A stretch of 64,000 bases of DNA, from the NCBI GenBank assembly GCA_963704725.1, contig OY969934.1, positions 832,001 through 896,000 of the forward strand. Reading direction: 5' to 3'. Shown here one piece after another: positions 1-64,000 of this stretch. Positions within the stretch are counted from its first letter, which is position 1. Each line of letters opens with the position of its first letter. The position numbers and the translations under genes are program-made. The notes under the pieces are model-generated. The model worked only from the letters and a program-made list of their open reading frames with translations. It made no database searches and had not been told where the DNA came from. Source of the stretch: an uncultured Actinomycetes bacterium (GTDB lineage: Bacteria > Actinomycetota > UBA4738 > HRBIN12).

Positions 1-287
1 GGCTGGAGCTCGCGCTGGGACAACGTCGTGATGTCCCTGCCGTCGAGCGCCACGCGCCCGGACACGGCCGGCACGAGCCGCAGGATCGTCTGCGCCGTCG
101 TTGTCTTCCCGCAGCCGGACTCGCCGACCAGCGCGAGCATCTCCCCCTTGCGGAGCGAGAACGATACGCCGTCGACGGCGTGGACGACCCGTCGAGGCCG
201 GCGAAGCAACGCCGCAACGATCCCGCGCCGTACGGGGTAGGTGGCGACGAGGTCGTCGACCTCCAACAGGGGCCGACCCTCGCTCAT
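1..287 (-). CDS. Oligopeptide/dipeptide ABC transporter ATP-binding subunit (OppF/DppF-like), runs off window start
   Basis: Minus-strand translation from ATG at 287: MSEGRPLLEVDDLVATYPVRRG...VHAVDGVSFSLRKGEMLALVGESGCGKTTTAQ (Walker A). ATGA overlap with the upstream ATPase stop. Confidence 0.9.
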   Translation of the reverse strand, partial: MSEGRPLLEVDDLVATYPVRRGIVAALLRRPRRVVHAVDGVSFSLRKGEMLALVGESGCGKTTTAQTILRLVPAVSGRVALDGRDITTLSQRELQ

Positions 288-1264
288 GGGGTGGGACTCC
301 CCGCTGTGGCTCTCGAGTCGTTCAGGTGGCAGGCGGCCGCGTGTCCGGTCTGCACGGGGATCAGCTCGGGCCGTTCCGAGAGGCACCGATCGAAGGCGCG
401 GTCGCAGCGCGGCTGGAAGGGGCATCCCACGATGCCGCGGTCGAGCCGTGGTGGCGCGCCCGAGATCGACAGGACCTCGTCCTCGCCGTAGAGGTCGGGC
501 GTGGCGGCGAACAGCATCCGCGTGTACGGGTGCCGCGGCACGTGGAAGAGGTCGTCGATCGGGCCGGCCTCGACGATCTCGCCCGCGTACATGACGGCCG
601 CACGCTCGCAGACCTGCGCGACCACGGGCAGGTCGTGCGTGACCAGCACGAGGGCCAGGTTCATCTCGCCGGCCAGGCCGGCGAGCAGCTCGAGGATCTG
701 CGCCTGAACCATCACGTCGAGGGCCGTCGTGGGCTCGTCGGCGAGCAGGACCTTCGGCCGGCAGCTGAGCGCCATCGCGAGGGCGGCTCGCTGGCGCATC
801 CCTCCGGAGAACTCGTGTGGATACCGCGCGCCGGAGGCCGCCGAGATCCCCACCATCTCCAGGAGCTCCCCGGCGGCTCGGCTGGCCTCCGCGCCCTCCG
901 CCACGCCGTGGAACTCCATCGGCTCCACGATCTGGGCCTCAACGGTCTTGACGGGGTTCAGCGCGTTCATAGCCCCCTGGAAGACCATCGCGATGTCCTT
1001 CCAGCGGTGGGGCTGCACGCTCGGCTCGCCGCCGGCCAGGATGTTCTCGCCCTCGAACAGGATCTCCCCGGCGACGGAGGCCGAGGGCGGGAGCAGCCCC
1101 ATGAGGGCCAGGATCGTCGTGGTCTTGCCGCAGCCGGACTCGCCGACGAGACCCATGCGGTCCCCGCCGTTGAGGTCGAAGCCGACCCCCTGAACGGCGT
1201 GGAGCTCCTGTCCGTGACCGAGGTCGAACCAGACGTGGAGGTCCCGGACCTGCAGGAGGGTCAT
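284..1264 (-). CDS. Oligopeptide ABC transporter ATP-binding subunit (OppD/DppD-like)
   Basis: MTLLQVRDLHVWF, Walker A GESGCGKT, signature FSGGMRQR, Walker B LLADEPTT, C-terminal HPYT and Cys motif (CPFQPRC...C...AACH). Confidence 0.95.
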   Translation of the reverse strand: MTLLQVRDLHVWFDLGHGQELHAVQGVGFDLNGGDRMGLVGESGCGKTTTILALMGLLPPSASVAGEILFEGENILAGGEPSVQPHRWKDIAMVFQGAMNALNPVKTVEAQIVEPMEFHGVAEGAEASRAAGELLEMVGISAASGARYPHEFSGGMRQRAALAMALSCRPKVLLADEPTTALDVMVQAQILELLAGLAGEMNLALVLVTHDLPVVAQVCERAAVMYAGEIVEAGPIDDLFHVPRHPYTRMLFAATPDLYGEDEVLSISGAPPRLDRGIVGCPFQPRCDRAFDRCLSERPELIPVQTGHAAACHLNDSRATAGSPTP

Positions 1265-2223
1265 CGGGGATCGGCCTCTCGCGGCGGGAGCGGACGGATC
1301 CGGAACGCCCGAGGGGAGAGGTAGGAGACCTTCAACCGCGGGTTGAGCGCGTCCTCGATCGCCTGGCCGAGCCAGTAGCAGCCCATGATGACCAGGGCGA
1401 CGCAGAGCCCGGCCGGGATGATGGCCCACCACGCGCCGGAGGAGATCGCGGTTCGCAGGAACGCGAACTCGATGATGGTGCCCCAGGTGACCTTGCTGTG
1501 ATCGCCGAGTCCCAGGAACGACAGGGCGGTCTCGTCGAAGATCGCGATCGCGACGGTGAGCACGGTGTTCGCGATCAACAACGGGGCGATCTGGGGCAGC
1601 ACGTGCCGGAAGACGATCCTCGCGTCTCCCGCCCCGATCGAGCGCGCGCGTTTGACGTAGACGCGCTCGCGCACGCTCTTGACCTGCGCGCGGATGATCC
1701 GCGCGGTCGTCGTCCAGAGCAGCAGCGCGATCACGAAGATCAGGTGGGTGAGGCTCGCGCCCCACACCGCCGCCACGACGATCGCGAGCGGCAGGTCGGG
1801 GATCACCAGGAAGTAGTCCGTGATCCGCATGAGAACGGTGTCGACCCAGCCGCCGAAGTAGCCGGCCAGGATGCCGATCCCGCCGCCGATGATCATCGCG
1901 ACGAACGTGGCGGCGAATCCGACGATGAGGGACACCCGTCCCCCATGGATCAGCAACGAGAGCATGTCGATCCCGCCGTCATCCAGACCGAGGGGATGCC
2001 TCAAGGATGGAGGACCGTACACGGGCCCGACCCGCGTGTGGATGTCGTAGGGCGCGATCCAGGGAGCCAGGACCGCGACGAGGGCGAAGAACCCCAGGAC
2101 GCCGAGGCCGATCTTCGCCTGCCGGCTTTCGGCGATCACCTGGATGAGCCAGTTCCGGCGTTGGTGCGAGATCGACACGGTGGCGGCCGCGCGCTCCTCG
2201 GTCATGTCGGGGCGGACGGCCAT
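1261..2223 (-). CDS. Oligopeptide ABC transporter permease (OppC/DppC-like)
   Basis: HPLGLDDGGID, RVSLIVG, EAA-loop equivalent YVKRARSIGAGDARIVFRHVLP, LSFLGLG. Start taken at MAVRPD. Confidence 0.93.
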   Translation of the reverse strand: MAVRPDMTEERAAATVSISHQRRNWLIQVIAESRQAKIGLGVLGFFALVAVLAPWIAPYDIHTRVGPVYGPPSLRHPLGLDDGGIDMLSLLIHGGRVSLIVGFAATFVAMIIGGGIGILAGYFGGWVDTVLMRITDYFLVIPDLPLAIVVAAVWGASLTHLIFVIALLLWTTTARIIRAQVKSVRERVYVKRARSIGAGDARIVFRHVLPQIAPLLIANTVLTVAIAIFDETALSFLGLGDHSKVTWGTIIEFAFLRTAISSGAWWAIIPAGLCVALVIMGCYWLGQAIEDALNPRLKVSYLSPRAFRIRPLPPREADPR

Positions 2224-2225
2224 CG

Positions 2226-3188
2226 CTACTCCGTGATCCTCGGGTCGAGCCTGAAGTACAGGAGGTCGGCGAGGAAGTTGCAGACCACGACCGTCACGGT
2301 GAGCACGAGGAAGGCTCCCTGGAGCATCGGGTAGTCGCGTTCCGTGACGGCCTGGTACACGGCGTTGCCGATGCCGGGCCACGAGAAGACGGTCTCGATG
2401 AGGATCGCGCCGGCCACGATGTAGCCGAGCGACAGCGCGATGAGCGTCGTCGTCGGCAGCATCGCGTTGCGAAGGGCGTGCCGCCGCACGATCGTGCGCT
2501 GGGGCAGCCCCTTCGCCCGGGCGGTGAGCACGTAGTCCTCGCCGAGCGTCTCGAGCATGGCGGAGCGGACGATCAGCGTGTACTCGCCATACAGCGTGAG
2601 TGCGAACGTGAGCGAGGGCAGGGTCATGTGGAGCAGGACGTCCTTGACGTGCTCCCAGGGGGTCGGGTCGAGGAGGAAGTCGTTCTGCATCCCGTGGCTC
2701 GGCAGGACGGTGGAGAGGTAGATCAGGAGCACCAGAGCCAACCACTGCGTCGGGAACGCGTAGAACGCGATCGCGGTGTTCGTGCTGACCTGGTCGAGCT
2801 TCGTCCCGCGACGCCAGGCCGACAGGACGCCCGTGAAGGTCCCGATCGCGATCGCGACGACCGTGCCGAGGGCGGCCATCGGGATCGTGTTCGCGAGGTC
2901 GGTGCGCAGGTTGTCCCAGACCGGCTGCTGGTTCGTGTAGGACACACCCATGTTGCCGCCCGCCAGTTGCCGGAGGTAGATCACGTACTGCTCCCACTTG
3001 GGCTTGTCGAGCCCGAATTGCTGCTCGAGCGAGTGACGAAGAGCCGCGGTCGCGTGCGGCACCCGCGCCATGCTGCTGACCGCGCTCCCCGGAAGTACCC
3101 GGAACAGGAAGAAGTTGAGCGTGATGGCGACGAAGATCGTCGCGACGGCGAACAACGACCGCTTGATGACGTAGTCGGCCCTGCGCAC
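2226..3188 (-). CDS. Oligopeptide ABC transporter permease (OppB/DppB-like)
   Basis: FGLDKP..QY, EDYVLTARAKGL...RHALRNA, ETVFSWPGIG, RDYP. GTG start estimated. Confidence 0.93.
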   Translation of the reverse strand: MRRADYVIKRSLFAVATIFVAITLNFFLFRVLPGSAVSSMARVPHATAALRHSLEQQFGLDKPKWEQYVIYLRQLAGGNMGVSYTNQQPVWDNLRTDLANTIPMAALGTVVAIAIGTFTGVLSAWRRGTKLDQVSTNTAIAFYAFPTQWLALVLLIYLSTVLPSHGMQNDFLLDPTPWEHVKDVLLHMTLPSLTFALTLYGEYTLIVRSAMLETLGEDYVLTARAKGLPQRTIVRRHALRNAMLPTTTLIALSLGYIVAGAILIETVFSWPGIGNAVYQAVTERDYPMLQGAFLVLTVTVVVCNFLADLLYFRLDPRITE

Positions 3189-3331
3189 CGCGCCGTCTCC
3201 CCGCTGGCCTGCGTCGAGCTCTGCGTCCCGGAACCCTGGGCCGGACCGCCGAGGGAATCCTCCCTTCCACGACGGGGCGCGGCAAGTCTTCGAACTCAGA
3301 CGGTGGGCGACGGGGCCGTAGCATCCGATCC

Positions 3332-4435
3332 ATGAGCCTCGAGGACCGGCTTCAAGCGCTCGTCGCCGCCGACCTGGCCGCGTGGCCCACGATGCCCGCA
3401 CGACTGCTGCATGTGCTCGCACCCGGCCTCGAGGTGGACGTCGAGGTGGCGGCCGGGGTGGCAGACCTCGCGACCGGCGAGTCGCTTCGGCCCGGGTCTC
3501 GGTGCCGCATCGCGAGCGTGACGAAGTCGTTCGTCGCCGCGGCCGCACTCCGGCTGGTCGAGGACGGACGCTTCTCGCTCGACAGCACGGTCGCGACCCT
3601 TCTTGCGGGCGAGTACGACGAGCTGCTGCGCTCGGGCGGCTACGCCACCGAGACGATCACGCTCCGGCACCTGCTCACGCACACGAGCGGCATCTACGAC
3701 TTCGCGGCCGACGCGTACGACGCGAACATCGTCGACGGCTTCGAGGCCCACGTGGAGCGTGACCCCCGGCGCCGCTGGACGCGGTTCGAGCAGATCGAGT
3801 TCGCGGTCTCCCACGGGCACCCGTACGCTCCGCCCGGCACCGTGTTCGGCTACTCGGACACCGGGGCGTGCCTCGTCGGGGAGATCCTCGAACGGGTGAC
3901 CGGCACGACGATGGGCGCGGCGATCCGCGAGCTGGCCGGCTACGAGCGGCTCGGGCTCGCGCACACGTGGCAGGAGTCGATCGAGCCGGAGCCGCGTGAC
4001 CTGCCGCCGCTCTCGCATCAGTACGAGGGCGAGATCGACGTCGCCGACATGGACGCCTCCGTCGATCTCTACGGCGGAGGCGGGCTGATGTCGACCTGCC
4101 GCGACCTCGCCCGGTTCTTCCGGGCGCTCCTTCGTGGTGAGATCTTTCGCGATCCGACGACGCTCACCACGATGACGACGACGCTCGAGGGCATCCCGCT
4201 CACCGAGGAGGCGGGCTGGCCCGAGGATCCCTCGACCCAGGGGATGTTCCTGTACCGGCGCGAGATCGTGGGCGAGACCTGGTGGGGTCACGACGGCTAC
4301 TGGGGGACGACTGCGTTCACCTGCCCGGCGCGCGACGTGACGATCGTGGCGGGACACCAGCGCTCGAACATGCCCGAGGCCTTCGACCGCCTGGAGATCG
4401 TCGCTGAGGCCTTCGCGGCGCTCGGGGTCGCCTAG
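3332..4435 (+). CDS. Serine hydrolase, beta-lactamase/D-alanyl-D-alanine carboxypeptidase family
   Basis: SxxK (IASVTK), LLTHTSG, YSD (YxN-like), WGHDG. Confidence 0.9.
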   Translation: MSLEDRLQALVAADLAAWPTMPARLLHVLAPGLEVDVEVAAGVADLATGESLRPGSRCRIASVTKSFVAAAALRLVEDGRFSLDSTVATLLAGEYDELLRSGGYATETITLRHLLTHTSGIYDFAADAYDANIVDGFEAHVERDPRRRWTRFEQIEFAVSHGHPYAPPGTVFGYSDTGACLVGEILERVTGTTMGAAIRELAGYERLGLAHTWQESIEPEPRDLPPLSHQYEGEIDVADMDASVDLYGGGGLMSTCRDLARFFRALLRGEIFRDPTTLTTMTTTLEGIPLTEEAGWPEDPSTQGMFLYRREIVGETWWGHDGYWGTTAFTCPARDVTIVAGHQRSNMPEAFDRLEIVAEAFAALGVA

Positions 4436-4545
4436 CTGTGCGTTGTGCCTTGTTGGTCCGATCTTGGAGGCGACTGGCCAGGCCCCGGATCGGAGGTGGA
4501 ACGTGGGTCGATCCGTGCCGCTCCCGGGCAGCGTAGCCTTCGCAC

Positions 4546-5133
4546 ATGGTGGACCTTCGCACGGCCACGCTGGAGGATCTTGCAGTCATCGTCGACACGG
4601 CGGCTCGCTCGCTCGATGCCGAGGCCATGCTCCGCTGGTCGTTCGGCGAGGAGCGGTTCGAGGAGAGGATCCGGCGGCACTTCACGCACTACGACGGTGA
4701 GAACGCGCGGCGAGGCTGGATCCGACTCGCCGCCGACGGAATGGGGATGGCGGTGTGGATCCCCCCGGATGCCCGCGAGGAGCACGAGGCGATCGGGCCG
4801 GCCCCACCGGGCGCCGAGAACGAGATCCTCGGCGATCACGCCGACCACCATGCCGCGTTCTGGGGATGGATCGAGGAGCATCAGCCGGAGGAGCCTTTGA
4901 GCTACCTGAGCCACATCTGTGTGGCACCCGAGCGGCAAGGTGAGGGTCTCGGGAGCGCGCTGATGCATGAGGGCCTGGCACGCGCCGACCGCGAAGGGGT
5001 CCCCATCTGGCTGGAGACGTCCAAGGCCACGAACGCGGCCTACTACGAAGGCTTCGGATTCCGCACCGTGGTCGACGAGGACACCCCCGGCGGCGGCCCA
5101 CACATCTGGTTCATGCGCCGCGATCCGAAGTGA
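4546..5133 (+). CDS. GNAT family N-acetyltransferase
   Basis: Acetyl-CoA motif VAPERQGEGLGSALM, LETS..N..YYEGFGF. Confidence 0.9.
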   Translation: MVDLRTATLEDLAVIVDTAARSLDAEAMLRWSFGEERFEERIRRHFTHYDGENARRGWIRLAADGMGMAVWIPPDAREEHEAIGPAPPGAENEILGDHADHHAAFWGWIEEHQPEEPLSYLSHICVAPERQGEGLGSALMHEGLARADREGVPIWLETSKATNAAYYEGFGFRTVVDEDTPGGGPHIWFMRRDPK

Positions 5134-5345
5134 GCCCCATCTGCGGTCGTTCCACGGCATCCTCCGGGCGAATGGGCAAAGGTCGAAGGTTGGAGAGCGC
5201 CCGCGCTGACCGGGTCGGCGGGTCCAGGGGGATCAAGTCCTCGAGCTCATTCGGTCCGTTGAGCGATCGTGCCAGCGGTGGTCCGCCGGACGTTTACGTC
5301 AAGGTACAGCTTGCTAGAACGCTCCCGAGGGGTTACGCTGAGGAT

Positions 5346-5582
5346 GTGCCTCGACCTCGACGGGACCTGACGACGGCCGAGAGGCGGCACCTGCACTCGC
5401 TCGAGGGCCGCATGGCGCGGCTTGAAGCCGAGCTGCAGGCCACGCGCCTCGAGTGGGCCGAACTGGTCAAGGAAGCAGGCCAGGCGACCGTGGCGCGAGA
5501 GCTCAGCGTGTCCCGCCAGGCAGTCGCGGATCGCCTGCGCCGGATCCGAGCGAACCACGAGAGGCGGAGCGGGCAACGGTGA
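5346..5582 (+). CDS. Small helix-turn-helix DNA-binding protein
   Basis: GTG start after GAGGA. Coiled-coil followed by HTH-like QATVARELSVSRQAVADRL. Confidence 0.6.
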   Translation: MPRPRRDLTTAERRHLHSLEGRMARLEAELQATRLEWAELVKEAGQATVARELSVSRQAVADRLRRIRANHERRSGQR

Positions 5583-5584
5583 AA

Positions 5585-5627
5585 GCGCAAGGGAAACCTT
5601 GCGCGTTGCTGCAGCCGGGTGTATCGT
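5585..5627 (+). promoter_or_regulatory. Putative sigma70-type promoter overlapped by a perfect palindrome
   Basis: TTGCGC (5599-5604)-N17-TATCGT (5622-5627). Inverted repeat GCGCAAGG-GAAA-CCTTGCGC at 5585-5604. Confidence 0.4.
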
Positions 5628-5633
5628 GTGGTT

Positions 5634-5855
5634 GGGAACTGGAGCGGCGCGAGTCGGTACAGCATCAGCGGTCAGAGCCCACTTACGGGCATACGTCAGC
5701 ACCAAAGAGCTGCCGCCGGCCCAGAACCCCGCGAAGTCCCCGGACGGGGAGCGCGACATAGTGTGGCCGGTCGGAAGGCCGGCCGAAGAGGTCGGTGTCT
5801 TCAGAAACGATGACCTCTGAGGGGGCGGCCCCGAAGGACCGCCCTCCCCTTTTCT
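5634..5855 (+). ncRNA. Candidate structured non-coding RNA of unknown family
   Basis: Consecutive hairpins: GCCC/GGGC 5677-5690, TCCCC-GGAC-GGGGA 5737-5750, TGGCCGGTC-GGAA-GGCCGGCCG 5764-5785, AGAGGTC/GACCTCT 5787-5818. Ends in a hairpin plus TTTT. No credible ORF. Confidence 0.4.
5821..5853 (+). terminator. Putative intrinsic terminator
   Basis: GGGGGCGGcCC-CGAA-GGaCCGCCCTC stem followed by CCCTTTT. Confidence 0.5.
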
Positions 5856-5943
5856 CTCGGAGCGCGGGGACATGTCTTCTGCGGATGCCTTGCCTGGCGG
5901 TCTCCGGAGGGGTCCGGCCAGGCCCTGGCAGACGCAGCCACGT

Positions 5944-6141
5944 TCAGCCGGCTCTGACCCTGGGCGGCTCGGCGGCGAGGTTCGCGTAGGCCTCGGCGAG
6001 GTGAAGGACGATCTGCGCGTCCGCGTCCTTCTCGACGCTCGGAGCGAGCTTCCCGATCCTCTCGGCGATGGCCTGACGAGCCTTCGCCGCCTTCTGCGCT
6101 GCGCCGACCTGCAGGTCGGTCTTCTCCACCATGCTGTTCAC
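5944..6141 (-). CDS. Small hypothetical helical protein
   Basis: 65-aa ORF with GGAGG RBS next to the start and GC3-rich codons. Confidence 0.55.
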   Translation of the reverse strand: MNSMVEKTDLQVGAAQKAAKARQAIAERIGKLAPSVEKDADAQIVLHLAEAYANLAAEPPRVRAG

Positions 6142-6349
6142 CTCCCGGCCGATACTAGGCCCAAGACGCGACGAGCCTGCCTCCGCCCGCGGGGACTGGT
6201 GTCAGTCGAGTGACCGAACCGCGGCCCCGAAACGGAGGCGGTGACACGCTCATACGGCAGGTTCGCTGGTGCCTCATTGCTGGGAGGCCCTTGAAGGATG
6301 TAGTCAGTGGAGCAAGGCAGGACTAACCGCGGAGTTCGGGAGGTGAACC

Positions 6350-6820
6350 GTGCCGGCGAAGAAGGCCACGGCGAAGAAGGCCACGGCGAAGAAGGCCACG
6401 GCGAAGAAGGCCACGGCGAAGAAGGCCACGGCGAAGAAGGCCACGGCGAAGAAGGCCACGGCGAAGAAGGCCACGGCGAAGAAGGCCACGGCGAAGAAGG
6501 CCACGGCGAAGAAGGCCACTCCTCGAGGCTCGTCTCGGAGTGCGCCTCAGCGAAGGACGACACCTGCGCGTCGGGCTGCATCGCCGTCCGGGCGCGCAGC
6601 GATGCCGGCCAGTCGCGGGCCCGCGCCGGCAATGGCGGGCGATGTCATCATCATCGACTCTGTTCAGGTCGGGTCCACGGCACGTACGGGTGAAGTCGTG
6701 GAGGTCGTCCATGGTGCGGCAGGCGACAGCTACTGGGTCCGGTGGACGGATGGGCATCAGAGCCTGATCTCACCGAAGGGCGGCACCGCCCGCATCGTCC
6801 GGGCATCGGATAGGGCCTGA
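6350..6820 (+). CDS. Histone H1-like KKATA-repeat protein fused to DUF1918-like domain
   Basis: 11 x AKKAT, then [23 protein letters not shown]...[15 protein letters not shown] (DUF1918-like). GGAGG RBS upstream. Confidence 0.75.
6356..6520 (+). repeat. 15-bp tandem repeat GCGAAGAAGGCCACG x11
   Basis: Directly visible: 10 perfect copies, last ends in T. Encodes AKKAT. Confidence 0.98.
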
Positions 6821-7246
6821 GTCGCGCGGTCCTCGTCTTGTCGACACGTGGCGAGCCGCAGTTCCGGTGAACCTCTCATGTTCCTCGCCCGCTCGCGCTA
6901 GGGGCGAGTCTCTGGCCCGTCGGTACGGGTCACGCCGGGCACATGGAGATTCGTCGACGCGGGGACGTAAGTCCTGGCAGTCTCCTTACGCGTAGGTCGC
7001 CGAGATCTCGTGAAGCACCTCTGGCGCGAAGCGGTCGGGAGCACGGCGTAGTGCAGCGGTCTGGGCAACCGCTGTAGACGAATCACGAGCGATCTGACCC
7101 GTGGTGCTCTTACAGTATTCCGCGTGGCCGGCGTAGACACCGTTCGCGGTCTGATGAAGGATTCGCAGACTTCGACGATCGCCACCGAGCAGCGGATCAG
7201 CCGCCCTGCGCTTCGCCGGTGCGGCCCGCTTGGCTCCACCCTTAGG

Positions 7247-7627
7247 TCAATCCGGCCCTTCGACGTTGATCGTGGACTCCCCGCGACCGGCGCGGACTCC
7301 GACCAGATCGGCGGGCTCCGTGGCGGGATTGCTCTCTCGGTGCACCACGCCCTTCGGCACGTAGACAAAGTCGCCTGGACCGGCCTCAACGGTATTCGAG
7401 CCACCCGGACCGAACTCCATGTGCAGCGCACCGGCCAGGACGTAGATCATGGTCTCGTACTCGCCGTGATGGTGCCAGCCCGACACCATGCCGGCCACAG
7501 TGCGAACCAACCCGGCCCACAGTTCGTCCGTAGCGAAGGCCTGCTGCCGATCCATCCCCGGCGTTGGCGGCCCCTTTGTCCTTTCGTCCGGACGAACGAC
7601 CCGGATCTGGGCTTGCCTCAAGTCCAT
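7247..7627 (-). CDS. Cupin domain protein
   Basis: SGWHHHGEYET...GPGDFVYVPKGVVHRESN cupin motifs 1 and 2. Confidence 0.88.
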   Translation of the reverse strand: MDLRQAQIRVVRPDERTKGPPTPGMDRQQAFATDELWAGLVRTVAGMVSGWHHHGEYETMIYVLAGALHMEFGPGGSNTVEAGPGDFVYVPKGVVHRESNPATEPADLVGVRAGRGESTINVEGPD

Positions 7628-7833
7628 GCGGACCTCCCCTCGGGTGCCGAACTCACATTTGACTCTCCCTCCGGGCGGCGGTTCGCGCAACCGTCCCTCA
7701 AGCCCATCCGCCACCGGTCGCGGCCCGCGCGGCTTGATGCCCTATTGGCCTGCTCCCCCTGAACGAATCCACCTGATATGAGAGTCACGACCGCCCCGCA
7801 GGGGCAGGAGGTGACTCTTGAAGGGACGACGTC

Positions 7834-8476
7834 TGAACCGCCCTGGGTTCCGTAGAGACCTTCAGGCTTGGATTCGCTCCTCGATCTCCGAAGCGTAGAA
7901 CACCTCCTCGAACTCCGCCGGCGGGACGTGGCCGATCTCTCCGTGCAGCCTTCGGAAGTTGAACCAGTCGATGTACTCAAGCGTGGCGATCTCGACCTGA
8001 TCGGGGCTCGGCCAGGGCCCACGGCGGCGGATCAGCTCGGTCTTGTAGAGCCCGATCGCCGACTCGGCCATGGCGTTGTCGAAGGAGTCGCCCACGGAGC
8101 CGACCGAGGGGACGATGCCGTGCTCTGCCAGGCGCTCGGAGTAGGCCACCGATACGTATTGACCTCCGGCGTCGGAGTGATGAACGAGACCCTCGACGGA
8201 GACCCCTCGACGCCACACCGCCATCTCGAGCGCCTCGGTGGCGAGTGAGGTCCGAAGGTGCGTGGCGATCGACCAGCCGACGATCATGCGGGAGAAGACG
8301 TCCTGCACGAACGCCACGTAGCAGAACCCGGACCAGGTACGGACGTAGGTGATGTCCGCGAGCCACAGCGCGTTGGGCCGAGCTGCCGTGAAGTCCCGCT
8401 CCACGAGATCCGGCGGTCGGGCTGCCTTCTCGTCGCGACGGGTGGTGAACGTCTTCTTCCCTCGCCGGACTCCGTC
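7834..8476 (-). mobile_element. Truncated inverted copy of the IS3-family element (3' half of orfB plus right IR)
   Basis: Begins TGAACCGCCCTGGG at 7834. Encodes the DDE region (WLADITY, HHSDAG, DNAMAES), highly similar but not identical to 9134-9775. Abuts the left IR of the full copy. Confidence 0.92.
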
Positions 8477-8530
8477 TGAACCGCCCTGGGTTTGATGGAG
8501 ACTCCGAACCTTGGAAACGGAGGAGGATCC

Positions 8531-8863
8531 ATGGCCCAGCAGAAGCACCCGTCGTCCAGGCGGTACCCGCCTGAGGTGAAGGATCGAGCGGTCCAGCTCG
8601 TCCTCACCACGATGCAGCAAAGCGGTGAGCGTCACGGCGTCGTCACGCGGATCGCCCGCAAGCTCGACATCGGCCCGGAGACGCTCCGCAACTGGGTCCG
8701 CCAGGCCGAGATCGACAACGGGACGCGACCAGGCCTCAGCACCGACGAGCGTGCCCGGATCGCCGAGCTCGAGAAGGAGAACCGCGAGCTCCGCCGCGCC
8801 AACCAGATCCTGAAGGAGGCGAGCGTGTTTTTCGCCCAGGAGCTCGATCGGCCCCGGAGATGA
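8531..8863 (+). CDS. IS3-family transposase OrfA
   Basis: SSRRYPPEVKDRAV...ETLRNWVRQAEID...ENRELRRANQILKEASVFFAQELDRP, closely resembling IS6110 OrfA. Confidence 0.93.
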   Translation: MAQQKHPSSRRYPPEVKDRAVQLVLTTMQQSGERHGVVTRIARKLDIGPETLRNWVRQAEIDNGTRPGLSTDERARIAELEKENRELRRANQILKEASVFFAQELDRPRR

Positions 8864-9747
8864 CCCGCTTCATCGAGACCAGGCGGGATCGTTTCGAGGT
8901 CGAGCTCCTGTGCCGGACCCTGGGGGCATCGCCGTCGACCTACTACGCCCGCAGAAGCCGTCCCCCGTCGGCGAGAGCGATCACCGACGCCTGGCTGCAC
9001 GAGGAGATCGAACGGGTCTTCAAGGCCAACTACTCGGTCTACGGCGCCAGGAAGGTGTGGCACCAGCTGCACCGCGAAGGCATCGCGATCGGGCGCGACC
9101 GGGTGGCCCGCCTGATGCGCCAGGCTGGCCTGCACGGAGTCCGGCGAGGGAAGAAGACGTTCACCACCCGTCGCGACGAGAAGGCAGCCCGACCGCCGGA
9201 TCTCGTGGAGCGGGACTTCACGGCAGCTCGGCCCAACGCGCTGTGGCTCGCGGACATCACGTACGTCCGTACCTGGTCCGGGTTCTGCTACGTCGCCTTC
9301 GTCGAGGACGTCTTCTCCCGCATGATCGTTGGCTGGTCGATCGCCACGCACCTTCGGACCTCGCTCGCCACCGAGGCGCTCGAGATGGCCGTGTGGCGTC
9401 GAGGCGTGAGCGTGCAGGGGCTCATCCATCACAGCGATGCCGGCGGTCAATACACGTCCGTGGCCTACTCCGAACGGCTCGCCTCCCACGGGATCGCCCC
9501 CTCCGTCGGCTCCGTCGGAGACTCGTTTGACAACGCCATGGCCGAGTCGGCGATCGGCCTCTACAAGACCGAGCTGATCCGCCGCCGGGGGCCCTGGCCG
9601 AGCCCCGATCAGGTGGAGATCGCCACGCTCGAGTACATCGACTGGTTCAACTTCCGCAGGCTGCACGGCGAGATCGGCCACGTTCCGCCGGCGGAGTTTG
9701 AGGAGGTGTTCTACGCTTCGGAGATCGAGGAGCAAATCCAAGCCTGA
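8860..9747 (+). CDS. IS3-family transposase OrfB (rve integrase core)
   Basis: YGARKVW, WLADITY, HHSDAGGQY, DNAMAES..GLYKTE. ATGA overlap with orfA. Confidence 0.95.
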   Translation: MTRFIETRRDRFEVELLCRTLGASPSTYYARRSRPPSARAITDAWLHEEIERVFKANYSVYGARKVWHQLHREGIAIGRDRVARLMRQAGLHGVRRGKKTFTTRRDEKAARPPDLVERDFTAARPNALWLADITYVRTWSGFCYVAFVEDVFSRMIVGWSIATHLRTSLATEALEMAVWRRGVSVQGLIHHSDAGGQYTSVAYSERLASHGIAPSVGSVGDSFDNAMAESAIGLYKTELIRRRGPWPSPDQVEIATLEYIDWFNFRRLHGEIGHVPPAEFEEVFYASEIEEQIQA

Positions 9748-9955
9748 AACTCTCTACCGAACCCAGGGCGGTTCAATGCGCCCTCCGGGTGCGGACCACG
9801 ACCGGTACCGATCGAAGCTCCCGAACTTCGGACGACCGCACTTCTGGCACGTCAACGAGTGGGTCCAGGGCACGGTTCAAGAATCGCACAGCCATGGCGG
9901 CGCGCCGATGGGTTGTGGAACGATGGCCTTCGGGGCCAAGGGGGGGACTTCAGGC

Positions 9956-10612
9956 ATGCCCACACCAACACGTGACCCGTGGGAGCTGGCCTCGGGGATT
10001 AGTCGGCGGCTGCGGCGGGCGAATGTCCCAAGCCGCCCCCAAGCCGACCCCCTTCTCGCATGGGCCGCCTGGAACCTGAAGTCCGCCCAGCTCGGCTGGG
10101 ACGTGCTTGAGCGGGCGCGCCCAGGTGGCGACGACAACCTGACCGGCCATCCACTCTGGCTGGTGGAGTTGGCCGCGATGAACCTTGTCTTCCGAGGCGT
10201 CGTTTCGGCGATGGATCAGTGCGCGGCGGCTATCTTCAGGCTGACGGGGGAGCCGTATCGAGCAGACCGCGAGCACAGCGTCGGGTGGTGGTTCGACCCG
10301 GGGAGACATCAGCCGTGGGCTCTCGTACCTGCTCCCCTTGCAGAGTGGCTACGCGGGTTCGATGGCAGTAGGACGTGGGCGTTGGCGAAGGAAGTCCGCG
10401 ACGGGTTCACGCATCGCACTGTTCAGCGACGTGTCACGCTCGGTATCAGTGGCAGCGATCAGAGGGGGTTCGTTGAACTGGCGATCGGCGGCGTCCACTA
10501 CGAGACGGATGCCGTGATGCGGCGACTCCTCCCCTTCGGGAATCGCCGCTACTCCGCGTTCGAGCGAGCATTGACGCGTTCGTATCCGCTCCGCGGTGGA
10601 CGTACAAGCTGA
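9956..10612 (+). CDS. Hypothetical protein with HEPN-like Rx4H motif
   Basis: Helical protein with FRGVVSAMDQCAAAI and VRDGFTHR (R-x4-H). Family assignment is inference. Confidence 0.5.
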   Translation: MPTPTRDPWELASGISRRLRRANVPSRPQADPLLAWAAWNLKSAQLGWDVLERARPGGDDNLTGHPLWLVELAAMNLVFRGVVSAMDQCAAAIFRLTGEPYRADREHSVGWWFDPGRHQPWALVPAPLAEWLRGFDGSRTWALAKEVRDGFTHRTVQRRVTLGISGSDQRGFVELAIGGVHYETDAVMRRLLPFGNRRYSAFERALTRSYPLRGGRTS

Positions 10613-10838
10613 GGCCGGTCCCCGGAGCGCGATCACCCCGACACGCAGGCGGGGCGCGCTTGCCCGCTGCCCCTTGCGGCGGGTTCCCCCATCTTCGAGG
10701 GGTGGGGATCGGCCCCCTAAGCACGAGCCCCGGGCTGCGCGTTTGCCCCCCGTCAGCGAACGGACGTATGTTCGTAAGCAGGAGGTCCCACACCTAGCGG
10801 CCGGACGCCCAGGTCGCCCGGCGGGAAGGCGGTGTGGC

Positions 10839-11171
10839 ATGCGACCTCTTCACGACCAGTTGCCGGAAGGCTGGTGTCCCCTGCACGGGGAAGTTCCCGG
10901 GGTAGTCGTCACCGACGATGCTCCATGCCCGCTCCCTCACACGGTGGCGGTGTGCCCTGTCTGCTCCGTGGCGTGGGCCGCGCCCGACGCCGCGACGACG
11001 GTGTTCTGCGTGGTTGCGTGGCACGTCATCGAGGCGCACCCGGAATCGCCGCAGGCGGCGGACATCCGCACCTTCTCAGAGGAGCAGACCGGGTCTGCGA
11101 ACCCGAACGACTGGTGTCACCACGACCCCGCAGCGCATCGCCACGTCGTCGTGATGGAGCCCGCCGAGTAG
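10839..11171 (+). CDS. Small Cys/His-rich hypothetical protein (possible metal binder)
   Basis: CPLH, CPLPH, CPVC, HVIEAH motifs. ATG at 10839. Confidence 0.45.
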   Translation: MRPLHDQLPEGWCPLHGEVPGVVVTDDAPCPLPHTVAVCPVCSVAWAAPDAATTVFCVVAWHVIEAHPESPQAADIRTFSEEQTGSANPNDWCHHDPAAHRHVVVMEPAE

Positions 11172-11200
11172 GCGCACCCGCGCCGAGGAGGTAGTCGTCC

Positions 11201-11434
11201 ATGCCCACGTCCACTTCGTCCACAGACGCCGCCCGCGAGTCACGGGTGCGTCGGCTCGCTCGTCGGCAGGGGTTCTTGCTTCGCAAGGATCGTGCGCGGT
11301 CGTTCAGCCTCAACCACCAGGGCGGGTTCATGGTCGTCGATTCGAACAGGAATGCCATCGTGGCGGGGGAGCGGTTCGACCTTGACCTCGGGGCTGTCGA
11401 GGCGTGGCTCGCGGAGGACGAATCGGCTGTCTAA
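11201..11434 (+). CDS. Small basic hypothetical protein of mobile-element type
   Basis: GAGGAGG RBS. ESRVRRLARRQGFLLRKDR...GGFMVVD...NAIVAG..FDLDL..VEAWL. Confidence 0.65.
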   Translation: MPTSTSSTDAARESRVRRLARRQGFLLRKDRARSFSLNHQGGFMVVDSNRNAIVAGERFDLDLGAVEAWLAEDESAV

Positions 11435-11442
11435 TGGGGGGC

Positions 11443-12311
11443 CTACTGTTCAAGCTCGAAGGCGACCCCCATCTTGCTCATCATCTCGATGCAGACCGCC
11501 ACGTGGACGGCCATTCCTGCGTTGAGGAACTGCTGCTCGACGAAGCGGCGGCCCCCCTGGTTGACCTCAGGGCTGAAACCCAGTGGGTAGTGCATCGTGG
11601 TGCTCTGGATGCCCCACACGGTCCCGTTCACATCGAACAGCGGGCCCCCGCTTTGCCCCCGAAGGCCCGGACTGGACGTTTCGATGAACCTCACCGGCAC
11701 GTCGCCGCTTCGGTCTCCGATTGCCTCACGGGTGAAGATGCCTTCGATGGAGAACAACGGCGGGGGGACCGCGCCCGCCGGGAACCGGAAGGCTTTGGGC
11801 GTGGCCTGTTCGTCGTACACGGCGTCGATGACGTGGAACGGGTACCCGAGGCGACAGAGACTCCGCCCGGGCTTCATCGTCGTCGCCGGGTCCTTGAACC
11901 TGGGGAAACTGGGACGCCGGACATGTCCAAGCCGTTGAGCTTCACGACCGCGATGTCGGCGGCCTCGACCCGCGCCGCTTCTGACAAGCTGACACCATCC
12001 TGCCCCCACCAGTACGAGTAGTCCTTGACGGCGTCGGGCGCGGGCCGCAGTTTGCGCTTCCGTCGCGCTTTCCTTGGTGGTGGTGGGGTCGTGGTTGATG
12101 GGTGGCGTCGTTCGGCCGCCCGGACCCGCACGACCTCATCGCGAAGGGCCTCGTGAGGGGCCACGAGGTGCGACGCCGTGAGGACCCAACCTTCGGCGTT
12201 CACGATGACGAACGCCCCAAGACTGCACTCGACCTTACCGTCGACCCGGCATTGCGACAGCGCCACTGGTCGAGTGAACCCCGCCGCGACTTCCCAAGCT
12301 TTCGCGAACAT
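11443..12311 (-). pseudogene. Trypsin-like serine protease, split by one frameshift near 11911
   Basis: Triad spread over two frames: LTASHL and ADIAVVKL in 11874..12311, GQSGGPL in 11443..12009. Confidence 0.8.
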
Positions 12312-12516
12312 CCCACCTCACCGCACCCTTCGACTGGGACCGGCGGGGAAGGCTGAGGCGCCGGTCGCTCGGCAACTGCCTCCACGGGGAAGCTAGCAGC
12401 GGGGAATGACACGCTTGAAACCCGCTATCGGGCCGCGCCCCACAGCCCGTCGAGGGTTCGGTGACCGTTTCGGTGACCGACCCCCCGTCAGGGGTCGCGG
12501 GAAGACCTGTTTTCGC

Positions 12517-12592
12517 TGGTGCCCCCGGCAGGAATCGAACCTGCGACACGCGGTTTAGGAAACCGCTGCTCTATCCACTGAGCTACGAGGGC
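12517..12592 (-). tRNA. tRNA-Arg (anticodon CCT)
   Basis: GCCCTCGTAGCTCAGTGGATAGAGCAGCGGTTTCCTAAACCGCGTGTCGCAGGTTCGATTCCTGCCGGGGGCACCA: full cloverleaf, TTCGA T-loop, encoded CCA. Confidence 0.97.
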
Positions 12593-12762
12593 GGAGCTGG
12601 CAAGTAATGCGGCAAGTAATCCCAGCACCCGTCCGACTCGTCAACCGGTTCAGAGAGTCTGAGTGGTAGGGACCGGGCTTCCATCGACTCTCGGGGGCTC
12701 TGGAAGGGGCAGTGGGCGGAGTCCACCCAGGCTTGTTGAGCGGATCCGTCCGAGCTGGAAGC

Positions 12763-14242
12763 TTACGCAGCGAGATCCAAGCTGCTGCCTCGCCCGGACG
12801 CGAGCGAGGGTGATGGCGTTGACGAACGCGCTCGTAGCCGAGGAGGTCAACCATCTGGCCACGCCAGCCCTTGGCGGAAGCCTTCTTCTTCCACAGGGCC
12901 TCCTCGATGGAGTTGTTGATCGACTCCGAATCGGGGCGCAGCGCCCAGAGCCGCTCGAAGTCCTTGGAGCCCTCCGGGATGGCCCGGAGGTTCTCGGTGC
13001 GGTTCAGTCCCCGGCGGCCGTCCTCGCGCGTCGTGTCCAACCTGAGGCAGATCTCGATTCCGCCGTACTCCTCGGGGAGCCGGGAGAAGCCGTACCAGCG
13101 GTGCCGCTTCTTGGTCTTGTGCGGCTGGATGCGCGTGCAGGTGAGGGGCTCATAGTGCGGATCACCGGTGTCGGTCAGCGTCTTGACGCACGCCCACCCG
13201 TCCTTGGCGGCGATGTGGACGATCTCCTTGCTCCCGTCCGGCATCACCACGGTGATGTCGTCGATGTCGGCAGTCTTCGGGACGTACTCGCCCTTCTTGC
13301 GCCCCTTGCCCCGTTTCGGGTTCGCCTTCGCGTGAACCTGGACCACCGGAACCAGGCCGAGCACGGTGAGGATCTCCTGGAGGTGCTCACCCCGCAAGGC
13401 CATGTCCCAGACGACGGACTGCGCCCCCGGAGCGTACCGGCGGATGCGAGCCAGCAAGACGAGCGCCATGGCGGCCTCGTCGTTCTCGACGTGCTCGGCG
13501 CCGAGCATGAACCTGCCCTCGTCACAGCGGACGCTCGCGGTGGCGAAGTTGAGGCCCCAGACCCTATCCCCACCGCCCTCGACGTGCCAGGCGGCGTCGG
13601 GATCGAAGCGCACCTCCCGTCTTTCGCCCGTCTCCGGGTCGACCCTCTTGGTTCCGGGCTTCGCGCCGTAGAGCGCCTCGATCTTCTTCCCGTCGCCGAA
13701 GATCGATCGCGTGATCTCAGGATGGGTGGGGCTCCCGCCTCCTTCGGGGGCTCAAGAAGGCCCGCGGTCCGGGCTTGACGGACGGCGAACTCGGTGTGGA
13801 TCTCGAGCGAGCGCTCGATCGCGGCGTCCGTGGCGAGGTACCTGTCGCGCATATACGCATGCGCCTGTCTGGTCGGGGGCTTCCGGGGCAGCTCGGGGAG
13901 CTCGGGGTGGAGCCGCTTCATTTCGCGCCGGATGTACCTCCACCATCCGCCCTTCCTGAGCTCGCGCACCGCCATCGTGAGGGAGGGGAAGATCGCCCAC
14001 AGCTCCGGCATCAGCGTCCACACGAACTCGGGGTAGATCCGACTCCTGCCGACCGAACCGGCCGGCTTCGGCGGGATCACTTCGGCGGCCGCGAACTTGG
14101 CGTCGTCACGAAGAAGGACATCGATGCGCTCCCGGATTGAGAGTGCCCCGTCCTCGACCGGCAGGACGCGCGACTGGGGCTCGGGGCAAGCCCGCGGGGG
14201 CCGGCGTTGCCAGCGCCTGGCTCGGGAGGATGCCGCCCTCAT
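12763..14242 (-). pseudogene. DDE-type transposase-like protein (IS4-superfamily-like), frameshifted near 13748 and 12835
   Basis: Joined frames give SIFGDGKK (D1), VVWDMALRG (D2) and W-AL-R-PDS-E-SINNSI-E, a YREK-like signature. ATG overlaps the upstream stop (ATGA). Confidence 0.6.
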
Positions 14243-15189
14243 CGGCCGTTACCCGCGCGCCAGTCGAACCCGATGAGCTTGACGGTCTCGTCCAGGGATC
14301 GCATGCCGAGCAGGAGGGCGACCTCGTGAAGGGGCGTGCCCTCATCGAGCGCCTTTCGGCCGGCCCACGAAACGATCGAGCGCGGCCTGATGCCGGGGGC
14401 AGTGAGTCCGGCAGCGCGTAGCGTCTCCTTGACGGCCTGGGCGCATGCGGCCCGCAGTGTGCGCGGCGTCGTGCGCCACACGATCAGTGATGCGTCGGGG
14501 TCGCTCACCGACCGGAGGCGCCGTTTCACCTGGATGAGTCCCCAGTCGGTCAGTTGGCCCCAGCGCGCATCGACGGTGGGCGATCCCGGAAGCCACACTC
14601 GCGCGAGCTCCACCTCGACGTCGCGCACGCGGACCCGGCCCATCTCGGAGGTCCGAGCGGTCGCCTCGCTCAGCGCCCAGGTGATCGAGCGGCGATGGTC
14701 GACGGGCGAAGGGACCGCCCGTGATTGCCCTCGCTCATGCTCCTCGTCCGTCAGTGGGCGGGTCAGCAGGACTCCGCGCTCGGGGACCGGGATCCCTAGC
14801 GTGGGATCGTGGTCCATCAGCCCGAGGCGGATCGCCTCCTGACTCATGGTGCGAAACGCGAAGAGCCGCGAGCGCTCGGTCAACTCAGTCGGCCTGCGGC
14901 CCTTAGAGGAGCGGGCCTCCATGCGAGCAAGGACGTGCTCGTTCGTGATGTCAGCCGGATCCGTGATGCCGCAGCCGTTTCGCAGGAACCGCGCGGATCG
15001 CTCCAGGTCATCTGCCCTGAATGCGGCCGTTTCCGACTTGTAGCGACCCGTCTCGAGCAGGCTCGTCAGCACGGCGCTGGCCACTTCTTCGACTGAAAGG
15101 CAGAGGTCGTGACCGCGTGAGGCGGTGGCGCCATCTGCGCCCGATTCCTGACCGTTTCGCCCTCGATCACTCTCGTGTCCGGATCCCAC
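14239..15189 (-). CDS. Tyrosine-recombinase-fold protein lacking HxxR, H/W and catalytic Tyr (paralogue 2)
   Basis: Core-binding-like N-half (GLMDHDPT..IPVP...RPLT), ATARTSEM..VRVRDV, LLGMRSLDETVKLIG. The true start may be the ATG at 15311 (ATGA-coupled) with an indel. Confidence 0.75.
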   Translation of the reverse strand: MGSGHESDRGRNGQESGADGATASRGHDLCLSVEEVASAVLTSLLETGRYKSETAAFRADDLERSARFLRNGCGITDPADITNEHVLARMEARSSKGRRPTELTERSRLFAFRTMSQEAIRLGLMDHDPTLGIPVPERGVLLTRPLTDEEHERGQSRAVPSPVDHRRSITWALSEATARTSEMGRVRVRDVEVELARVWLPGSPTVDARWGQLTDWGLIQVKRRLRSVSDPDASLIVWRTTPRTLRAACAQAVKETLRAAGLTAPGIRPRSIVSWAGRKALDEGTPLHEVALLLGMRSLDETVKLIGFDWRAGNGR

Positions 15190-15307
15190 CGCGCATGCCT
15201 CCTACTGCTGACGGCGGGTCTGAATCCACGGAAGGCACCACGGGCCGCGAATACACCATCGGTCGAGGAGGTTTCTTCGGCTCCTTGCGGGACGGGCTCT
15301 CGCGCGG

Positions 15308-16252
15308 TCATCGTTCGACTCGCTCGCGCAGGTCACGCGCGTCGCGCCAGTCCCAGCCGATGAACTCGGCCGTTCGGTCAAGGCTCCGGATGCCGAGCAT
15401 CGAGGCGATGCCATTGATTGGGACGCCCCCGGCGAACGCCCGCGCGCCCGCCCAGGCCGCGACCGAGGCCGGACGCACGTCCGGCTCGCGCGCGAGCCCG
15501 GCCCGGCGAAGCGTGGTCGCGATGGCGATAGAGGCCGACGACGTGGCGCTCACGCTGCTCCTGGCCGTGGCGCAGACGAGCGGGGTAGTTGGGTGAACGT
15601 CTCCGAGCGCACGCACTCGGCGCTCGAGTTGGACGGTTCCCCAGTCGGACACCACGCCCCACCTCGGGTCCGTCTTTGAGCTGCCGGCGATCCAGACACG
15701 GGCAGCGCCAAGGTCGAGGTCGCACACACGTACACGCGCGAGCTCGCCGCTCTTGGCTGTTGCCTCGGCGACCGCCCATGCGGCCGCCGCGCGCGTCTCG
15801 ACGAGCGTGTGGATCGAGTAGGAGCGACAGAGCGTCACCTCGTCGTCGGTCAACGGACGCGCGCGAAGCGAGGACCGGGGCGGAAGGACAATGTCCAGGG
15901 TCGGATCATGGTCGACGAGGCCCAGCCGACGGCCCTCGAGGAACTCCAGGCGCACGGCGGAGCGACGGAAGTGCATCGTCCCGACCGCGGGCGGTGTCCC
16001 CTTCTTCGACCTCGCTCTCACGAACCCCTCGGCGACGTCACGCGTCACCTCCGAGGCGAGGCCGATGCCGCACCCGCGCTCGGCATAGCTGGAGAACCTG
16101 CGCATCAGATCGGAGAGGCGATCGACGCTGTCGAGCGACAGCCCCCGTTCGGCCATCGCCGCCACGGCGGCGGCGTGTAGTTCGCGGAGTGTGGTCGGTG
16201 AGTCGGTATCACCTGAGGGAGTGGTCGCCTGGTGAGATCGAGCCGAGGACAC
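15308..16252 (-). CDS. Tyrosine-recombinase-fold protein lacking catalytic residues (paralogue 1)
   Basis: GLVDHDPT.DIVLP...RPLTDDE, ATAKSGEL..VRVCDLD, RPASVAAWAG in place of HxLRH, MLGIRSLDRTAEFIG in place of LGHxxxxxTxxY. Confidence 0.78.
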   Translation of the reverse strand: MSSARSHQATTPSGDTDSPTTLRELHAAAVAAMAERGLSLDSVDRLSDLMRRFSSYAERGCGIGLASEVTRDVAEGFVRARSKKGTPPAVGTMHFRRSAVRLEFLEGRRLGLVDHDPTLDIVLPPRSSLRARPLTDDEVTLCRSYSIHTLVETRAAAAWAVAEATAKSGELARVRVCDLDLGAARVWIAGSSKTDPRWGVVSDWGTVQLERRVRALGDVHPTTPLVCATARSSVSATSSASIAIATTLRRAGLAREPDVRPASVAAWAGARAFAGGVPINGIASMLGIRSLDRTAEFIGWDWRDARDLRERVER

Positions 16253-16258
16253 GGCGGG

Positions 16259-17083
16259 CTACCCCCTTCGAGGGCGCACGGGCGGCAGGTTGGCCTCGGT
16301 CGGATCGACCACGAGCTCAAGATGAGGATGCGGCTTGCGTCGACGTCCGCTCGGCGGAACAGGTTCTTCGCCCTCAGATCCGAGCCACGTTCCGAGGATC
16401 GCCGTCACGCCGTCGGCCAAATACGAACAGAAGGAGCAGGCGGCCGTTGCCTCTGGAGGCGTGGGGCGATCGAGCAGATCGGCAACGCTGCCCAGGAAGG
16501 CCATGAACTCGCCGTCGCGGCGCGTGACCTCGATCCAGTGCGTCTCGCCCCGGTAGGCGGCTCCTCCGCGGGTCGCCGTCATCCGAGTGGGCTCGAAGCA
16601 TAGGAGACCGAGCCGGGTGACGGGCTTCAGCATCAGGCTCCCGGGAGCAGGCGTCTCTGCTGCAAGCGCATAGGCGTGGAGCTGCCGCCCATACAGAGCT
16701 GCATGGTGCGGTTTGGGGACGGTCGTCTTGTAGTCGACGATCGCGAAGGAGCCGTCGTCGAACCCGATCGCCGAGTCGATTCGACCGACGATGAACAAGC
16801 GGCGGTCGTGCCCGGGGACGTGGATCGGCATCGAGCGAAGCCGCCGGTCGCCGTGGACGATCCGTCCCGGCGGCAGGTCCGGCGAGATCCGCTCGCTCCG
16901 CTTGCCATCGAAGAACGCCTTGGCCTGCAGATCCAGCAGGGTGAAGACCCTCGGGAAAGGCGTCCTCGGGCGCGGGAAGTTCCCCGCCACCTTCAGCCAG
17001 AAGCAGCGAGGGCACTCCTCGAACAGGAACGTGAGGTCGGACGGGCTCAGCTTCCAGGCTGCGCCCACATGTAGGCTAGACAC
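16259..17083 (-). CDS. PD-(D/E)XK nuclease, Cas4/RecB-like with 4 Cys
   Basis: LSPS...ECPRCFW, GRIDSAI, IVDYKT, QLHAYA, CSFC. GTG start estimated. Confidence 0.85.
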   Translation of the reverse strand: MSSLHVGAAWKLSPSDLTFLFEECPRCFWLKVAGNFPRPRTPFPRVFTLLDLQAKAFFDGKRSERISPDLPPGRIVHGDRRLRSMPIHVPGHDRRLFIVGRIDSAIGFDDGSFAIVDYKTTVPKPHHAALYGRQLHAYALAAETPAPGSLMLKPVTRLGLLCFEPTRMTATRGGAAYRGETHWIEVTRRDGEFMAFLGSVADLLDRPTPPEATAACSFCSYLADGVTAILGTWLGSEGEEPVPPSGRRRKPHPHLELVVDPTEANLPPVRPRRG

Positions 17084-17155
17084 GTCGGGACCCCCAATCC
17101 GGGCTCCGGCCAAGCCCCGGGGCGTTCCACCGCCGCCGGGGCTCTGCCTTATCCG

Positions 17156-17219
17156 TTGACAGGCGCAATAATAACCAAAAACAATAGCGTGCGTCAATGG
17201 TTGCGGTAGGATTCCGCCT
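17156..17219. promoter_or_regulatory. AT-rich divergent promoter region
   Basis: Minus strand TTGACG (17197-17192)-N18-TATTAT (17173-17168). Plus strand TAGGAT (17207-17212) lies 7 nt before ATG 17220, suggesting a leaderless mRNA. Imperfect IR TTGACAGGCGC / GCGTGCGTCAA. Confidence 0.55.
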
Positions 17220-17426
17220 ATGAGTCGGCACCTGGTGGGTGTAACCGAGATCGCTGAAATGCTCGGCGTCTCGAGGCAGCGGGCAGATCAAATCACGCGG
17301 CAGTACAGCGACTTCCCACAGCCGGAGGTGACCCTAGCCACCGGGCGGGTCTGGCGCCGGGCAGCAGTGGAGGGATGGCATAAGCGCCACCCGGATCGGC
17401 GACCAGGTCGACCCCGCTCGACCTGA
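17220..17426 (+). CDS. AlpA/excisionase-like HTH DNA-binding protein
   Basis: LVGVTEIAEMLGVSRQRADQI...DFPQP...GRVWRRAAVEGW. Confidence 0.85.
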   Translation: MSRHLVGVTEIAEMLGVSRQRADQITRQYSDFPQPEVTLATGRVWRRAAVEGWHKRHPDRRPGRPRST

Positions 17427-17718
17427 TCGTCGCCTACGGAGCGGCTGCCATCCAGCAGCGGGGGAGAGGCAATCCGGGTTCGGCTCCTGTGGCGGCTACG
17501 CCATTAAGCGGTTGCCGGACCTGGTCGATAACGAAAGTCCGATCGAGCATCTGCTTCCACACGGGCAACGATCCGATGGTAGAACCGAGGCCCAGGAGCC
17601 GTAGATGATGCGGAGATCATTCCATGATCCGTGCAGTGTGCGCTGGCCGGTTTGTGGCGAGAGGTCGCGCGACAGGGCCGGCCGCCACGCCGGGGGCCCA
17701 AGGGGCCTCGCATAGACG

Positions 17719-19773
17719 ATGACGTACTTGCAGTGGAACGACGCGTTGGCTCGCCACTTCTTCCACCCTGAGCAGGCGGGGCAGCAAGTGTGGCTGTATG
17801 TCACGGATACTCTTGTTGGCGAGTTGGGTTCCCAGGCCGGCGATGGTGATGTCTCTGGTTTCGTTGCAGCCGTACGCGAGGGTCCTCCATGGTGTGCTGC
17901 CTCGCATCTGTGCAGGCGTGCATTAGAGGCATGGGATGGCTGGCGTGATCGAGGAATCGAGTACCCGCCGTATGTCGGGTACCTGAGCCTGTTCGTGCTT
18001 GCGGCTGGCCTTGAAGGGGACTTCGCAAGACATGCCTACTACCCGCGCCTCCGCGCCCTGCTGCGAGAGGGCGGGGAAGGAGCGCTTCCTTCCTTCTCGC
18101 GGATGCTTGAACTGTGGGACGACTTGGAGCGCTGGTCGGTTCATGATCGCGACGGCAAGCTTGGGCTGTTCGAAGCTCGGATTGTCGGCGGCCACATACA
18201 CGTAGGCCTCCCAATCGCGCAGACCATCCTCTCTGAAGACGAACGCCGAGCTCTCCCGCGGATGTTCGCGGTCGCGGGCCTGGATCCAACATCGCCCCCT
18301 CCAGATGACGAGCTGGCGCGGATGCTGAGAGCTCAGGGCGGAACGGTCCTTCGTCCCCGAACCCGCAAACTCGTCCGCACGAGGCGAGACGCCGAGAGCT
18401 TCGCCGTGCTGGTGGACACGGTGGCGGAGGAGCTCGCTGAGTGGGACGGAACCTACGAGGATGATGATCTTGCGGATGCAGGCACCCCGGTCCGTGGCCG
18501 CAGCTACGGCAGCATTCGCCTCTGTGTTGAGGTCGACAGGACAGCTGAGCGGGTGTCCTCGTCACTTCGCTGCCGCCTCAGGCGGGAGTTCCCAGCCGGG
18601 ACCCTTCATCTGAACGGCCAGGGTCTGCCGCTGCTGGCCTGTTCGGAGAGCGGGCTTCCCGGATGGTCGTCACCCCTGGTGAACGCGGCAACGCAGGAGT
18701 TCTTTGATGCGTCTGCAGTGGATTGGGTCAATGGAGTCTGGCTCGCGGAAGAACGACTCGGGTGGCGCTTTGCACTCCCAGCGCGTCAGGTCCGAGTCCT
18801 TGTGGCGGGGCGCGGAGAGGGGTTGCCTGGCCTTGTCGAGGTGCGGCAGGTCCCCCGTGGGCAACCCGTCTACTTCCTATACCGCCGCGAGGACTGGGAA
18901 GCACTCGCAGGCTGGGCAGAGGCGGAGTGCACCAGGTTCGAGCAGCTACCCGTTCGGGATGGGATCCCTCCAGGATGGCGGCTTGCAGCATGCCTTGAAG
19001 TCAGGGGCGATCGTCAGGTGCGTTCGGCCTTCCCCGAGTTGGCTCTCTCAGAGCGGGCGCGACTGGCCCTCGTAGGAGGTGTTAGGAGCGGTCCGGGACT
19101 GAGCTTCTTCCCGTTCGCTCCGCCCAGCCTCTTGCTTGAGGGAGGCGATGGCCGGGAGTCGGTGCTCTGCAACGGGCAGACGCTGGCCGCAGGTGACGTC
19201 GCCCGGTCGTTTGAGATCCCTTATGGACTGCCGGTGGAGACCAGAATCACGCTTGAAGTGAAGCGCGGAGGAGAGCCGCTCAAGAGCCGGTCCATCTACC
19301 TGAGGGGCCAGTCTGAATGGCGCCTCACGACACCCCAGCAAGTGGTCGACCGGCTCGGTCATCCAGCAGAAGACCCCAAGACCGGAGTGGCCGGAGCGCT
19401 GCCGATCGGTCTCCCCTCGACGGAAGGGTTCAGCCCTTCGCTGATGTTGACCCCTGGCGTGAAGCCGGGTGCGGCCAGGGTGTTGTTCATCGGCCGCGTT
19501 CCAGGGGAGATCTACTCATGGCCGAGCGAGTCCGGCCCGCCCGGGTGGTCGCCAGTCTGGGCAGTGCCGATGGGCCGGCGCGGCCAAGCCGTCTACTGCG
19601 GAACAAGCGTGGAGACGGACATTCCGGCCCCGGACGAACGCAAGGGCGATTGCGACCGCGTGAAGTTCTGGAGGCTCGTGATGTGGCATCGGCGGAAACG
19701 GATCAGAGAGCCCGAAGAGCCCGAGCTCGCGGTTCTCTGGCGCTCGTATGTCGAGGCCGCTCGCCATGTATGA
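17719..19773 (+). CDS. Large hypothetical protein, first gene of Druantia-like operon
   Basis: 684-aa intact ORF overlapping the next gene. Role inferred from its position upstream of a DUF1998-type helicase. Confidence 0.7.
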   Translation: MTYLQWNDALARHFFHPEQAGQQVWLYVTDTLVGELGSQAGDGDVSGFVAAVREGPPWCAASHLCRRALEAWDGWRDRGIEYPPYVGYLSLFVLAAGLEGDFARHAYYPRLRALLREGGEGALPSFSRMLELWDDLERWSVHDRDGKLGLFEARIVGGHIHVGLPIAQTILSEDERRALPRMFAVAGLDPTSPPPDDELARMLRAQGGTVLRPRTRKLVRTRRDAESFAVLVDTVAEELAEWDGTYEDDDLADAGTPVRGRSYGSIRLCVEVDRTAERVSSSLRCRLRREFPAGTLHLNGQGLPLLACSESGLPGWSSPLVNAATQEFFDASAVDWVNGVWLAEERLGWRFALPARQVRVLVAGRGEGLPGLVEVRQVPRGQPVYFLYRREDWEALAGWAEAECTRFEQLPVRDGIPPGWRLAACLEVRGDRQVRSAFPELALSERARLALVGGVRSGPGLSFFPFAPPSLLLEGGDGRESVLCNGQTLAAGDVARSFEIPYGLPVETRITLEVKRGGEPLKSRSIYLRGQSEWRLTTPQQVVDRLGHPAEDPKTGVAGALPIGLPSTEGFSPSLMLTPGVKPGAARVLFIGRVPGEIYSWPSESGPPGWSPVWAVPMGRRGQAVYCGTSVETDIPAPDERKGDCDRVKFWRLVMWHRRKRIREPEEPELAVLWRSYVEAARHV

Positions 19774-20767
19774 GTTCGGCGATGCTCTCTTGTTCACTCT
19801 GTCGGCTTGGCGGCACTGCACTTGGCGGCAATTCCGGCGCGCCTTTGACGATCTTCACGCTCGGTTCCTTGCGACCGGAGGTGCGGTCGCCACAGACGAT
19901 GACGCCTATGTTCGATCGAATACCGCTCGCCTGTTGGACTCTCTCGGACATTGCGACTCCCTCTTCGATCCTGGCGGAGGCGGGAGCGTGCTCGTGGCGC
20001 CCAGCGTGCTCGCACGGCTACCCGTGGCGGGGCTGCCTCGCGCAGTCCTCTGCGGCTCACGATCGCCTGAGACCCTTGAAGCGTTCCAGCGTGCCAAGGA
20101 GCGCGCTGGCGGCTCGGTGCAGGTGCGTGATGGATCGCAGGGATCGCTGAACGCCTTCGCACCGACTCGGATCGAGGTTCAAGCGGTGTCTGATGCGGCA
20201 ATGGGCAAGCTCTCGGCTGATGTGGGCGTGATCTACGTCTCAGAGCCCCCCGCGTGGTCTCTTGCGCAGTTCAGCGGATCGCTGGAGAGCTTCCTTGGAT
20301 TGCTGAGATGGCGGACCCGTCCAGATCTGACCTGGGCACGCGCTGACTTCGATCCTGCTGGGCTGCGGTTCGCCGGCGAACGAGACTCCGAGGCGCTCAT
20401 CCTCAGCCGCTACCAGGATCCTGTCAGCGGCCGCTGGAGCTTCTGGTTGCGGCGAGGGGACGAGTGCGCAGAAATCGACGACCCGTCCTGGGGTCGCTAC
20501 GCGGTCTTGGCTGAGCACCGGCGCAGGGTGCTTCAGTTTGACGCAGCAACGGGAGAGCTCGCCGTCCCGGCGAGCTCTCCTCTTCCGCGGCTGATCGCCA
20601 GAGCCGCCACCCTCGCCTCTGGATATGCTCCGAGAACGGTTGTTAGCGTGGATGGCGAGTCGGGGCTGCGACGCAGACTCCTCGTGTACGGGAGGGTGCC
20701 AGTCGACGTTTGGGAAAGGCTCGCGATGAGGGTGGGGCAACTCTCAGTTGGAGGCGGGGATCGATGA
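19766..20767 (+). CDS. Hypothetical protein, second gene of Druantia-like operon
   Basis: 333 aa from MYEFGDALL. Overlaps the upstream stop, and its own stop overlaps the helicase ATG. Confidence 0.7.
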   Translation: MYEFGDALLFTLSAWRHCTWRQFRRAFDDLHARFLATGGAVATDDDAYVRSNTARLLDSLGHCDSLFDPGGGGSVLVAPSVLARLPVAGLPRAVLCGSRSPETLEAFQRAKERAGGSVQVRDGSQGSLNAFAPTRIEVQAVSDAAMGKLSADVGVIYVSEPPAWSLAQFSGSLESFLGLLRWRTRPDLTWARADFDPAGLRFAGERDSEALILSRYQDPVSGRWSFWLRRGDECAEIDDPSWGRYAVLAEHRRRVLQFDAATGELAVPASSPLPRLIARAATLASGYAPRTVVSVDGESGLRRRLLVYGRVPVDVWERLAMRVGQLSVGGGDR

Positions 20768-23700
20768 CGGAATCCATGAGCGATCCCTCGGGTGCCTTCG
20801 CGAAGGTACGCGAGAGCCTGATTCTGTACATCAAGACCGCCTTCGGAACCCAGTTCCCCAGTTTCGAGCAGGAACGGGAGGACCTGCTGAGGCGGTCCGC
20901 CGTCCTCTGCCAGGAGCCGTGGATCGAACCGCTGCCCCGATACCAGGGCTCAGGGAAACGGATCGCCGACCTGACCACGGCAGACGTGCCCGGGCTCGCA
21001 GGAGAGGCGGTCGAGGACTTCAAGACCATGTCCGCATGCGGGCTCGTCGGTTCGTACGAGCTTCGACGCCATCAGCTCGAGATGCTTGGCCGGGCCCTCT
21101 CAAGCGAGCACTGCGTTGTCACCGCGGGTACCGGGTCCGGCAAGACGGAGGCGTTCCTGCTGCCGCTGTTCGCGTATCTAGCGGACGAGTCACGAAGCTG
21201 GGCACAACCGGGCGCTACCTCTGCCCACCACGGCGACTGGTGGGCGAACGGGGATTGGCGGGAGCAGTGCCTGCGGCGGACCGCCAAGCAGACAAGGATG
21301 ATCCGGTCCCTGCGCGTGCCTCAGCGGCAGCATGAGAGTCGCCCGGCGGCGGTCCGCGCGCTCATCGTCTACCCGATGAATGCCCTTGTAGAGGACCAGC
21401 TAAGCCGGCTGAGGAAGGCACTTGACTCCCCGGAAGCACACGACTGGTTTGCCGAGCATCGAAGCGGAAACCGCGTGTACTTCGGACGGTACAACGGGGC
21501 ATCTCCAGTGCCTGGGCATGAGTACAACCCGTTGAACAAGCAGGGGAAGCAGAGCCCGAACCGAAAGAAGGTCGAAGAACTCGCGACCGCGTTGGAGCAG
21601 GCGGATAGGGCCGCCGCCGCGGCAGCAAATCATGCGCAGCAAAGCGGGGATCCGGATGTTCGGTACTTCTTCCCGCGGCTAGATGGCGCTGAGATGCGAT
21701 CGAGATGGGACATGCAGGATGCTCCACCGGACATCCTCATAACGAACTTCAGCATGCTCGGCATCATGCTCATGCGCGATGCCGACAGGCGCATCTTCGA
21801 CGCGACTCGTGACTGGCTGCTCGAGGATGGGAGCATCTTCCATCTCATCGTCGACGAGCTCCACCTCTATCGGGGAACTGCAGGCACTGAGGTTGCCTAC
21901 CTCATGCGGCTACTCCTCGAGCGACTTGGGCTGGAACCAGGACACCCGAAACTGAGGGTTCTCGCCTCAAGCGCTTCGCTGGAACCTGATGATCCGGACA
22001 GCGCGAAGTACCTATCTGACTTCTTTGGGACAGAGTGGGCGAGCGAGCAGATTATTCCAGGCTACCCAGCACCCGCCCCGGCACTGGCGGCATCCTCCGC
22101 CCTGCCTGCAGACGCCTTGGCGAATATGGGGCATGCGCTTGAGGTCGACAGTGATGAGCTCGCTGCTGTGGGCGCCGACGTTGCTGCCGAGCTTGATGGT
22201 GGCGCTGGGGCAAGTTGGGAAGATGCTCTCGCCCAAGCGCTGGAGGGTGAGGAGCTCCAACTCGGCTCACGGATGCTGCAGGCGTGCGAGGTGGACGGTG
22301 TGACTCGGGCCGTACCCCTGACCACATTCGGGCGACGGCTCTTCGGAAGTGGGGTCAGCGATGAGCGGAGCGCCGACGCGGTGCGGGGGCTCCTATTCGC
22401 CCGCACCCTCTGCGATCCGGTCAAAAGCAACCTGCCGACGTTCAGGCTGCACTGGTTCTTCCGCAACTTCGAAGGGTTATGGGGATGCACAGCACCCAGG
22501 TGCCCGGCCGCCTCCGCAGCTGCGGATGATGGGCGCACGTCGGGGCAGCTGTATTCGGATTCGAGGATCCTGTGCCAGAACCCGACCGAGCGCCACCGCG
22601 TCCTTGAGCTTCTCTACTGCGAGCAGTGTGGCACCACCTTCTTCGGTGGCAGCCGAATGGAAATCTCTGACAACGGCGGATGGGAACTGCTGACGGCGGA
22701 CCCAGACATCGAGGGGATTCCCGATCGCCAGGCTGCGCGGTTCGTGGAGCGACGCACGTACGGCGATTTCGCACTGTTCTGGCCCCAGGGGGATGCTGAC
22801 CTGAGCCAGAACGCGATGGCTTGGCACCAGCCGACACTCGACGGCACTCCTTCCTCCAGCGCTCGGTGGGTTCCGTCGGCGCTGGATACTCGGAGCGGGC
22901 GGCTCGTGCTCGGCAAGGGAGGTCAGCCGTATCCGCAGGGCCCGTGGGTCTCTGGTTACAAGTATCTCCTCGACCAGGCGACTGACCCCCAGAGTGTGAG
23001 TGCGCTGCCCGCCGTCTGTCCGAGATGTGCGGGGGACTACACGCGGCGAAAGTTCCGGCGGTCCCCAGTGCGGGGTTTCAGGACTGGTTTCTCGAAGGTC
23101 ACCCAACTCCTCTCGAAGGAGCTGTTCCACTTCCTCCCAGAGGAGTCTCGGAAGGTCGTTGTGTTCTCCGACAGCCGTGAGGAAGCGGCCGGTCTGTCAA
23201 ACGGAATCGAGCGATCGCACTATCTCGATTTGGTTCGAGAGGCAATGTACGACGAGCTCCACCAGCTAGCGGTCGATGAACCACGATTGCTGAAGGAGCT
23301 TCAGCATGGTTCATCAGGGCTATCTAAGACAGCTGTGCAGTTCGCGGCCCTAAACCCAGGCATCAGGGAACATTTCGAGCGCCAGATCCTCGCCGCTTCT
23401 GCGCCCATACCCGACGTGAACGATCCGGGCCAGCGAGCTGTGTTGGAAGCCTATAGATCGGGCGCCCAAGCAGAACTGGATGCGGTGGTGGATCGGGGTG
23501 CCACGCGCACGGTGGCGCTCCGCCTACTCTTCGAGGCCAAGGACAGTTCTGACGCGTGGACCGGGCCGGGGGCACTCATACAACGGCTTAAGACACTGGG
23601 TGTGAACCCGGGAGGGAACGACGTCCTGTACCAGGACTACAGTTACGAAGGCCACTACAACCGATGGACCAAGCTCTTCGACTTCTCCAATCCGATGGGT

Positions 23701-26596
23701 GGGTGGCTGCCCGGGCTGACCGGCGAGGCTGTGGATGCCCGCGAGAAGTTACGGGACAAGGTCGCTTCGGAAGTCTGCAGCGTGTTGTTCAGCCGCCTGT
23801 ACTTTGGTTTCGAGTCGGCGGGTCTGGGGTTCGCCCGTCTTGATCTCCCGTGGGAGTCGATCGAGCAGCGCGCGGCGGAGTGCGGGAGCAGACGCGGGTC
23901 TCTTCGGCAGGATCTGCGACGCCACGGTGCGAGTAATGGGGGAGCTCTATCGGTACCACCAGGAGCCCGCGGAGTATCCGCTGGACAGCTGGCCCGACTG
24001 GAACTCGGCTCGCGCGAAGCTCCGCAATTTCGTCAAGGCCGTCGCGGCCGCGAACTCACTCAACGAAGCTGATTTGCTGCGGTCGGTCCGCGAGGCGATA
24101 TGCGCAGACGGCGGGCACCATGATTTCATCCTCGACCCGCGTCACCTGCTCGTCAGGATCGCCCTTCCGGAGAATCCCGCATGGGTTTGCGGCGAGTGCC
24201 GTCGGGCGCACCTGCATACTGCAGGCGTCTGTACCAACTGCCTGGAGCGGCTGGATGATGCGCCGTCAACAGCGTGCTCGGAGCTACATGGCCACAATTA
24301 CTACGCGAAGGAGGCAGTTGAAGGGCGGCAGCCTTTGAGGCTGCACTGCGAGGAACTGACGGCACAGACGGACGATCAGCCTGAGCGGCAGCGCCTCTTC
24401 CGGGACATCACGGTTGACCTCCGTGAGGATCCGAGGCATCCAGTCGTTGACGGAGTTGATGAGATCGACGTACTAAGCGTCACCACCACGATGGAGGTGG
24501 GCGTCGACATCGGAAGCCTGCAAGCAGTGGTCCTCGGCAACATGCCGCCTATGCGCTTCAACTATCAGCAAAGGTCCGGCCGGGCAGGCCGTAGAGGTCA
24601 GCCGTTCGCGATTGTGCAGACCCTCTGCCGTGGGCGCAGCCACGACGACTTCTACTTCAGGAATCCTGAGCGAATCACGGGCGACCGACCACCCGTGCCC
24701 TTCCTCTCCATGGCGCGCCCAGAGATCGTACAGCGCCTTGCGTCCAAGGAGGCGCTGCGGCGGGCGTTCCTCGCAGCAGGAGTTGGGTGGGACGAGAGCC
24801 CTGTACCTCCTGACAGCCACGGAGAGTTTGGCCTCGCTGCTACGTGGAACAGCGATGAGGGTCGGCGCGCTGCGGTCAATGGGTGGCTTGCTTCTTCGCC
24901 CGATGTGAACGGCGTCATTGGAGCGCTCACTTCTGGAATCAAGGAAGGGGTGGACCTGGCCAGGCTCGAAGCCTTCATTCGGAACGAACTGTTCCAGCGA
25001 GTGTGCGATGCGGCGGTGAACCCTGAGCTCACCGGTGATGGGTTGGCGGAGCGCCTGGCGGAGGCTGCCATCCTCCCCATGTATGGCATGCCATCTCGCA
25101 GCAGGCTCCTCTACCACCAGCTTCGCGGCGCGAAGCCGAGCACCATTGATCGGGATCTCGACTTAGCCGTGACGGAGTTCGCTCCTGGGTCGCAGCGCAC
25201 AAAGGACAAACGCATCCATCAGGCGATCGGCTTCACGGCGCCGCTCATGTACAGGAGCGGAAGATGGGAGCCCCGACTGAGCCTGACCCGCTTCCGGGAC
25301 GGCGATGGATGCTCCGCTGCGAGCGGTGTCACTACACGGGGACTGCGGACCACGAGCCGGCCGATGTCTTCTGCCCGGAGTGCGGATGTGCCAAGGACGA
25401 ACCGGTACCGTTTCGCGTCTACGAGTTCGCGGTTCCCCTTGCGTTCCGGACAAGTCTCGGCCCGGGAGGCGATGCAAAGGATGTGGATGAGTTTCTGGCT
25501 GTTGGTGCGGCCGCTGTGGCGGAGTCTGACCAAGAGCCCTGCAAGCAGGTTCCGGGCACTAACAGCGCTCTCGCGTTCTCCGCAGCCGGCCGCGTGTACC
25601 GAGTGAATGATCGGCGAGGCCTGCTCTTCAATGGGAAGCTTGGCGAAACGCTACGCCGCAACCAGCGCCTCAAGACTCAGTGGATCGATGAACGTTTCAG
25701 TGATGCGGATGGAATCACGTTTACGACGACCACCTCGGCCCAGTCCGTAGCTATCGCGGCTCCAAAGACGACGGACGTGCTCCGCATCCGTCCAGACGCT
25801 AACCCTCCGGGTCTATCGCTTGACCCCCTCGCGATCGATCCCGTTATCTCCCGCGGTGGGGTGATGGCCCGAGTCAGGGCGGGGGTGAAGGCTGCCTACT
25901 ACTCGGCTGCGTTCATTCTGCGGTCGGTCGCTGCTGAGGCTCTTGATACGGATCCCGAGGAGTTCGATGTCAGCAACGTCAGGCAGGTGGAGCTCGATGG
26001 GAGATGTGCGAGCTGGGGAGATCGTGCTGAGCGACCACCTCGCCAATGGCGCTGGGTTTGTCAGATGGGTCAGCGATCACTGGGGCGAGATTCTCTCAAG
26101 CATCGTGCGGCTGGACGCCCCCGCGAAGACTTTCATCGGCGACATGACGTCCGAGAAGCACCGAGTTGAGTGCGACTCGGCCGGCTACGACTGCCTCCGC
26201 CAGTATCGCAACATGAGCTACCACGGGCTGCTGGACTGGCGGCTCGGACTCTCCCTCCTCCGTTGCCTGCACTCCGTCGAGTTCGCGGCTGGGGCCGATG
26301 GGCAGTTTGCGACTCCCGACCTCGACGGGTGGCTGGACCTGGCCAGACAGCGACGAGACTCCTTTTGTTCGACGTTCGACTGCTTGCCAGCGGACTTCGG
26401 GCCCCTGCCAGGCTTTGAAGTCGGCGCCAAGCAGGTGATCGTCGTGCATCCGTTGTGGAACACGTATCAGCCTTCCGGCCTCCTGGCGGAGGCTCGGGCT
26501 CAGACTGGATCCGCAGGGGCGGATGCGATCCGTTACGTGGACACTTTCAACCTTATGCGGCGGGAAAGCTGGACCTACCAGCGTCTCGGGGAATGA
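20764..26596 (+). CDS. Very large SF2 DEAD/DEAH helicase with C-terminal DUF1998-like region (DruE-like); three apparent single-base indels near 23885, 25272 and 25998
   Basis: [61 protein letters not shown], several Cxx[11 protein letters not shown] and [23 protein letters not shown], spread across 4 consecutive frames. Confidence 0.88.
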
Positions 26597-27789
26597 CCCG
26601 CTCAATACAACCCGGGCTTCTTACGTTCCGGCCTCTGCTGGCTCCGCTTAAGAGCATCTCGCCGACGAGTTACGTGGGGCTTCGCCAATGCGCGCTGCGC
26701 GGGGTGTGGGCTTCGGCTAGAACCTCAGAGCTCCTTCCCTCCGTTCCGGCCGCTCGAGTGGGAAGTGTCATCCACCGCCTCCTTGAAGCGGCTGGAAGCG
26801 GGACCTTCCTCCGGGGGGACGCTTCGGCAGTGGACCGTTCTTGGCAGGAGCTTATTGCTGCTGTTGAGGAGCGGATGCGCTCTAGCTGGTTGGAGGAGCA
26901 TCTGGTGCCGCTCAGCCATTCGGTGCCGGACTTCGAAGTGAGGCGGATCCAGGCCCGGAGCAGAGCGCTCGATCTTGCCGACGCGGTGGCCCGCACTTCG
27001 GACCGACGGGCTACCAGCGGCGGCGGCTCGCTAGCGCTACAAGGATGTGAGGTGGCAGTCTCCACTTCGGATGGCCGCGTGCGGGGACGCATCGACGCGA
27101 TCGTCATCGATAGCGGGGGGCCCGTTGTTCGCGACTACAAGTCGGGTGTCATCTTCGACATCGGAGCCGGGAAGGGGCACGTCCTCAAGGAGGCTTACCG
27201 GATCCAGCTCCGTATGTACGCGGCTCTATACGCGGAGACCGCCGGGAGGTGGCCGGTTCGGCTTGAGGTTGTCCCGATCCGCGGAACCCCGGAGGGCGTC
27301 GCATTCGATCCCGATTCCTGTAATGCGCTTGTTGAAGCTGCAAGTGCGCTACTGGAGACCGTGAACGAAGCCATTCGCCAGGAATCCACCGCGGGACACA
27401 TTCAAGAGATGTTGGCCCGGCCGCAACCGGAGACCTGCGCGCACTGCCCGTTTCGGCCCGGATGCCGGCCATATCGAACCGCGCGAGCTGCAGGCGGCGA
27501 GGGATGGCCGCATGACGTGTGGGGACGGCTAACAAGCATCGTGACCCTTGGTCGGGGCGGGGCGATGATAGAGGTGGACTCCGGCGACGGCGTAATCCGA
27601 ATCCGGGGTCTGGGTCAGGCCGGGCGGCATCCTGCCCTGAGGATCCTGGAGCGGGGAGACGCGGTTGCCGTCTTCAACGCACGCCCCACAGGGTCGCAAG
27701 CGATGTTCGCCGAGTCCTCACATACGGTGATCTACAAGCTTGAACAGCCTTCCGCATCGACCCAGGTAGAGGGGTGGAGCGGGCCCTAG
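26593..27789 (+). CDS. PD-(D/E)XK nuclease (AddB/Cas4-like) coupled to the helicase
   Basis: ATGA overlap with helicase stop. ISPTS..C, GSVIHRLLE, GRIDAI, VRDYKSG, QLRMYA, CAHCPFRPGC. Confidence 0.88.
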   Translation: MTRSIQPGLLTFRPLLAPLKSISPTSYVGLRQCALRGVWASARTSELLPSVPAARVGSVIHRLLEAAGSGTFLRGDASAVDRSWQELIAAVEERMRSSWLEEHLVPLSHSVPDFEVRRIQARSRALDLADAVARTSDRRATSGGGSLALQGCEVAVSTSDGRVRGRIDAIVIDSGGPVVRDYKSGVIFDIGAGKGHVLKEAYRIQLRMYAALYAETAGRWPVRLEVVPIRGTPEGVAFDPDSCNALVEAASALLETVNEAIRQESTAGHIQEMLARPQPETCAHCPFRPGCRPYRTARAAGGEGWPHDVWGRLTSIVTLGRGGAMIEVDSGDGVIRIRGLGQAGRHPALRILERGDAVAVFNARPTGSQAMFAESSHTVIYKLEQPSASTQVEGWSGP

Positions 27790-28001
27790 GCCACCGAGGC
27801 TTGAGCCAGTTGGGCGGACCTCTACACTACTGTCGATGCGAACCTCAAGTGGTGGAGGCGAGATCCGGAGCACAAGGACTGCCCACTGCTTCCATCGCCG
27901 CCCCACGCAACGCAGCGACAGGTCGCCGCTTGGGAAGGGAGCAGGATCCATCGGGACGGAGCGGTAGGCAGACCTCGAGACGTCCGGGGACGCAGCAGCA
28001 C

Positions 28002-28660
28002 ATGGCCGGTGCGCTCGAAAGGATCGATGAGCTGCTTGAGGTGACTTATCGCTCAGCGGATCTGGGGAACGTTGAGACCCGCTCTCCGAAACCGTGTACA
28101 TCCTCCTCGCCAAACAGACGCGAGAGACCGTGTACCGCCCGATGTTCAAGCGCCTACACGAGCGGTTCCCCCGGTGGATTGACATCTTGGAGGCATCCCC
28201 GTCTGAGGTCGAGGACGTCCTCCGTTCGGGCGGCTTCCAAAGGCAACGCACCGCGCAACTGAGGGCGCTCCTCAAGGCCATCCTGCAAGAGAACCTAACG
28301 CGTGATACGGGACCGGCGAAGGGGGAGGATCTCACACTCGGGTACCTGCGTGAGTTAGGAGACGCCGAAGTGGAGCGGTCTCTTCTTCGGCTCCCTGGAA
28401 TAGGCCCCAAGTCAGCGCGGTGCGTGATGTCCTACGCCCTTGGCAGGCACCGGTTTGCCGTGGACACTCACGTTCACCGGATCTTCCAGCGTCTCGGGTT
28501 GCGTCCGTCCAAGGGCCGGAAGAACGATCATGATCCATTCGAGGCGATCGTCCCTGAGAAGATGCGCAAGCGTCTGCACGTGAATCTGGTCCATCACGGG
28601 CGCGCCGATCTGCCGTACAACGAAACCACGTTGCGGTGATTGTGTCCTCGTGTCGTTCTG
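28002..28660 (+). CDS. HhH-GPD (endonuclease III-like) DNA glycosylase domain with [4Fe-4S] motif; indels near 28075 and 28606; apparently fused to the downstream methyltransferase
   Basis: LLRLPGIGPKSARCV (HhH, Lys), AVDTHVHRI (catalytic Asp), HHGR. In the next frame: IC-RTTKPR-C-GD-C-VLVSF-C (C-x6-C-x2-C-x5-C). Confidence 0.85.
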
Positions 28661-29729
28661 CCATGAAGGCGTTGCTCGACTTCGCAAGGGACAGGACACG
28701 AGGCCACGCGCTGTCGATCTGTTTGCGGGAGCCGGGGGCATGGGGCTGGGATTCCGGCAAGCTGGCTACCGTATCGTGGCAGCCGTTGAGCAGGATCGCC
28801 ACGCTGCCCAGACTTATCGAGCGAACAATCCAGGAGTGCCGGTGATTGAAGCAGATGTGACGAGACTCAGCGGTAGGGATCTCAGCAAGTACGTGCCGGG
28901 GCGAGGCGGTCTGGAGGTTCTCCTTGCCGGGCCACCTTGCCAGGGATACTCAGCCGCGGGAGCGCGTCAGCCGGAGGACCCACGCAATCAGATGTTCCGC
29001 CATGTCAGTAGGCTCGCGAGCGAACTCAGGGCGAGGGTCGTAATCTTCGAGAACGTCCCCGGTCTGCGGCGGGTCAATGGCACGGGGTTCCTGCCCAGCA
29101 TCCTTAGTTCCCTGCGAGCCCGGCGGTACCGTGCCAGAGCGCATCTGGTGACGGCGTCGGACTTCGGCGTGCCGCAGAACAGGAGGCGCTACTTCATACT
29201 TGCGCGGCAGGCCGATGCTGGCGGTCCTCTCCCGCCACCGCCAGCAACACACCGTCTTCCAGGCGGCATGGGATCTGAAGGCCTACCTGTAACGCCCACC
29301 GTGCTTGAGACTCTCCGTAGTCTTCCCGCATTCGGACCCGGCGAGCAGGCCGAGTGGCGAACGCTCCCGGACGGATCCGAGCTCCTGAACGCGTCGACCA
29401 TGGATCATTCGGATGCGGTGATAGCGAAGATCAGGAGGATCAAACCGGGCGGCGGTCCGATCTCGTACCGCCGGCTTGAAGGCGATCTAGCGCGAACTCT
29501 GGTCGCGGGGCACCGTGCCTTGCCGGTCCATCCGACGGTCGATAGGACAATGTCCGTCCGCGAGGCCGCCCGGCTCCAGGGGTTCCCCGACAACTACGTG
29601 TTCTGCGGGCCGAGAGCGGATCAACCGCTGCAGGTCGCCAACGCCGTGCCGCCTCCAGTCGCGCGAGCGCTAGGTCAGCACCTTCTCCCTCATGTGGCGG
29701 CTCGGAAGGCTCTCGCTTCGCGATCGTGA
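28650..29729 (+). CDS. DNA (cytosine-5)-methyltransferase domain
   Basis: Motif I DLFAGAGG, IV GPPCQGYS, VI FENVPGL, VIII QNRRRYF, IX REAARLQGFPD, X QVANAVPP. Confidence 0.95.
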   Translation: MSFCHEGVARLRKGQDTRPRAVDLFAGAGGMGLGFRQAGYRIVAAVEQDRHAAQTYRANNPGVPVIEADVTRLSGRDLSKYVPGRGGLEVLLAGPPCQGYSAAGARQPEDPRNQMFRHVSRLASELRARVVIFENVPGLRRVNGTGFLPSILSSLRARRYRARAHLVTASDFGVPQNRRRYFILARQADAGGPLPPPPATHRLPGGMGSEGLPVTPTVLETLRSLPAFGPGEQAEWRTLPDGSELLNASTMDHSDAVIAKIRRIKPGGGPISYRRLEGDLARTLVAGHRALPVHPTVDRTMSVREAARLQGFPDNYVFCGPRADQPLQVANAVPPPVARALGQHLLPHVAARKALASRS

Positions 29730-30036
29730 ACGGCGCTCGAGTCTGACTGAGAGTTCCTTGTTGTACCTATCATGCTTGCCATTGCCCGCTCCGCCACGAA
29801 TCCACGAGCATCGAGCGTCAGCCGCCGTGTCCCCCCTCCCGGCGGTGGCGTCGTGTCGGGTGGGTCTCCAGCTCGAGGAACGTACGCCCTCTTGACGGTC
29901 ATGACATCCTGATCAGATGGCGATCGTCCGCGTGCGCGCGCGCCGCTTGATTGGCTCGGCCCTCGATCACTCAGTGCCGTGTCTCATTCCTCTCGCTACA
30001 ACAGATCCGATCCGCACGGACAGCTGCGCAGTGCCT

Positions 30037-31305
30037 TGGGACTGCCCCAGAGTTTGGTTGACTCCTGAGCTGGGAGGATGACCCTCCCGGGAAGGAGACT
30101 CCACATGCCCCAGGTGTACCCCCTGGAGTTCCGCTGGGACGTCGTCGCCGTGGCCAGGCGCAGAGAAGCCCCGCTCACCCAGATCGCCAAGGACTTCGGC
30201 GTCTCCCCGACGTGTCTGCACCGCTGGTTGAAGCGGGCAGAGATCGAAGACGGCGTCCGTGACGGCCTGCATGCTCGCCGAGGAGGCCGAGATCCGTGGG
30301 CTTCCGCAAGCGCAACCGGCTGCTCGAGCAGGAGAACGAGGTCCTTCGCCGGGCCGCCATCTACCTGGGCCAGGGTGTCCTCCCAAAATGATGTACCCGC
30401 TGGTCCGCGAGCTGGCCGTCGACGGCATCCCCGTCACGGTGACCTGCCGGGTGCTCGGGTTCTCCACCCAGGCCTAGCTACAAGTGGCGCTCGAACCCGG
30501 TCTCGGATCGGGGACTGGTCCGACGCCCACCTCGTCGACGCCGCCCTGCGGACGTCCACGCCGACGACCCCGCCTTCGGCTACCGGTTCATCGCCGACGA
30601 GCTGGCCGCGGAGCACGGGATCACCGCGAGCGAGAACCGGGTGCACCGTCTGTGCAGCGCACACGGCATCTTCTCCGCGCTCGCCCACAAGGCCGGCCGG
30701 CGCCCCAGGCCCGGAGAAGCGGTGGCGGACGACCTGGTCCGCCGGGTCTTCGCCGCCGACGTTCCCAACGCCCTCTGGTACACCGACATCACGGAGCACC
30801 GCACGGACGAGGGCAAGCTCTACCTGTGCTGCGCTGAAGGACGCCTGCTCGGGTCGCATCGTGGGCTACTCGATGGACCTCGAGGATGAAGGCCTCCCTC
30901 GCGGTGGCGGCCGTCCGCAACGCCATCGAGCTTCGCCGGGCCCGTGCTTATACTGTGCTGCACTCCGACAGGGGCAGCCAATTCCGCTCCAAGAAGTTCG
31001 TCCGGCTGCTCCGCAACCACGGCCTCCTCGGGTCGATGGGCCGCACCGGCACCTGCGCCGACAACGCCGCCATGGAGTCGTTCTTCGCCCTGCTGCAGCA
31101 CAACGGGCTGGACCGGGGGCGCTGGCAGACCAGGGAGGAGCTCCGCCTGGCGATCGTCACCTGGATCGAACGCACCACCACCGCCGGCGCCGTCAGCGGG
31201 CCCTCGGTAAGCTCACCCCGATCGAGTTCGAGGCCGTGCACGAGGTCGCTTAAGCGGCCTGAAAGCCGTCAACCCCGCGAGTCAACCAAACCTGGGGCAG
31301 ACCCA
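30037..31305 (+). mobile_element. Degenerate IS3-family insertion sequence (multiple frameshifts)
   Basis: IRL TGGGACTGCCCCAGAGTTTGGTTGACTC matches the reverse complement of the right end, TGGGTCTGCCCCAGGTTTGGTTGACTC. OrfA MPQVYPLEFR...IAKDFGVS, OrfB WYTDITEH, HSDRGSQF, DNAAMESFF. Confidence 0.9.
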
Positions 31306-31375
31306 CCCGAGGTTGACCGGATGTCGGCGGACTCCAACCAGGAGGGGGAAGTGGGAAGTGATGGGCACGGTGAGG

Positions 31376-32092
31376 CTACCCAGCGCATAGCAGATCGGCA
31401 GTCGCATGAACTAGGTCGGCGATCAAGGCCATGGCTGTGTCGCATTGCTTGACCACATTCGCGGGTGCCCGATGGTTGCGTTGGACGCTCGGGGAGGACG
31501 GGTTGGCGTAGTCCAGCTGATGCGCGATGTCGTTGCGGGCCTTGAAGAAGCCGTCGAGCGCGGAGAACCGCCTAGACGGGAGCCTTAGGTTCGTGATGCC
31601 GAGCACATCCCTTACCCGTTCCTTGAGGTCACTGCTGCCCTGGAAGCTCGCTTTGGTCATGGCGCCCATATAGCGCTCGATGAGCTGGGACCTCGGATCT
31701 GCGGCGGCGATCGCATCGAGCAGTCCATCGGGTGGCTTTGGCTCGTAGAGTTGGCTCTTCAGGTACTCGCGGAATCGGACTTCTGCGGTACCTCCGCGAT
31801 GCAACAGTACTGGTAGGGCGTCGCGGATCAGCTGTTGACAGCACGCGTCGATTCCACTGGACGTGAAGACCAGGGCGGCACGAAGCAGGTTCACCTGATC
31901 CCGGCTCAACCGGCCCTTTGTACTGCCCTTCGCTTGGCTGGCAACCTCTCGGATGCGCGAGAAGCTGTCGAGCAGGCCGGTGACGCTCTCGTGGGTGGCC
32001 TTGAGGTATCGCCACGTCCGCCGGACCTGAGGGCATCGTCCGGTTGGGGCGCTGGGGAGCGAGGCAAGCGAGAAGGACTTGAGGCCTGGCAC
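31376..32092 (-). CDS. HEPN-domain protein (putative RNase)
   Basis: LLRAALVFTSSGIDA N-terminal helix and FKARNDIAHQ (R-x4-H). Confidence 0.7.
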   Translation of the reverse strand: MPGLKSFSLASLPSAPTGRCPQVRRTWRYLKATHESVTGLLDSFSRIREVASQAKGSTKGRLSRDQVNLLRAALVFTSSGIDACCQQLIRDALPVLLHRGGTAEVRFREYLKSQLYEPKPPDGLLDAIAAADPRSQLIERYMGAMTKASFQGSSDLKERVRDVLGITNLRLPSRRFSALDGFFKARNDIAHQLDYANPSSPSVQRNHRAPANVVKQCDTAMALIADLVHATADLLCAG

Positions 32093-32250
32093 GAACCCCT
32101 CCCGGGATGAGCGGTTGCGCTAATCCGGGAATCTGACTTCAGAGAAGCGGAGTGTCAACGTCGCCCGGTGTCGTGGTGCCAGGGCCCGCTCGCTGAGCCG
32201 AACTCGCGACACTGGCAGCAAGCTCGGGGCGTTCGGCCCTTCCCGGGGGA

Positions 32251-32702
32251 CTAGCCTCGGATCGGCGTCGGGCCGGGGGCACGAACGCCCGCGAGAGCGG
32301 GTGCGCGTCTTCGGTGCTGAGGTCCGAGACGCGGAACTCCTCCTGCGGGGGAAGTCGCCGAAGATCGGTGACCTCCCAGTAGATCGCCCAGGGGTCCTCG
32401 CCCGCGGTCGATGGCGGGCGAAGGCGTTGGTCGGCACGCCGCATCGCTTCGTGCGTCACGTAGCGCGTGTAGCGACCGTGCCAGCGTACGAGCGATTCTC
32501 CGACCGGCCGCTCGTCATCGAGCGACTCGTACAGGTAGACCGGCGCACCGGCAACGACGCCTCGCTCCCAGAACAGGTCCACTCGCTGCGTCCAGAACAG
32601 CACGGTCGTCATGTGGTTCTCCGACGCGCTGTCGAGATGCACCTTGGCACTGGGGCGAACAGGGCGGTGGCGAGTGGCTTCTGCTTCATGGATGTCCCTC
32701 AC
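32251..32702 (-). CDS. Hypothetical protein, probably frameshifted near 32645 and 32275
   Basis: GTG overlaps the RNase H stop. Trp-rich core VYLYES...VRWHGRY...LRPPST...WAIYWEVTDL. Alternative frames give ALFAPVP at the N-terminus and FVPxGPTPIRG-stop at the C-terminus. Confidence 0.5.
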
Positions 32703-33160
32703 GCCGGGTTGCTGCCAAAGGGCCGGCTTGTGCGCCGTCGTCCCTTCAGATAGGCGTCGGCAGCGCGCTGGTCAGCCTCGATGTTCATCTCTCGTGGCAC
32801 ATAGCTGATCCTGATGCGATCTCCGAACTCCTGGATCAGCTTGCCGGCGTCCCGGTGAAGCTGTTCGTACTTCTTGCGCTTCGGCTTCTCCTTGGTGATC
32901 TCGGTGACCAGGGTTGCCCTGTCCGAGTACACATGGAGCTCCGCCGGATCATGAGATCGGGCCATCTTGAGCCCCGCGATGAGGGCCCGGTACTCCGCCC
33001 TATGGATGTCCTCCTCGTCGATCGTTCTCGAGATGTAGTCCACGACGACCAGAGACCCGCGAACGTGCTGCCGGAGTACCGCGCCGATCGCGGCCACCCC
33101 CGACGGGTTGTTCCGAGAGGGCTTGCTCGCGTCCGTGTTCAGGTACATCCAAGCAGACAT
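32699..33160 (-). CDS. Ribonuclease HI family protein
   Basis: LNTDAS...NPSGVAAIG, AEYRALIAGL, VYSD, VPREMNIEAD (DEDD). Confidence 0.88.
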   Translation of the reverse strand: MSAWMYLNTDASKPSRNNPSGVAAIGAVLRQHVRGSLVVVDYISRTIDEEDIHRAEYRALIAGLKMARSHDPAELHVYSDRATLVTEITKEKPKRKKYEQLHRDAGKLIQEFGDRIRISYVPREMNIEADQRAADAYLKGRRRTSRPFGSNPA

Positions 33161-33560
33161 CGGTTCCCCTCCCTGCCGAGCGACAGCTCGCGGCCTCATC
33201 GATGGGCACATTTGGGCGGATGGTAGCTGCATCGCATGCCGTGGGTTCTCTTCACGGCGTCCCAAGGTCCAGGGAGCGGGGGCAGAAGCCGATACCGAGA
33301 GCAGGATTGTGAGGGAGGCACAGGTGACCCGGCGCGCGAAGCCAAGAAGTGGTCGGCGGGTGCGAAGACGTTCGAGAAGAACAAGCAGCGGGTTCTGGCC
33401 GGAGGGACTTTCGCGTCGCAGAAGTCCTCCGATTGGCGCAGGAAGTCAAAGCACCGCTGATGTGGTATCCGGATCAGTCCGAGGCAGCGCTGGACGGACG
33501 ACGCGGTCGGGTTCTCCGGGAAGCGGCGTGGGCTGCCCCGTCCCGGGAATCGACTAAAGG

Positions 33561-34376
33561 ATGCGCATGGAAGTCATCGTGTGGAACATGCAGCACAACG
33601 AGGGCAACTGGGGGCCGCCGCGTCGCGGCGGCGAGCTCGCGGCGGATCTCCACCTGTTGTGCGAAGCACCGAAGCCGCCTCGAGACATCGTAGCGATAGG
33701 CCAGCGGCGAACGGTCGGCCTCGCAGGCGACCTCCCGCTCGATAGGCCCGTCATCCGTGAGTGGTCCACGGCGGTGGCCGCTGACTCAGGCCCGACCTTC
33801 ATCACCGACGCACGTCGCGCGCGCGAGTACAGGGATCGCCCACCTCTGCCGTTCAAGCCGTCTCGGCCGGGCACCTGGACCGCCGCACGCGTGAAGCTCG
33901 GTCGACTCACAGTCACCGCGGTCGCGCTGTACGGGCTCCTTGATGAGATGTCGGACGATCCATGTACCGTCCCTCTTCGGAGCTCGCCCCGATCTTCGAC
34001 CACCGGGTCTACAGCAAGTATGTGCTGCTGGGCGGCGACTTCAACATCTTCGCGAACCCCCGTCCGGTCGATCGCGCTCGCGAGCGGCATCGATCGGTGC
34101 TCATGCGCCTCGAGGCGTACGGTCTGACGAACTGCCTGGACGGATTCCTACGGCCGACGCGGGATGCCCGTGAGGATCCCTGCCCTTGCGGCGCGAAGCA
34201 CTGCCGTCAACATTGGAGGACGTTCAGGAAGAAGTCCATCCACTCGCGGGCGTGCCTACCAAGAGGACTACCTCTTCATCTCCAGGGCGATGGCCGATTT
34301 CCCCCGGGAGTGCAGCGTGCTCGCGTTCCAGCGGACGAGCGACCACGCTCCCGTACGGGCGATGTTCGATGTCTAG
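33561..34376 (+). pseudogene. Endonuclease/exonuclease/phosphatase (EEP, ExoIII/AP-endonuclease fold), frameshifted near 33960 and 34245
   Basis: VIVWNM, LLCE, LLGGDFN, DYLF, SDHAPV across three frames. Confidence 0.8.
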
Positions 34377-34438
34377 CGGCAAGGAGGACTCGCGCGGGCG
34401 GCGCGGATCACCGAGCGCTCGGGCGGGATAGGAAGCGG

Positions 34439-35138
34439 ATGAGAGAGTTCGACGGAGCCCGCGAGTTGCCCGAGGATTGGGCTGCCGCGCTCGGCGAGGA
34501 GTTCGAGAAGCAGTACTGGAGGAACCTTCGGGACTTCGTATTCGGTGAGCGGAGGAGCTACGCCGTGTACCCGCCTGCTCGAGACGTTCGCGGCGTTCCA
34601 CTTGACGCGGCTGGCCGACACGAAAGTGGTGGTCTTGGGGCAGGATCCGTACCACGGTGCCGGCCAGGCGCACGGGTTGGCTTTCTCCGTGCCGTGCGGC
34701 ATCCCGGTGCCACCATCGCTCGGGAACATCCACCGCGAGCTGCACGACGACCTCTGTGTGCTGATCCCCGAGCACGGGAACCTCGAGCCCTGGGCGCACC
34801 AGGGGGTGCTTCTGCTCAACACCGTGCTGACGGTGCGGGCCGGCTCGCCCGGCTCACATCGGGGCGGCGGCTGGGAGACCTTCACCGATGAGGTGATCAA
34901 GATCGTCGACTCGAAGGCCGAGCCTGTCGTCTTCATTCTCTGGGGCAAGGTGGCTCAGCGGAAGAGGAAGCTCATCACGCGGACCCCGCCCGAGAGGATC
35001 ATCGGATCGCCACACCCTTCGCCCCGGTCGGCTCTGAAGGGGTTCTTCAGAGCAGGCCGTTCAGCCGGGGCGAACTGCGCGCTCGTCTCGGCGGAACGCG
35101 AGGGGGTCGACTGGAGGCTGAGTGATGGGTGTCGATGA
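34439..35138 (+). pseudogene. ung: Uracil-DNA glycosylase family 1, indels near 34578 and 35050
   Basis: LPEDWAAAL..EFEKQY...VYPP, then VVLGQDPYHG..QAHGLAFSV, PPSL.NI, QGVLLLN, FILWG, HPSP.SA. Confidence 0.9.
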
Positions 35139-35228
35139 GGGCGAAGGACGCGGATCGTCCTCGCGGTGGGACGGTCCCGACGGAGCGGTCCCATGAGTGA
35201 CGACGGGGACGAAGGGTCGACAACGTAG

Positions 35229-35915
35229 ATGAAAGGCGGCCCGCCAGCAGCCCTTTGGTGTTCCGAGCCGCACCACTCGCTAGACTCAGCGCAGAGGAGC
35301 AGCCCAGTGGTCGACTCGGAAGCCAGGTCGTTGCGCGCAAAAAGCCGTCGCCCAGAACTCGTCGCCCTCGGAGCCTATCGACTTGGCCGGACCGGAACGA
35401 TTACTCGGCTACGGGGACAGACCGCCAAGAAGGTCAACGACCTGTGGGGGGCTGCAACCGAGTACGCCGTGACGGCCGAGGACGGAACGGACCTGCTCCT
35501 GCAAGACATCCGGTGGGACAACGGCCAGCGTGACGTCAGGGCCGTAGAGCGGCACGATACGCCGTCACCGTATGACACGGTCGTGGGTCGCCTTCGAATC
35601 AGCGTGGATCCCATCGAGGATGATCTCTTCATGGAGCTCCGACAGGCGCGTATCAAGGCAGGTGGCCGAGCTCAACCTGCACCGGCGACTCTTGAAGAAC
35701 TGGATGAGGGTGCCGGCGTATCGGTCCGATCGGCCCTCAGGGAGCTGGGCGGGCGCGTCGGCACCAAGGAAGTCCTCCTCGGCCGAAGAGACCAGACCCG
35801 CGACCGCTTGTGCTGCCGCTTCTCCGAGGCTTCGGTGCTGGTGCCGCCTGCGGTGTTCGTCCTCACGAGGATCGCCCCGGTAGGTCGCGGGTATCGGTGG
35901 CGATACTCCGACTAG
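35229..35915 (+). CDS. Hypothetical protein
   Basis: 228-aa open frame downstream of ung. Start uncertain; no recognised motif. Confidence 0.5.
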   Translation: MKGGPPAALWCSEPHHSLDSAQRSSPVVDSEARSLRAKSRRPELVALGAYRLGRTGTITRLRGQTAKKVNDLWGAATEYAVTAEDGTDLLLQDIRWDNGQRDVRAVERHDTPSPYDTVVGRLRISVDPIEDDLFMELRQARIKAGGRAQPAPATLEELDEGAGVSVRSALRELGGRVGTKEVLLGRRDQTRDRLCCRFSEASVLVPPAVFVLTRIAPVGRGYRWRYSD

Positions 35916-35928
35916 TTCAGCCGGACTG

Positions 35929-35994
35929 ATCCGTTCCGGATTCGACCGAATCCGTTCCGAGAACCCCCAGAACGGCGCTGACCTGGCAGGTCAG
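35929..35994. repeat. Direct and inverted repeat cluster at the putative island end
   Basis: ATCCGTTCCG at 35929 and 35950. Palindrome CTGACCTG-G-CAGGTCAG at 35978-35994. Confidence 0.7.
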
Positions 35995-36337
35995 AGGTTT
36001 CCTGCCAGCCCCACCTGGCACGAGGGCGAGGGCGAGGACTGGCAGCCTGACTGGAAGGATATCGGGACCAGATCGTTCCCGAGCGTTGGCGAGGACAATG
36101 ATCATCCAGGATCTCGAGGCCCGTTTCTACGTCTGCGGACCGTCGATGGTCGGGTACGGGGTGCGCAGGACGAGCTGGTCGTGAAGGATTACACGCTGGG
36201 AGCGATCGTCATGTGGGCCGATCTCCTCGCGCACTCCGATGTCCAGGTCCCGTCGAGGGCTAGTTCGAAAAGCCGTAGCGGTTGGGGGCGTCCGTTCACG
36301 GCGCTTCGCGGCGCAATCGGTCGGGATGGCGGCGCGT

Positions 36338-37015
36338 TCAGTGGCCGATGTCGCGACCGCCCGCCTCGACGAGCCCGCTCTCGTAGGCGAAGACCACGAC
36401 CTGGGCACGGTCGCGCAAGCCGAGCTTGGCGAGGATGCTCGACACGTGCGACTTCACCGTGGCGGCTCCGATGAAGAGCTCCTTGGAGATCTCGGCGTTG
36501 CTGGCCCCGCGCGCGATCGCGGCCACCACCTCGCGCTCACGGTCGGTGAGGCGTTCCAGGCGATCCGACGCCGCGGTGTCGACCGCGAGCCGCTCGGCGA
36601 ACTTCCCGATCAGGCGTCTCGTGATCGATGGAGCGAGCAACGCTCCACCGTCGGCCACGGTGCGCACGGCGGCGACGAGCTCGTGGGGGGCGATGTCCTT
36701 GAGCACGAAGCCGCTGGCCCCGGCGCGCAATGCCCGGTAGACGTACTCATCGGGATCGAACGTCGTCAGGATGAGCACCCGCACGTCCCAGTCGGCGTCC
36801 GCGAGGATCCTCGAGGTTGCCTCCAGGCCGTCCATGTCCGGCATCCGGATGTCCATGAGGATCACGTCCGGGCGATGCGCACGTGCAACCTCGATCGCCT
36901 CGAGCCCGGTCCCGGCCTCGGCCACGACGTCGATGTCCTCCTCGTGACCGAGGACCATGGCGAACCCGCCCCGCACCAAGGCCTGATCGTCGACGACGGC
37001 GACGCGGATGCTCAT
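36338..37015 (-). CDS. NarL/LuxR-family response regulator
   Basis: VVDDQ, DVILMDIRMP, LTTFD, GFVLKD, LTDRERE...TVKSHV. Confidence 0.95.
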   Translation of the reverse strand: MSIRVAVVDDQALVRGGFAMVLGHEEDIDVVAEAGTGLEAIEVARAHRPDVILMDIRMPDMDGLEATSRILADADWDVRVLILTTFDPDEYVYRALRAGASGFVLKDIAPHELVAAVRTVADGGALLAPSITRRLIGKFAERLAVDTAASDRLERLTDREREVVAAIARGASNAEISKELFIGAATVKSHVSSILAKLGLRDRAQVVVFAYESGLVEAGGRDIGH

Positions 37016-38214
37016 GCCGGCTCGTCCCCGATCGGCAGGAGGGCAACGAGCCGGAAACCCCCACCCGGACGCGGCCCGGCGTCGAGACTTCCCCCCAACA
37101 GCAGAGCGCGCTCGCGCATGCCGACGATCCCGTGGCCGGACCCGGGCAGGATGGTGGCGCCGTGCCCCTCATCGAGCACCTCGATGGCGACCCGATGGTG
37201 GTCGCTGGTGAGCCGCACCTCGGTCCTGGCGCTGGGTCCGGCGTGTTTGAGCACGTTGGTCAGCGCCTCTTCGACGATGCGGTACGCGGACAGGTCCACG
37301 CGGGCCGGGAGATCGGTCCGCACGCCCTCCATCGTCAGCGAGACATCGAGACCTGCGTCTTCGAACTGGTCGACGAGCCGGGGGACGTCGGCGATCCCCG
37401 GCTGGGGACCGAGGTCATCGCGTTCGGCCTCCGGCCGCAAGACATCGAGCAGATGGCGCAACTCATCGAGCGCCTGACGTCCCGCTTGTTCCACCGCCTC
37501 CATCGCTTGCAGGGCACCCGCCGGGTCGTCGGCAGCAACGGTCTTGGCGGCGCCGGCCTGCACCGTCATCAAGCTCACGCGATGAGCGACGATGTCGTGC
37601 AACTCGCGCGCGATACGCGTCCGTTCCTCCGCCACCACCCGGCGGGCCTCGGCCGCGCGTTCTCGCTCCAGCTCGAGCGCGCGCTCGACACGGAACCTCA
37701 TGCGGCGTCCGAGGTACCACACCCCCGCCATGACGGCGAACCCGAATCCGACGTCGGCGGCGCTCATGTCCTCCCCGGTAAGCGGCGCGCTCAGCACGAA
37801 GACCAGCGCGACACCCAACGCGACGTAGCTCCACCGTTCGGTGGTGACGTAGCGAGCGACGCTGTACAACGCGATCAAGAAGGACACCCCCACCACCTGG
37901 GAGTAGTCCAGGATCCCGGAGAGCTCCGCCGCGATCAGGGTCACGGCGAGCACGGCCAGGGGCTGGGACCGACGCCAGAGGATGACGCCGCATGCCACCG
38001 CGAAGACGAAGAAGGCGAGGACGGGTACGTCACCGAGCGGGCGGATGGCGAGGTCGTCCGGGTTGGCGCCCTCGACCACGAACACCGACAGCAGGAACAC
38101 GACGATGGCGAGGGCGGTGTCCGCTGCACGCGGCCAGCGCGTGAACGGGCCTCGATACTGCCGCTGGGCGCTCCCGGGCGGAGCCTGAGCCTGAACCTGA
38201 ACCTGCACAGCCAT
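37012..38214 (-). CDS. Membrane sensor histidine kinase (HisKA_3)
   Basis: TM helices, ERTRIARELHDIVAH, EALTNVLKHA, GHGIVGMRER. Confidence 0.95.
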   Translation of the reverse strand: MAVQVQVQAQAPPGSAQRQYRGPFTRWPRAADTALAIVVFLLSVFVVEGANPDDLAIRPLGDVPVLAFFVFAVACGVILWRRSQPLAVLAVTLIAAELSGILDYSQVVGVSFLIALYSVARYVTTERWSYVALGVALVFVLSAPLTGEDMSAADVGFGFAVMAGVWYLGRRMRFRVERALELERERAAEARRVVAEERTRIARELHDIVAHRVSLMTVQAGAAKTVAADDPAGALQAMEAVEQAGRQALDELRHLLDVLRPEAERDDLGPQPGIADVPRLVDQFEDAGLDVSLTMEGVRTDLPARVDLSAYRIVEEALTNVLKHAGPSARTEVRLTSDHHRVAIEVLDEGHGATILPGSGHGIVGMRERALLLGGSLDAGPRPGGGFRLVALLPIGDEPA

Positions 38215-38507
38215 GCGGTTCACCTCGTTTCGATGATGATGGCACACCCCGAGAGCCGGTCCACGGTTCGCGGCGTCCGGCGACCACGGTAGGCCGCCTC
38301 GACGACGTCGTCGTCCTCCCACAGACGGTTCCGGTCTCCGTCCCCAGGGGGAGCGTCGGAGGCTCGGCGACCCACCAGGAACCGTCTTGCGGGGGAGCCT
38401 TCAATCGTTCCGTGGGGCGGCGACGGCGAGCACGTGGGTCCCTACCTTCGTCACGTACCCGCCGTCGAGCGCTCGGGCTCACGGCCACGGAACGAAGGAG
38501 GATCCTC

Positions 38508-40751
38508 ATGAAGCTCTCCACCGAGTCGTTGGCTCGATCGGCGGGCCGCCACCCGTGGCGGACGCTGGTCGTCTGGGTTGTTGCGCTGGTCGCGGCCGCC
38601 GTCCTGGCGTCGCAGTTCCTCGGCGATGCCCTCACGACCGATACCGACTTCACGAACGATCCCGAGGCGAAGCGCGCCGCCGCGCTGGTGGAAGAGCGGC
38701 TGCGCGGGGCCGACGCCGACACGGAGTTCGTCGTCGTGACGGCGGGGTCGACGGTGACCGACCCCGCGTACCGGGCCTTCGTCGGCGAGCTGCAGGCGGC
38801 GGTCGCGGCCCTCGGCCCGGACGTCGTCCAGCACGTGGGGAGCTACCTGACGAACGAGGGTCCGATCTCCGAGAGTGGGCGATCGACGCTGCTGCCGGTG
38901 ACGCTGGCCGGCGTCGACCACACCGCGCTCGGTGAGCATGCCCGGCAGCTGGTCGACAGCGTGAAGGGCGTCGAGGTTCCACGAGGCTTCCGAGCGCTCG
39001 TGGCCGGGCCCGCCACGCTCGAGAACGACTTCATCCGGCTCGCCGAGGAAGGGCTCCAGAAGGGCGAGGGCATCGGTCTGGCGGTCGCGCTCGTGGTGCT
39101 GCTGCTCGTGTTCGGTGCGGTCGTCGCCAGCCTGATCCCGATCGTCCTCGCGGTGATGGCGATCGCCATGGCCCTCGGTGCCGCCGCGCTGTTCGGCCTG
39201 GTCTTCGATCTTCCGTTCTTCATCGCCAACATCATCACGATGATCGGTCTGGCGGTCGGCATCGACTACTCGCTGTTCATCGTGTCCCGCTACCGCGAGG
39301 AGCGGGGCAGTGGCCTCGACAAGCTCGACGCGATCGCCCACACAGGCGCCACCGCAAGCAGGGCGGTGCTCTTCTCCGGCCTCACGGTCATGATCGCGCT
39401 CATGGGCATGCTCCTGCTGCCCAACACGATCTACCGGAGCATCGGTCTGGGGGCCATGCTCGTGGTCGTCATCGCGGTGGCAGCCTCGCTGACCCTGCTC
39501 CCCGCGGTGCTGGCGCTGATGGGGGACAGGGTCGATGCGCTGCGCATCCGGGGCCGAAGGAGCGGCTCTGCGCAGCGGCAGCGGCGGTTCTGGGATCGGA
39601 TCGCCGGGGCGGTCATGCGCCGACCGGTGGTGAGCATCGGCGTGGCCGTCGGCATCCTGGCGGTGGCCGCCCTTCCGTACCTCAGCATCCACGAGGGGTT
39701 CTCGGGCGTGAGCACGCTGCCCGACGGGGTGGACTCCAAGCAGGCGTTCGTCATCCTGGAGCGCGAGTTCTCCGGTGGCCTCGGCTCGCCGGTGGAGATC
39801 GTCATCGACGGCGACATCACTCCGCGGGTGGTCGCCTCCATCGAGGACCTGCGGGCCGCGTTGGCGGCCGATCCATCCTTCGGCCCGTCCGATGTCGAGG
39901 TCGATCGGGCGGGCGACCTGGCGCTCGTGTCCGCACCCTTGTCCGGTGACATCGTCGGCGATGCCGCGCTGGACGCGATCCGAGAGCTGCGCCTCAGCGT
40001 CGTCCCTCGGATCTTCGACGACGTGCCGGCCGAGGTGCTGGTGGGCGGCGACACGGCGTACAACGTCGACTACCTCGACCAGACGAAGCGATACACGCCC
40101 ATCGTGTTCCTGCTGGTGCTCGGGTTGTCCTTCGTGCTCCTGACCGTGGCGTTCCGCTCGCTGGTCATCCCCGCGAAGGCGATCGCCATGAACCTCCTGT
40201 CGGTCGGGGCCGCCTTCGGGATGCTGGTCCTGTTCTTCCAGCGGGGCGTGGGGCCCGAGTTCTTCAAGGACATCGCGGGCTGGCTCGGCTTCGGCCAGGT
40301 CGAGGCGATCGAGGCGGGGCTGCCGTTGTTCATCTTCGCCGTCCTGTTCGGGCTGTCGATGGACTACCAGGTCTTCCTGCTCTCCCGCATCCGTGAGCGG
40401 TTCGATCACACCGGCGACAACCCCGGGTCGGTCGCCCACGGGCTGCGCTCCACCGGCGCCCTGATCACGGGAGCCGCGGCCATCATGGTGGCCGTCTTCG
40501 CTGGCTTCGCCGCCACCCCACTTGTCGGGCTGCAGCAGATGGGGTTCGGGCTGGCGGTCGCCGTCGCGCTCGACGCCACCCTCGTCCGCTGCGTCCTGGT
40601 TCCCGCCGCCATGAAGCTCCTCGGCAACCGGAACTGGTATCTGCCGTCCTGGCTCGAATGGCTCCCCAACGTCAGGGTCGACGGCGTGGCGAAGCCCGCC
40701 CCGGTCGCCGAACCCGGTGACTCAGAGCGCGAACTCGTTCCTGTCGGATGA
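38508..40751 (+). CDS. MMPL/RND family transporter
   Basis: GLAVGIDYSLFIVSRYREE and FGLSMDYQVFLLSRIRE in two repeats. GGAGG RBS. Confidence 0.95.
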   Translation: MKLSTESLARSAGRHPWRTLVVWVVALVAAAVLASQFLGDALTTDTDFTNDPEAKRAAALVEERLRGADADTEFVVVTAGSTVTDPAYRAFVGELQAAVAALGPDVVQHVGSYLTNEGPISESGRSTLLPVTLAGVDHTALGEHARQLVDSVKGVEVPRGFRALVAGPATLENDFIRLAEEGLQKGEGIGLAVALVVLLLVFGAVVASLIPIVLAVMAIAMALGAAALFGLVFDLPFFIANIITMIGLAVGIDYSLFIVSRYREERGSGLDKLDAIAHTGATASRAVLFSGLTVMIALMGMLLLPNTIYRSIGLGAMLVVVIAVAASLTLLPAVLALMGDRVDALRIRGRRSGSAQRQRRFWDRIAGAVMRRPVVSIGVAVGILAVAALPYLSIHEGFSGVSTLPDGVDSKQAFVILEREFSGGLGSPVEIVIDGDITPRVVASIEDLRAALAADPSFGPSDVEVDRAGDLALVSAPLSGDIVGDAALDAIRELRLSVVPRIFDDVPAEVLVGGDTAYNVDYLDQTKRYTPIVFLLVLGLSFVLLTVAFRSLVIPAKAIAMNLLSVGAAFGMLVLFFQRGVGPEFFKDIAGWLGFGQVEAIEAGLPLFIFAVLFGLSMDYQVFLLSRIRERFDHTGDNPGSVAHGLRSTGALITGAAAIMVAVFAGFAATPLVGLQQMGFGLAVAVALDATLVRCVLVPAAMKLLGNRNWYLPSWLEWLPNVRVDGVAKPAPVAEPGDSERELVPVG

Positions 40752-40998
40752 TCGCGATGCCAGCCCAAGGGACGCTCCGGCGTCCCTTGGGCGGCATCCG
40801 TTGCACCTGATCGGCGGTCCTCGACTCGGTCACTGCCGCAGTAGATGCACGGTTCCACGGTCCCAATCATGGCAGCCGATCCGGCGACGCCTCCCGTGCT
40901 CGCGCTTCCGGCCCCTCACGATCCGCGGACATGGTTCCTACTGCGTAGACCTCCTCGACTCTGCGAAATCGAGTAGTTGACTGGCCTAATGTGCTCGG

Positions 40999-41436
40999 GT
41001 GAGGTGGTGGCGGAGGAACCGGGCTAAGAACGAGCAACCCGACACAACGCGTGGATGGTTCGACTTTGGTGGCGTCGTCGAGCCCGACTTGTCCGAGCCG
41101 CAGCGACGCCTGCTCATCGCTGCGAGAGCTCGCCTCGATTCGCTCGCACCGTCGAGGGTAAGCGCCTGGGAATCGTGGGCGTCATTTGAGCCGCCATACA
41201 CGGTTGACGGAGCATTGTGGCTTTGCGTGGAGATCCCTGCAGAGCGTCACGACAGCCTGCAGCTCGGCATCTGGGCCGAGACGATTGTCGGCGGGTTGCA
41301 GGACCGGCACTATGCCTGGGATTACCCCAAGGGTGAGCGGTTCCGCGCAACCATCCACACGGACACACTTGACGCGTCGATTACCGAAGCGCTCGACTGG
41401 TTGGAAAGCGAGATGCGCAACCGCGATCTCGTTTAG
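40999..41436 (+). CDS. Hypothetical protein
   Basis: 145-aa ORF with protein-like composition; no recognised motif. Confidence 0.5.
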   Translation: MRWWRRNRAKNEQPDTTRGWFDFGGVVEPDLSEPQRRLLIAARARLDSLAPSRVSAWESWASFEPPYTVDGALWLCVEIPAERHDSLQLGIWAETIVGGLQDRHYAWDYPKGERFRATIHTDTLDASITEALDWLESEMRNRDLV

Positions 41437-41626
41437 TGGACGTTGCTACCTGCGATAAGGCAAGCGGGTCGCCCTTGAGGAGGGTGCGGAGAGCGAGCTC
41501 CGATACCCAGTCTGAGCTCGTGACAGGTGGATCCGGGTGGGGTTGTCGCGAGCCGAGGCTGACAACCGGCCGCTGGCGTCCTCCGCAACCGGAGTTGGGG
41601 GGCAGCTTCGGTCGCCGCCTTTTCAC

Positions 41627-41974
41627 TCAGTGAACCGTGCACCTCCAGCTGATCGACCTGATGCTGACGACGCCATCGCCGTAGCGCAAGGGCCTCGAGC
41701 GGTGCCCGTTTGGAGGAAGAGAAGTGGACCAGTGAATGTGATCCTGCACCGTATCCCCGTCCGACAGGATGACCGAGATACCCCAACGGCAGGACACTCC
41801 TTCGGCTTGGTTGGTGCGATTCCTGAACGTCCAGGTGGTCGCCCCGCCGGTGAGTGACTCGGTGATCCGGAGCTCTTTCGACCTGTAGACGGTGGGGGCT
41901 CCTCCAGCTGATGCGGGAAGCGCGGTCAGCGCGAGGAACACGCAGACGACCCCCGCCAGGATGGCGCGTCGCAC
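41627..41974 (-). CDS. Small secreted hypothetical protein
   Basis: Signal peptide MRRAILAGVVCVFLALTALPASA. GGGGAGG RBS upstream. Confidence 0.65.
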   Translation of the reverse strand: MRRAILAGVVCVFLALTALPASAGGAPTVYRSKELRITESLTGGATTWTFRNRTNQAEGVSCRWGISVILSDGDTVQDHIHWSTSLPPNGHRSRPLRYGDGVVSIRSISWRCTVH

Positions 41975-42711
41975 GATGCCTCCCCTCGACAGATTCCATC
42001 GTAGGTATCGGTTCCACCAGGCGGTTCGACCTGAGGACCTGAGGGCCCCTCGATCTCAGGACGTTCGAGGGACGTCGCGGCCCGCGGCTCGGTGCGTTCG
42101 CGTGCCTGCCGAGTTCTCCTAGACGACCGGCTCGACGTGCGGGGCCGGCTCCCGGTGAGCCCAGTGGTTGAGCTCGATCCCGAGGCCGGAGACCCAGCGG
42201 ACGTACCGTTGGCACTCGCGGCAGCCGAGCACCAGGGCGCTGAGCTCGCGTTCGGCGGCGGTCTTCACGTCCGGGAGCACCTGGCGGAGCATCTTGAGGT
42301 CGATGACCAGCGGGTGAACCCGCTCCCCGTCTCGGCGAAAGCCTCATCTACAAGCACGTCGGCCTTGCCAGCCTGCTCGGCGAGGGTTCGGACTGCTCCC
42401 TCAAGGATGTCCTGTCCTGTCGGGTCACGGGGGGATCGTAGGGGCGCGTGCCGACGGTGCCGTGGCAGCCCGGCATGAAACGAGGGCGACGTCGAGCGGC
42501 TCCGGGACTGCCGACCAGAAGAAGCAGTGGCGCTCAACCTGATTCGTGAAGGCCCAAGCTCGTAGTCCTCGGCGATCCCACGGAACCAGGACGCGGGTCC
42601 CTCGGACAGATGGGCTGGCGATTCCCGAACCGACGTGTCGTAGGTGAAGGTCGCCTCTCATGGTCGGGCAACGGCCTCAAGAACGGACCGCGGGCGGCCG
42701 TAGGATTGGGT

Positions 42712-43116
42712 ATGGCCGCGCGCAGGTTGGAGCCCGGTCCCATCTTCGCCGACTCACGTCGGCGCTCGGGCCCGCACTCGCGCCGGGACCGCGACTGGCA
42801 GATCGTCATAGTCGGGGTTTCCCTCGTCGCGATGCTCCTGTTCGAGATGTTCCATTCGCCGCCTTGCAGCTTGGCGTTGTCGAAGTGCACGGGAACTGAA
42901 TTCACCGCGAAGATCGCCGTCAACCTCATTTGGGGAACCGTGATGGGGACGTGGGTGGGCGTCGCTCTCGCGGCGATCATGGGCATGATCGTTGACGCCC
43001 TGGACGCCCACCGATCGGGAGGAACGACCGCGCCGTTGGTCCGAATCATCGTCGCGACGGCCGCCGTCATCATCGTCCTCGTGGTCGTCCTCGTGCGGTT
43101 CCATTTCCTTGCGTAG
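42712..43116 (+). CDS. Small membrane protein
   Basis: Three hydrophobic segments. Start uncertain. Confidence 0.45.
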   Translation: MAARRLEPGPIFADSRRRSGPHSRRDRDWQIVIVGVSLVAMLLFEMFHSPPCSLALSKCTGTEFTAKIAVNLIWGTVMGTWVGVALAAIMGMIVDALDAHRSGGTTAPLVRIIVATAAVIIVLVVVLVRFHFLA

Positions 43117-43256
43117 TAGAGCTGAGGCGCGCAACGTTCGCCGCAACTGTCCGGTTCGGGGCCACGCGAGGCTGCCCCTCCCCCCGGCGGTCCCGGATAG
43201 CCCAGGTCCATGGGGTCTGACCCGCCCCTCCCCCGGCCTGTAGCCTCGCTGTCGCC

Positions 43257-43769
43257 ATGCTTCGTCGGACAGCGTTCGTGACGCTCGCGATCTTCGCGGC
43301 CACATGTTCGATGTCGGAACCGGCCTCGAATGAACCGGTGTCCGGCGATGGCGCCGTGATCATCAGCGGAGACATCGAAGTTCATGACGTGATTCGGCTC
43401 TCGGAAGTGAATTCGTATGCGACGCCCTCACCGCCAGATCGCGAAGGATTCATTGACCTCGAATGGGACGGCCAGACAGTAGGGGTCTACCTGAAGGGTC
43501 CAGCGGCTGAGGGCGAATCGACGAACGTTAAAGTTCACGTTTCCTTCGATGCGGATGACGGGGTTACGTGGCTGTTCGCGTCCAATGTCCGGAAGAACCG
43601 GGGTCGTTGCTCGATCACGATCACGGCCGTTGGTCCTGTTGGACTCGAAGGATCCTTCCGATGCGCCGATGTGCGACCCGTGGTCACTGGCTCGGACGGA
43701 TCTCGCGGGGATCCGCCAGGCCGAGATCCGCGAGTCGAAATCGCGGGGGATTTCGTCGTCAGGACGTGA
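43257..43769 (+). CDS. Putative lipoprotein
   Basis: MLRRTAFVTLAIFAATC lipobox-like; beta-rich mature region. Confidence 0.6.
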   Translation: MLRRTAFVTLAIFAATCSMSEPASNEPVSGDGAVIISGDIEVHDVIRLSEVNSYATPSPPDREGFIDLEWDGQTVGVYLKGPAAEGESTNVKVHVSFDADDGVTWLFASNVRKNRGRCSITITAVGPVGLEGSFRCADVRPVVTGSDGSRGDPPGRDPRVEIAGDFVVRT

Positions 43770-44037
43770 TCGGCCGTAGGGTCAGATTCGTGGCTGCTGT
43801 CGAATGCCTGCTCTGCCTCCTGTGCTCCAGCCGGCCACCGTCCCGGCGATCGGCAGGTACGACATCGCCGGGCTCGGTGAGGGGACCGTCCCCATGGTTC
43901 CCTGCGAGCGGCACGCCGGCCTTCTCGAGGACCACGTGCTCACGTTGCGCGCGGAGCATCCGAAGGGCGAATAGGCGTCTCTGCCTCCTCGGGAGCGGGC
44001 AATCAAGGTCGAGGGACCACAAGCCGACCCTGAAGAC

Positions 44038-44589
44038 GTGACGACTTCTTCAGCCGCGCCCGTCCCGGAGCTCCAGCTGCACGAGCTCTACCGGGACTGC
44101 GCCCAGATCGCGGCGAGGCTGTTCATCGGCTCCGACCCCTGTCCCGAGAATCCTCTGGAGATCTACCTGCCGGTCCCCTGCGGCGAGCGTGTGCTGGCGG
44201 CCCACCCCGATCTCGTGGTGTCCCTCATCCACACCGGAGCCCACGCTGAGTACCCCGGGCAGATGCTCCTGGTGTGGCCGATCAAGGACGGCCCCGTCCC
44301 CGACGTCCCCAAGGCTCGGCGCGTCGCCCGGCTCATCGCGGAGCACCTGAGACAGGAACCTCACGGAGAGAACGGCCAGCATCCCTTGGTCTATCTCCAC
44401 TGCCAATCCGGGGTGAACCGTTCGGCTCTCATGGCGTGTCTCGTCCTGCTCGAGCAGGGGATGAGCCCGAGGGAGGCCATCTCCCGGGTCCGCGAACGGC
44501 GGCAGGGGTCGCTGTCGGACGAGTACGCCGACTGGCTACGCACTCTCCAAGCCGGCGGACGAGCCATCGGAGGCTCTGCGGGCCGATGA
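44038..44589 (+). CDS. Dual-specificity/protein-tyrosine phosphatase family protein
   Basis: WPIKDG acid loop and HCQSGVNRS (HCx5R). Confidence 0.88.
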   Translation: MTTSSAAPVPELQLHELYRDCAQIAARLFIGSDPCPENPLEIYLPVPCGERVLAAHPDLVVSLIHTGAHAEYPGQMLLVWPIKDGPVPDVPKARRVARLIAEHLRQEPHGENGQHPLVYLHCQSGVNRSALMACLVLLEQGMSPREAISRVRERRQGSLSDEYADWLRTLQAGGRAIGGSAGR

Positions 44590-44590
44590 G

Positions 44591-44992
44591 GGTGATCCGA
44601 TCGACCATGGCCGGTTCCTCGACGAGCTCAGGTCCAGGGCTCACTCCGACGAGTTCCGTTCCGCCATCGACACGATCGGCGCGCGTCTTCCCGACGCCGA
44701 TAGGGATGAGGCGGTGTCGCGGCTCGGCCATGGGATCGCTGCGCTCGAGGCGGTACCCGCCGCGATCTTCGCCTTCCTCAATTGCCCCGACGCCTTCGCA
44801 GATGCCGTGATCGGGGCCGTCAGCCTCGGCGGAGACACCGACACCATCGCCGCCATGACCGGCTCGATCGCCGGCGCCCGCCTCGGCGAACGCGCCATCC
44901 CCGCGATATGGAGAGAGGGGGTTGAAGGAGCCGCCGAGGTGGTCGGGCTCGCAGATGCCCTGTGTGCGCGGTCGGCTCGGGGGTCTTCATGA
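44591..44992 (+). pseudogene. C-terminal fragment of ADP-ribosylglycohydrolase
   Basis: ALEAVPAAIFAFL...AVSLGGDTDTIAAMTGSIAGARLG..AIP..W. N-terminal two-thirds absent. Confidence 0.75.
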
Positions 44993-45129
44993 CGTGGGGC
45001 GCAACGGCGTCCAAAGGGTTGTCAGCGGACCGACCTATGCCGATGGGGCGCTGGACGGAACACGGCATGCCACGCCAACCGAAGACCCTACGGCCTACTT
45101 CAACAGCAACGCCGTCTGCGGGCGCGGGG

Positions 45130-45528
45130 TCACTCCATGCCCGGCCATGGCCAGCGTGTCAGATCGGCGTCCACCTGAGCGCCGAGGATGCAGAACTCGT
45201 TGCCTTCGGGGTCGGCAAGGACGATCCACGACACGTCTTCGCCCTGGCCCACGTCGGCGCGTTGTGCGCCTAGTGCGAGCACGCGCTCGACCTCCTCGTC
45301 GCGAGATCGGTCGGTCGGGCTGACGTCGATGTGGACGCGGTTCTTGACCGATTTGCCTTCGGGCACCGGCACGAACGCGATCAGCGGCACCGCGGGGGCC
45401 GGCGGCTTGAGCCACGCGATCTCGTCGTTGGATCCTCCAACCTCCCACCCCAAGACGTCGCCCCAGAAGCGCGCGAGCGCTTCGGGGTCGCGGGCGTCGA
45501 CGATCAACTCGGTGAACCTGCACGCCAT
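45130..45528 (-). CDS. VOC/glyoxalase family protein
   Basis: DARDPEALARFW, KNRVHIDV, WIVLADPEGNEFC. Confidence 0.92.
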   Translation of the reverse strand: MACRFTELIVDARDPEALARFWGDVLGWEVGGSNDEIAWLKPPAPAVPLIAFVPVPEGKSVKNRVHIDVSPTDRSRDEEVERVLALGAQRADVGQGEDVSWIVLADPEGNEFCILGAQVDADLTRWPWPGME

Positions 45529-45555
45529 GAGCCCTCCCTCAAACGGAAGCCGGGG

Positions 45556-45825
45556 CTACTTCTTGACGTACACCACCATCGTCGACGGGATCATCCCGGC
45601 TCGCTCCGCCGCCGCCGCCAGTTCCGAAGAGAAGGAGCTCTGCACTGCCTGGAAGGCCTCCATGTCAGGGACGTCCCACGTGCTGGCGACCTGGTTGCTG
45701 CCGTCCGCGGCGACGTAGCTGGCCCCGTCCGACGCGACCGCCGACATCGCGGGGACCATCTCTGCCTTGAACTTCAACCACTCCTCGACGTCGTTGACCG
45801 CCGCGGTGACGATGATCTGGGGCAT
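45556..45825 (-). CDS. Small hypothetical protein (dimeric alpha-beta barrel-like)
   Basis: 89 aa, AAGGAG RBS, V.DVEEWL pattern. Confidence 0.65.
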   Translation of the reverse strand: MPQIIVTAAVNDVEEWLKFKAEMVPAMSAVASDGASYVAADGSNQVASTWDVPDMEAFQAVQSSFSSELAAAAERAGMIPSTMVVYVKK

Positions 45826-45882
45826 GACGAGTCTCCTTCCGGACGCCGACCAGCTCGGGGCGGCAACTATACGAGACCCTCA

Positions 45883-47061
45883 CTAGGGTCGGGCGCGCCG
45901 CACTTCGACGCGGTGCTCGCGGTAGCGGATCAGGTCCCAGGCGATCAGGCCGCAGCAGACCGCCGCCGCGAGCGCGAGGGAGGCGAGCGCCGGGAGCTCG
46001 AGTGCTCCTGGGATGAGCGCCAGCATCGCGAGGCCGGCCGTGAGCCGGCCCGGGCCGATCCATCCCGGTCGCTCGGTCGTCGTGTGGCGGATGAAGTGGA
46101 CCACCCGGAACCTTTGAAAGACGTGCGTCAGGTAGTAGAGCGAGAGGCCGCCACAGAGCGCGACCGCGGGGACGGCACCGAGCGGTTCGTCGACGCCCTC
46201 GATCGTCCCCTTCAGGCCGAGGGCGAACAGGACGATCCCGGCGATCATCGGCAGGTGGAGGTAGCGGTAGTAGTCACGCGCGAGCTGGGCCTGCATCGCC
46301 CCGCTCGTCTCCGACAGCTGGCGCTCTGCCAGGACGGCCAGGACGTCGAAGTACGCCCACCAGAGCGCCGCGATGACGAGGATGCCCAGGATCGCCGCCG
46401 AGACGATGCCGGGGGTGAGCGGGACGTGGGTGGCTCCCACGCCCAGGGCGATGACCGACTCACCGAGCGCGATGATGACGATGAGGCCGTAGCGTTCGGC
46501 GAAATGGTTCGGCGAGATGTTGGCCGCCCGTCCGCGACCGAAGACGACGTCTGAGTAGATGACGACGAGCGCGAGCACCCACATCGCCGCTCGCCAGGGG
46601 GTATCGACGAACGCGGCCGCGAAGATGAGGACGGGTCCGGTCGTCTCTCTTGCCGCGAAGCGCGTGAGCCGCCGCAGCGCGTTCCGGTCGCGCCCGCCGC
46701 TGATCATGTAGAGCGCCAGATTGATGAGCCGCACGACCAGGTAGGCGACCGCGAAGAGCACGCCCTCGTCTCCGAACGCGCCCGGGACCGAGAGAGCGAC
46801 GAGGAACATCGCGATCATCGCGGCGAACATCCCCGCGCGCACGATGCCCTCCTCGGGCTCGAGGGAATTCGTCAGCCAGGCATAGCCCGTCCACAGCCAC
46901 CAGATCGCCGCGAGGACGAGCAACCCATGTCCGAGCCCCCGCCAGGTGCGGTCGTTCGACATGAGCTGGGTGACCTGGGTGACCGCGAAGACCACGACCA
47001 GGTCGAAGAACAACTCCAGCGGTGTGACGCGCTGTTCGCGCTCGCCCTGTCGATCGGCCAT
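45883..47061 (-). CDS. Low temperature requirement protein A family membrane protein
   Basis: RVTPLELFFDLVVVFA, HFAERYGLIVIIALGES, LWWAYFD, YLHLPMIAGI. Confidence 0.93.
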   Translation of the reverse strand: MADRQGEREQRVTPLELFFDLVVVFAVTQVTQLMSNDRTWRGLGHGLLVLAAIWWLWTGYAWLTNSLEPEEGIVRAGMFAAMIAMFLVALSVPGAFGDEGVLFAVAYLVVRLINLALYMISGGRDRNALRRLTRFAARETTGPVLIFAAAFVDTPWRAAMWVLALVVIYSDVVFGRGRAANISPNHFAERYGLIVIIALGESVIALGVGATHVPLTPGIVSAAILGILVIAALWWAYFDVLAVLAERQLSETSGAMQAQLARDYYRYLHLPMIAGIVLFALGLKGTIEGVDEPLGAVPAVALCGGLSLYYLTHVFQRFRVVHFIRHTTTERPGWIGPGRLTAGLAMLALIPGALELPALASLALAAAVCCGLIAWDLIRYREHRVEVRRARP

Positions 47062-47174
47062 CCGAAACCCCTCTTCCTCGAACGGCGCCAGCGTATGCCG
47101 AACCGTTGATCGAAGGCCCGAGTCGCTCCCTCCCCACCGGCGACCTAGAATCAATGATCGAGCGAGGTGATCCG

Positions 47175-48311
47175 ATGTCGTCACTCGTTCCACGCGATCG
47201 GTACGCGGCACTCGGTCGCTGCACGTACCTCAACCAGGCGGCGCTGGGCCTGATACCGGTTCCGGCGGTCGAGGCGATGCATGCCTTCGTGGAGCAGGTG
47301 GCGCAGTACGGCAACCTCTTCCTCAGCGACGACCAGGAGGCTGCCATCCTCGACCGCGTGCGTTCGGCCGGCGCCCGGTTGCTGGGTACCTCAGCCGAGA
47401 AGCTGGCCGTCGTCGGGAGCGCGAGCGAGGGACTCGGCCAGGTCGCGTCGCTGCTCGCGGCCGACCGCGGGACCGTCGTGCTCGTCGCCTCGGACTTCCC
47501 GAGCGTCACCTACCCATGGCTGGTCGACGCCCGGCGACGAGGGATCTCGCTCCGATTCGTCGAGGACCGCCCCGACCGGAACCTCACGCAAGATCTCGTC
47601 GACGCGGTCGATCCGAGCACGGTGGTCGTCGCCTTCGGCGTCGTCCAGTACGCGACCGGTACACGCGTCGACGCCCACCGGGTTGTCACAAGGGCTCACG
47701 AGGTCGGCGCCCGCGCGGTCGTCGATGCGACGCAACTGGCCGGCGCGGGACCCGTCGAGACGGCGTCATGGGGCGCGGATGCGCTGGTGACGAGTGGCTA
47801 CAAGTGGCTTTCCGCCCACGGGGGAGTGGCCTTCCTGGTCCTGGCTCCGGATCTGGTCGGACGGATGCCCGGGCTCGTCGGCTGGAAGGGAACGCGCGAT
47901 CCGTTCGCCTTCGACGCGCAGACCCTTCGACTGGCCGAAGACGCGCGCCGCTTCGAGCTCTCGACCATGTCCTACGCATCCGTCATCGGGCTCGAGTCTT
48001 CGATCGCGATGCTGTCATCCATCGGGGTCCATCGGATCGACCGGCATGCCCGGCGCCTCGCGGAACGGCTCGTCGACGGAGTCGGTGAGTTGGGATGGCA
48101 CCCGTTCAGGCCGCTCGGCGACCCCTCGGCGAGCTCTCACATCGTGTCCCTGCGGCACGCCGACCGCGATCCGGCGGTCGCGGCCGAGCGCCTTGCCTCC
48201 GACCGGCGGATCATCTGCGGTGGCCGAGGTGGTGGTCTGAGGATCTCCCTCCACGTCTACAACGACGACGAAGACGTGGACCGGCTCGTGGAGGCGATGC
48301 GGCGCCTGTGA
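47175..48311 (+). CDS. PLP-dependent aminotransferase class V (cysteine desulfurase/kynureninase-like)
   Basis: YLNQAALG, VVDATQ, SGYKWL, LRISLHVYN. Confidence 0.92.
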   Translation: MSSLVPRDRYAALGRCTYLNQAALGLIPVPAVEAMHAFVEQVAQYGNLFLSDDQEAAILDRVRSAGARLLGTSAEKLAVVGSASEGLGQVASLLAADRGTVVLVASDFPSVTYPWLVDARRRGISLRFVEDRPDRNLTQDLVDAVDPSTVVVAFGVVQYATGTRVDAHRVVTRAHEVGARAVVDATQLAGAGPVETASWGADALVTSGYKWLSAHGGVAFLVLAPDLVGRMPGLVGWKGTRDPFAFDAQTLRLAEDARRFELSTMSYASVIGLESSIAMLSSIGVHRIDRHARRLAERLVDGVGELGWHPFRPLGDPSASSHIVSLRHADRDPAVAAERLASDRRIICGGRGGGLRISLHVYNDDEDVDRLVEAMRRL

Positions 48312-48381
48312 CGGCGCCTCCGAGGACCTCGGAGGGTTGGGCGTCCAAGGCGAGGCTGCTCGCCTGACGGCGGAGCTCGTC

Positions 48382-50148
48382 TCAGGCGCCGGACCGGATC
48401 CGGGCGGTCGATTCGCTCTCGGCCGGCCAGTGGCCGAGGTCCCCGGCATACGAGATGCGGAGGCGGTACCGTCCGGCCGCCAGGTCCCCGGCGGCGAACT
48501 CGAACTCGCCCGACTGGTTGGTCGTGACCGTCACCGGGGGATGGGCGGCCGGGTCGAGTCGCAGGACGTCCCGGTCGAGCTCGGCGCCGCCCAGGTACAC
48601 GATCGCGGCGTACGCGCTGCCGGCGGAGGACTCGGGGACCGCGGCCTCGACGGAGAAACGGTACGCCGCTCCGGGAGTCACGGGGAACGGCGTCGTCGCG
48701 TCCACGCTCAGCGGCTGGGTGGGCCCGGCGACCAGCCGCAGCATCCGGCCCCCGTCGCGGTCGCTCGCGACGACCGTGGCGCTTCCCTCTCCGTACGGTC
48801 CCCATCCGTCCAGGCCCAGGCCGAAGTCCGGGTTGTGGATCCGGTTGGCCGATCCCTCCTCGGTGTAGGAAGTGCCATAGACGCGCACGTCGGCCTCGCC
48901 CGGCCCGGCGCCCTCGGTGTTGACCCGGAAGACGATCACGGCCGAGGTCGCTTCGTCCGGGACCACCCCGGACAGGCTGAGGACCTGTGTCCCGCCGCCC
49001 AGCGGCGTGGCCTCCAGCGCGACCGCCCCGACGACGGGATCGCCGTCGACCGTCGTCAGGGTCCCGGCGGCGAGCGCACCGTCGCCCGAAGCGGCGCCGG
49101 CCAGCTGCATCATCGTGCGCGCCCCGAAGTACCGCCGGATCAGCCCCGTGAACGTCGACGGGTCGCTCTCGGGGAGCAGGTGGTCGGGGTGGTCGAACCA
49201 GGAGCCGAAGACGACATCGTCGGGGGTCCCTCCCTGCACCTCCTCGTACGCGTACGCCCGCTGCATCGCGAGCGCGGCCCACGCCTCGTCCGAGTCCGTC
49301 TCCCCTCCGTTGTAGTACAGGCCCGTCCGAACCCCTTCGGCGCGCGCCGAGCCCTCCGCGGCGTGGAGCGCCTGGGGCCAATCGGCTCGCTCCCAGTCTG
49401 CGTCCAGGTGCAGGAACGCGAACCGCTCGCCGTTCGCATGCCCGTATGCGCGCAGCCACTCCGCCAGGTCCTCGCTCGAGATGTCGCTCCAGACCGGCTC
49501 GATGTCGCCGATCACGACGTCCGGTTCGACCGTCCTCAAGAGCCGGGCGTAGTCGGAGACCTCCCGCGCGATCCTGTCGGTCGACCAGTGGCACGCGTTG
49601 GCGCCGTCCCAGAACCGGCCGAACGCGAACGGCTCGTCGAGCGCGACGATGTCGACCGTCCCTCCCAGGCTCTGGATGCGCCGCACCTGGTCGAGGGTGA
49701 AGACGCCGCCGAACCCCTCGACGCCGCCGCCGCAATCCTCCGACGCCGGGAGCGGACCCAGCTCCAGCGCCAGAGCCATGCCCCGCCGTTCGACACCCTC
49801 GATGATCGTCCTCAGGTCCTCGTCGGTGGCGTAGTGCTCGACGAACGTCCCGGGGATCGAGAACACCCGGACCCGGTCGGCGGTCTGGGGCCAGGCGTCG
49901 GACGACTCCCACAGATCGAGATAGTCGACGGCGCCGTCGTTGAAGGGCAGGTCCGAGCCGGCCGGCAGGGGCGGAAGCGGGGCGAACCACACCTCCGGCC
50001 CAGAGGTCGCGTCGGGGCTCGGGACCGACCCGGTGGGCGACCCGCCGGTGGTGGTCGCGGTGGGACCCCCGTTCGAGGACGTCGGTCCGGTGCATGCCGC
50101 GATCACCACCAGCGAGGCCGCGAGCGGAGCCATGCCGGCGCTCCGCAT
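48382..50148 (-). CDS. Putative lipoprotein with hydrolase-like N-terminal domain and carbohydrate-binding-like C-terminal domain
   Basis: Lipobox VIAAC, Thr/Pro linker, VALDEP, N.IHNPDF..GLDGW (CBM4/9-like start). Confidence 0.65.
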   Translation of the reverse strand: MRSAGMAPLAASLVVIAACTGPTSSNGGPTATTTGGSPTGSVPSPDATSGPEVWFAPLPPLPAGSDLPFNDGAVDYLDLWESSDAWPQTADRVRVFSIPGTFVEHYATDEDLRTIIEGVERRGMALALELGPLPASEDCGGGVEGFGGVFTLDQVRRIQSLGGTVDIVALDEPFAFGRFWDGANACHWSTDRIAREVSDYARLLRTVEPDVVIGDIEPVWSDISSEDLAEWLRAYGHANGERFAFLHLDADWERADWPQALHAAEGSARAEGVRTGLYYNGGETDSDEAWAALAMQRAYAYEEVQGGTPDDVVFGSWFDHPDHLLPESDPSTFTGLIRRYFGARTMMQLAGAASGDGALAAGTLTTVDGDPVVGAVALEATPLGGGTQVLSLSGVVPDEATSAVIVFRVNTEGAGPGEADVRVYGTSYTEEGSANRIHNPDFGLGLDGWGPYGEGSATVVASDRDGGRMLRLVAGPTQPLSVDATTPFPVTPGAAYRFSVEAAVPESSAGSAYAAIVYLGGAELDRDVLRLDPAAHPPVTVTTNQSGEFEFAAGDLAAGRYRLRISYAGDLGHWPAESESTARIRSGA

Positions 50149-50558
50149 CGACCACCCTCGGGGCGGCAATGGTGACCTCCTCAGCAGCACCTCGAGCTGC
50201 GCCGGGCACCGCCCGGCCGTCGGCCGATGCTACCCGGCCCGGGTGGGCACCGGGCCACCGTCGACGCACGGTCCCGCCGTCGGCGGATCGGCTGTGGACT
50301 GGGATCCCGCGTTGACCTCCCCGTCTGGGCCGCCAGCTGGACCAAGGAACTCGCCGATCCTGCCCGGGGGAGGGTCCCGCGCGGAAGCTGCTCACAGGTG
50401 AAGCCGATGCCACGCACGGCCTCGTTGTACGCGGGAGCATCCGCCGCCGTGACATCAAGGCCGGTGAGCGTGCCTTCCCCGGCGGCGTAGGTCAGGGTGA
50501 GGCTGGGTCCGTTCAAGCTCCATTCCAGTTCATAGCAAGGCCGAGACCGAGGATGCGA

Positions 50559-51203
50559 TCAGGATCGGAGAAAGGTGATCACGGCCAAGACTCGCCGATG
50601 ATCCTCCGGGCTCGGTTCCAGCCCCAGCTTCGAGAAGATCGACCGAGTATGGGCCTCCACCGTCTTTGAGCTCAGGAAGAGGCGCTGACTGATCGCCTGG
50701 TTCGATCGCCCCTCGGCCATGAGCGAGAGAACATCGCGTTCGCGCTCGGTCAGATCGTCGAGCGGCCCGGTCTCTCGCGGGCGCGTCACCAAGCGCGTCA
50801 CGATCTCGGGGTCGACCACGGACTCGCCACGCTCGACGCGGGTGATCGCATCCGACAGCTCGACCATATCGTTCACGCGGTCCTTGAGGAGGTACCCGAT
50901 GCCTCGAGCCCCGTCTGACAGGAGGCGGACCGCGTACACCGTCTCCAGGTATTGCGAGAGCACGAGGATCCCGACCTGCGGCGCGATCGCCCGGATCTCG
51001 TGAGCGGCGCGGATGCCCTCGTCGGTGAACGACGGCGGCATGCGGATGTCCAGGACGACGACGTCGGGCGAGGCCGTCCGAACCGCGTCGAGGAGTTGCT
51101 CCACATCCCCCGCCTGCCCCACGACCTCGAACCCGGACTCCCCGAGCATCCGGGCAAGCCCCTGCCGGAGAAGGACCGAGTCGTCCGCGAGGATCACGCG
51201 CAC
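50559..51203 (-). CDS. NarL/LuxR-family response regulator
   Basis: VILADDS, LDIRMPP, GYLLKDRV, LTERERDVL, DHRRVLAV. Confidence 0.95.
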   Translation of the reverse strand: MRVILADDSVLLRQGLARMLGESGFEVVGQAGDVEQLLDAVRTASPDVVVLDIRMPPSFTDEGIRAAHEIRAIAPQVGILVLSQYLETVYAVRLLSDGARGIGYLLKDRVNDMVELSDAITRVERGESVVDPEIVTRLVTRPRETGPLDDLTERERDVLSLMAEGRSNQAISQRLFLSSKTVEAHTRSIFSKLGLEPSPEDHRRVLAVITFLRS

Positions 51204-52921
51204 GGGATCACCGCTCGGATCCGCGTTCCCGTGGTCTCCGCGCTCTCCACCTGGAGCCGGCCGCCGATCGCGGACACGCGATCGTCCAACCCGCGGAGCC
51301 CCGATCCGCGCCCCAGGTCGGCGCCGCCGATGCCATCGTCCGCGATCTCCACCATGAGGCTTCCGTTGGCCCTCGCCACCCGCACGCTCACCCGGCTCGC
51401 CTCGGCGTGCTTGGCGACGTTCGCCAACGCCTCGCACACGACGAAGTACGCGGTCGCCTCGACCGTCGGGGGATAGCGATCGCTCGGCACCTCGGCCGAC
51501 ACGATCACCTGGGCTCGCTCCACGAGCGATTCGACCGCAGCCGACAGCCCCTCCTCGGTCAGGACGGCCGGGTGGATGCCCTGCGCGAGATCTCGGAGCT
51601 CGCTGATGGCCGCGGCCGCCTCCTCGGCGGCGTCGCCCAGGAGCCGAGCCAGCGTGGGATCCCCCGAGGAGATGGCCCGGTCTCGGGCCATCCTGAGTCC
51701 GAGGGAGAGCGAAAGGAGTCGCTGCTGTGCGCCGTCGTGGAGATCGCGCTCCAGCCTGCGCCGCTGCGTGTCGGCGGCCTCGACGATGCGGGCTCTCGAG
51801 GCCCGGACCTCCTCCAGCGTCGCGCGGACCTCGGCCTGCAACCGCTCGTTGTCGATCGCGAGCCGGGCAGCGGCCGATGCCGCCTCGACCAGCCTGTGTT
51901 CCTCCGACAGGGCGGGGTCGTGGATGATGACTCCGAGCGGCTGTCCGCCGCGCTCGATCATCGTCACGGCCCGGCGAGATGGGTCGGCGGGAAGCCGAAC
52001 CGGCCGCCCCAGCGAGTCGACGAACGCCTGCCGGTCCGGCACCCAGTACGCGAGCTCGGCCGACGGGTCATGCAAGGTCCGTGCGAGCGCATCGCGAAGG
52101 CTCGTGCTGGGCAACGGCTCGCCGAGATCGATGAGGAAGTCGCCAACACCCGCCTGTCGGATCCCGCTCCGGAGCACTCCGATGAGGAACCCGATCGGAA
52201 CGCTCAGCTTGGCGGCGACGACGCAATAGAAGATGGCGTCCCCGACCAGGGCCGAGGCGCCGACGACTCGGGCCACGATCTCCGCGCCGAGTGCGGCGAA
52301 GAGGAGGAGCGCCGACACGATCACCGGTGCGTAGACCCGGCGCGCGGTCTGTGTCGTCCGGTACCAGCGCGCGACGACGACGGCCACGACCGCGACGAGC
52401 ACACCGATCGCGATCTTGTCTCGGATCCAGAAGAGACGATCGGCGAACTCCCCGCCGTGAACGATCTGGAGCGCGTTCTCGCCTGGCAGGCCGAGGGAGC
52501 GAGGGTCGAGGCCGAGGACCGCCAGGATCGTGAGACCCACCAGCGTGTAGATGACTCCGACGACGACGCGGTCGATCCGGGATCGCAGTCGGCCGTCCGG
52601 ATACGCGAGCAGAACGTGACCGAGGATCGAGAGATGCACGGGTTGCAGGATCATGCCGATCCCGAACAGCAGGCCGTTCGGGTACACGCTCACCCCCGAG
52701 AGGGCCCACGAGACACCAGCCACGTACAGGAGCACCCCGAGCCGGTTGCGGGGGTTACGGGACCACATCACGATCCCGGCCGACATCGTCATGAACCCGA
52801 CGATCACGTCCGCGACCAGCGTCTCCTGGGGGGCGATGCCCAGGGAGACGAATCCCGCCTCCCCCACGGTCGCGACGATCGGGACGGACGCCCAGAGCGC
52901 GATACGTCTGCCCCGGCTCAC
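51194..52921 (-). CDS. Membrane sensor histidine kinase (HisKA_3)
   Basis: Multiple TMs, RRLERDLHDGAQQRL, EALANVAKHA, DDGIGGA, GSGLRGL. Confidence 0.93.
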   Translation of the reverse strand: MSRGRRIALWASVPIVATVGEAGFVSLGIAPQETLVADVIVGFMTMSAGIVMWSRNPRNRLGVLLYVAGVSWALSGVSVYPNGLLFGIGMILQPVHLSILGHVLLAYPDGRLRSRIDRVVVGVIYTLVGLTILAVLGLDPRSLGLPGENALQIVHGGEFADRLFWIRDKIAIGVLVAVVAVVVARWYRTTQTARRVYAPVIVSALLLFAALGAEIVARVVGASALVGDAIFYCVVAAKLSVPIGFLIGVLRSGIRQAGVGDFLIDLGEPLPSTSLRDALARTLHDPSAELAYWVPDRQAFVDSLGRPVRLPADPSRRAVTMIERGGQPLGVIIHDPALSEEHRLVEAASAAARLAIDNERLQAEVRATLEEVRASRARIVEAADTQRRRLERDLHDGAQQRLLSLSLGLRMARDRAISSGDPTLARLLGDAAEEAAAAISELRDLAQGIHPAVLTEEGLSAAVESLVERAQVIVSAEVPSDRYPPTVEATAYFVVCEALANVAKHAEASRVSVRVARANGSLMVEIADDGIGGADLGRGSGLRGLDDRVSAIGGRLQVESAETTGTRIRAVIPCA

Positions 52922-53277
52922 GCGCCCTCTCCGACGATGGCCGCGAAAGCGGTTCCGGAGAGATCCTCCTTCGCGATGAAGCCGGCAGCAGCGCTGGATC
53001 GCATCCGAGTCCGGTACGCGGTGACATCGTGGCTCGACGTCATGACGACGAGCGCGGGAACGTCCCTGGCGATGCGGTTCGCGACGTCGAATCCGTTCAT
53101 GTCGGGCAGCACGACGTCCAGCAGGATCAGGTCCGGCCGGAGTCTCAGGGCGGCGGCGACCGCCGTCGCGCCATCGCCGGCCTCTCCGACCACCTCGTAG
53201 CCACTCATCTCGAGCATCTGCCGGGCGCGGGCCCGGAAGCTCGCGTGGTCGTCGACGACCAGAACACTTCGCACCAC
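52918..53277 (-). CDS. Single-domain response regulator (receiver)
   Basis: VLVVDDH, LLDVVLPD.NG, GFIAKED. Confidence 0.9.
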   Translation of the reverse strand: MVRSVLVVDDHASFRARARQMLEMSGYEVVGEAGDGATAVAAALRLRPDLILLDVVLPDMNGFDVANRIARDVPALVVMTSSHDVTAYRTRMRSSAAAGFIAKEDLSGTAFAAIVGEGA

Positions 53278-53444
53278 GGATGGATTGTCGCAACCGGAGG
53301 CCGCATGTTCCAGAGGGTCATCCCTCGACGGCGACGAGCGTTCCGGCGCGGGATCCGAGGGCTGGCCCCGATGCACCCAGGGATGACGCCTGGGTACGGT
53401 CGCCCGATCCCAGGACCGATCCGATCCCGGAAGGGAGGGCGAGG

Positions 53445-55250
53445 ATGAGACCACTCCAGCGAACCAGGTTGCTCCGGAGCTCGATCGCCGTCCTGGTCGC
53501 CACGTTCGTCGCATGTGGCGGAACTCGTGGTGACCTTCTCGATCTGCCCGGCCACTCACTTGGCCCCTGTTCGCGGGAGTACGTCCACCGGATCGACGAA
53601 TCCGTGGACACCACGGAGCTGGTCCCATGGCTGATGGCGATGGGCGATGGTGCGACACGCCCCGAGGCGTCGGGCTTGGGCATCCTGGCGGCGGCGCCCG
53701 CGCTGCCGGACGCAGCGGCGGCCTGGGACTCGGTCCAGGTAGCGATGATCCGCGACCAGATGACGCTGGCGGAGGCCGAGTGCGACCGGGACGCCGCGTT
53801 CTGGGTCCGGGCGCAGGCCGGGTTCGAGGACCGGATGGGGCCGGTACTCCAAGGGAGCGTGGACGCCACGACGAACGGCGACCCGCACCTCGAGACGTTC
53901 GACGGGCTCCGCTATGACTTCCAGGCCGCCGGCGAGTTCGTCCTGGTGAGCTCGACCGAGGACGACTTGCAGATCCAGATCCGCCAAGAGCCGTTGAGCG
54001 GCTCGCGCACCGTGAGCGTGAACACCGCGATCGCGGCGGACGTGGAAGGCGACCGGGTCGGGGTCTATGCGGGAGAGGAACGGATCGGCGTGTTCGTGGA
54101 TGGCATCCTGGAGGAGGTGCCACCGACCGGCACGTCCCTTCCTTCCGGTGGCCGGATCGAGACCGGCGAGCAAGGCGCGTTCGTCATCCGATGGCTCGAC
54201 GGGTCGGAGCTGAGGATCCTCCAACGGTCCGATCGTCTCGATGCCGTGGTCGCGCTGGTCGATGAACGTGCCGGTGAGGTGGCCGGCCTGCTGGGAGACG
54301 CGGACGGCTCGGCCGAGAACGACCTCACGCCTCGTGGAGAAGCGCCGCTCGAAGTCCGCCATGCGGACTTCGAGCAGCTGCATCGATCGTTCGGCGACAG
54401 CTGGAGGATCGACGACGCGGGCTCGCTCTTCGACTACCTGCCGGGTGGCGGCACCGCGACCTTCTCGGATGTCACGTTCCCAGATCGTCCGGTGACGCTG
54501 AACGACCTCGACCCGGGTGACCGTCGTCGTGCGTCCGGCGTGTGCGAGGCCGCCGGCCTCCTCGCCGAACCGTACCGGTCTGCATGCATCTACGACGTGG
54601 TGGTGACCGGCGAGGACTCGTTCGCCGAGCAGACCGCGACCGTCCTCCAGCTGGAGACGGTGACGGTCTCGCCGGTCAACGTCACGACCTTCGACGGCCT
54701 CTCGTATGACCTCGAGACTCCCGGGTCCTACGTCCTGGTCGAGGCGCCGGGCGGCGGCTTCGAGGTGCAGGCGACGATCGGCGTCGACGCCGACGCGACG
54801 AGCGTTCGTCTCGTCTACTCGGGCTTCGCCATCGATGTGGCGGGCGATGTCGTGGAGATCCGGGCCGGCACGGCTGAGGTGATCGTTGGCGGAGAGCCGC
54901 GCACGATCCCCGATGCGGGGCTCGACCTCGGTGGCGGAGGCTCGGTCACCGCGAGCGGAACCTCGTTCACGATCGCTTGGGCGGATGGAAGCTCGATCCA
55001 GTTGAGCGCCCAGGATGCGGCCGGATACGACGCGTCGTTCTCGCTCGCGGCGGAGCGCACAGGCGCGGTGTCCGGCCTCTTCGGCGACGCCGACGGCAAC
55101 CCCAGGAACGACTTCATGACCCCGGCGGGGCGGGAGATCCACCCGTGGGGGGGTCCGCCCGACGTCTTCCGGGCACACGTGGATCTGGACTTCGCCTCGA
55201 GCTGGCGCGTGGCGCCGGAGGCATCGCTGTTCGTCGATCCGGACGCCTGA
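53445..55250 (+). CDS. Lipoprotein with two von Willebrand factor type D (VWD) domains
   Basis: Lipobox FVAC. GDPHLETFDGLRYDFQAAGEF...GLLGDADG..ENDL...FGDSWR, then a second TTFDGLSYD...GLFGDADG...SSWR. Confidence 0.85.
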   Translation: MRPLQRTRLLRSSIAVLVATFVACGGTRGDLLDLPGHSLGPCSREYVHRIDESVDTTELVPWLMAMGDGATRPEASGLGILAAAPALPDAAAAWDSVQVAMIRDQMTLAEAECDRDAAFWVRAQAGFEDRMGPVLQGSVDATTNGDPHLETFDGLRYDFQAAGEFVLVSSTEDDLQIQIRQEPLSGSRTVSVNTAIAADVEGDRVGVYAGEERIGVFVDGILEEVPPTGTSLPSGGRIETGEQGAFVIRWLDGSELRILQRSDRLDAVVALVDERAGEVAGLLGDADGSAENDLTPRGEAPLEVRHADFEQLHRSFGDSWRIDDAGSLFDYLPGGGTATFSDVTFPDRPVTLNDLDPGDRRRASGVCEAAGLLAEPYRSACIYDVVVTGEDSFAEQTATVLQLETVTVSPVNVTTFDGLSYDLETPGSYVLVEAPGGGFEVQATIGVDADATSVRLVYSGFAIDVAGDVVEIRAGTAEVIVGGEPRTIPDAGLDLGGGGSVTASGTSFTIAWADGSSIQLSAQDAAGYDASFSLAAERTGAVSGLFGDADGNPRNDFMTPAGREIHPWGGPPDVFRAHVDLDFASSWRVAPEASLFVDPDA

Positions 55251-55296
55251 CGGGGCAGACGGCAGCACCGCGAGCGCACAGGGAGAGGAGAGCGTC

Positions 55297-57486
55297 ATGA
55301 GTGCACACCGATGCGCCGCCGGATCGGTCGCCGTCGTCTTTTCGGTTGCGGTCTGGGCGGTCGGCATCGTCGGTCCCCAGGCATCGGCCGATCCGAACGG
55401 CCTGGTGCCGATGCAGGTCTGGTACAACCCTGAGCTCGGCGACTACTTCAGCACCACGCACCCCGCGTGGACCCCGAACCCGGCGTCCCCGACCTCGATC
55501 CGGATCGGCTACCGGTACGTCGGCGTGCGGGGCTTGGTCTTCGATCCCGCGCGTCCCCAGCCCCCGGACACCTTGCCGCTCTTCGGCTGGTACAGCCCGT
55601 CGCGGGGCGACAACTTCGTGACGACGAACCCATCCTGGGCCGGCCCGGCAGATCCGAAGATCGGCTATCACTTCGTTCGACTCGAGGGATACGTCTACGA
55701 CAGGCCGGTGGCCGGCACGGCGCCACTCGTGCTGTGGTTCGCGCCGTCGCTCGGCGACAACCACACGACGGCCGACCCGACTTGGAGCGAGCGCACCCGC
55801 CACGGAGCCGAGGGCTACAACCTCGTGGGCGTCCAGGGCTACGTGGTCCCGGGTCCCCCCTCGCCGAACGACCCCGTCGGCCCGCGCACGTTCGGCTACG
55901 GTCGGGCCGTCATCGAGGGCGACCGACCCTTGCTGCTGATCATGGTCGACTTTCCGAGGCTGACCTTCCGCGCTCCGCACACCTCCTCGTACTACTCGCG
56001 GATCCTGTTCGGACCCGACGAGCCGAACGTGAGTTCCTACTTCCGCGACGTCTCCAATGGGCGATTCACGTTCCACCCCGCGGGGCCCGGGGTGATCGGA
56101 CCAGTGACGATCCGCTTCGGCCTGGGCACCGCCAACAGCGGTCGCCAGGCCATCGCCGCCGCGGCTGAGGACGGGCTGTTCGACTTCCGCGCGTACGACG
56201 TGAACCCGCGAGACGGGGTCGTGAGTCGCCGCGAGCTGGCGATCGAGCTGGTCACCGCGGCACCCCTGAACGTCGTCGGAGGCCAGACCAGCGATCTCGT
56301 TGGGTGTCTGTTTGCGCTGCTCCCGACCTGCCTCGATGCTTCGGTCAGCTCGGTGGACGAGGGCTCATTCATGGACAACTTCGCTCACGAGCTCGTGCAC
56401 CAGATCGGGGCTGGCGTGGAAGAGGACCTGTACGGGTCGGACCTCGGGAATGGCGGGTCCGTGTGCCATAGCTCGTTTGCGACCCTGATGTCCTGCACCC
56501 TCCGCGCCGAGCCGGCAACCCTGACGGCCGCACTGAACCCCTATCACCTCGATCCCTGGCACAAGATTCAGTTCGGATGGATCCGGCCGCGCATCGAGCC
56601 GATCTCCAACACCGGCTCGTGCGGCATCCTGGATGCCCAGCAGTTCGATTCCGTCGAGGGGAACCTGCGACCGATCATCTTCTACGACCCGGCTGTCGGG
56701 ACGAGTCGTTACTTCATCGCGGAGTTCCGCACGCCGTCCTCCTCCATCGGGCCCGGATACGACGCCTCCGTCGCGGACACGGGTGTCGCGATCTGGTCGA
56801 TCCGGACGGGCGCGGACGGCAGCATCTCGCATATCCGAGGCGTGTCGATCATTCCCGGTGACGACAGGACGCTGGAAACGAATGTCGTCGCCGGCGCCGA
56901 CCAGCCGAAGGATTTCCAATCGGACGGCATCCTCGACGCGATCTGGGCGGGGCCGGACGGCATCCTCGACACGAGGAAGGCGCCGACGGACGCGTACGGC
57001 GACGACGCCGCGGATTTCCTCGTCGGAGCGCCGAACGCGATCCGAGGCGTCTCCTCGTTCTGGACGCAGGCCAATGGCGAGTTCGACCTGCGCATCGGAA
57101 ACGATCCGTGGCTGACACCCGAAGGGGGTATCCGCTTCCGAGTCGGCCCTCTGCCGGCGCTCCGCCAGGCGAGCGTCGCACTCGAGTGGACGACCAAGGA
57201 CGCGTTCGTTCCGAGGCTCGACCTGCTGCGTTCGGCGGCGACGGTCACCACGGGCTCGATGGTCGCCGTGGACGGCGTCTTCGGCGCGCAGCAGTTGTCG
57301 CGAACACTCTCACTGCGCGGCGAGACGGGGGTGGTCTACGACCTCCAGGTGGAGGGCTGGAGCTGCGGTCGAGTCACGGCGACCATCCCCACGGATGTGC
57401 CGCCGGGCGAATACGACCTCGTCGCGTTCGCGGGCCCGGATCACGCGCAGGGCGGGAACTCCATCCCTCTCGCGGTGACCGCGTGA
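55297..57486 (+). CDS. Secreted zinc metalloprotease (M6/immune inhibitor A-like) with N-terminal triple repeat
   Basis: Signal peptide, three W(Y/F)xPxxGDxxTT repeats, YFRDVSNGRF, AHELVHQIG (HExxH), HLDPWHKIQFGW, YFIAEFR. Confidence 0.8.
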   Translation: MSAHRCAAGSVAVVFSVAVWAVGIVGPQASADPNGLVPMQVWYNPELGDYFSTTHPAWTPNPASPTSIRIGYRYVGVRGLVFDPARPQPPDTLPLFGWYSPSRGDNFVTTNPSWAGPADPKIGYHFVRLEGYVYDRPVAGTAPLVLWFAPSLGDNHTTADPTWSERTRHGAEGYNLVGVQGYVVPGPPSPNDPVGPRTFGYGRAVIEGDRPLLLIMVDFPRLTFRAPHTSSYYSRILFGPDEPNVSSYFRDVSNGRFTFHPAGPGVIGPVTIRFGLGTANSGRQAIAAAAEDGLFDFRAYDVNPRDGVVSRRELAIELVTAAPLNVVGGQTSDLVGCLFALLPTCLDASVSSVDEGSFMDNFAHELVHQIGAGVEEDLYGSDLGNGGSVCHSSFATLMSCTLRAEPATLTAALNPYHLDPWHKIQFGWIRPRIEPISNTGSCGILDAQQFDSVEGNLRPIIFYDPAVGTSRYFIAEFRTPSSSIGPGYDASVADTGVAIWSIRTGADGSISHIRGVSIIPGDDRTLETNVVAGADQPKDFQSDGILDAIWAGPDGILDTRKAPTDAYGDDAADFLVGAPNAIRGVSSFWTQANGEFDLRIGNDPWLTPEGGIRFRVGPLPALRQASVALEWTTKDAFVPRLDLLRSAATVTTGSMVAVDGVFGAQQLSRTLSLRGETGVVYDLQVEGWSCGRVTATIPTDVPPGEYDLVAFAGPDHAQGGNSIPLAVTA

Positions 57487-57589
57487 AGCAAGGCTGATGG
57501 CCCCGGTCTACCCGGAGCTACCGACGCCGAGTTCGTGACGCAGCAGGCGTACGGCCCCGTCGCCCGGATGATGGTACCGATGGCCTCGA

Positions 57590-58393
57590 CTACTGAGGCC
57601 TGCGCGCGACGATGAGTAGATGTGAGCTTGCCCCGATCAACGTCGCCTCCTGCTCGACGGCCCGCGCGACCCGCAGGATGTTCTCGCGACCAGCGATGTC
57701 CTCTTTGAAGTCCGCCCAGAGCAGCCACCCCGGTCCTTCGATCCCGAAGAGGCCCTCGACCTCCAACCCGGCAGCTTCAACCTCCTCCCGCAACTCATCG
57801 GGATGATGGAAGAAGGCCGTCGTGAACCACTCTGGGCGGTGCGTCGGATTCCGGTGCTGACCAGCCGCGAGATCGAGCTCGACGATCTGCTCGAACGCTG
57901 GGTCACCGAGCCAGCCGTTGACGAGGCCGTCCAGGAGCGAGGCGAACCTCGAGATGGCCGCAGCGAGGATCACGCCATCGGAACGCATAACGCGCCTGGC
58001 CTCCGTCAGGGCGCGCACTCGCTCGTTCCGGTCGGTGAGGTGATACAGCGGACCAAGCATGAGGACGGCATCGCATGAGGAGTCGTCCTGCTCCAGGCTC
58101 CGCGCATCACCGATCGAGGCTGTGAACGATCGATGGCCCCCGGCAACCTCAGTCGCTTGTTCAACGTGAAGTGGCACGGGATCGACGAGGTGGACGTGGT
58201 AACCCGCCCCGGCAAGCCACGACGCGTAGGCACCCGGGCCGCCGCCGACGTCGAGGATGGTGGCGGGAGCGGGAGGCAGGAAGCGGAGGAGCAGTTCCTT
58301 CGTCCGAGCGAACTCGATCCCGGACGGTTCTCCCGTCAAGCGCTCGCGCTCGTACCCGGAGTCGTAGTGCCGGTGGATCGCGTCCTCTCCCAT
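57590..58393 (-). CDS. Class I SAM-dependent methyltransferase
   Basis: ILDVGGGPG, GDARSL, LGPLYHL. Confidence 0.92.
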   Translation of the reverse strand: MGEDAIHRHYDSGYERERLTGEPSGIEFARTKELLLRFLPPAPATILDVGGGPGAYASWLAGAGYHVHLVDPVPLHVEQATEVAGGHRSFTASIGDARSLEQDDSSCDAVLMLGPLYHLTDRNERVRALTEARRVMRSDGVILAAAISRFASLLDGLVNGWLGDPAFEQIVELDLAAGQHRNPTHRPEWFTTAFFHHPDELREEVEAAGLEVEGLFGIEGPGWLLWADFKEDIAGRENILRVARAVEQEATLIGASSHLLIVARRPQ

Positions 58394-58677
58394 GCGAGAA
58401 CTGTATCCGTGCGAAGACGTGCAGCGCGAAAAGCCGCATCCAGCCAGCTGGCCGAGTCCGGATCGATATCAGGACCCGTCGTCCCCTCGCCCGCCTCGGT
58501 CGTCGCCGCGTGGAGGGGCGTCCCGCCTCCGCCCCGTCCGTGTGGGACGTTCGGCCGGTTGCCCTCGAACTGGGCGTTCCCGTAGAACGGGGCTGGGCCT
58601 GTGCCGCGCAAGGCTCGGTGCGGACGTCGCCGGACGCCCGGCCGGAAGGGGAGCGCGGGAGGAAGGGAGGGAGCATC

Positions 58678-60435
58678 ATGCGGTCTCGGTCGTCAAGGAC
58701 CGTGTTGGTCCTAGGGTTGGTCGGGGTGATGGCGTGGGCGACGGGTGGGATCTCGCCCACGGTCGCTGGGCCGAGAGGGGTTCTCCGGTTCGACGTCACC
58801 CTGTCGCCCGCGCTGCAGACGGGGAACGTCACCGGGCGGGTCTTCGTGATCGCCTCCACGGTGGCCGGGACGTCCCAGCTGTCGAGGATCAATAGCGCGA
58901 CGAACCCCCAGCCGTTCTGGGGCATGGACGTGTCCGACTTGGCCCCGGGAGCGAAGCTGACCTTCGCCACCGCCGGTGTCTACGGCTACCCGATCGAGCA
59001 ATTGCAGGACCTGCCCCCAGGTGACTACAACGTGCAGGCGTTCATGGATGTCTACACACGGTTCACGCGATCGGATGGATCGGTCGTCTGGTTGCACATG
59101 CCGTGCGGCGACGGGCAGCGCCCGACCAGCTCGCCCGGCAACCTGTTCAGCCCCGTCGTCCCGATGCGGCTGGACGGGAAGCTGTCGGGACTGCAGACCC
59201 TCACGCTCGATCAGATGATCCCGTATCCGGACGGAACGGCGCCGTTCCCGGAGGACGCGCCCGACGAGACGTGCCAGCAGGGCAACTATGTCGACTCGGC
59301 GCACATCAGGCACGTGAAGATCCAGAGCGAGCTCCTGACGGAGTACTGGGGCCGACCGATGTACATCGGAGCGAACGTGCTGCTGCCGATGACCTACGAC
59401 CAGCCGGGGCACGAAGCCGACCGCTACCCGGTCGTGTTCCAGCAGGGCCACTGGCCCGGCGGGGGGGTGCTCGGCTTCAGCGAGACCTCCACGACCGGCT
59501 TCTCGGCGTGGTGGAAGGCGGAGGACACGCCGCAGATGATCGGCGTCTCGATCCGTCACGAGAACCCGTACTACGACGACTCGTACGCGGTGAACTCCGC
59601 GAACCTCGGACCGTACGGGGACGCGATCACGCAGGAGCTGATCCCGTACATCGACGCGACCTTCCGGACCTATCCGGACCGGTGGGCCCGGACGCTGATG
59701 GGGGGGTCGACGGGCGGCTGGGAGGCGCTCGCGCAGATGGTGTTCTACCCGGAGGTGTTCGGCGGCACTTGGCCGAGCTGTCCCGACCCCGTGGACTTCC
59801 GCTTCCATCAGATCGTGAACGTCTACTCGGACGCGAACGCCTACTACACGGATCGCCAGTGGGTGGACACGCCGAGGCCGTCCTCCCGGAACGTCCCCGG
59901 GAACACGACGCTCACGATGGTCGAGGAGAACCACTGGGAGCTGGCGCTCGGGACGCGCTGGCGGTCGACGAAGCAGTGGGGCGTCTGGTCGGCCATCTAC
60001 GGTCCGCAGGCTGCCGACGGCTACCCGGCGGACATCTGGGACCGTGAGACGGGAGCGATCGACCACGCCGTAGCGGAGGCCTGGCGGCCCATGGACATCC
60101 GGCAGCACATCGTCGACAACTGGCCGACGCTGGGGCCGGAGCTGAGCGGCCGCATCCACGTCTTCGTGGGCGACGACGACACGTACTTCCTGAACGACGC
60201 CGTCGAGCTCCTGGAGGCGGCCGCCGCCGATCTGACAAGCCCGGACGCGAACTTCGAGTTCCAGTACGGGCACAACCAACCGCACTGCTGGAGCCCCTAC
60301 ACGAACCAAGAGCTGCTCCAGATCATGTTCGACGCGATGATCGCGGACGCGCCGACCACGGTGGCCGCGGACGCGACACCCGCCACCGTGGTGCCGGGGA
60401 GCCACGTGTTCCGTCATCTGGACGCGCGAGACTAG
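58678..60435 (+). CDS. Secreted alpha/beta-hydrolase (enterochelin esterase-like)
   Basis: Signal peptide, SELL..YWGRP, DSYAVNSANLGPY, GGSTGG nucleophile elbow, GDDD, HCW. Confidence 0.88.
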   Translation: MRSRSSRTVLVLGLVGVMAWATGGISPTVAGPRGVLRFDVTLSPALQTGNVTGRVFVIASTVAGTSQLSRINSATNPQPFWGMDVSDLAPGAKLTFATAGVYGYPIEQLQDLPPGDYNVQAFMDVYTRFTRSDGSVVWLHMPCGDGQRPTSSPGNLFSPVVPMRLDGKLSGLQTLTLDQMIPYPDGTAPFPEDAPDETCQQGNYVDSAHIRHVKIQSELLTEYWGRPMYIGANVLLPMTYDQPGHEADRYPVVFQQGHWPGGGVLGFSETSTTGFSAWWKAEDTPQMIGVSIRHENPYYDDSYAVNSANLGPYGDAITQELIPYIDATFRTYPDRWARTLMGGSTGGWEALAQMVFYPEVFGGTWPSCPDPVDFRFHQIVNVYSDANAYYTDRQWVDTPRPSSRNVPGNTTLTMVEENHWELALGTRWRSTKQWGVWSAIYGPQAADGYPADIWDRETGAIDHAVAEAWRPMDIRQHIVDNWPTLGPELSGRIHVFVGDDDTYFLNDAVELLEAAAADLTSPDANFEFQYGHNQPHCWSPYTNQELLQIMFDAMIADAPTTVAADATPATVVPGSHVFRHLDARD

Positions 60436-60457
60436 GAACGCCCGTCCGACGCCACGT

Positions 60458-60496
60458 CGGCGAGGGGCCCGGCCCTCCGGGGCGGGCCCCTCGCCG
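60458..60496. terminator. GC-rich hairpin between convergent genes
   Basis: 14-bp perfect stem CGGCGAGGGGCCCG / CGGGCCCCTCGCCG. Confidence 0.7.
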
Positions 60497-60569
60497 CGTC
60501 TCCCGGTCCGGGGGTTCACCGCGTGGCGGTTGCTGACCGTGCTCCGGCCGGTCGATCCTGGAGCGGGAA

Positions 60570-61076
60570 CTACCTGCCGGTGGCGGAGAACCAGGTCGTC
60601 GCGGACGGTCCGACGAACACGATGGGCGCCACGCAAGGATCGGGCAACGCCACCGTGGCTTCGATCCTCGAGTTCCCGGTCGGCGTCGCCGGGAAGGGCG
60701 CCGTCGCGACGTTCGCCGTGACGAGCGCACCGTCGACCTCGCTCAGGCAGCTCACGACGGCCACGAACGCGGGGATGGGGTTCGTGCCCTGGCGTTCGGG
60801 CGGGACCGGCGGCGCCGCGAGCAGCACGAGACCGCGGACCTCCACCTTGAGGTGCCCGTCGACACTCAGCTCCCCCTTGGCGCCCGCGATCTGCCACGGC
60901 AGGCCGCCGCCGTTGATCCCGCGGATCGGGTTGGTCGCGCCGACGAAGACTCCGTCGACCGGGGCCATGGTGGAGAACTCGAGCACCTGTCCCTTGCCGG
61001 CGCTCCATGCGGGGAGCTGCGCCAGCAGGACGGATCCCGCGATGACGGCGAGCAGCACCACACCTCGTCGTTTCAT
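60570..61076 (-). CDS. Secreted hypothetical protein
   Basis: GAGGAGG RBS, signal peptide MKRRGVVLLAVIAG, IRGINGGGLPW...VRGLVL...WFSATG. Confidence 0.75.
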   Translation of the reverse strand: MKRRGVVLLAVIAGSVLLAQLPAWSAGKGQVLEFSTMAPVDGVFVGATNPIRGINGGGLPWQIAGAKGELSVDGHLKVEVRGLVLLAAPPVPPERQGTNPIPAFVAVVSCLSEVDGALVTANVATAPFPATPTGNSRIEATVALPDPCVAPIVFVGPSATTWFSATGR

Positions 61077-61325
61077 CTTCCCCTCCTCTCGGGCCGGGCA
61101 TCCCCGTGTGGACCTCGATGACGCGCCGGGGCCGGGACGCGTACAGGGGATACGGGCCGCTCGGCGATCGGGATTCCGCGGCCGGTCTCGGCCCGATCCG
61201 CCGCGAGGAAACTGCCGGGCGCGTTGTGGATCCTCCGATCGAGAGCAGCCGAGTGGAGTCCAGGCCCACCCGTGCCGGTAGGGTCGGGTGTCGTTCGAAC
61301 CTCGGACGTCCAATCGATCGGAGGA

Positions 61326-62297
61326 ATGATGCGATTCGCCATCCTGGTGAGGGCCACGGACGCGTCCGAGGGGGGCGGCATGCCGAGCGAGGAGATCCTG
61401 ACCGATGTCGTCGCGTACCACGAAGACCTCGCGCGAGCCGGCGCGCTGTACGACGCGACGGGCCTGAGGCCGACCCGGGAGGGTTGGCGGATCCGGTACA
61501 CGGGCATGACGCGGACCGTCATCCAGGGACCGTTCGCGCCGGCCGCCGGACAGATCGCCGGTTACACCGTCATCCAGGTCCGTTCTCGAGAGGAGGCGAT
61601 GGGTTGGGCCATGCGCTTCCCGCGGCCAACCCTCGAGGACGTTGAGGGCGAGATCGAGGTCCGCCAGTTGTTCGAGCTCGAGGACTTCGTGCAGGGACCG
61701 GCGATCGCACGGTTCCGGGAGCTGGGCTCGATCGATGCGATCGCCGCAGACGTGGAGCAGGCCCGCCCGGACCTCGCGTCGGCGACGGCGCCCAACGGCA
61801 CGGCCACGATCCTGTTCACCGACATCGAGGGGTCGACCCAGCTCACCGAGCGCCTCGGTGACCAGGCGTGGATGGCCGTGCTGCAGGAGCACAACGCGAT
61901 CGTTCGGGCGCAGGCCGCGGCGCATGCTGGGTTCGAGGTGAAGTCGCAGGGCGATGGGTTCATGTTGGCCTTCGCCTCGGCCCTCGACGCCGTCCGCTGC
62001 GCGACCGGGATCCAGCGAGCCCTCGCCGAGCGAGACCCGCAGTCCGAGCAGCTCCGAGTGCGGATCGGACTGCACACGGGTGAGCCGGTACGCGAGGCCG
62101 ACGACTTCTACGGCAAATCGGTGATCCTCGCGGCTCGCATCGCCGCCGAGGCACGCGGCTCGGAGATCCTCGTCTCCTCGCTGGTGCGCGACCTCACCGA
62201 GAGCACGCGTGAGTTCGTCTTCGACGATCCGACTGATGTGGAGTTGAAGGGGCTCTCCGGGATGCACCGGTTGTCGGCGGTGCGCTGGAGGACGTGA
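61326..62297 (+). CDS. YciI/DGPF-domain fused to class III adenylate/guanylate cyclase
   Basis: N-terminal GL.P..GWRI...QGPF....IAGY..IQVRSREEA..W...IEVRQLFE. C-terminal ILFTDIEGST, VKSQGDGFM, RIGLHTG, DFYG.SV.LAARI. Confidence 0.88.
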   Translation: MMRFAILVRATDASEGGGMPSEEILTDVVAYHEDLARAGALYDATGLRPTREGWRIRYTGMTRTVIQGPFAPAAGQIAGYTVIQVRSREEAMGWAMRFPRPTLEDVEGEIEVRQLFELEDFVQGPAIARFRELGSIDAIAADVEQARPDLASATAPNGTATILFTDIEGSTQLTERLGDQAWMAVLQEHNAIVRAQAAAHAGFEVKSQGDGFMLAFASALDAVRCATGIQRALAERDPQSEQLRVRIGLHTGEPVREADDFYGKSVILAARIAAEARGSEILVSSLVRDLTESTREFVFDDPTDVELKGLSGMHRLSAVRWRT

Positions 62298-62487
62298 GGC
62301 TACGCGGCGGCGACGAGGATCGGCGTGGCGGAGACCGACAGCGTGACGCGCCCGTCCACCGCCGTGACCGATCGTGGCGACGAACGAGCGCTTCCTTCCG
62401 ACCCGTTGGATCCGCTGCGACGGTTTGTCTCGGTCCCTTTTGCCGTCTCAGGAACTACGCGAGCGATCCGCCCCACCCCCTCCGGGG

Positions 62488-63417
62488 TCACGAGACCTCG
62501 GTCTCGTCTCGCGCGACCACCTTGTGGACGAATCGATCCTTCCCGTCCATCTTGGCCTCGTACATGAGCCGGTCGGCCAGATCCACCATCTCCTCGAAGT
62601 CGGCGGGTGGACGCTCGAAGGTGACCACCCCGATGCTGAGGGTGAGCCCGTCCGGCACCGAACCGATCGCTGACGCGAGGCGAGACCGCATATCGTTGAG
62701 GACCGACGCGACGCCGGACGCGGGCGTCTCGGGAAGAAGGACAGCGAACTCGTCTCCCCCCAGCCGGGCCACCAGGTCGGAGGTGCGCAGTCCATCGTGA
62801 AGTCCCTCGGCGAGCGCCCGAAGGACCTCATCGCCGACCCTGTGCCCCTGGGTGTCGTTCAGGAGCTTGAAGTCGTCGACGTCCACGTACACGAGGCTGA
62901 TGGCATGCCCATAGCGCGCGGCGCGATACAGCTCCACGCGCGCGATGTCCGAGAAGTACCGAGCGTTGGCGACGCCGGTGAGCGGATCGAGCCGGGACAG
63001 CTCCCGAGCCGTCGTCAGCGCTCGCAGCAGTCGATTGGTGAGCAGGGTGACGACGAGGAAGATCCCCGTTCGGACAGCTGCGTTCCAGTACGGGATCCAC
63101 GCGGACCCGTACCGGGCGCCGGAGAGCCGGTCTGCGACGAACCAGGCGGCCCCGGCGAGTGCGGCCGCCGCGATCGCGTGGCGACGTTGCGCATACCAGC
63201 CCACAAGGAAGACCGGGCCGAGGTAGAACACCGAGAAGGACAACTCCGAGCCCGTGAGCACGTCGATCGTCGCCACGAGCCCGATGAGCACGAGGCCGAT
63301 CACGAGGCCGGCGCCGGGGGACAAGGCCATGAGCGCGGCGTCGAGTCGTCGCCAGATCCCGGGTGCGGCGGGATCTGGCACTCCTCGATACTTCGTTTCG
63401 TGGCCGATCGCGGACAT
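62488..63417 (-). CDS. Membrane-bound diguanylate cyclase (GGDEF)
   Basis: 4 TMs, DPLTGVAN, DVDDFK..ND..GH..GD, RTSD I-site, RLGGDEF. Confidence 0.93.
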   Translation of the reverse strand: MSAIGHETKYRGVPDPAAPGIWRRLDAALMALSPGAGLVIGLVLIGLVATIDVLTGSELSFSVFYLGPVFLVGWYAQRRHAIAAAALAGAAWFVADRLSGARYGSAWIPYWNAAVRTGIFLVVTLLTNRLLRALTTARELSRLDPLTGVANARYFSDIARVELYRAARYGHAISLVYVDVDDFKLLNDTQGHRVGDEVLRALAEGLHDGLRTSDLVARLGGDEFAVLLPETPASGVASVLNDMRSRLASAIGSVPDGLTLSIGVVTFERPPADFEEMVDLADRLMYEAKMDGKDRFVHKVVARDETEVS

Positions 63418-63598
63418 CTCCCGACTCGGTTTCCCAAGGCTAGCGCGCCGGCGCTGCGGTCCGGGCCGTTGCCCCGAGTCCCGTCGAGGGGAAGCCGTCG
63501 ATGACCTGCAGCATGATGGTGCCGGCATCGATGAGATTCGCGTGCGGGCTGAGTCACATCTTCGTGTTCGCACGCCACAGCGACCGAGGAGGAAGACG

Positions 63599-64000
63599 AT
63601 GACCGGGGATCGGACGACCGACGCGAGGGCCACCGGCGCATACGCCGAGGTCAACGGCATCAACCTCTATTACGAGATCCGCGGGGCCGGTCGCCCCCTG
63701 ATCCTGCTCCACGGCGGGCTCGGATCGGGTGAGATGTTCGGGCCGATCCTGCCCGCCCTGATCGAGCGCCACCAGGTCATCGTGGTCGACCTCCAGGGGC
63801 ACGGCCGCACCGCCGACATCGATCGGCCGATCGACGTCCGGCTGATGGCCGACGACATCGCGGCACTCATCGACCACCTCGGGCTCGAGAAGCCGGATCT
63901 CGTCGGCTACTCGCTCGGCGGCGGGGTCGCCTTCTTCACCGCCGTGAAGCATCCGGAGAAGGTCGGCAAGCTGGTGATGGCGGCGGCGCACATCAACTCG
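63599..64000 (+). CDS. Alpha/beta fold hydrolase, runs off window end
   Basis: AEVNGINLYYE, LLHGGLG, DLQGHGRT, GYSLGG. GAGGAGG RBS. Confidence 0.9.
   Translation, partial: MTGDRTTDARATGAYAEVNGINLYYEIRGAGRPLILLHGGLGSGEMFGPILPALIERHQVIVVDLQGHGRTADIDRPIDVRLMADDIAALIDHLGLEKPDLVGYSLGGGVAFFTAVKHPEKVGKLVMAAAHINS

Follow-up and report, generated by a model that had tools for sequence, protein, structure and literature searches.

Positions 28002-29729 of the window (the whole stretch of 64,000 nucleotides that was analysed) hold, in collinear order, an EndoIII-like HhH-GPD/[4Fe-4S] glycosylase and a C5 cytosine methylase, as read by three-frame translation. As assembled, this fusion gene is not a single open frame, and the genome annotation calls only a 181-aa ORF (P0121). 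From the start codon ATG 28002, frame 3 reads MAGALERIDELLEVTYRSADLGNVE as far as 28076; frame 2 follows from 28076 to about 28606 (DPLSETVYILL...HVNLVHHGRA), and from 28608 frame 3 resumes and stays stop-free past DLFAGAGG until the stop at 29727-29729. The gene is interrupted twice, by one missing base at 28076, where a single G is common to GAG and GAC, and by one extra base at 28607. A tblastn search of the window with the homologue P0002 gives frames 3, 2, and 3 with junctions at 28076 and 28599-28606, and the three pieces match intact homologues (558-623 aa) in order, with 67-74% identity to P0002. The collinearity of the glycosylase and methylase pieces is far beyond chance. The true start of the gene may lie upstream of 28002, where the frame is open from GTG 27774, and a stand-alone ORF of 359 aa could begin at GTG 28650. 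The features of the locus and its surroundings are collected in Table 1.

Table 1. Features of the fusion gene and the surrounding island, in window positions
Feature	Position	Strand	Evidence or remark
DruF, intact, 684 aa	17719..19773	+	PADLOC DruF4 7e-168, model 1-678 of 678
DruL, intact, 339 aa	19748..20767	+	PADLOC DruL4 1.4e-55
DruE helicase, four collinear pieces	20710..26596	+	frameshifts at 23889/23891, 25273, and 25995-26006
DruK, PD-(D/E)XK nuclease	26593..27789	+	PADLOC DruK 2.6e-27; Pfam PDDEXK_1 1.5e-19
N-terminal helix of EndoIII-like domain, MAGALERIDELLEVTYRSADLGNVE	28002..28076	+	frame 3; ends at missing base
HhH-GPD six-helix core	28076..28606	+	frame 2; Pfam PF00730 4.3e-12
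One-base surplus, in gcgcgccgatc	28607..28607	+	puts the reading back into frame 3
[4Fe-4S] cluster loop ICRTTKPRCGDCVLVSFC, C-x6-C-x2-C-x5-C	28608..28661	+	four Cys conserved in 113/113 homologues
Linker and C5 cytosine methylase	28662..29729	+	PF00145 4.9e-58; TIGR00675 161 bits (cut-off 100.65)
Degenerate IS3-family element, island boundary	30078..31452	+	Pfam HTH and partial rve; transposase in three frames

Both domains of the window copy score well above their Pfam cut-offs, HhH-GPD with 46.8 bits (4.3e-12, cut-off 26.2) and DNA_methylase with 197.5 bits (4.9e-58, cut-off 22). The HhH-GPD core carries the Gln wedge within KQTRE, the HhH Lys (aag 28409-28411), and the catalytic Asp (gac 28463-28465). 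Methylase motifs I (FAGAGG, 28722-28739), IV (PCQ, 28935-28943, with its Cys at 28938-28940), VI (ENV, 29049-29057), VIII (QxRxR), and X are all present, and they are conserved in 113/113 homologues. A sequence-only reading of this DNA had proposed one gene with both domains, a suspected frameshift on either side of the core, and an Fe-S motif sharing the methylase frame. The motif does lie at exactly 28608-28661, in the frame of motif I and with no stop between them, and both frameshift sites are real in the assembly (a missing base at 28076, a surplus base at about 28607). The proposed fusion is borne out by an architecture search in other genomes: among the 120 best homologues, 113 are encoded by one ORF of 540-664 aa (threshold 540 aa) rather than as separate domains; PF00730 and PF00145 occur together in 111 of the 120. 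Among the single ORFs the HhH Lys is conserved in 112/113, and the catalytic Asp, the four Cys, PCQ, ENV, and QxRxR in 113/113. The proteins form a distinct and widespread family in which an EndoIII-type [4Fe-4S] glycosylase stands N-terminal to a C5 cytosine DNA methylase.

Public records label these proteins as cytosine methylases only, so the glycosylase half, which is conserved and looks active, has been overlooked. No paper on the fusion was found in a search of the openly accessible literature. The fusion is carried by none of 72,556 plasmid records and none of 50,697 phage records when at least 80% of it is required. A split form, that is, a close stand-alone glycosylase family, was considered and rejected: most short matches with more than 47% identity are cut off by contig ends or come from broken copies, after which identity drops to 40% or below. 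Programmed frameshifting or another genetic code was likewise dismissed, the homologues being plain single ORFs. A reduced form, in which the HhH core is gone but the helix at the N-terminus and the Fe-S loop persist, is seen at L027-L043 and L048.

A type IV Druantia operon ends with the fusion gene, and PADLOC recognizes its other members, DruF-DruL-DruE-DruK, directly upstream. DruE, DruF, and DruL occur together, as is characteristic of type IV, but not all components are intact, DruE being read in four frame segments. The PADLOC DruE match is 2e-288, with the pieces covering model positions 1-1009, 1016-1481, about 1400-1700, and 1688-1880, and a tblastn search with an intact DruE (1947 aa, locus L013) runs through frames 1, 2, 1, and 2. 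DruK likely starts at ATG 26593, overlapping the DruE stop (ATGA). The sequence-only reading had seen no cognate REase nearby, which overlooked this PD-(D/E)XK nuclease in the same operon. The GC content of the island is 63-65% versus 71.3% for the genome, and the fusion gene is absent from all relatives examined (0/60); the island is foreign and horizontally acquired.

With two frameshifts in the fusion and three in DruE, the system reads as inactivated, a possibility that the sequence-only reading, otherwise right on the architecture and the frameshift sites, had not considered. Frameshift-like junctions number five in 7.6 kb here but two in 93 orthologues (131 kb), making them about 40 times scarcer in the rest of the genome than in the fusion gene and DruE, and rpoB, rpoC, and two dnaE genes are all open frames. 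A crude codon-score scan, which gave 502 frameshift candidates genome-wide, was abandoned for these essential-gene and orthologue tests; its candidates in the window, checked with Pfam, were antisense shadows or had no split domain. In the window copy of the fusion, 117/117 near-invariant and 207/210 highly conserved positions are unchanged, which matches the median for intact homologues, and in DruE 169/172 are. Because frameshifts are rare elsewhere, yet both genes are otherwise nearly undecayed, the breaks reflect either a recent inactivation or a local assembly error. Phase variation was rejected as a cause, the runs at the break sites being only 3-4 bases long.

On balance we lean towards a real, recent inactivation of the fusion and DruE. 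That the five frameshifts are instead local errors of assembly, the organism itself having an intact fusion, an intact DruE, and a working Druantia system, is a serious alternative to which we give slightly under an even chance. Nearly uneroded conserved residues (the counts above) would be expected if assembly had introduced indels into an intact gene, and short G or C runs (3-4 bases) coincide with, or come within a few bases of, most of the break sites. The genome is a single 3.45-Mb contig, taken to mean a long-read assembly, accessory islands may have lower or mixed coverage, and copy L045 in another genome is likewise split. Set against an assembly error are the clean remainder of the genome (four long essential genes open, two junctions in 131 kb of orthologues), the unbroken state of DruF, DruL, and DruK in the same island (4.4 kb), the mixed nature of the breaks, with three surplus and two missing bases rather than one error type, and three substitutions in DruE at positions invariant in nine homologues. 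The other genomic copies of the IS3-family element share no more than about 85% identity, each match showing 5-12 gap openings, and are therefore useless as an error check. For this genome, the Druantia system reads as dead or mis-assembled.

The kinship of the glycosylase domain is with endonuclease III. Profile E-values are 1.7e-32 and 1.1e-31 for the EndoIII chains 8a5f and 4unf, 2e-14 for Mig (1kea), and 1e-11 for ROS1 (7yhq). The nearest solved proteins are D. radiodurans EndoIII-1 (4unf, 8a5f) and EndoIII-3 (4uob, 8a5g). The domain aligns without interruption to EndoIII residues 37-204, with LPGIGPKSA and FAVDTHVHRI in register with EndoIII-1, so that GIGPKSA/AVDTH here stands opposite GVGVKTA/PVDTH of 4unf/8a5f at the HhH Lys and Asp. 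By a rule given in passages of PMC3045615, monofunctional enzymes have no Lys at the HhH position. Mig is not known to carry one; the domain does not belong with Mig/MutY, having that Lys and matching 1kea at 2e-14 versus 1.7e-32 for EndoIII. Nor is it a housekeeping Nth, because its scores (78.7 bits for P0002, 70.9 bits for the window piece) fall far below the cut-off of the nth equivalog TIGR01083 (211.7); the genome encodes its housekeeping nth elsewhere, at G000:618171-618785, with 34% identity. Kinship does not disclose the substrate, since passages of PMC9268735 describe DrEndoIII1 and DrEndoIII3, the closest solved relatives, as weak or inactive on standard substrates.

Kinship also bears on the proposal that the domain excises 5-methylcytosine itself in the manner of DEMETER/ROS1, making the protein a writer and an eraser in one. 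The Lys, Asp, and Fe-S loop are common to DML enzymes and the ROS1 chain is detectable, but EndoIII proteins are far closer, and the wedge reads KQTRE here, probably differing at this site from ROS1 (TQNVSD). Writing and erasing one mark within one protein would also be a futile, damaging cycle. The domain is contiguous, whereas that of DML glycosylases is split by a long insert, according to passages of PMC3045615. The resemblance to DEMETER/ROS1 pointed out in the sequence-only reading is thus general EndoIII-family likeness, and we regard an eraser function as highly improbable.

Beyond the window, 28 full-length loci were compared in other genomes: the neighbour is Druantia at 11, a DISARM-like set at 10, and a GHKL-ATPase pair at six, with one locus having no known partner. 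A quick tree requires nine or more changes of partner, the possible minimum being three. The same glycosylase-methylase module serves DISARM-like and GHKL-ATPase restriction systems as well as Druantia. Reduced-form lineages without the HhH core retain the same GHKL partner genes. The PADLOC models DruM2 and DrmMII match the methylase part only.

Vsr is the repair partner of Dcm-type methylases and handles the T:G mismatches that arise from 5mC deamination. The Vsr profile PF03852 has no match in the window's genome, extending the earlier observation that no vsr gene is visible nearby, and the fusion gene is the sole C5 methylase of that genome. Among five other genomes, Vsr occurs in two, both times about 0.2 kb from an unfused methylase, while genome G063 has an unfused methylase yet no Vsr. 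In the flanks examined, Vsr accompanies 1/25 fusions with Lys and Asp intact, 6/19 forms without the Lys or the HhH core, and 3/8 unfused methylases, counts that are small and drawn from related loci (L028 is identical to L029, and L030 is a sister of L032). The single intact-fusion locus with Vsr, L015, lies beside a second, unfused methylase, and no Vsr occurs within 10 kb of any of the 11 reduced forms L033-L043. A glycosylase domain with intact catalytic residues and Vsr tend to be mutually exclusive.

The explanation that we consider best, and somewhat probable as a whole, is that the fusion is a self-marking methylase with a built-in repair glycosylase, recently inactivated in the copy described here. 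The methylase would mark host DNA as self for the neighbouring helicase/nuclease defence system, here type IV Druantia, and would carry the glycosylase domain to its target sites. There the glycosylase may excise the mutagenic products of 5-methylcytosine, namely T:G from deamination and possibly oxidised forms such as Tg:G or 5hmU:G, and so would start base-excision repair, the job that Vsr does for Dcm-type methylases. To our knowledge, the T:G glycosylases Mig, MBD4, and TDG all lack the HhH Lys; its retention in this family, unlike in those enzymes, therefore points to oxidised bases or lyase chemistry. The architecture, the conserved catalytic residues, the defence context, the foreign origin, and the frameshift excess are demonstrated, whereas we infer the substrate, the repair role, and the existence of the breaks in the cell. 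Among the three functions that had been offered for the fusion at first, replacement of Vsr fits the Vsr counts best, and removal of 5mC and action as a restriction glycosylase are not supported.

Two further readings were weighed against a built-in repair function. The glycosylase could be unrelated to methylation damage and act in general repair of oxidised pyrimidines, or serve as a [4Fe-4S] DNA-binding or scanning module that aids the methylase or its defence partners. Its canonical EndoIII features are complete, and in the reduced forms, where the HhH core has disappeared, the Fe-S loop persists along with the N-terminal helix, so that the Fe-S part is the one element never lost; moreover, passages of PMC9268735 describe DrEndoIII3 as gripping damaged DNA tightly with no detectable activity. 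General repair is, however, already provided for by the housekeeping nth, a purely structural role would not need the Lys and Asp that are conserved in 112-113 of 113 full-length forms, and the tendency of Vsr to occur where the catalytic core is lost speaks against either version. We consider this reading unlikely, though deserving of some weight.

Less probable still, and in our view doubtful, is an effector function, in which a glycosylase/lyase guided by the recognition domain of the methylase nicks unmethylated or oddly modified foreign DNA as a restriction glycosylase; the EndoIII-like domain would then be an immune part, its nick or flap in unmarked foreign DNA loading the DruE, DrmA, or GHKL motors. 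The fusion is found beside helicase/nuclease systems, with only one of 28 loci lacking a known partner, and the conserved Lys (112/113) is a mark of glycosylase/lyases in passages of PMC3045615. Passages of the review PMC10273834 also propose unmodified 5' overhangs as the DISARM activator and describe restriction glycosylases, in another fold. Yet Druantia II and DISARM as published there use plain methylases, lineages without the HhH core retain the same GHKL partners, a writer and a cutter fused to act on one site would compete on host DNA, and the Vsr pattern is not predicted. Were the effector reading true, the family would constitute a new class of restriction glycosylase on the HhH-GPD fold.

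If the repair reading holds, defence systems that mark self with 5mC would carry their own mutation remedy in one polypeptide, which would explain the absence of Vsr beside such systems. The family is in any case a simple test case for the cooperation of a methylase and a base-excision enzyme at one site.

Several known systems resemble parts of this arrangement. Like a Dcm-type methylase with Vsr, the fusion couples a C5 methylase to a putative enzyme against T:G damage from its own marks, but Vsr, an endonuclease, has a different fold and its own gene, whereas here a base-excision glycosylase shares the polypeptide; the fused glycosylase would work like Vsr and is no member of its family. 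With endonuclease III (Nth) the domain shares the HhH-GPD fold signature, the Gln wedge, the HhH Lys, the Asp 18 residues on, and the C-x6-C-x2-C-x5-C loop, and it differs in its fusion to a methylase, true stand-alone EndoIII proteins being at most about 40% identical. Mig.MthI (PDB 1kea), which we take to adjoin M.MthTI on the Methanothermobacter plasmid pFV1, is likewise an HhH-GPD/Fe-S glycosylase genetically tied to a C5 methylase; however, Mig is a separate gene, and the present domain is far nearer to EndoIII. DEMETER/ROS1 share the Lys, Asp, and Fe-S loop of the EndoIII lineage and are distant relatives, the present protein having neither the split domain nor the DML C-terminal domain. 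The DruM2 models of the type II Druantia methylase match the methylase part at 5.4e-67 with no coverage of the glycosylase. Type IV Druantia (Payne et al. 2021, PMC8565338), to which the strong DruF4, DruL4, and DruE matches point, is defined in passages of that paper as lacking DruM, whereas a glycosylase-methylase accompanies it here and at 11 other loci, most of which also have DruK, and the definition of type IV Druantia as methylase-less is revised accordingly.

The fusion gene, in which an EndoIII-like HhH-GPD/[4Fe-4S] glycosylase is joined N-terminally to a C5 cytosine methylase, is read in the window as three pieces that are collinear with intact homologues; a tblastn search with the intact homologue P0002 places them in frames 3, 2 and 3 (Table). 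The G at 28076 is common to GAG and GAC, so that one base is missing there, and a surplus base at about 28607 returns the reading to frame 3, next to the site (~28606) proposed in the sequence-only reading, which had also located the Fe-S motif exactly, at 28608-28661. In Pfam the middle piece matches HhH-GPD (4.3e-12) and the last piece DNA_methylase (4.9e-58), and by NCBIfam the methylase part exceeds the dcm cut-off while the glycosylase part is far under the Nth equivalog cut-off. A homologue search with a 380-residue frame-3 stretch bears out the earlier proposal of a single gene: among the 120 matches listed, 113 are 540-664 aa long, 111 carry PF00730 and PF00145 together in precomputed domain annotation, and the top identity is 76-77%. 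Most of the short proteins more than 47% identical to the glycosylase piece are broken copies or come from the ends of contigs as fragments, beyond which ordinary EndoIII proteins appear at no more than 40% identity. The long two-domain homologues and this drop in identity show that the family is a genuine fusion and an EndoIII subclade of its own, to which the split copy in the window is an exception.

Table. Coordinates of the fusion gene, its surroundings and related features (window positions unless a genome or locus is named)
Feature	Coordinates	Strand or frame	Remarks
IS3-type integrase gene	7862-8635	minus
Second PD-(D/E)XK protein	16259-17197
DruF	17719-19773	same strand as fusion
DruL	19748-20767	same strand as fusion
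DruE helicase	20710-26596	same strand as fusion	breaks at 23889/91, 25273, 25995-26006
DruK, PD-(D/E)XK nuclease	to 27789	same strand as fusion
Fusion, N-terminal piece	ATG 28002 to 28076	frame 3	MAGALERIDELLEVTYRSADLGNVE; three-frame translation
Fusion, middle piece	from 28076	frame 2	DPLSETVYILLAKQTRE ... LPGIGPKSARCV ... FAVDTHVHRIF ... HVNLVHHGRA; homologous reading
Fusion, last piece	28608 to stop 29727-29729	frame 3	ICRTTKPRCGDCVLVSFC, DLFAGAGG ... PPCQGYS ... ENVPG ... QNRRR ... ANAVPP
Degenerate IS3-family element	30078-31452	three frames (transposase)	downstream of fusion
nth of source genome G000	618171-618785
Frameshift-like orthologue junctions	G000:C1:2960442-2961472; 3041125-3042130
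DISARM-like five-gene set	L003:178-9846		also L004, L016, L020, L022, L023
GHKL pair beside fusion	L010:6027-9156		also L007, L015, L025, others
Split fusion	L045:9824-11694		two ORFs
Forms without HhH core	around 9700-11400 in each locus		L027-L043, L048

Four Druantia genes lie directly upstream of the fusion gene on the same strand, and the operon is type IV Druantia, given by its authors as DruE, DruF and DruL without DruM (PMC8565338). DruE is collinear with intact homologues of 1947-1981 aa but falls by tblastn into frames 1, 2, 1 and 2, with three single-base indels dividing it into four pieces, unlike DruF, DruL and DruK, which are whole. Two observations speak against a genome-wide error rate as the source of the breaks. 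First, rpoB, rpoC and two dnaE-type genes of G000 are open frames of 1151-1317 aa. Second, frameshift-like junctions are rare among its orthologues of 129 long ORFs taken from 280 kb of the congener G010: the 93 with an orthologue at least 60% identical, covering 131 kb, hold only 2, whereas DruE and the fusion together have 5 in 7.6 kb. The two orthologue junctions could reflect true pseudogenes, errors or an artefact of stop-to-stop queries. We lean slightly towards the breaks being real, as a recent inactivation. Apart from them both genes have barely decayed: the fusion retains all 117 near-invariant positions and, of 210 that are highly conserved, 207 (the median of intact homologues is also 207), and DruE retains 169 of 172 conserved positions, the changes being R to H, T to S and A to S. 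Local mis-assembly of the accessory island has, in our judgement, somewhat less than an even chance; short G or C runs, 3-4 bases long, coincide with most of the break sites or are only a few bases away. Real breaks would cost the gene its glycosylase but could still leave a 359-aa methylase encoded from GTG 28650. Another genome has a further fusion copy that is broken or mis-assembled, at L045, where the adjoining DrmA also looks fragmented.

The island that holds the Druantia operon and the fusion gene has a GC content of 63-65% against 71.3% for the genome, and the fusion was found in none of 60 relatives searched (including four unpublished genomes, G011, G041, G049 and G059, on which no other result here draws), which show only nth-like matches at 32-38% identity or unfused methylases; G000 has an nth of its own. 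Other genomic copies of the degenerate IS3-family element reach an identity of only ~85%, and each match contains 5-12 gap openings. Upstream, positions 7862-17197 hold the IS3-type integrase gene and a series of minus-strand ORFs which, apart from the second PD-(D/E)XK protein, match nothing in Pfam or PADLOC. The GC content there is ~66-67%, so foreign DNA may extend beyond the Druantia operon.

Of 113 full-length homologues, 112 have the HhH Lys, and every one has the Asp, all four Cys and motifs I, IV (PCQ), VI (ENV), VIII and X. The family profile matches a bacterial C5 methylase (3g7u) at 1.5e-48, EndoIII chains at 1.7e-32 to 1e-31, Mig (1kea) at 2e-14 and ROS1 (7yhq) at only 1e-11, and the earlier idea of a DEMETER-like 5mC eraser thus gains no specific support. 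In alignment, the Lys and Asp are in register with those of D. radiodurans EndoIII-1. The nearest solved relatives, DrEndoIII1 and DrEndoIII3, have atypical activity; according to PMC9268735, the former is weak and mostly monofunctional and the latter lacks detectable standard activity although Lys and Asp are present. Given this odd behaviour, the substrate of the domain is not readable from kinship.

The methylase is read as the self-marking enzyme of the defence system, and the glycosylase would most likely repair products of 5-methylcytosine at the methylase's own sites. Among the functions first proposed (Vsr-type repair, 5mC removal and a self-methylating restriction glycosylase), the role of Vsr, the endonuclease of very-short-patch repair, at those sites is judged the most likely. 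No Vsr was found in G000, where the fusion gene is the only C5 methylase; whole-genome checks of five other fusion-bearing genomes gave the same picture in two, an additional unfused methylase without Vsr in one, and a Vsr ~0.2 kb from an unfused methylase in each of the remaining two. In the flanks examined, leaving out the broken or partial L045-L047, Vsr accompanies 1 of 25 fusions with intact Lys and Asp (L015, beside a second, unfused methylase), 6 of 19 forms without the Lys or HhH core and 3 of 8 unfused methylases; because of the kinship among loci, the numbers do not amount to a test. They suggest a pattern in which Vsr is rare beside intact fusions and commoner where the glycosylase is lost or absent. 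The forms without the core keep the N-terminal helix, Fe-S loop and methylase, whereas L023 and L026 have another residue instead of the Lys. The chief point against a simple T:G glycosylase is the conserved Lys, described in PMC3045615 as the mark of bifunctional glycosylase/lyases; in view of it, the domain may instead act on oxidised substrates, include a lyase step or serve as an effector.

The architecture and its neighbourhoods were searched elsewhere, as the sequence-only reading had proposed, by a scan at one genome per species, which gave 55 loci from Actinomycetota, Chloroflexota, Acidobacteriota, Dormibacterota and Planctomycetota; one NCBI record of the family carries the name of a Nitrososphaerales archaeon. 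No whole fusion was found in plasmid or phage records, and a literature search, with subscription journals and supplements outside its reach, found no paper on it. A known partner system accompanies 27 of the 28 full-length loci (the exception is L021): Druantia genes like those of the window in 11, a DISARM-like set in 10 (for 3 of these the assignment depends on a single gene at the end of a contig), and a GHKL-ATPase protein paired with one of 380-396 aa in 6, one of which (L007) also has DruE 4 kb off. The 650-aa protein of this conserved pair has an N-terminal GHKL ATPase (HATPase_c_3, 1.3e-13) and a weak PADLOC REase_II match, its partner has no family match, and the two possibly form a restriction system of MORC-like kind. 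A quick, preliminary midpoint-rooted tree with 43 rows requires no fewer than 9 changes of partner label against a minimum of 3, so the fusion behaves as a portable modification module.

The lineage without the HhH core comes mostly from sponge-associated Acidimicrobiia, with one Mycobacterium mantenii contig. Its loci adjoin GHKL-ATPase homologues, mostly with the 380-396-aa partner, except L034, which adjoins the DISARM-like set, and L048.

The DISARM-like set consists of a 339-aa protein, a 510-aa protein with a weak, sub-threshold DrmE_C match, a NERD/UvrD helicase, DrmA and DrmB, and in it the fusion stands where DrmMII would be.
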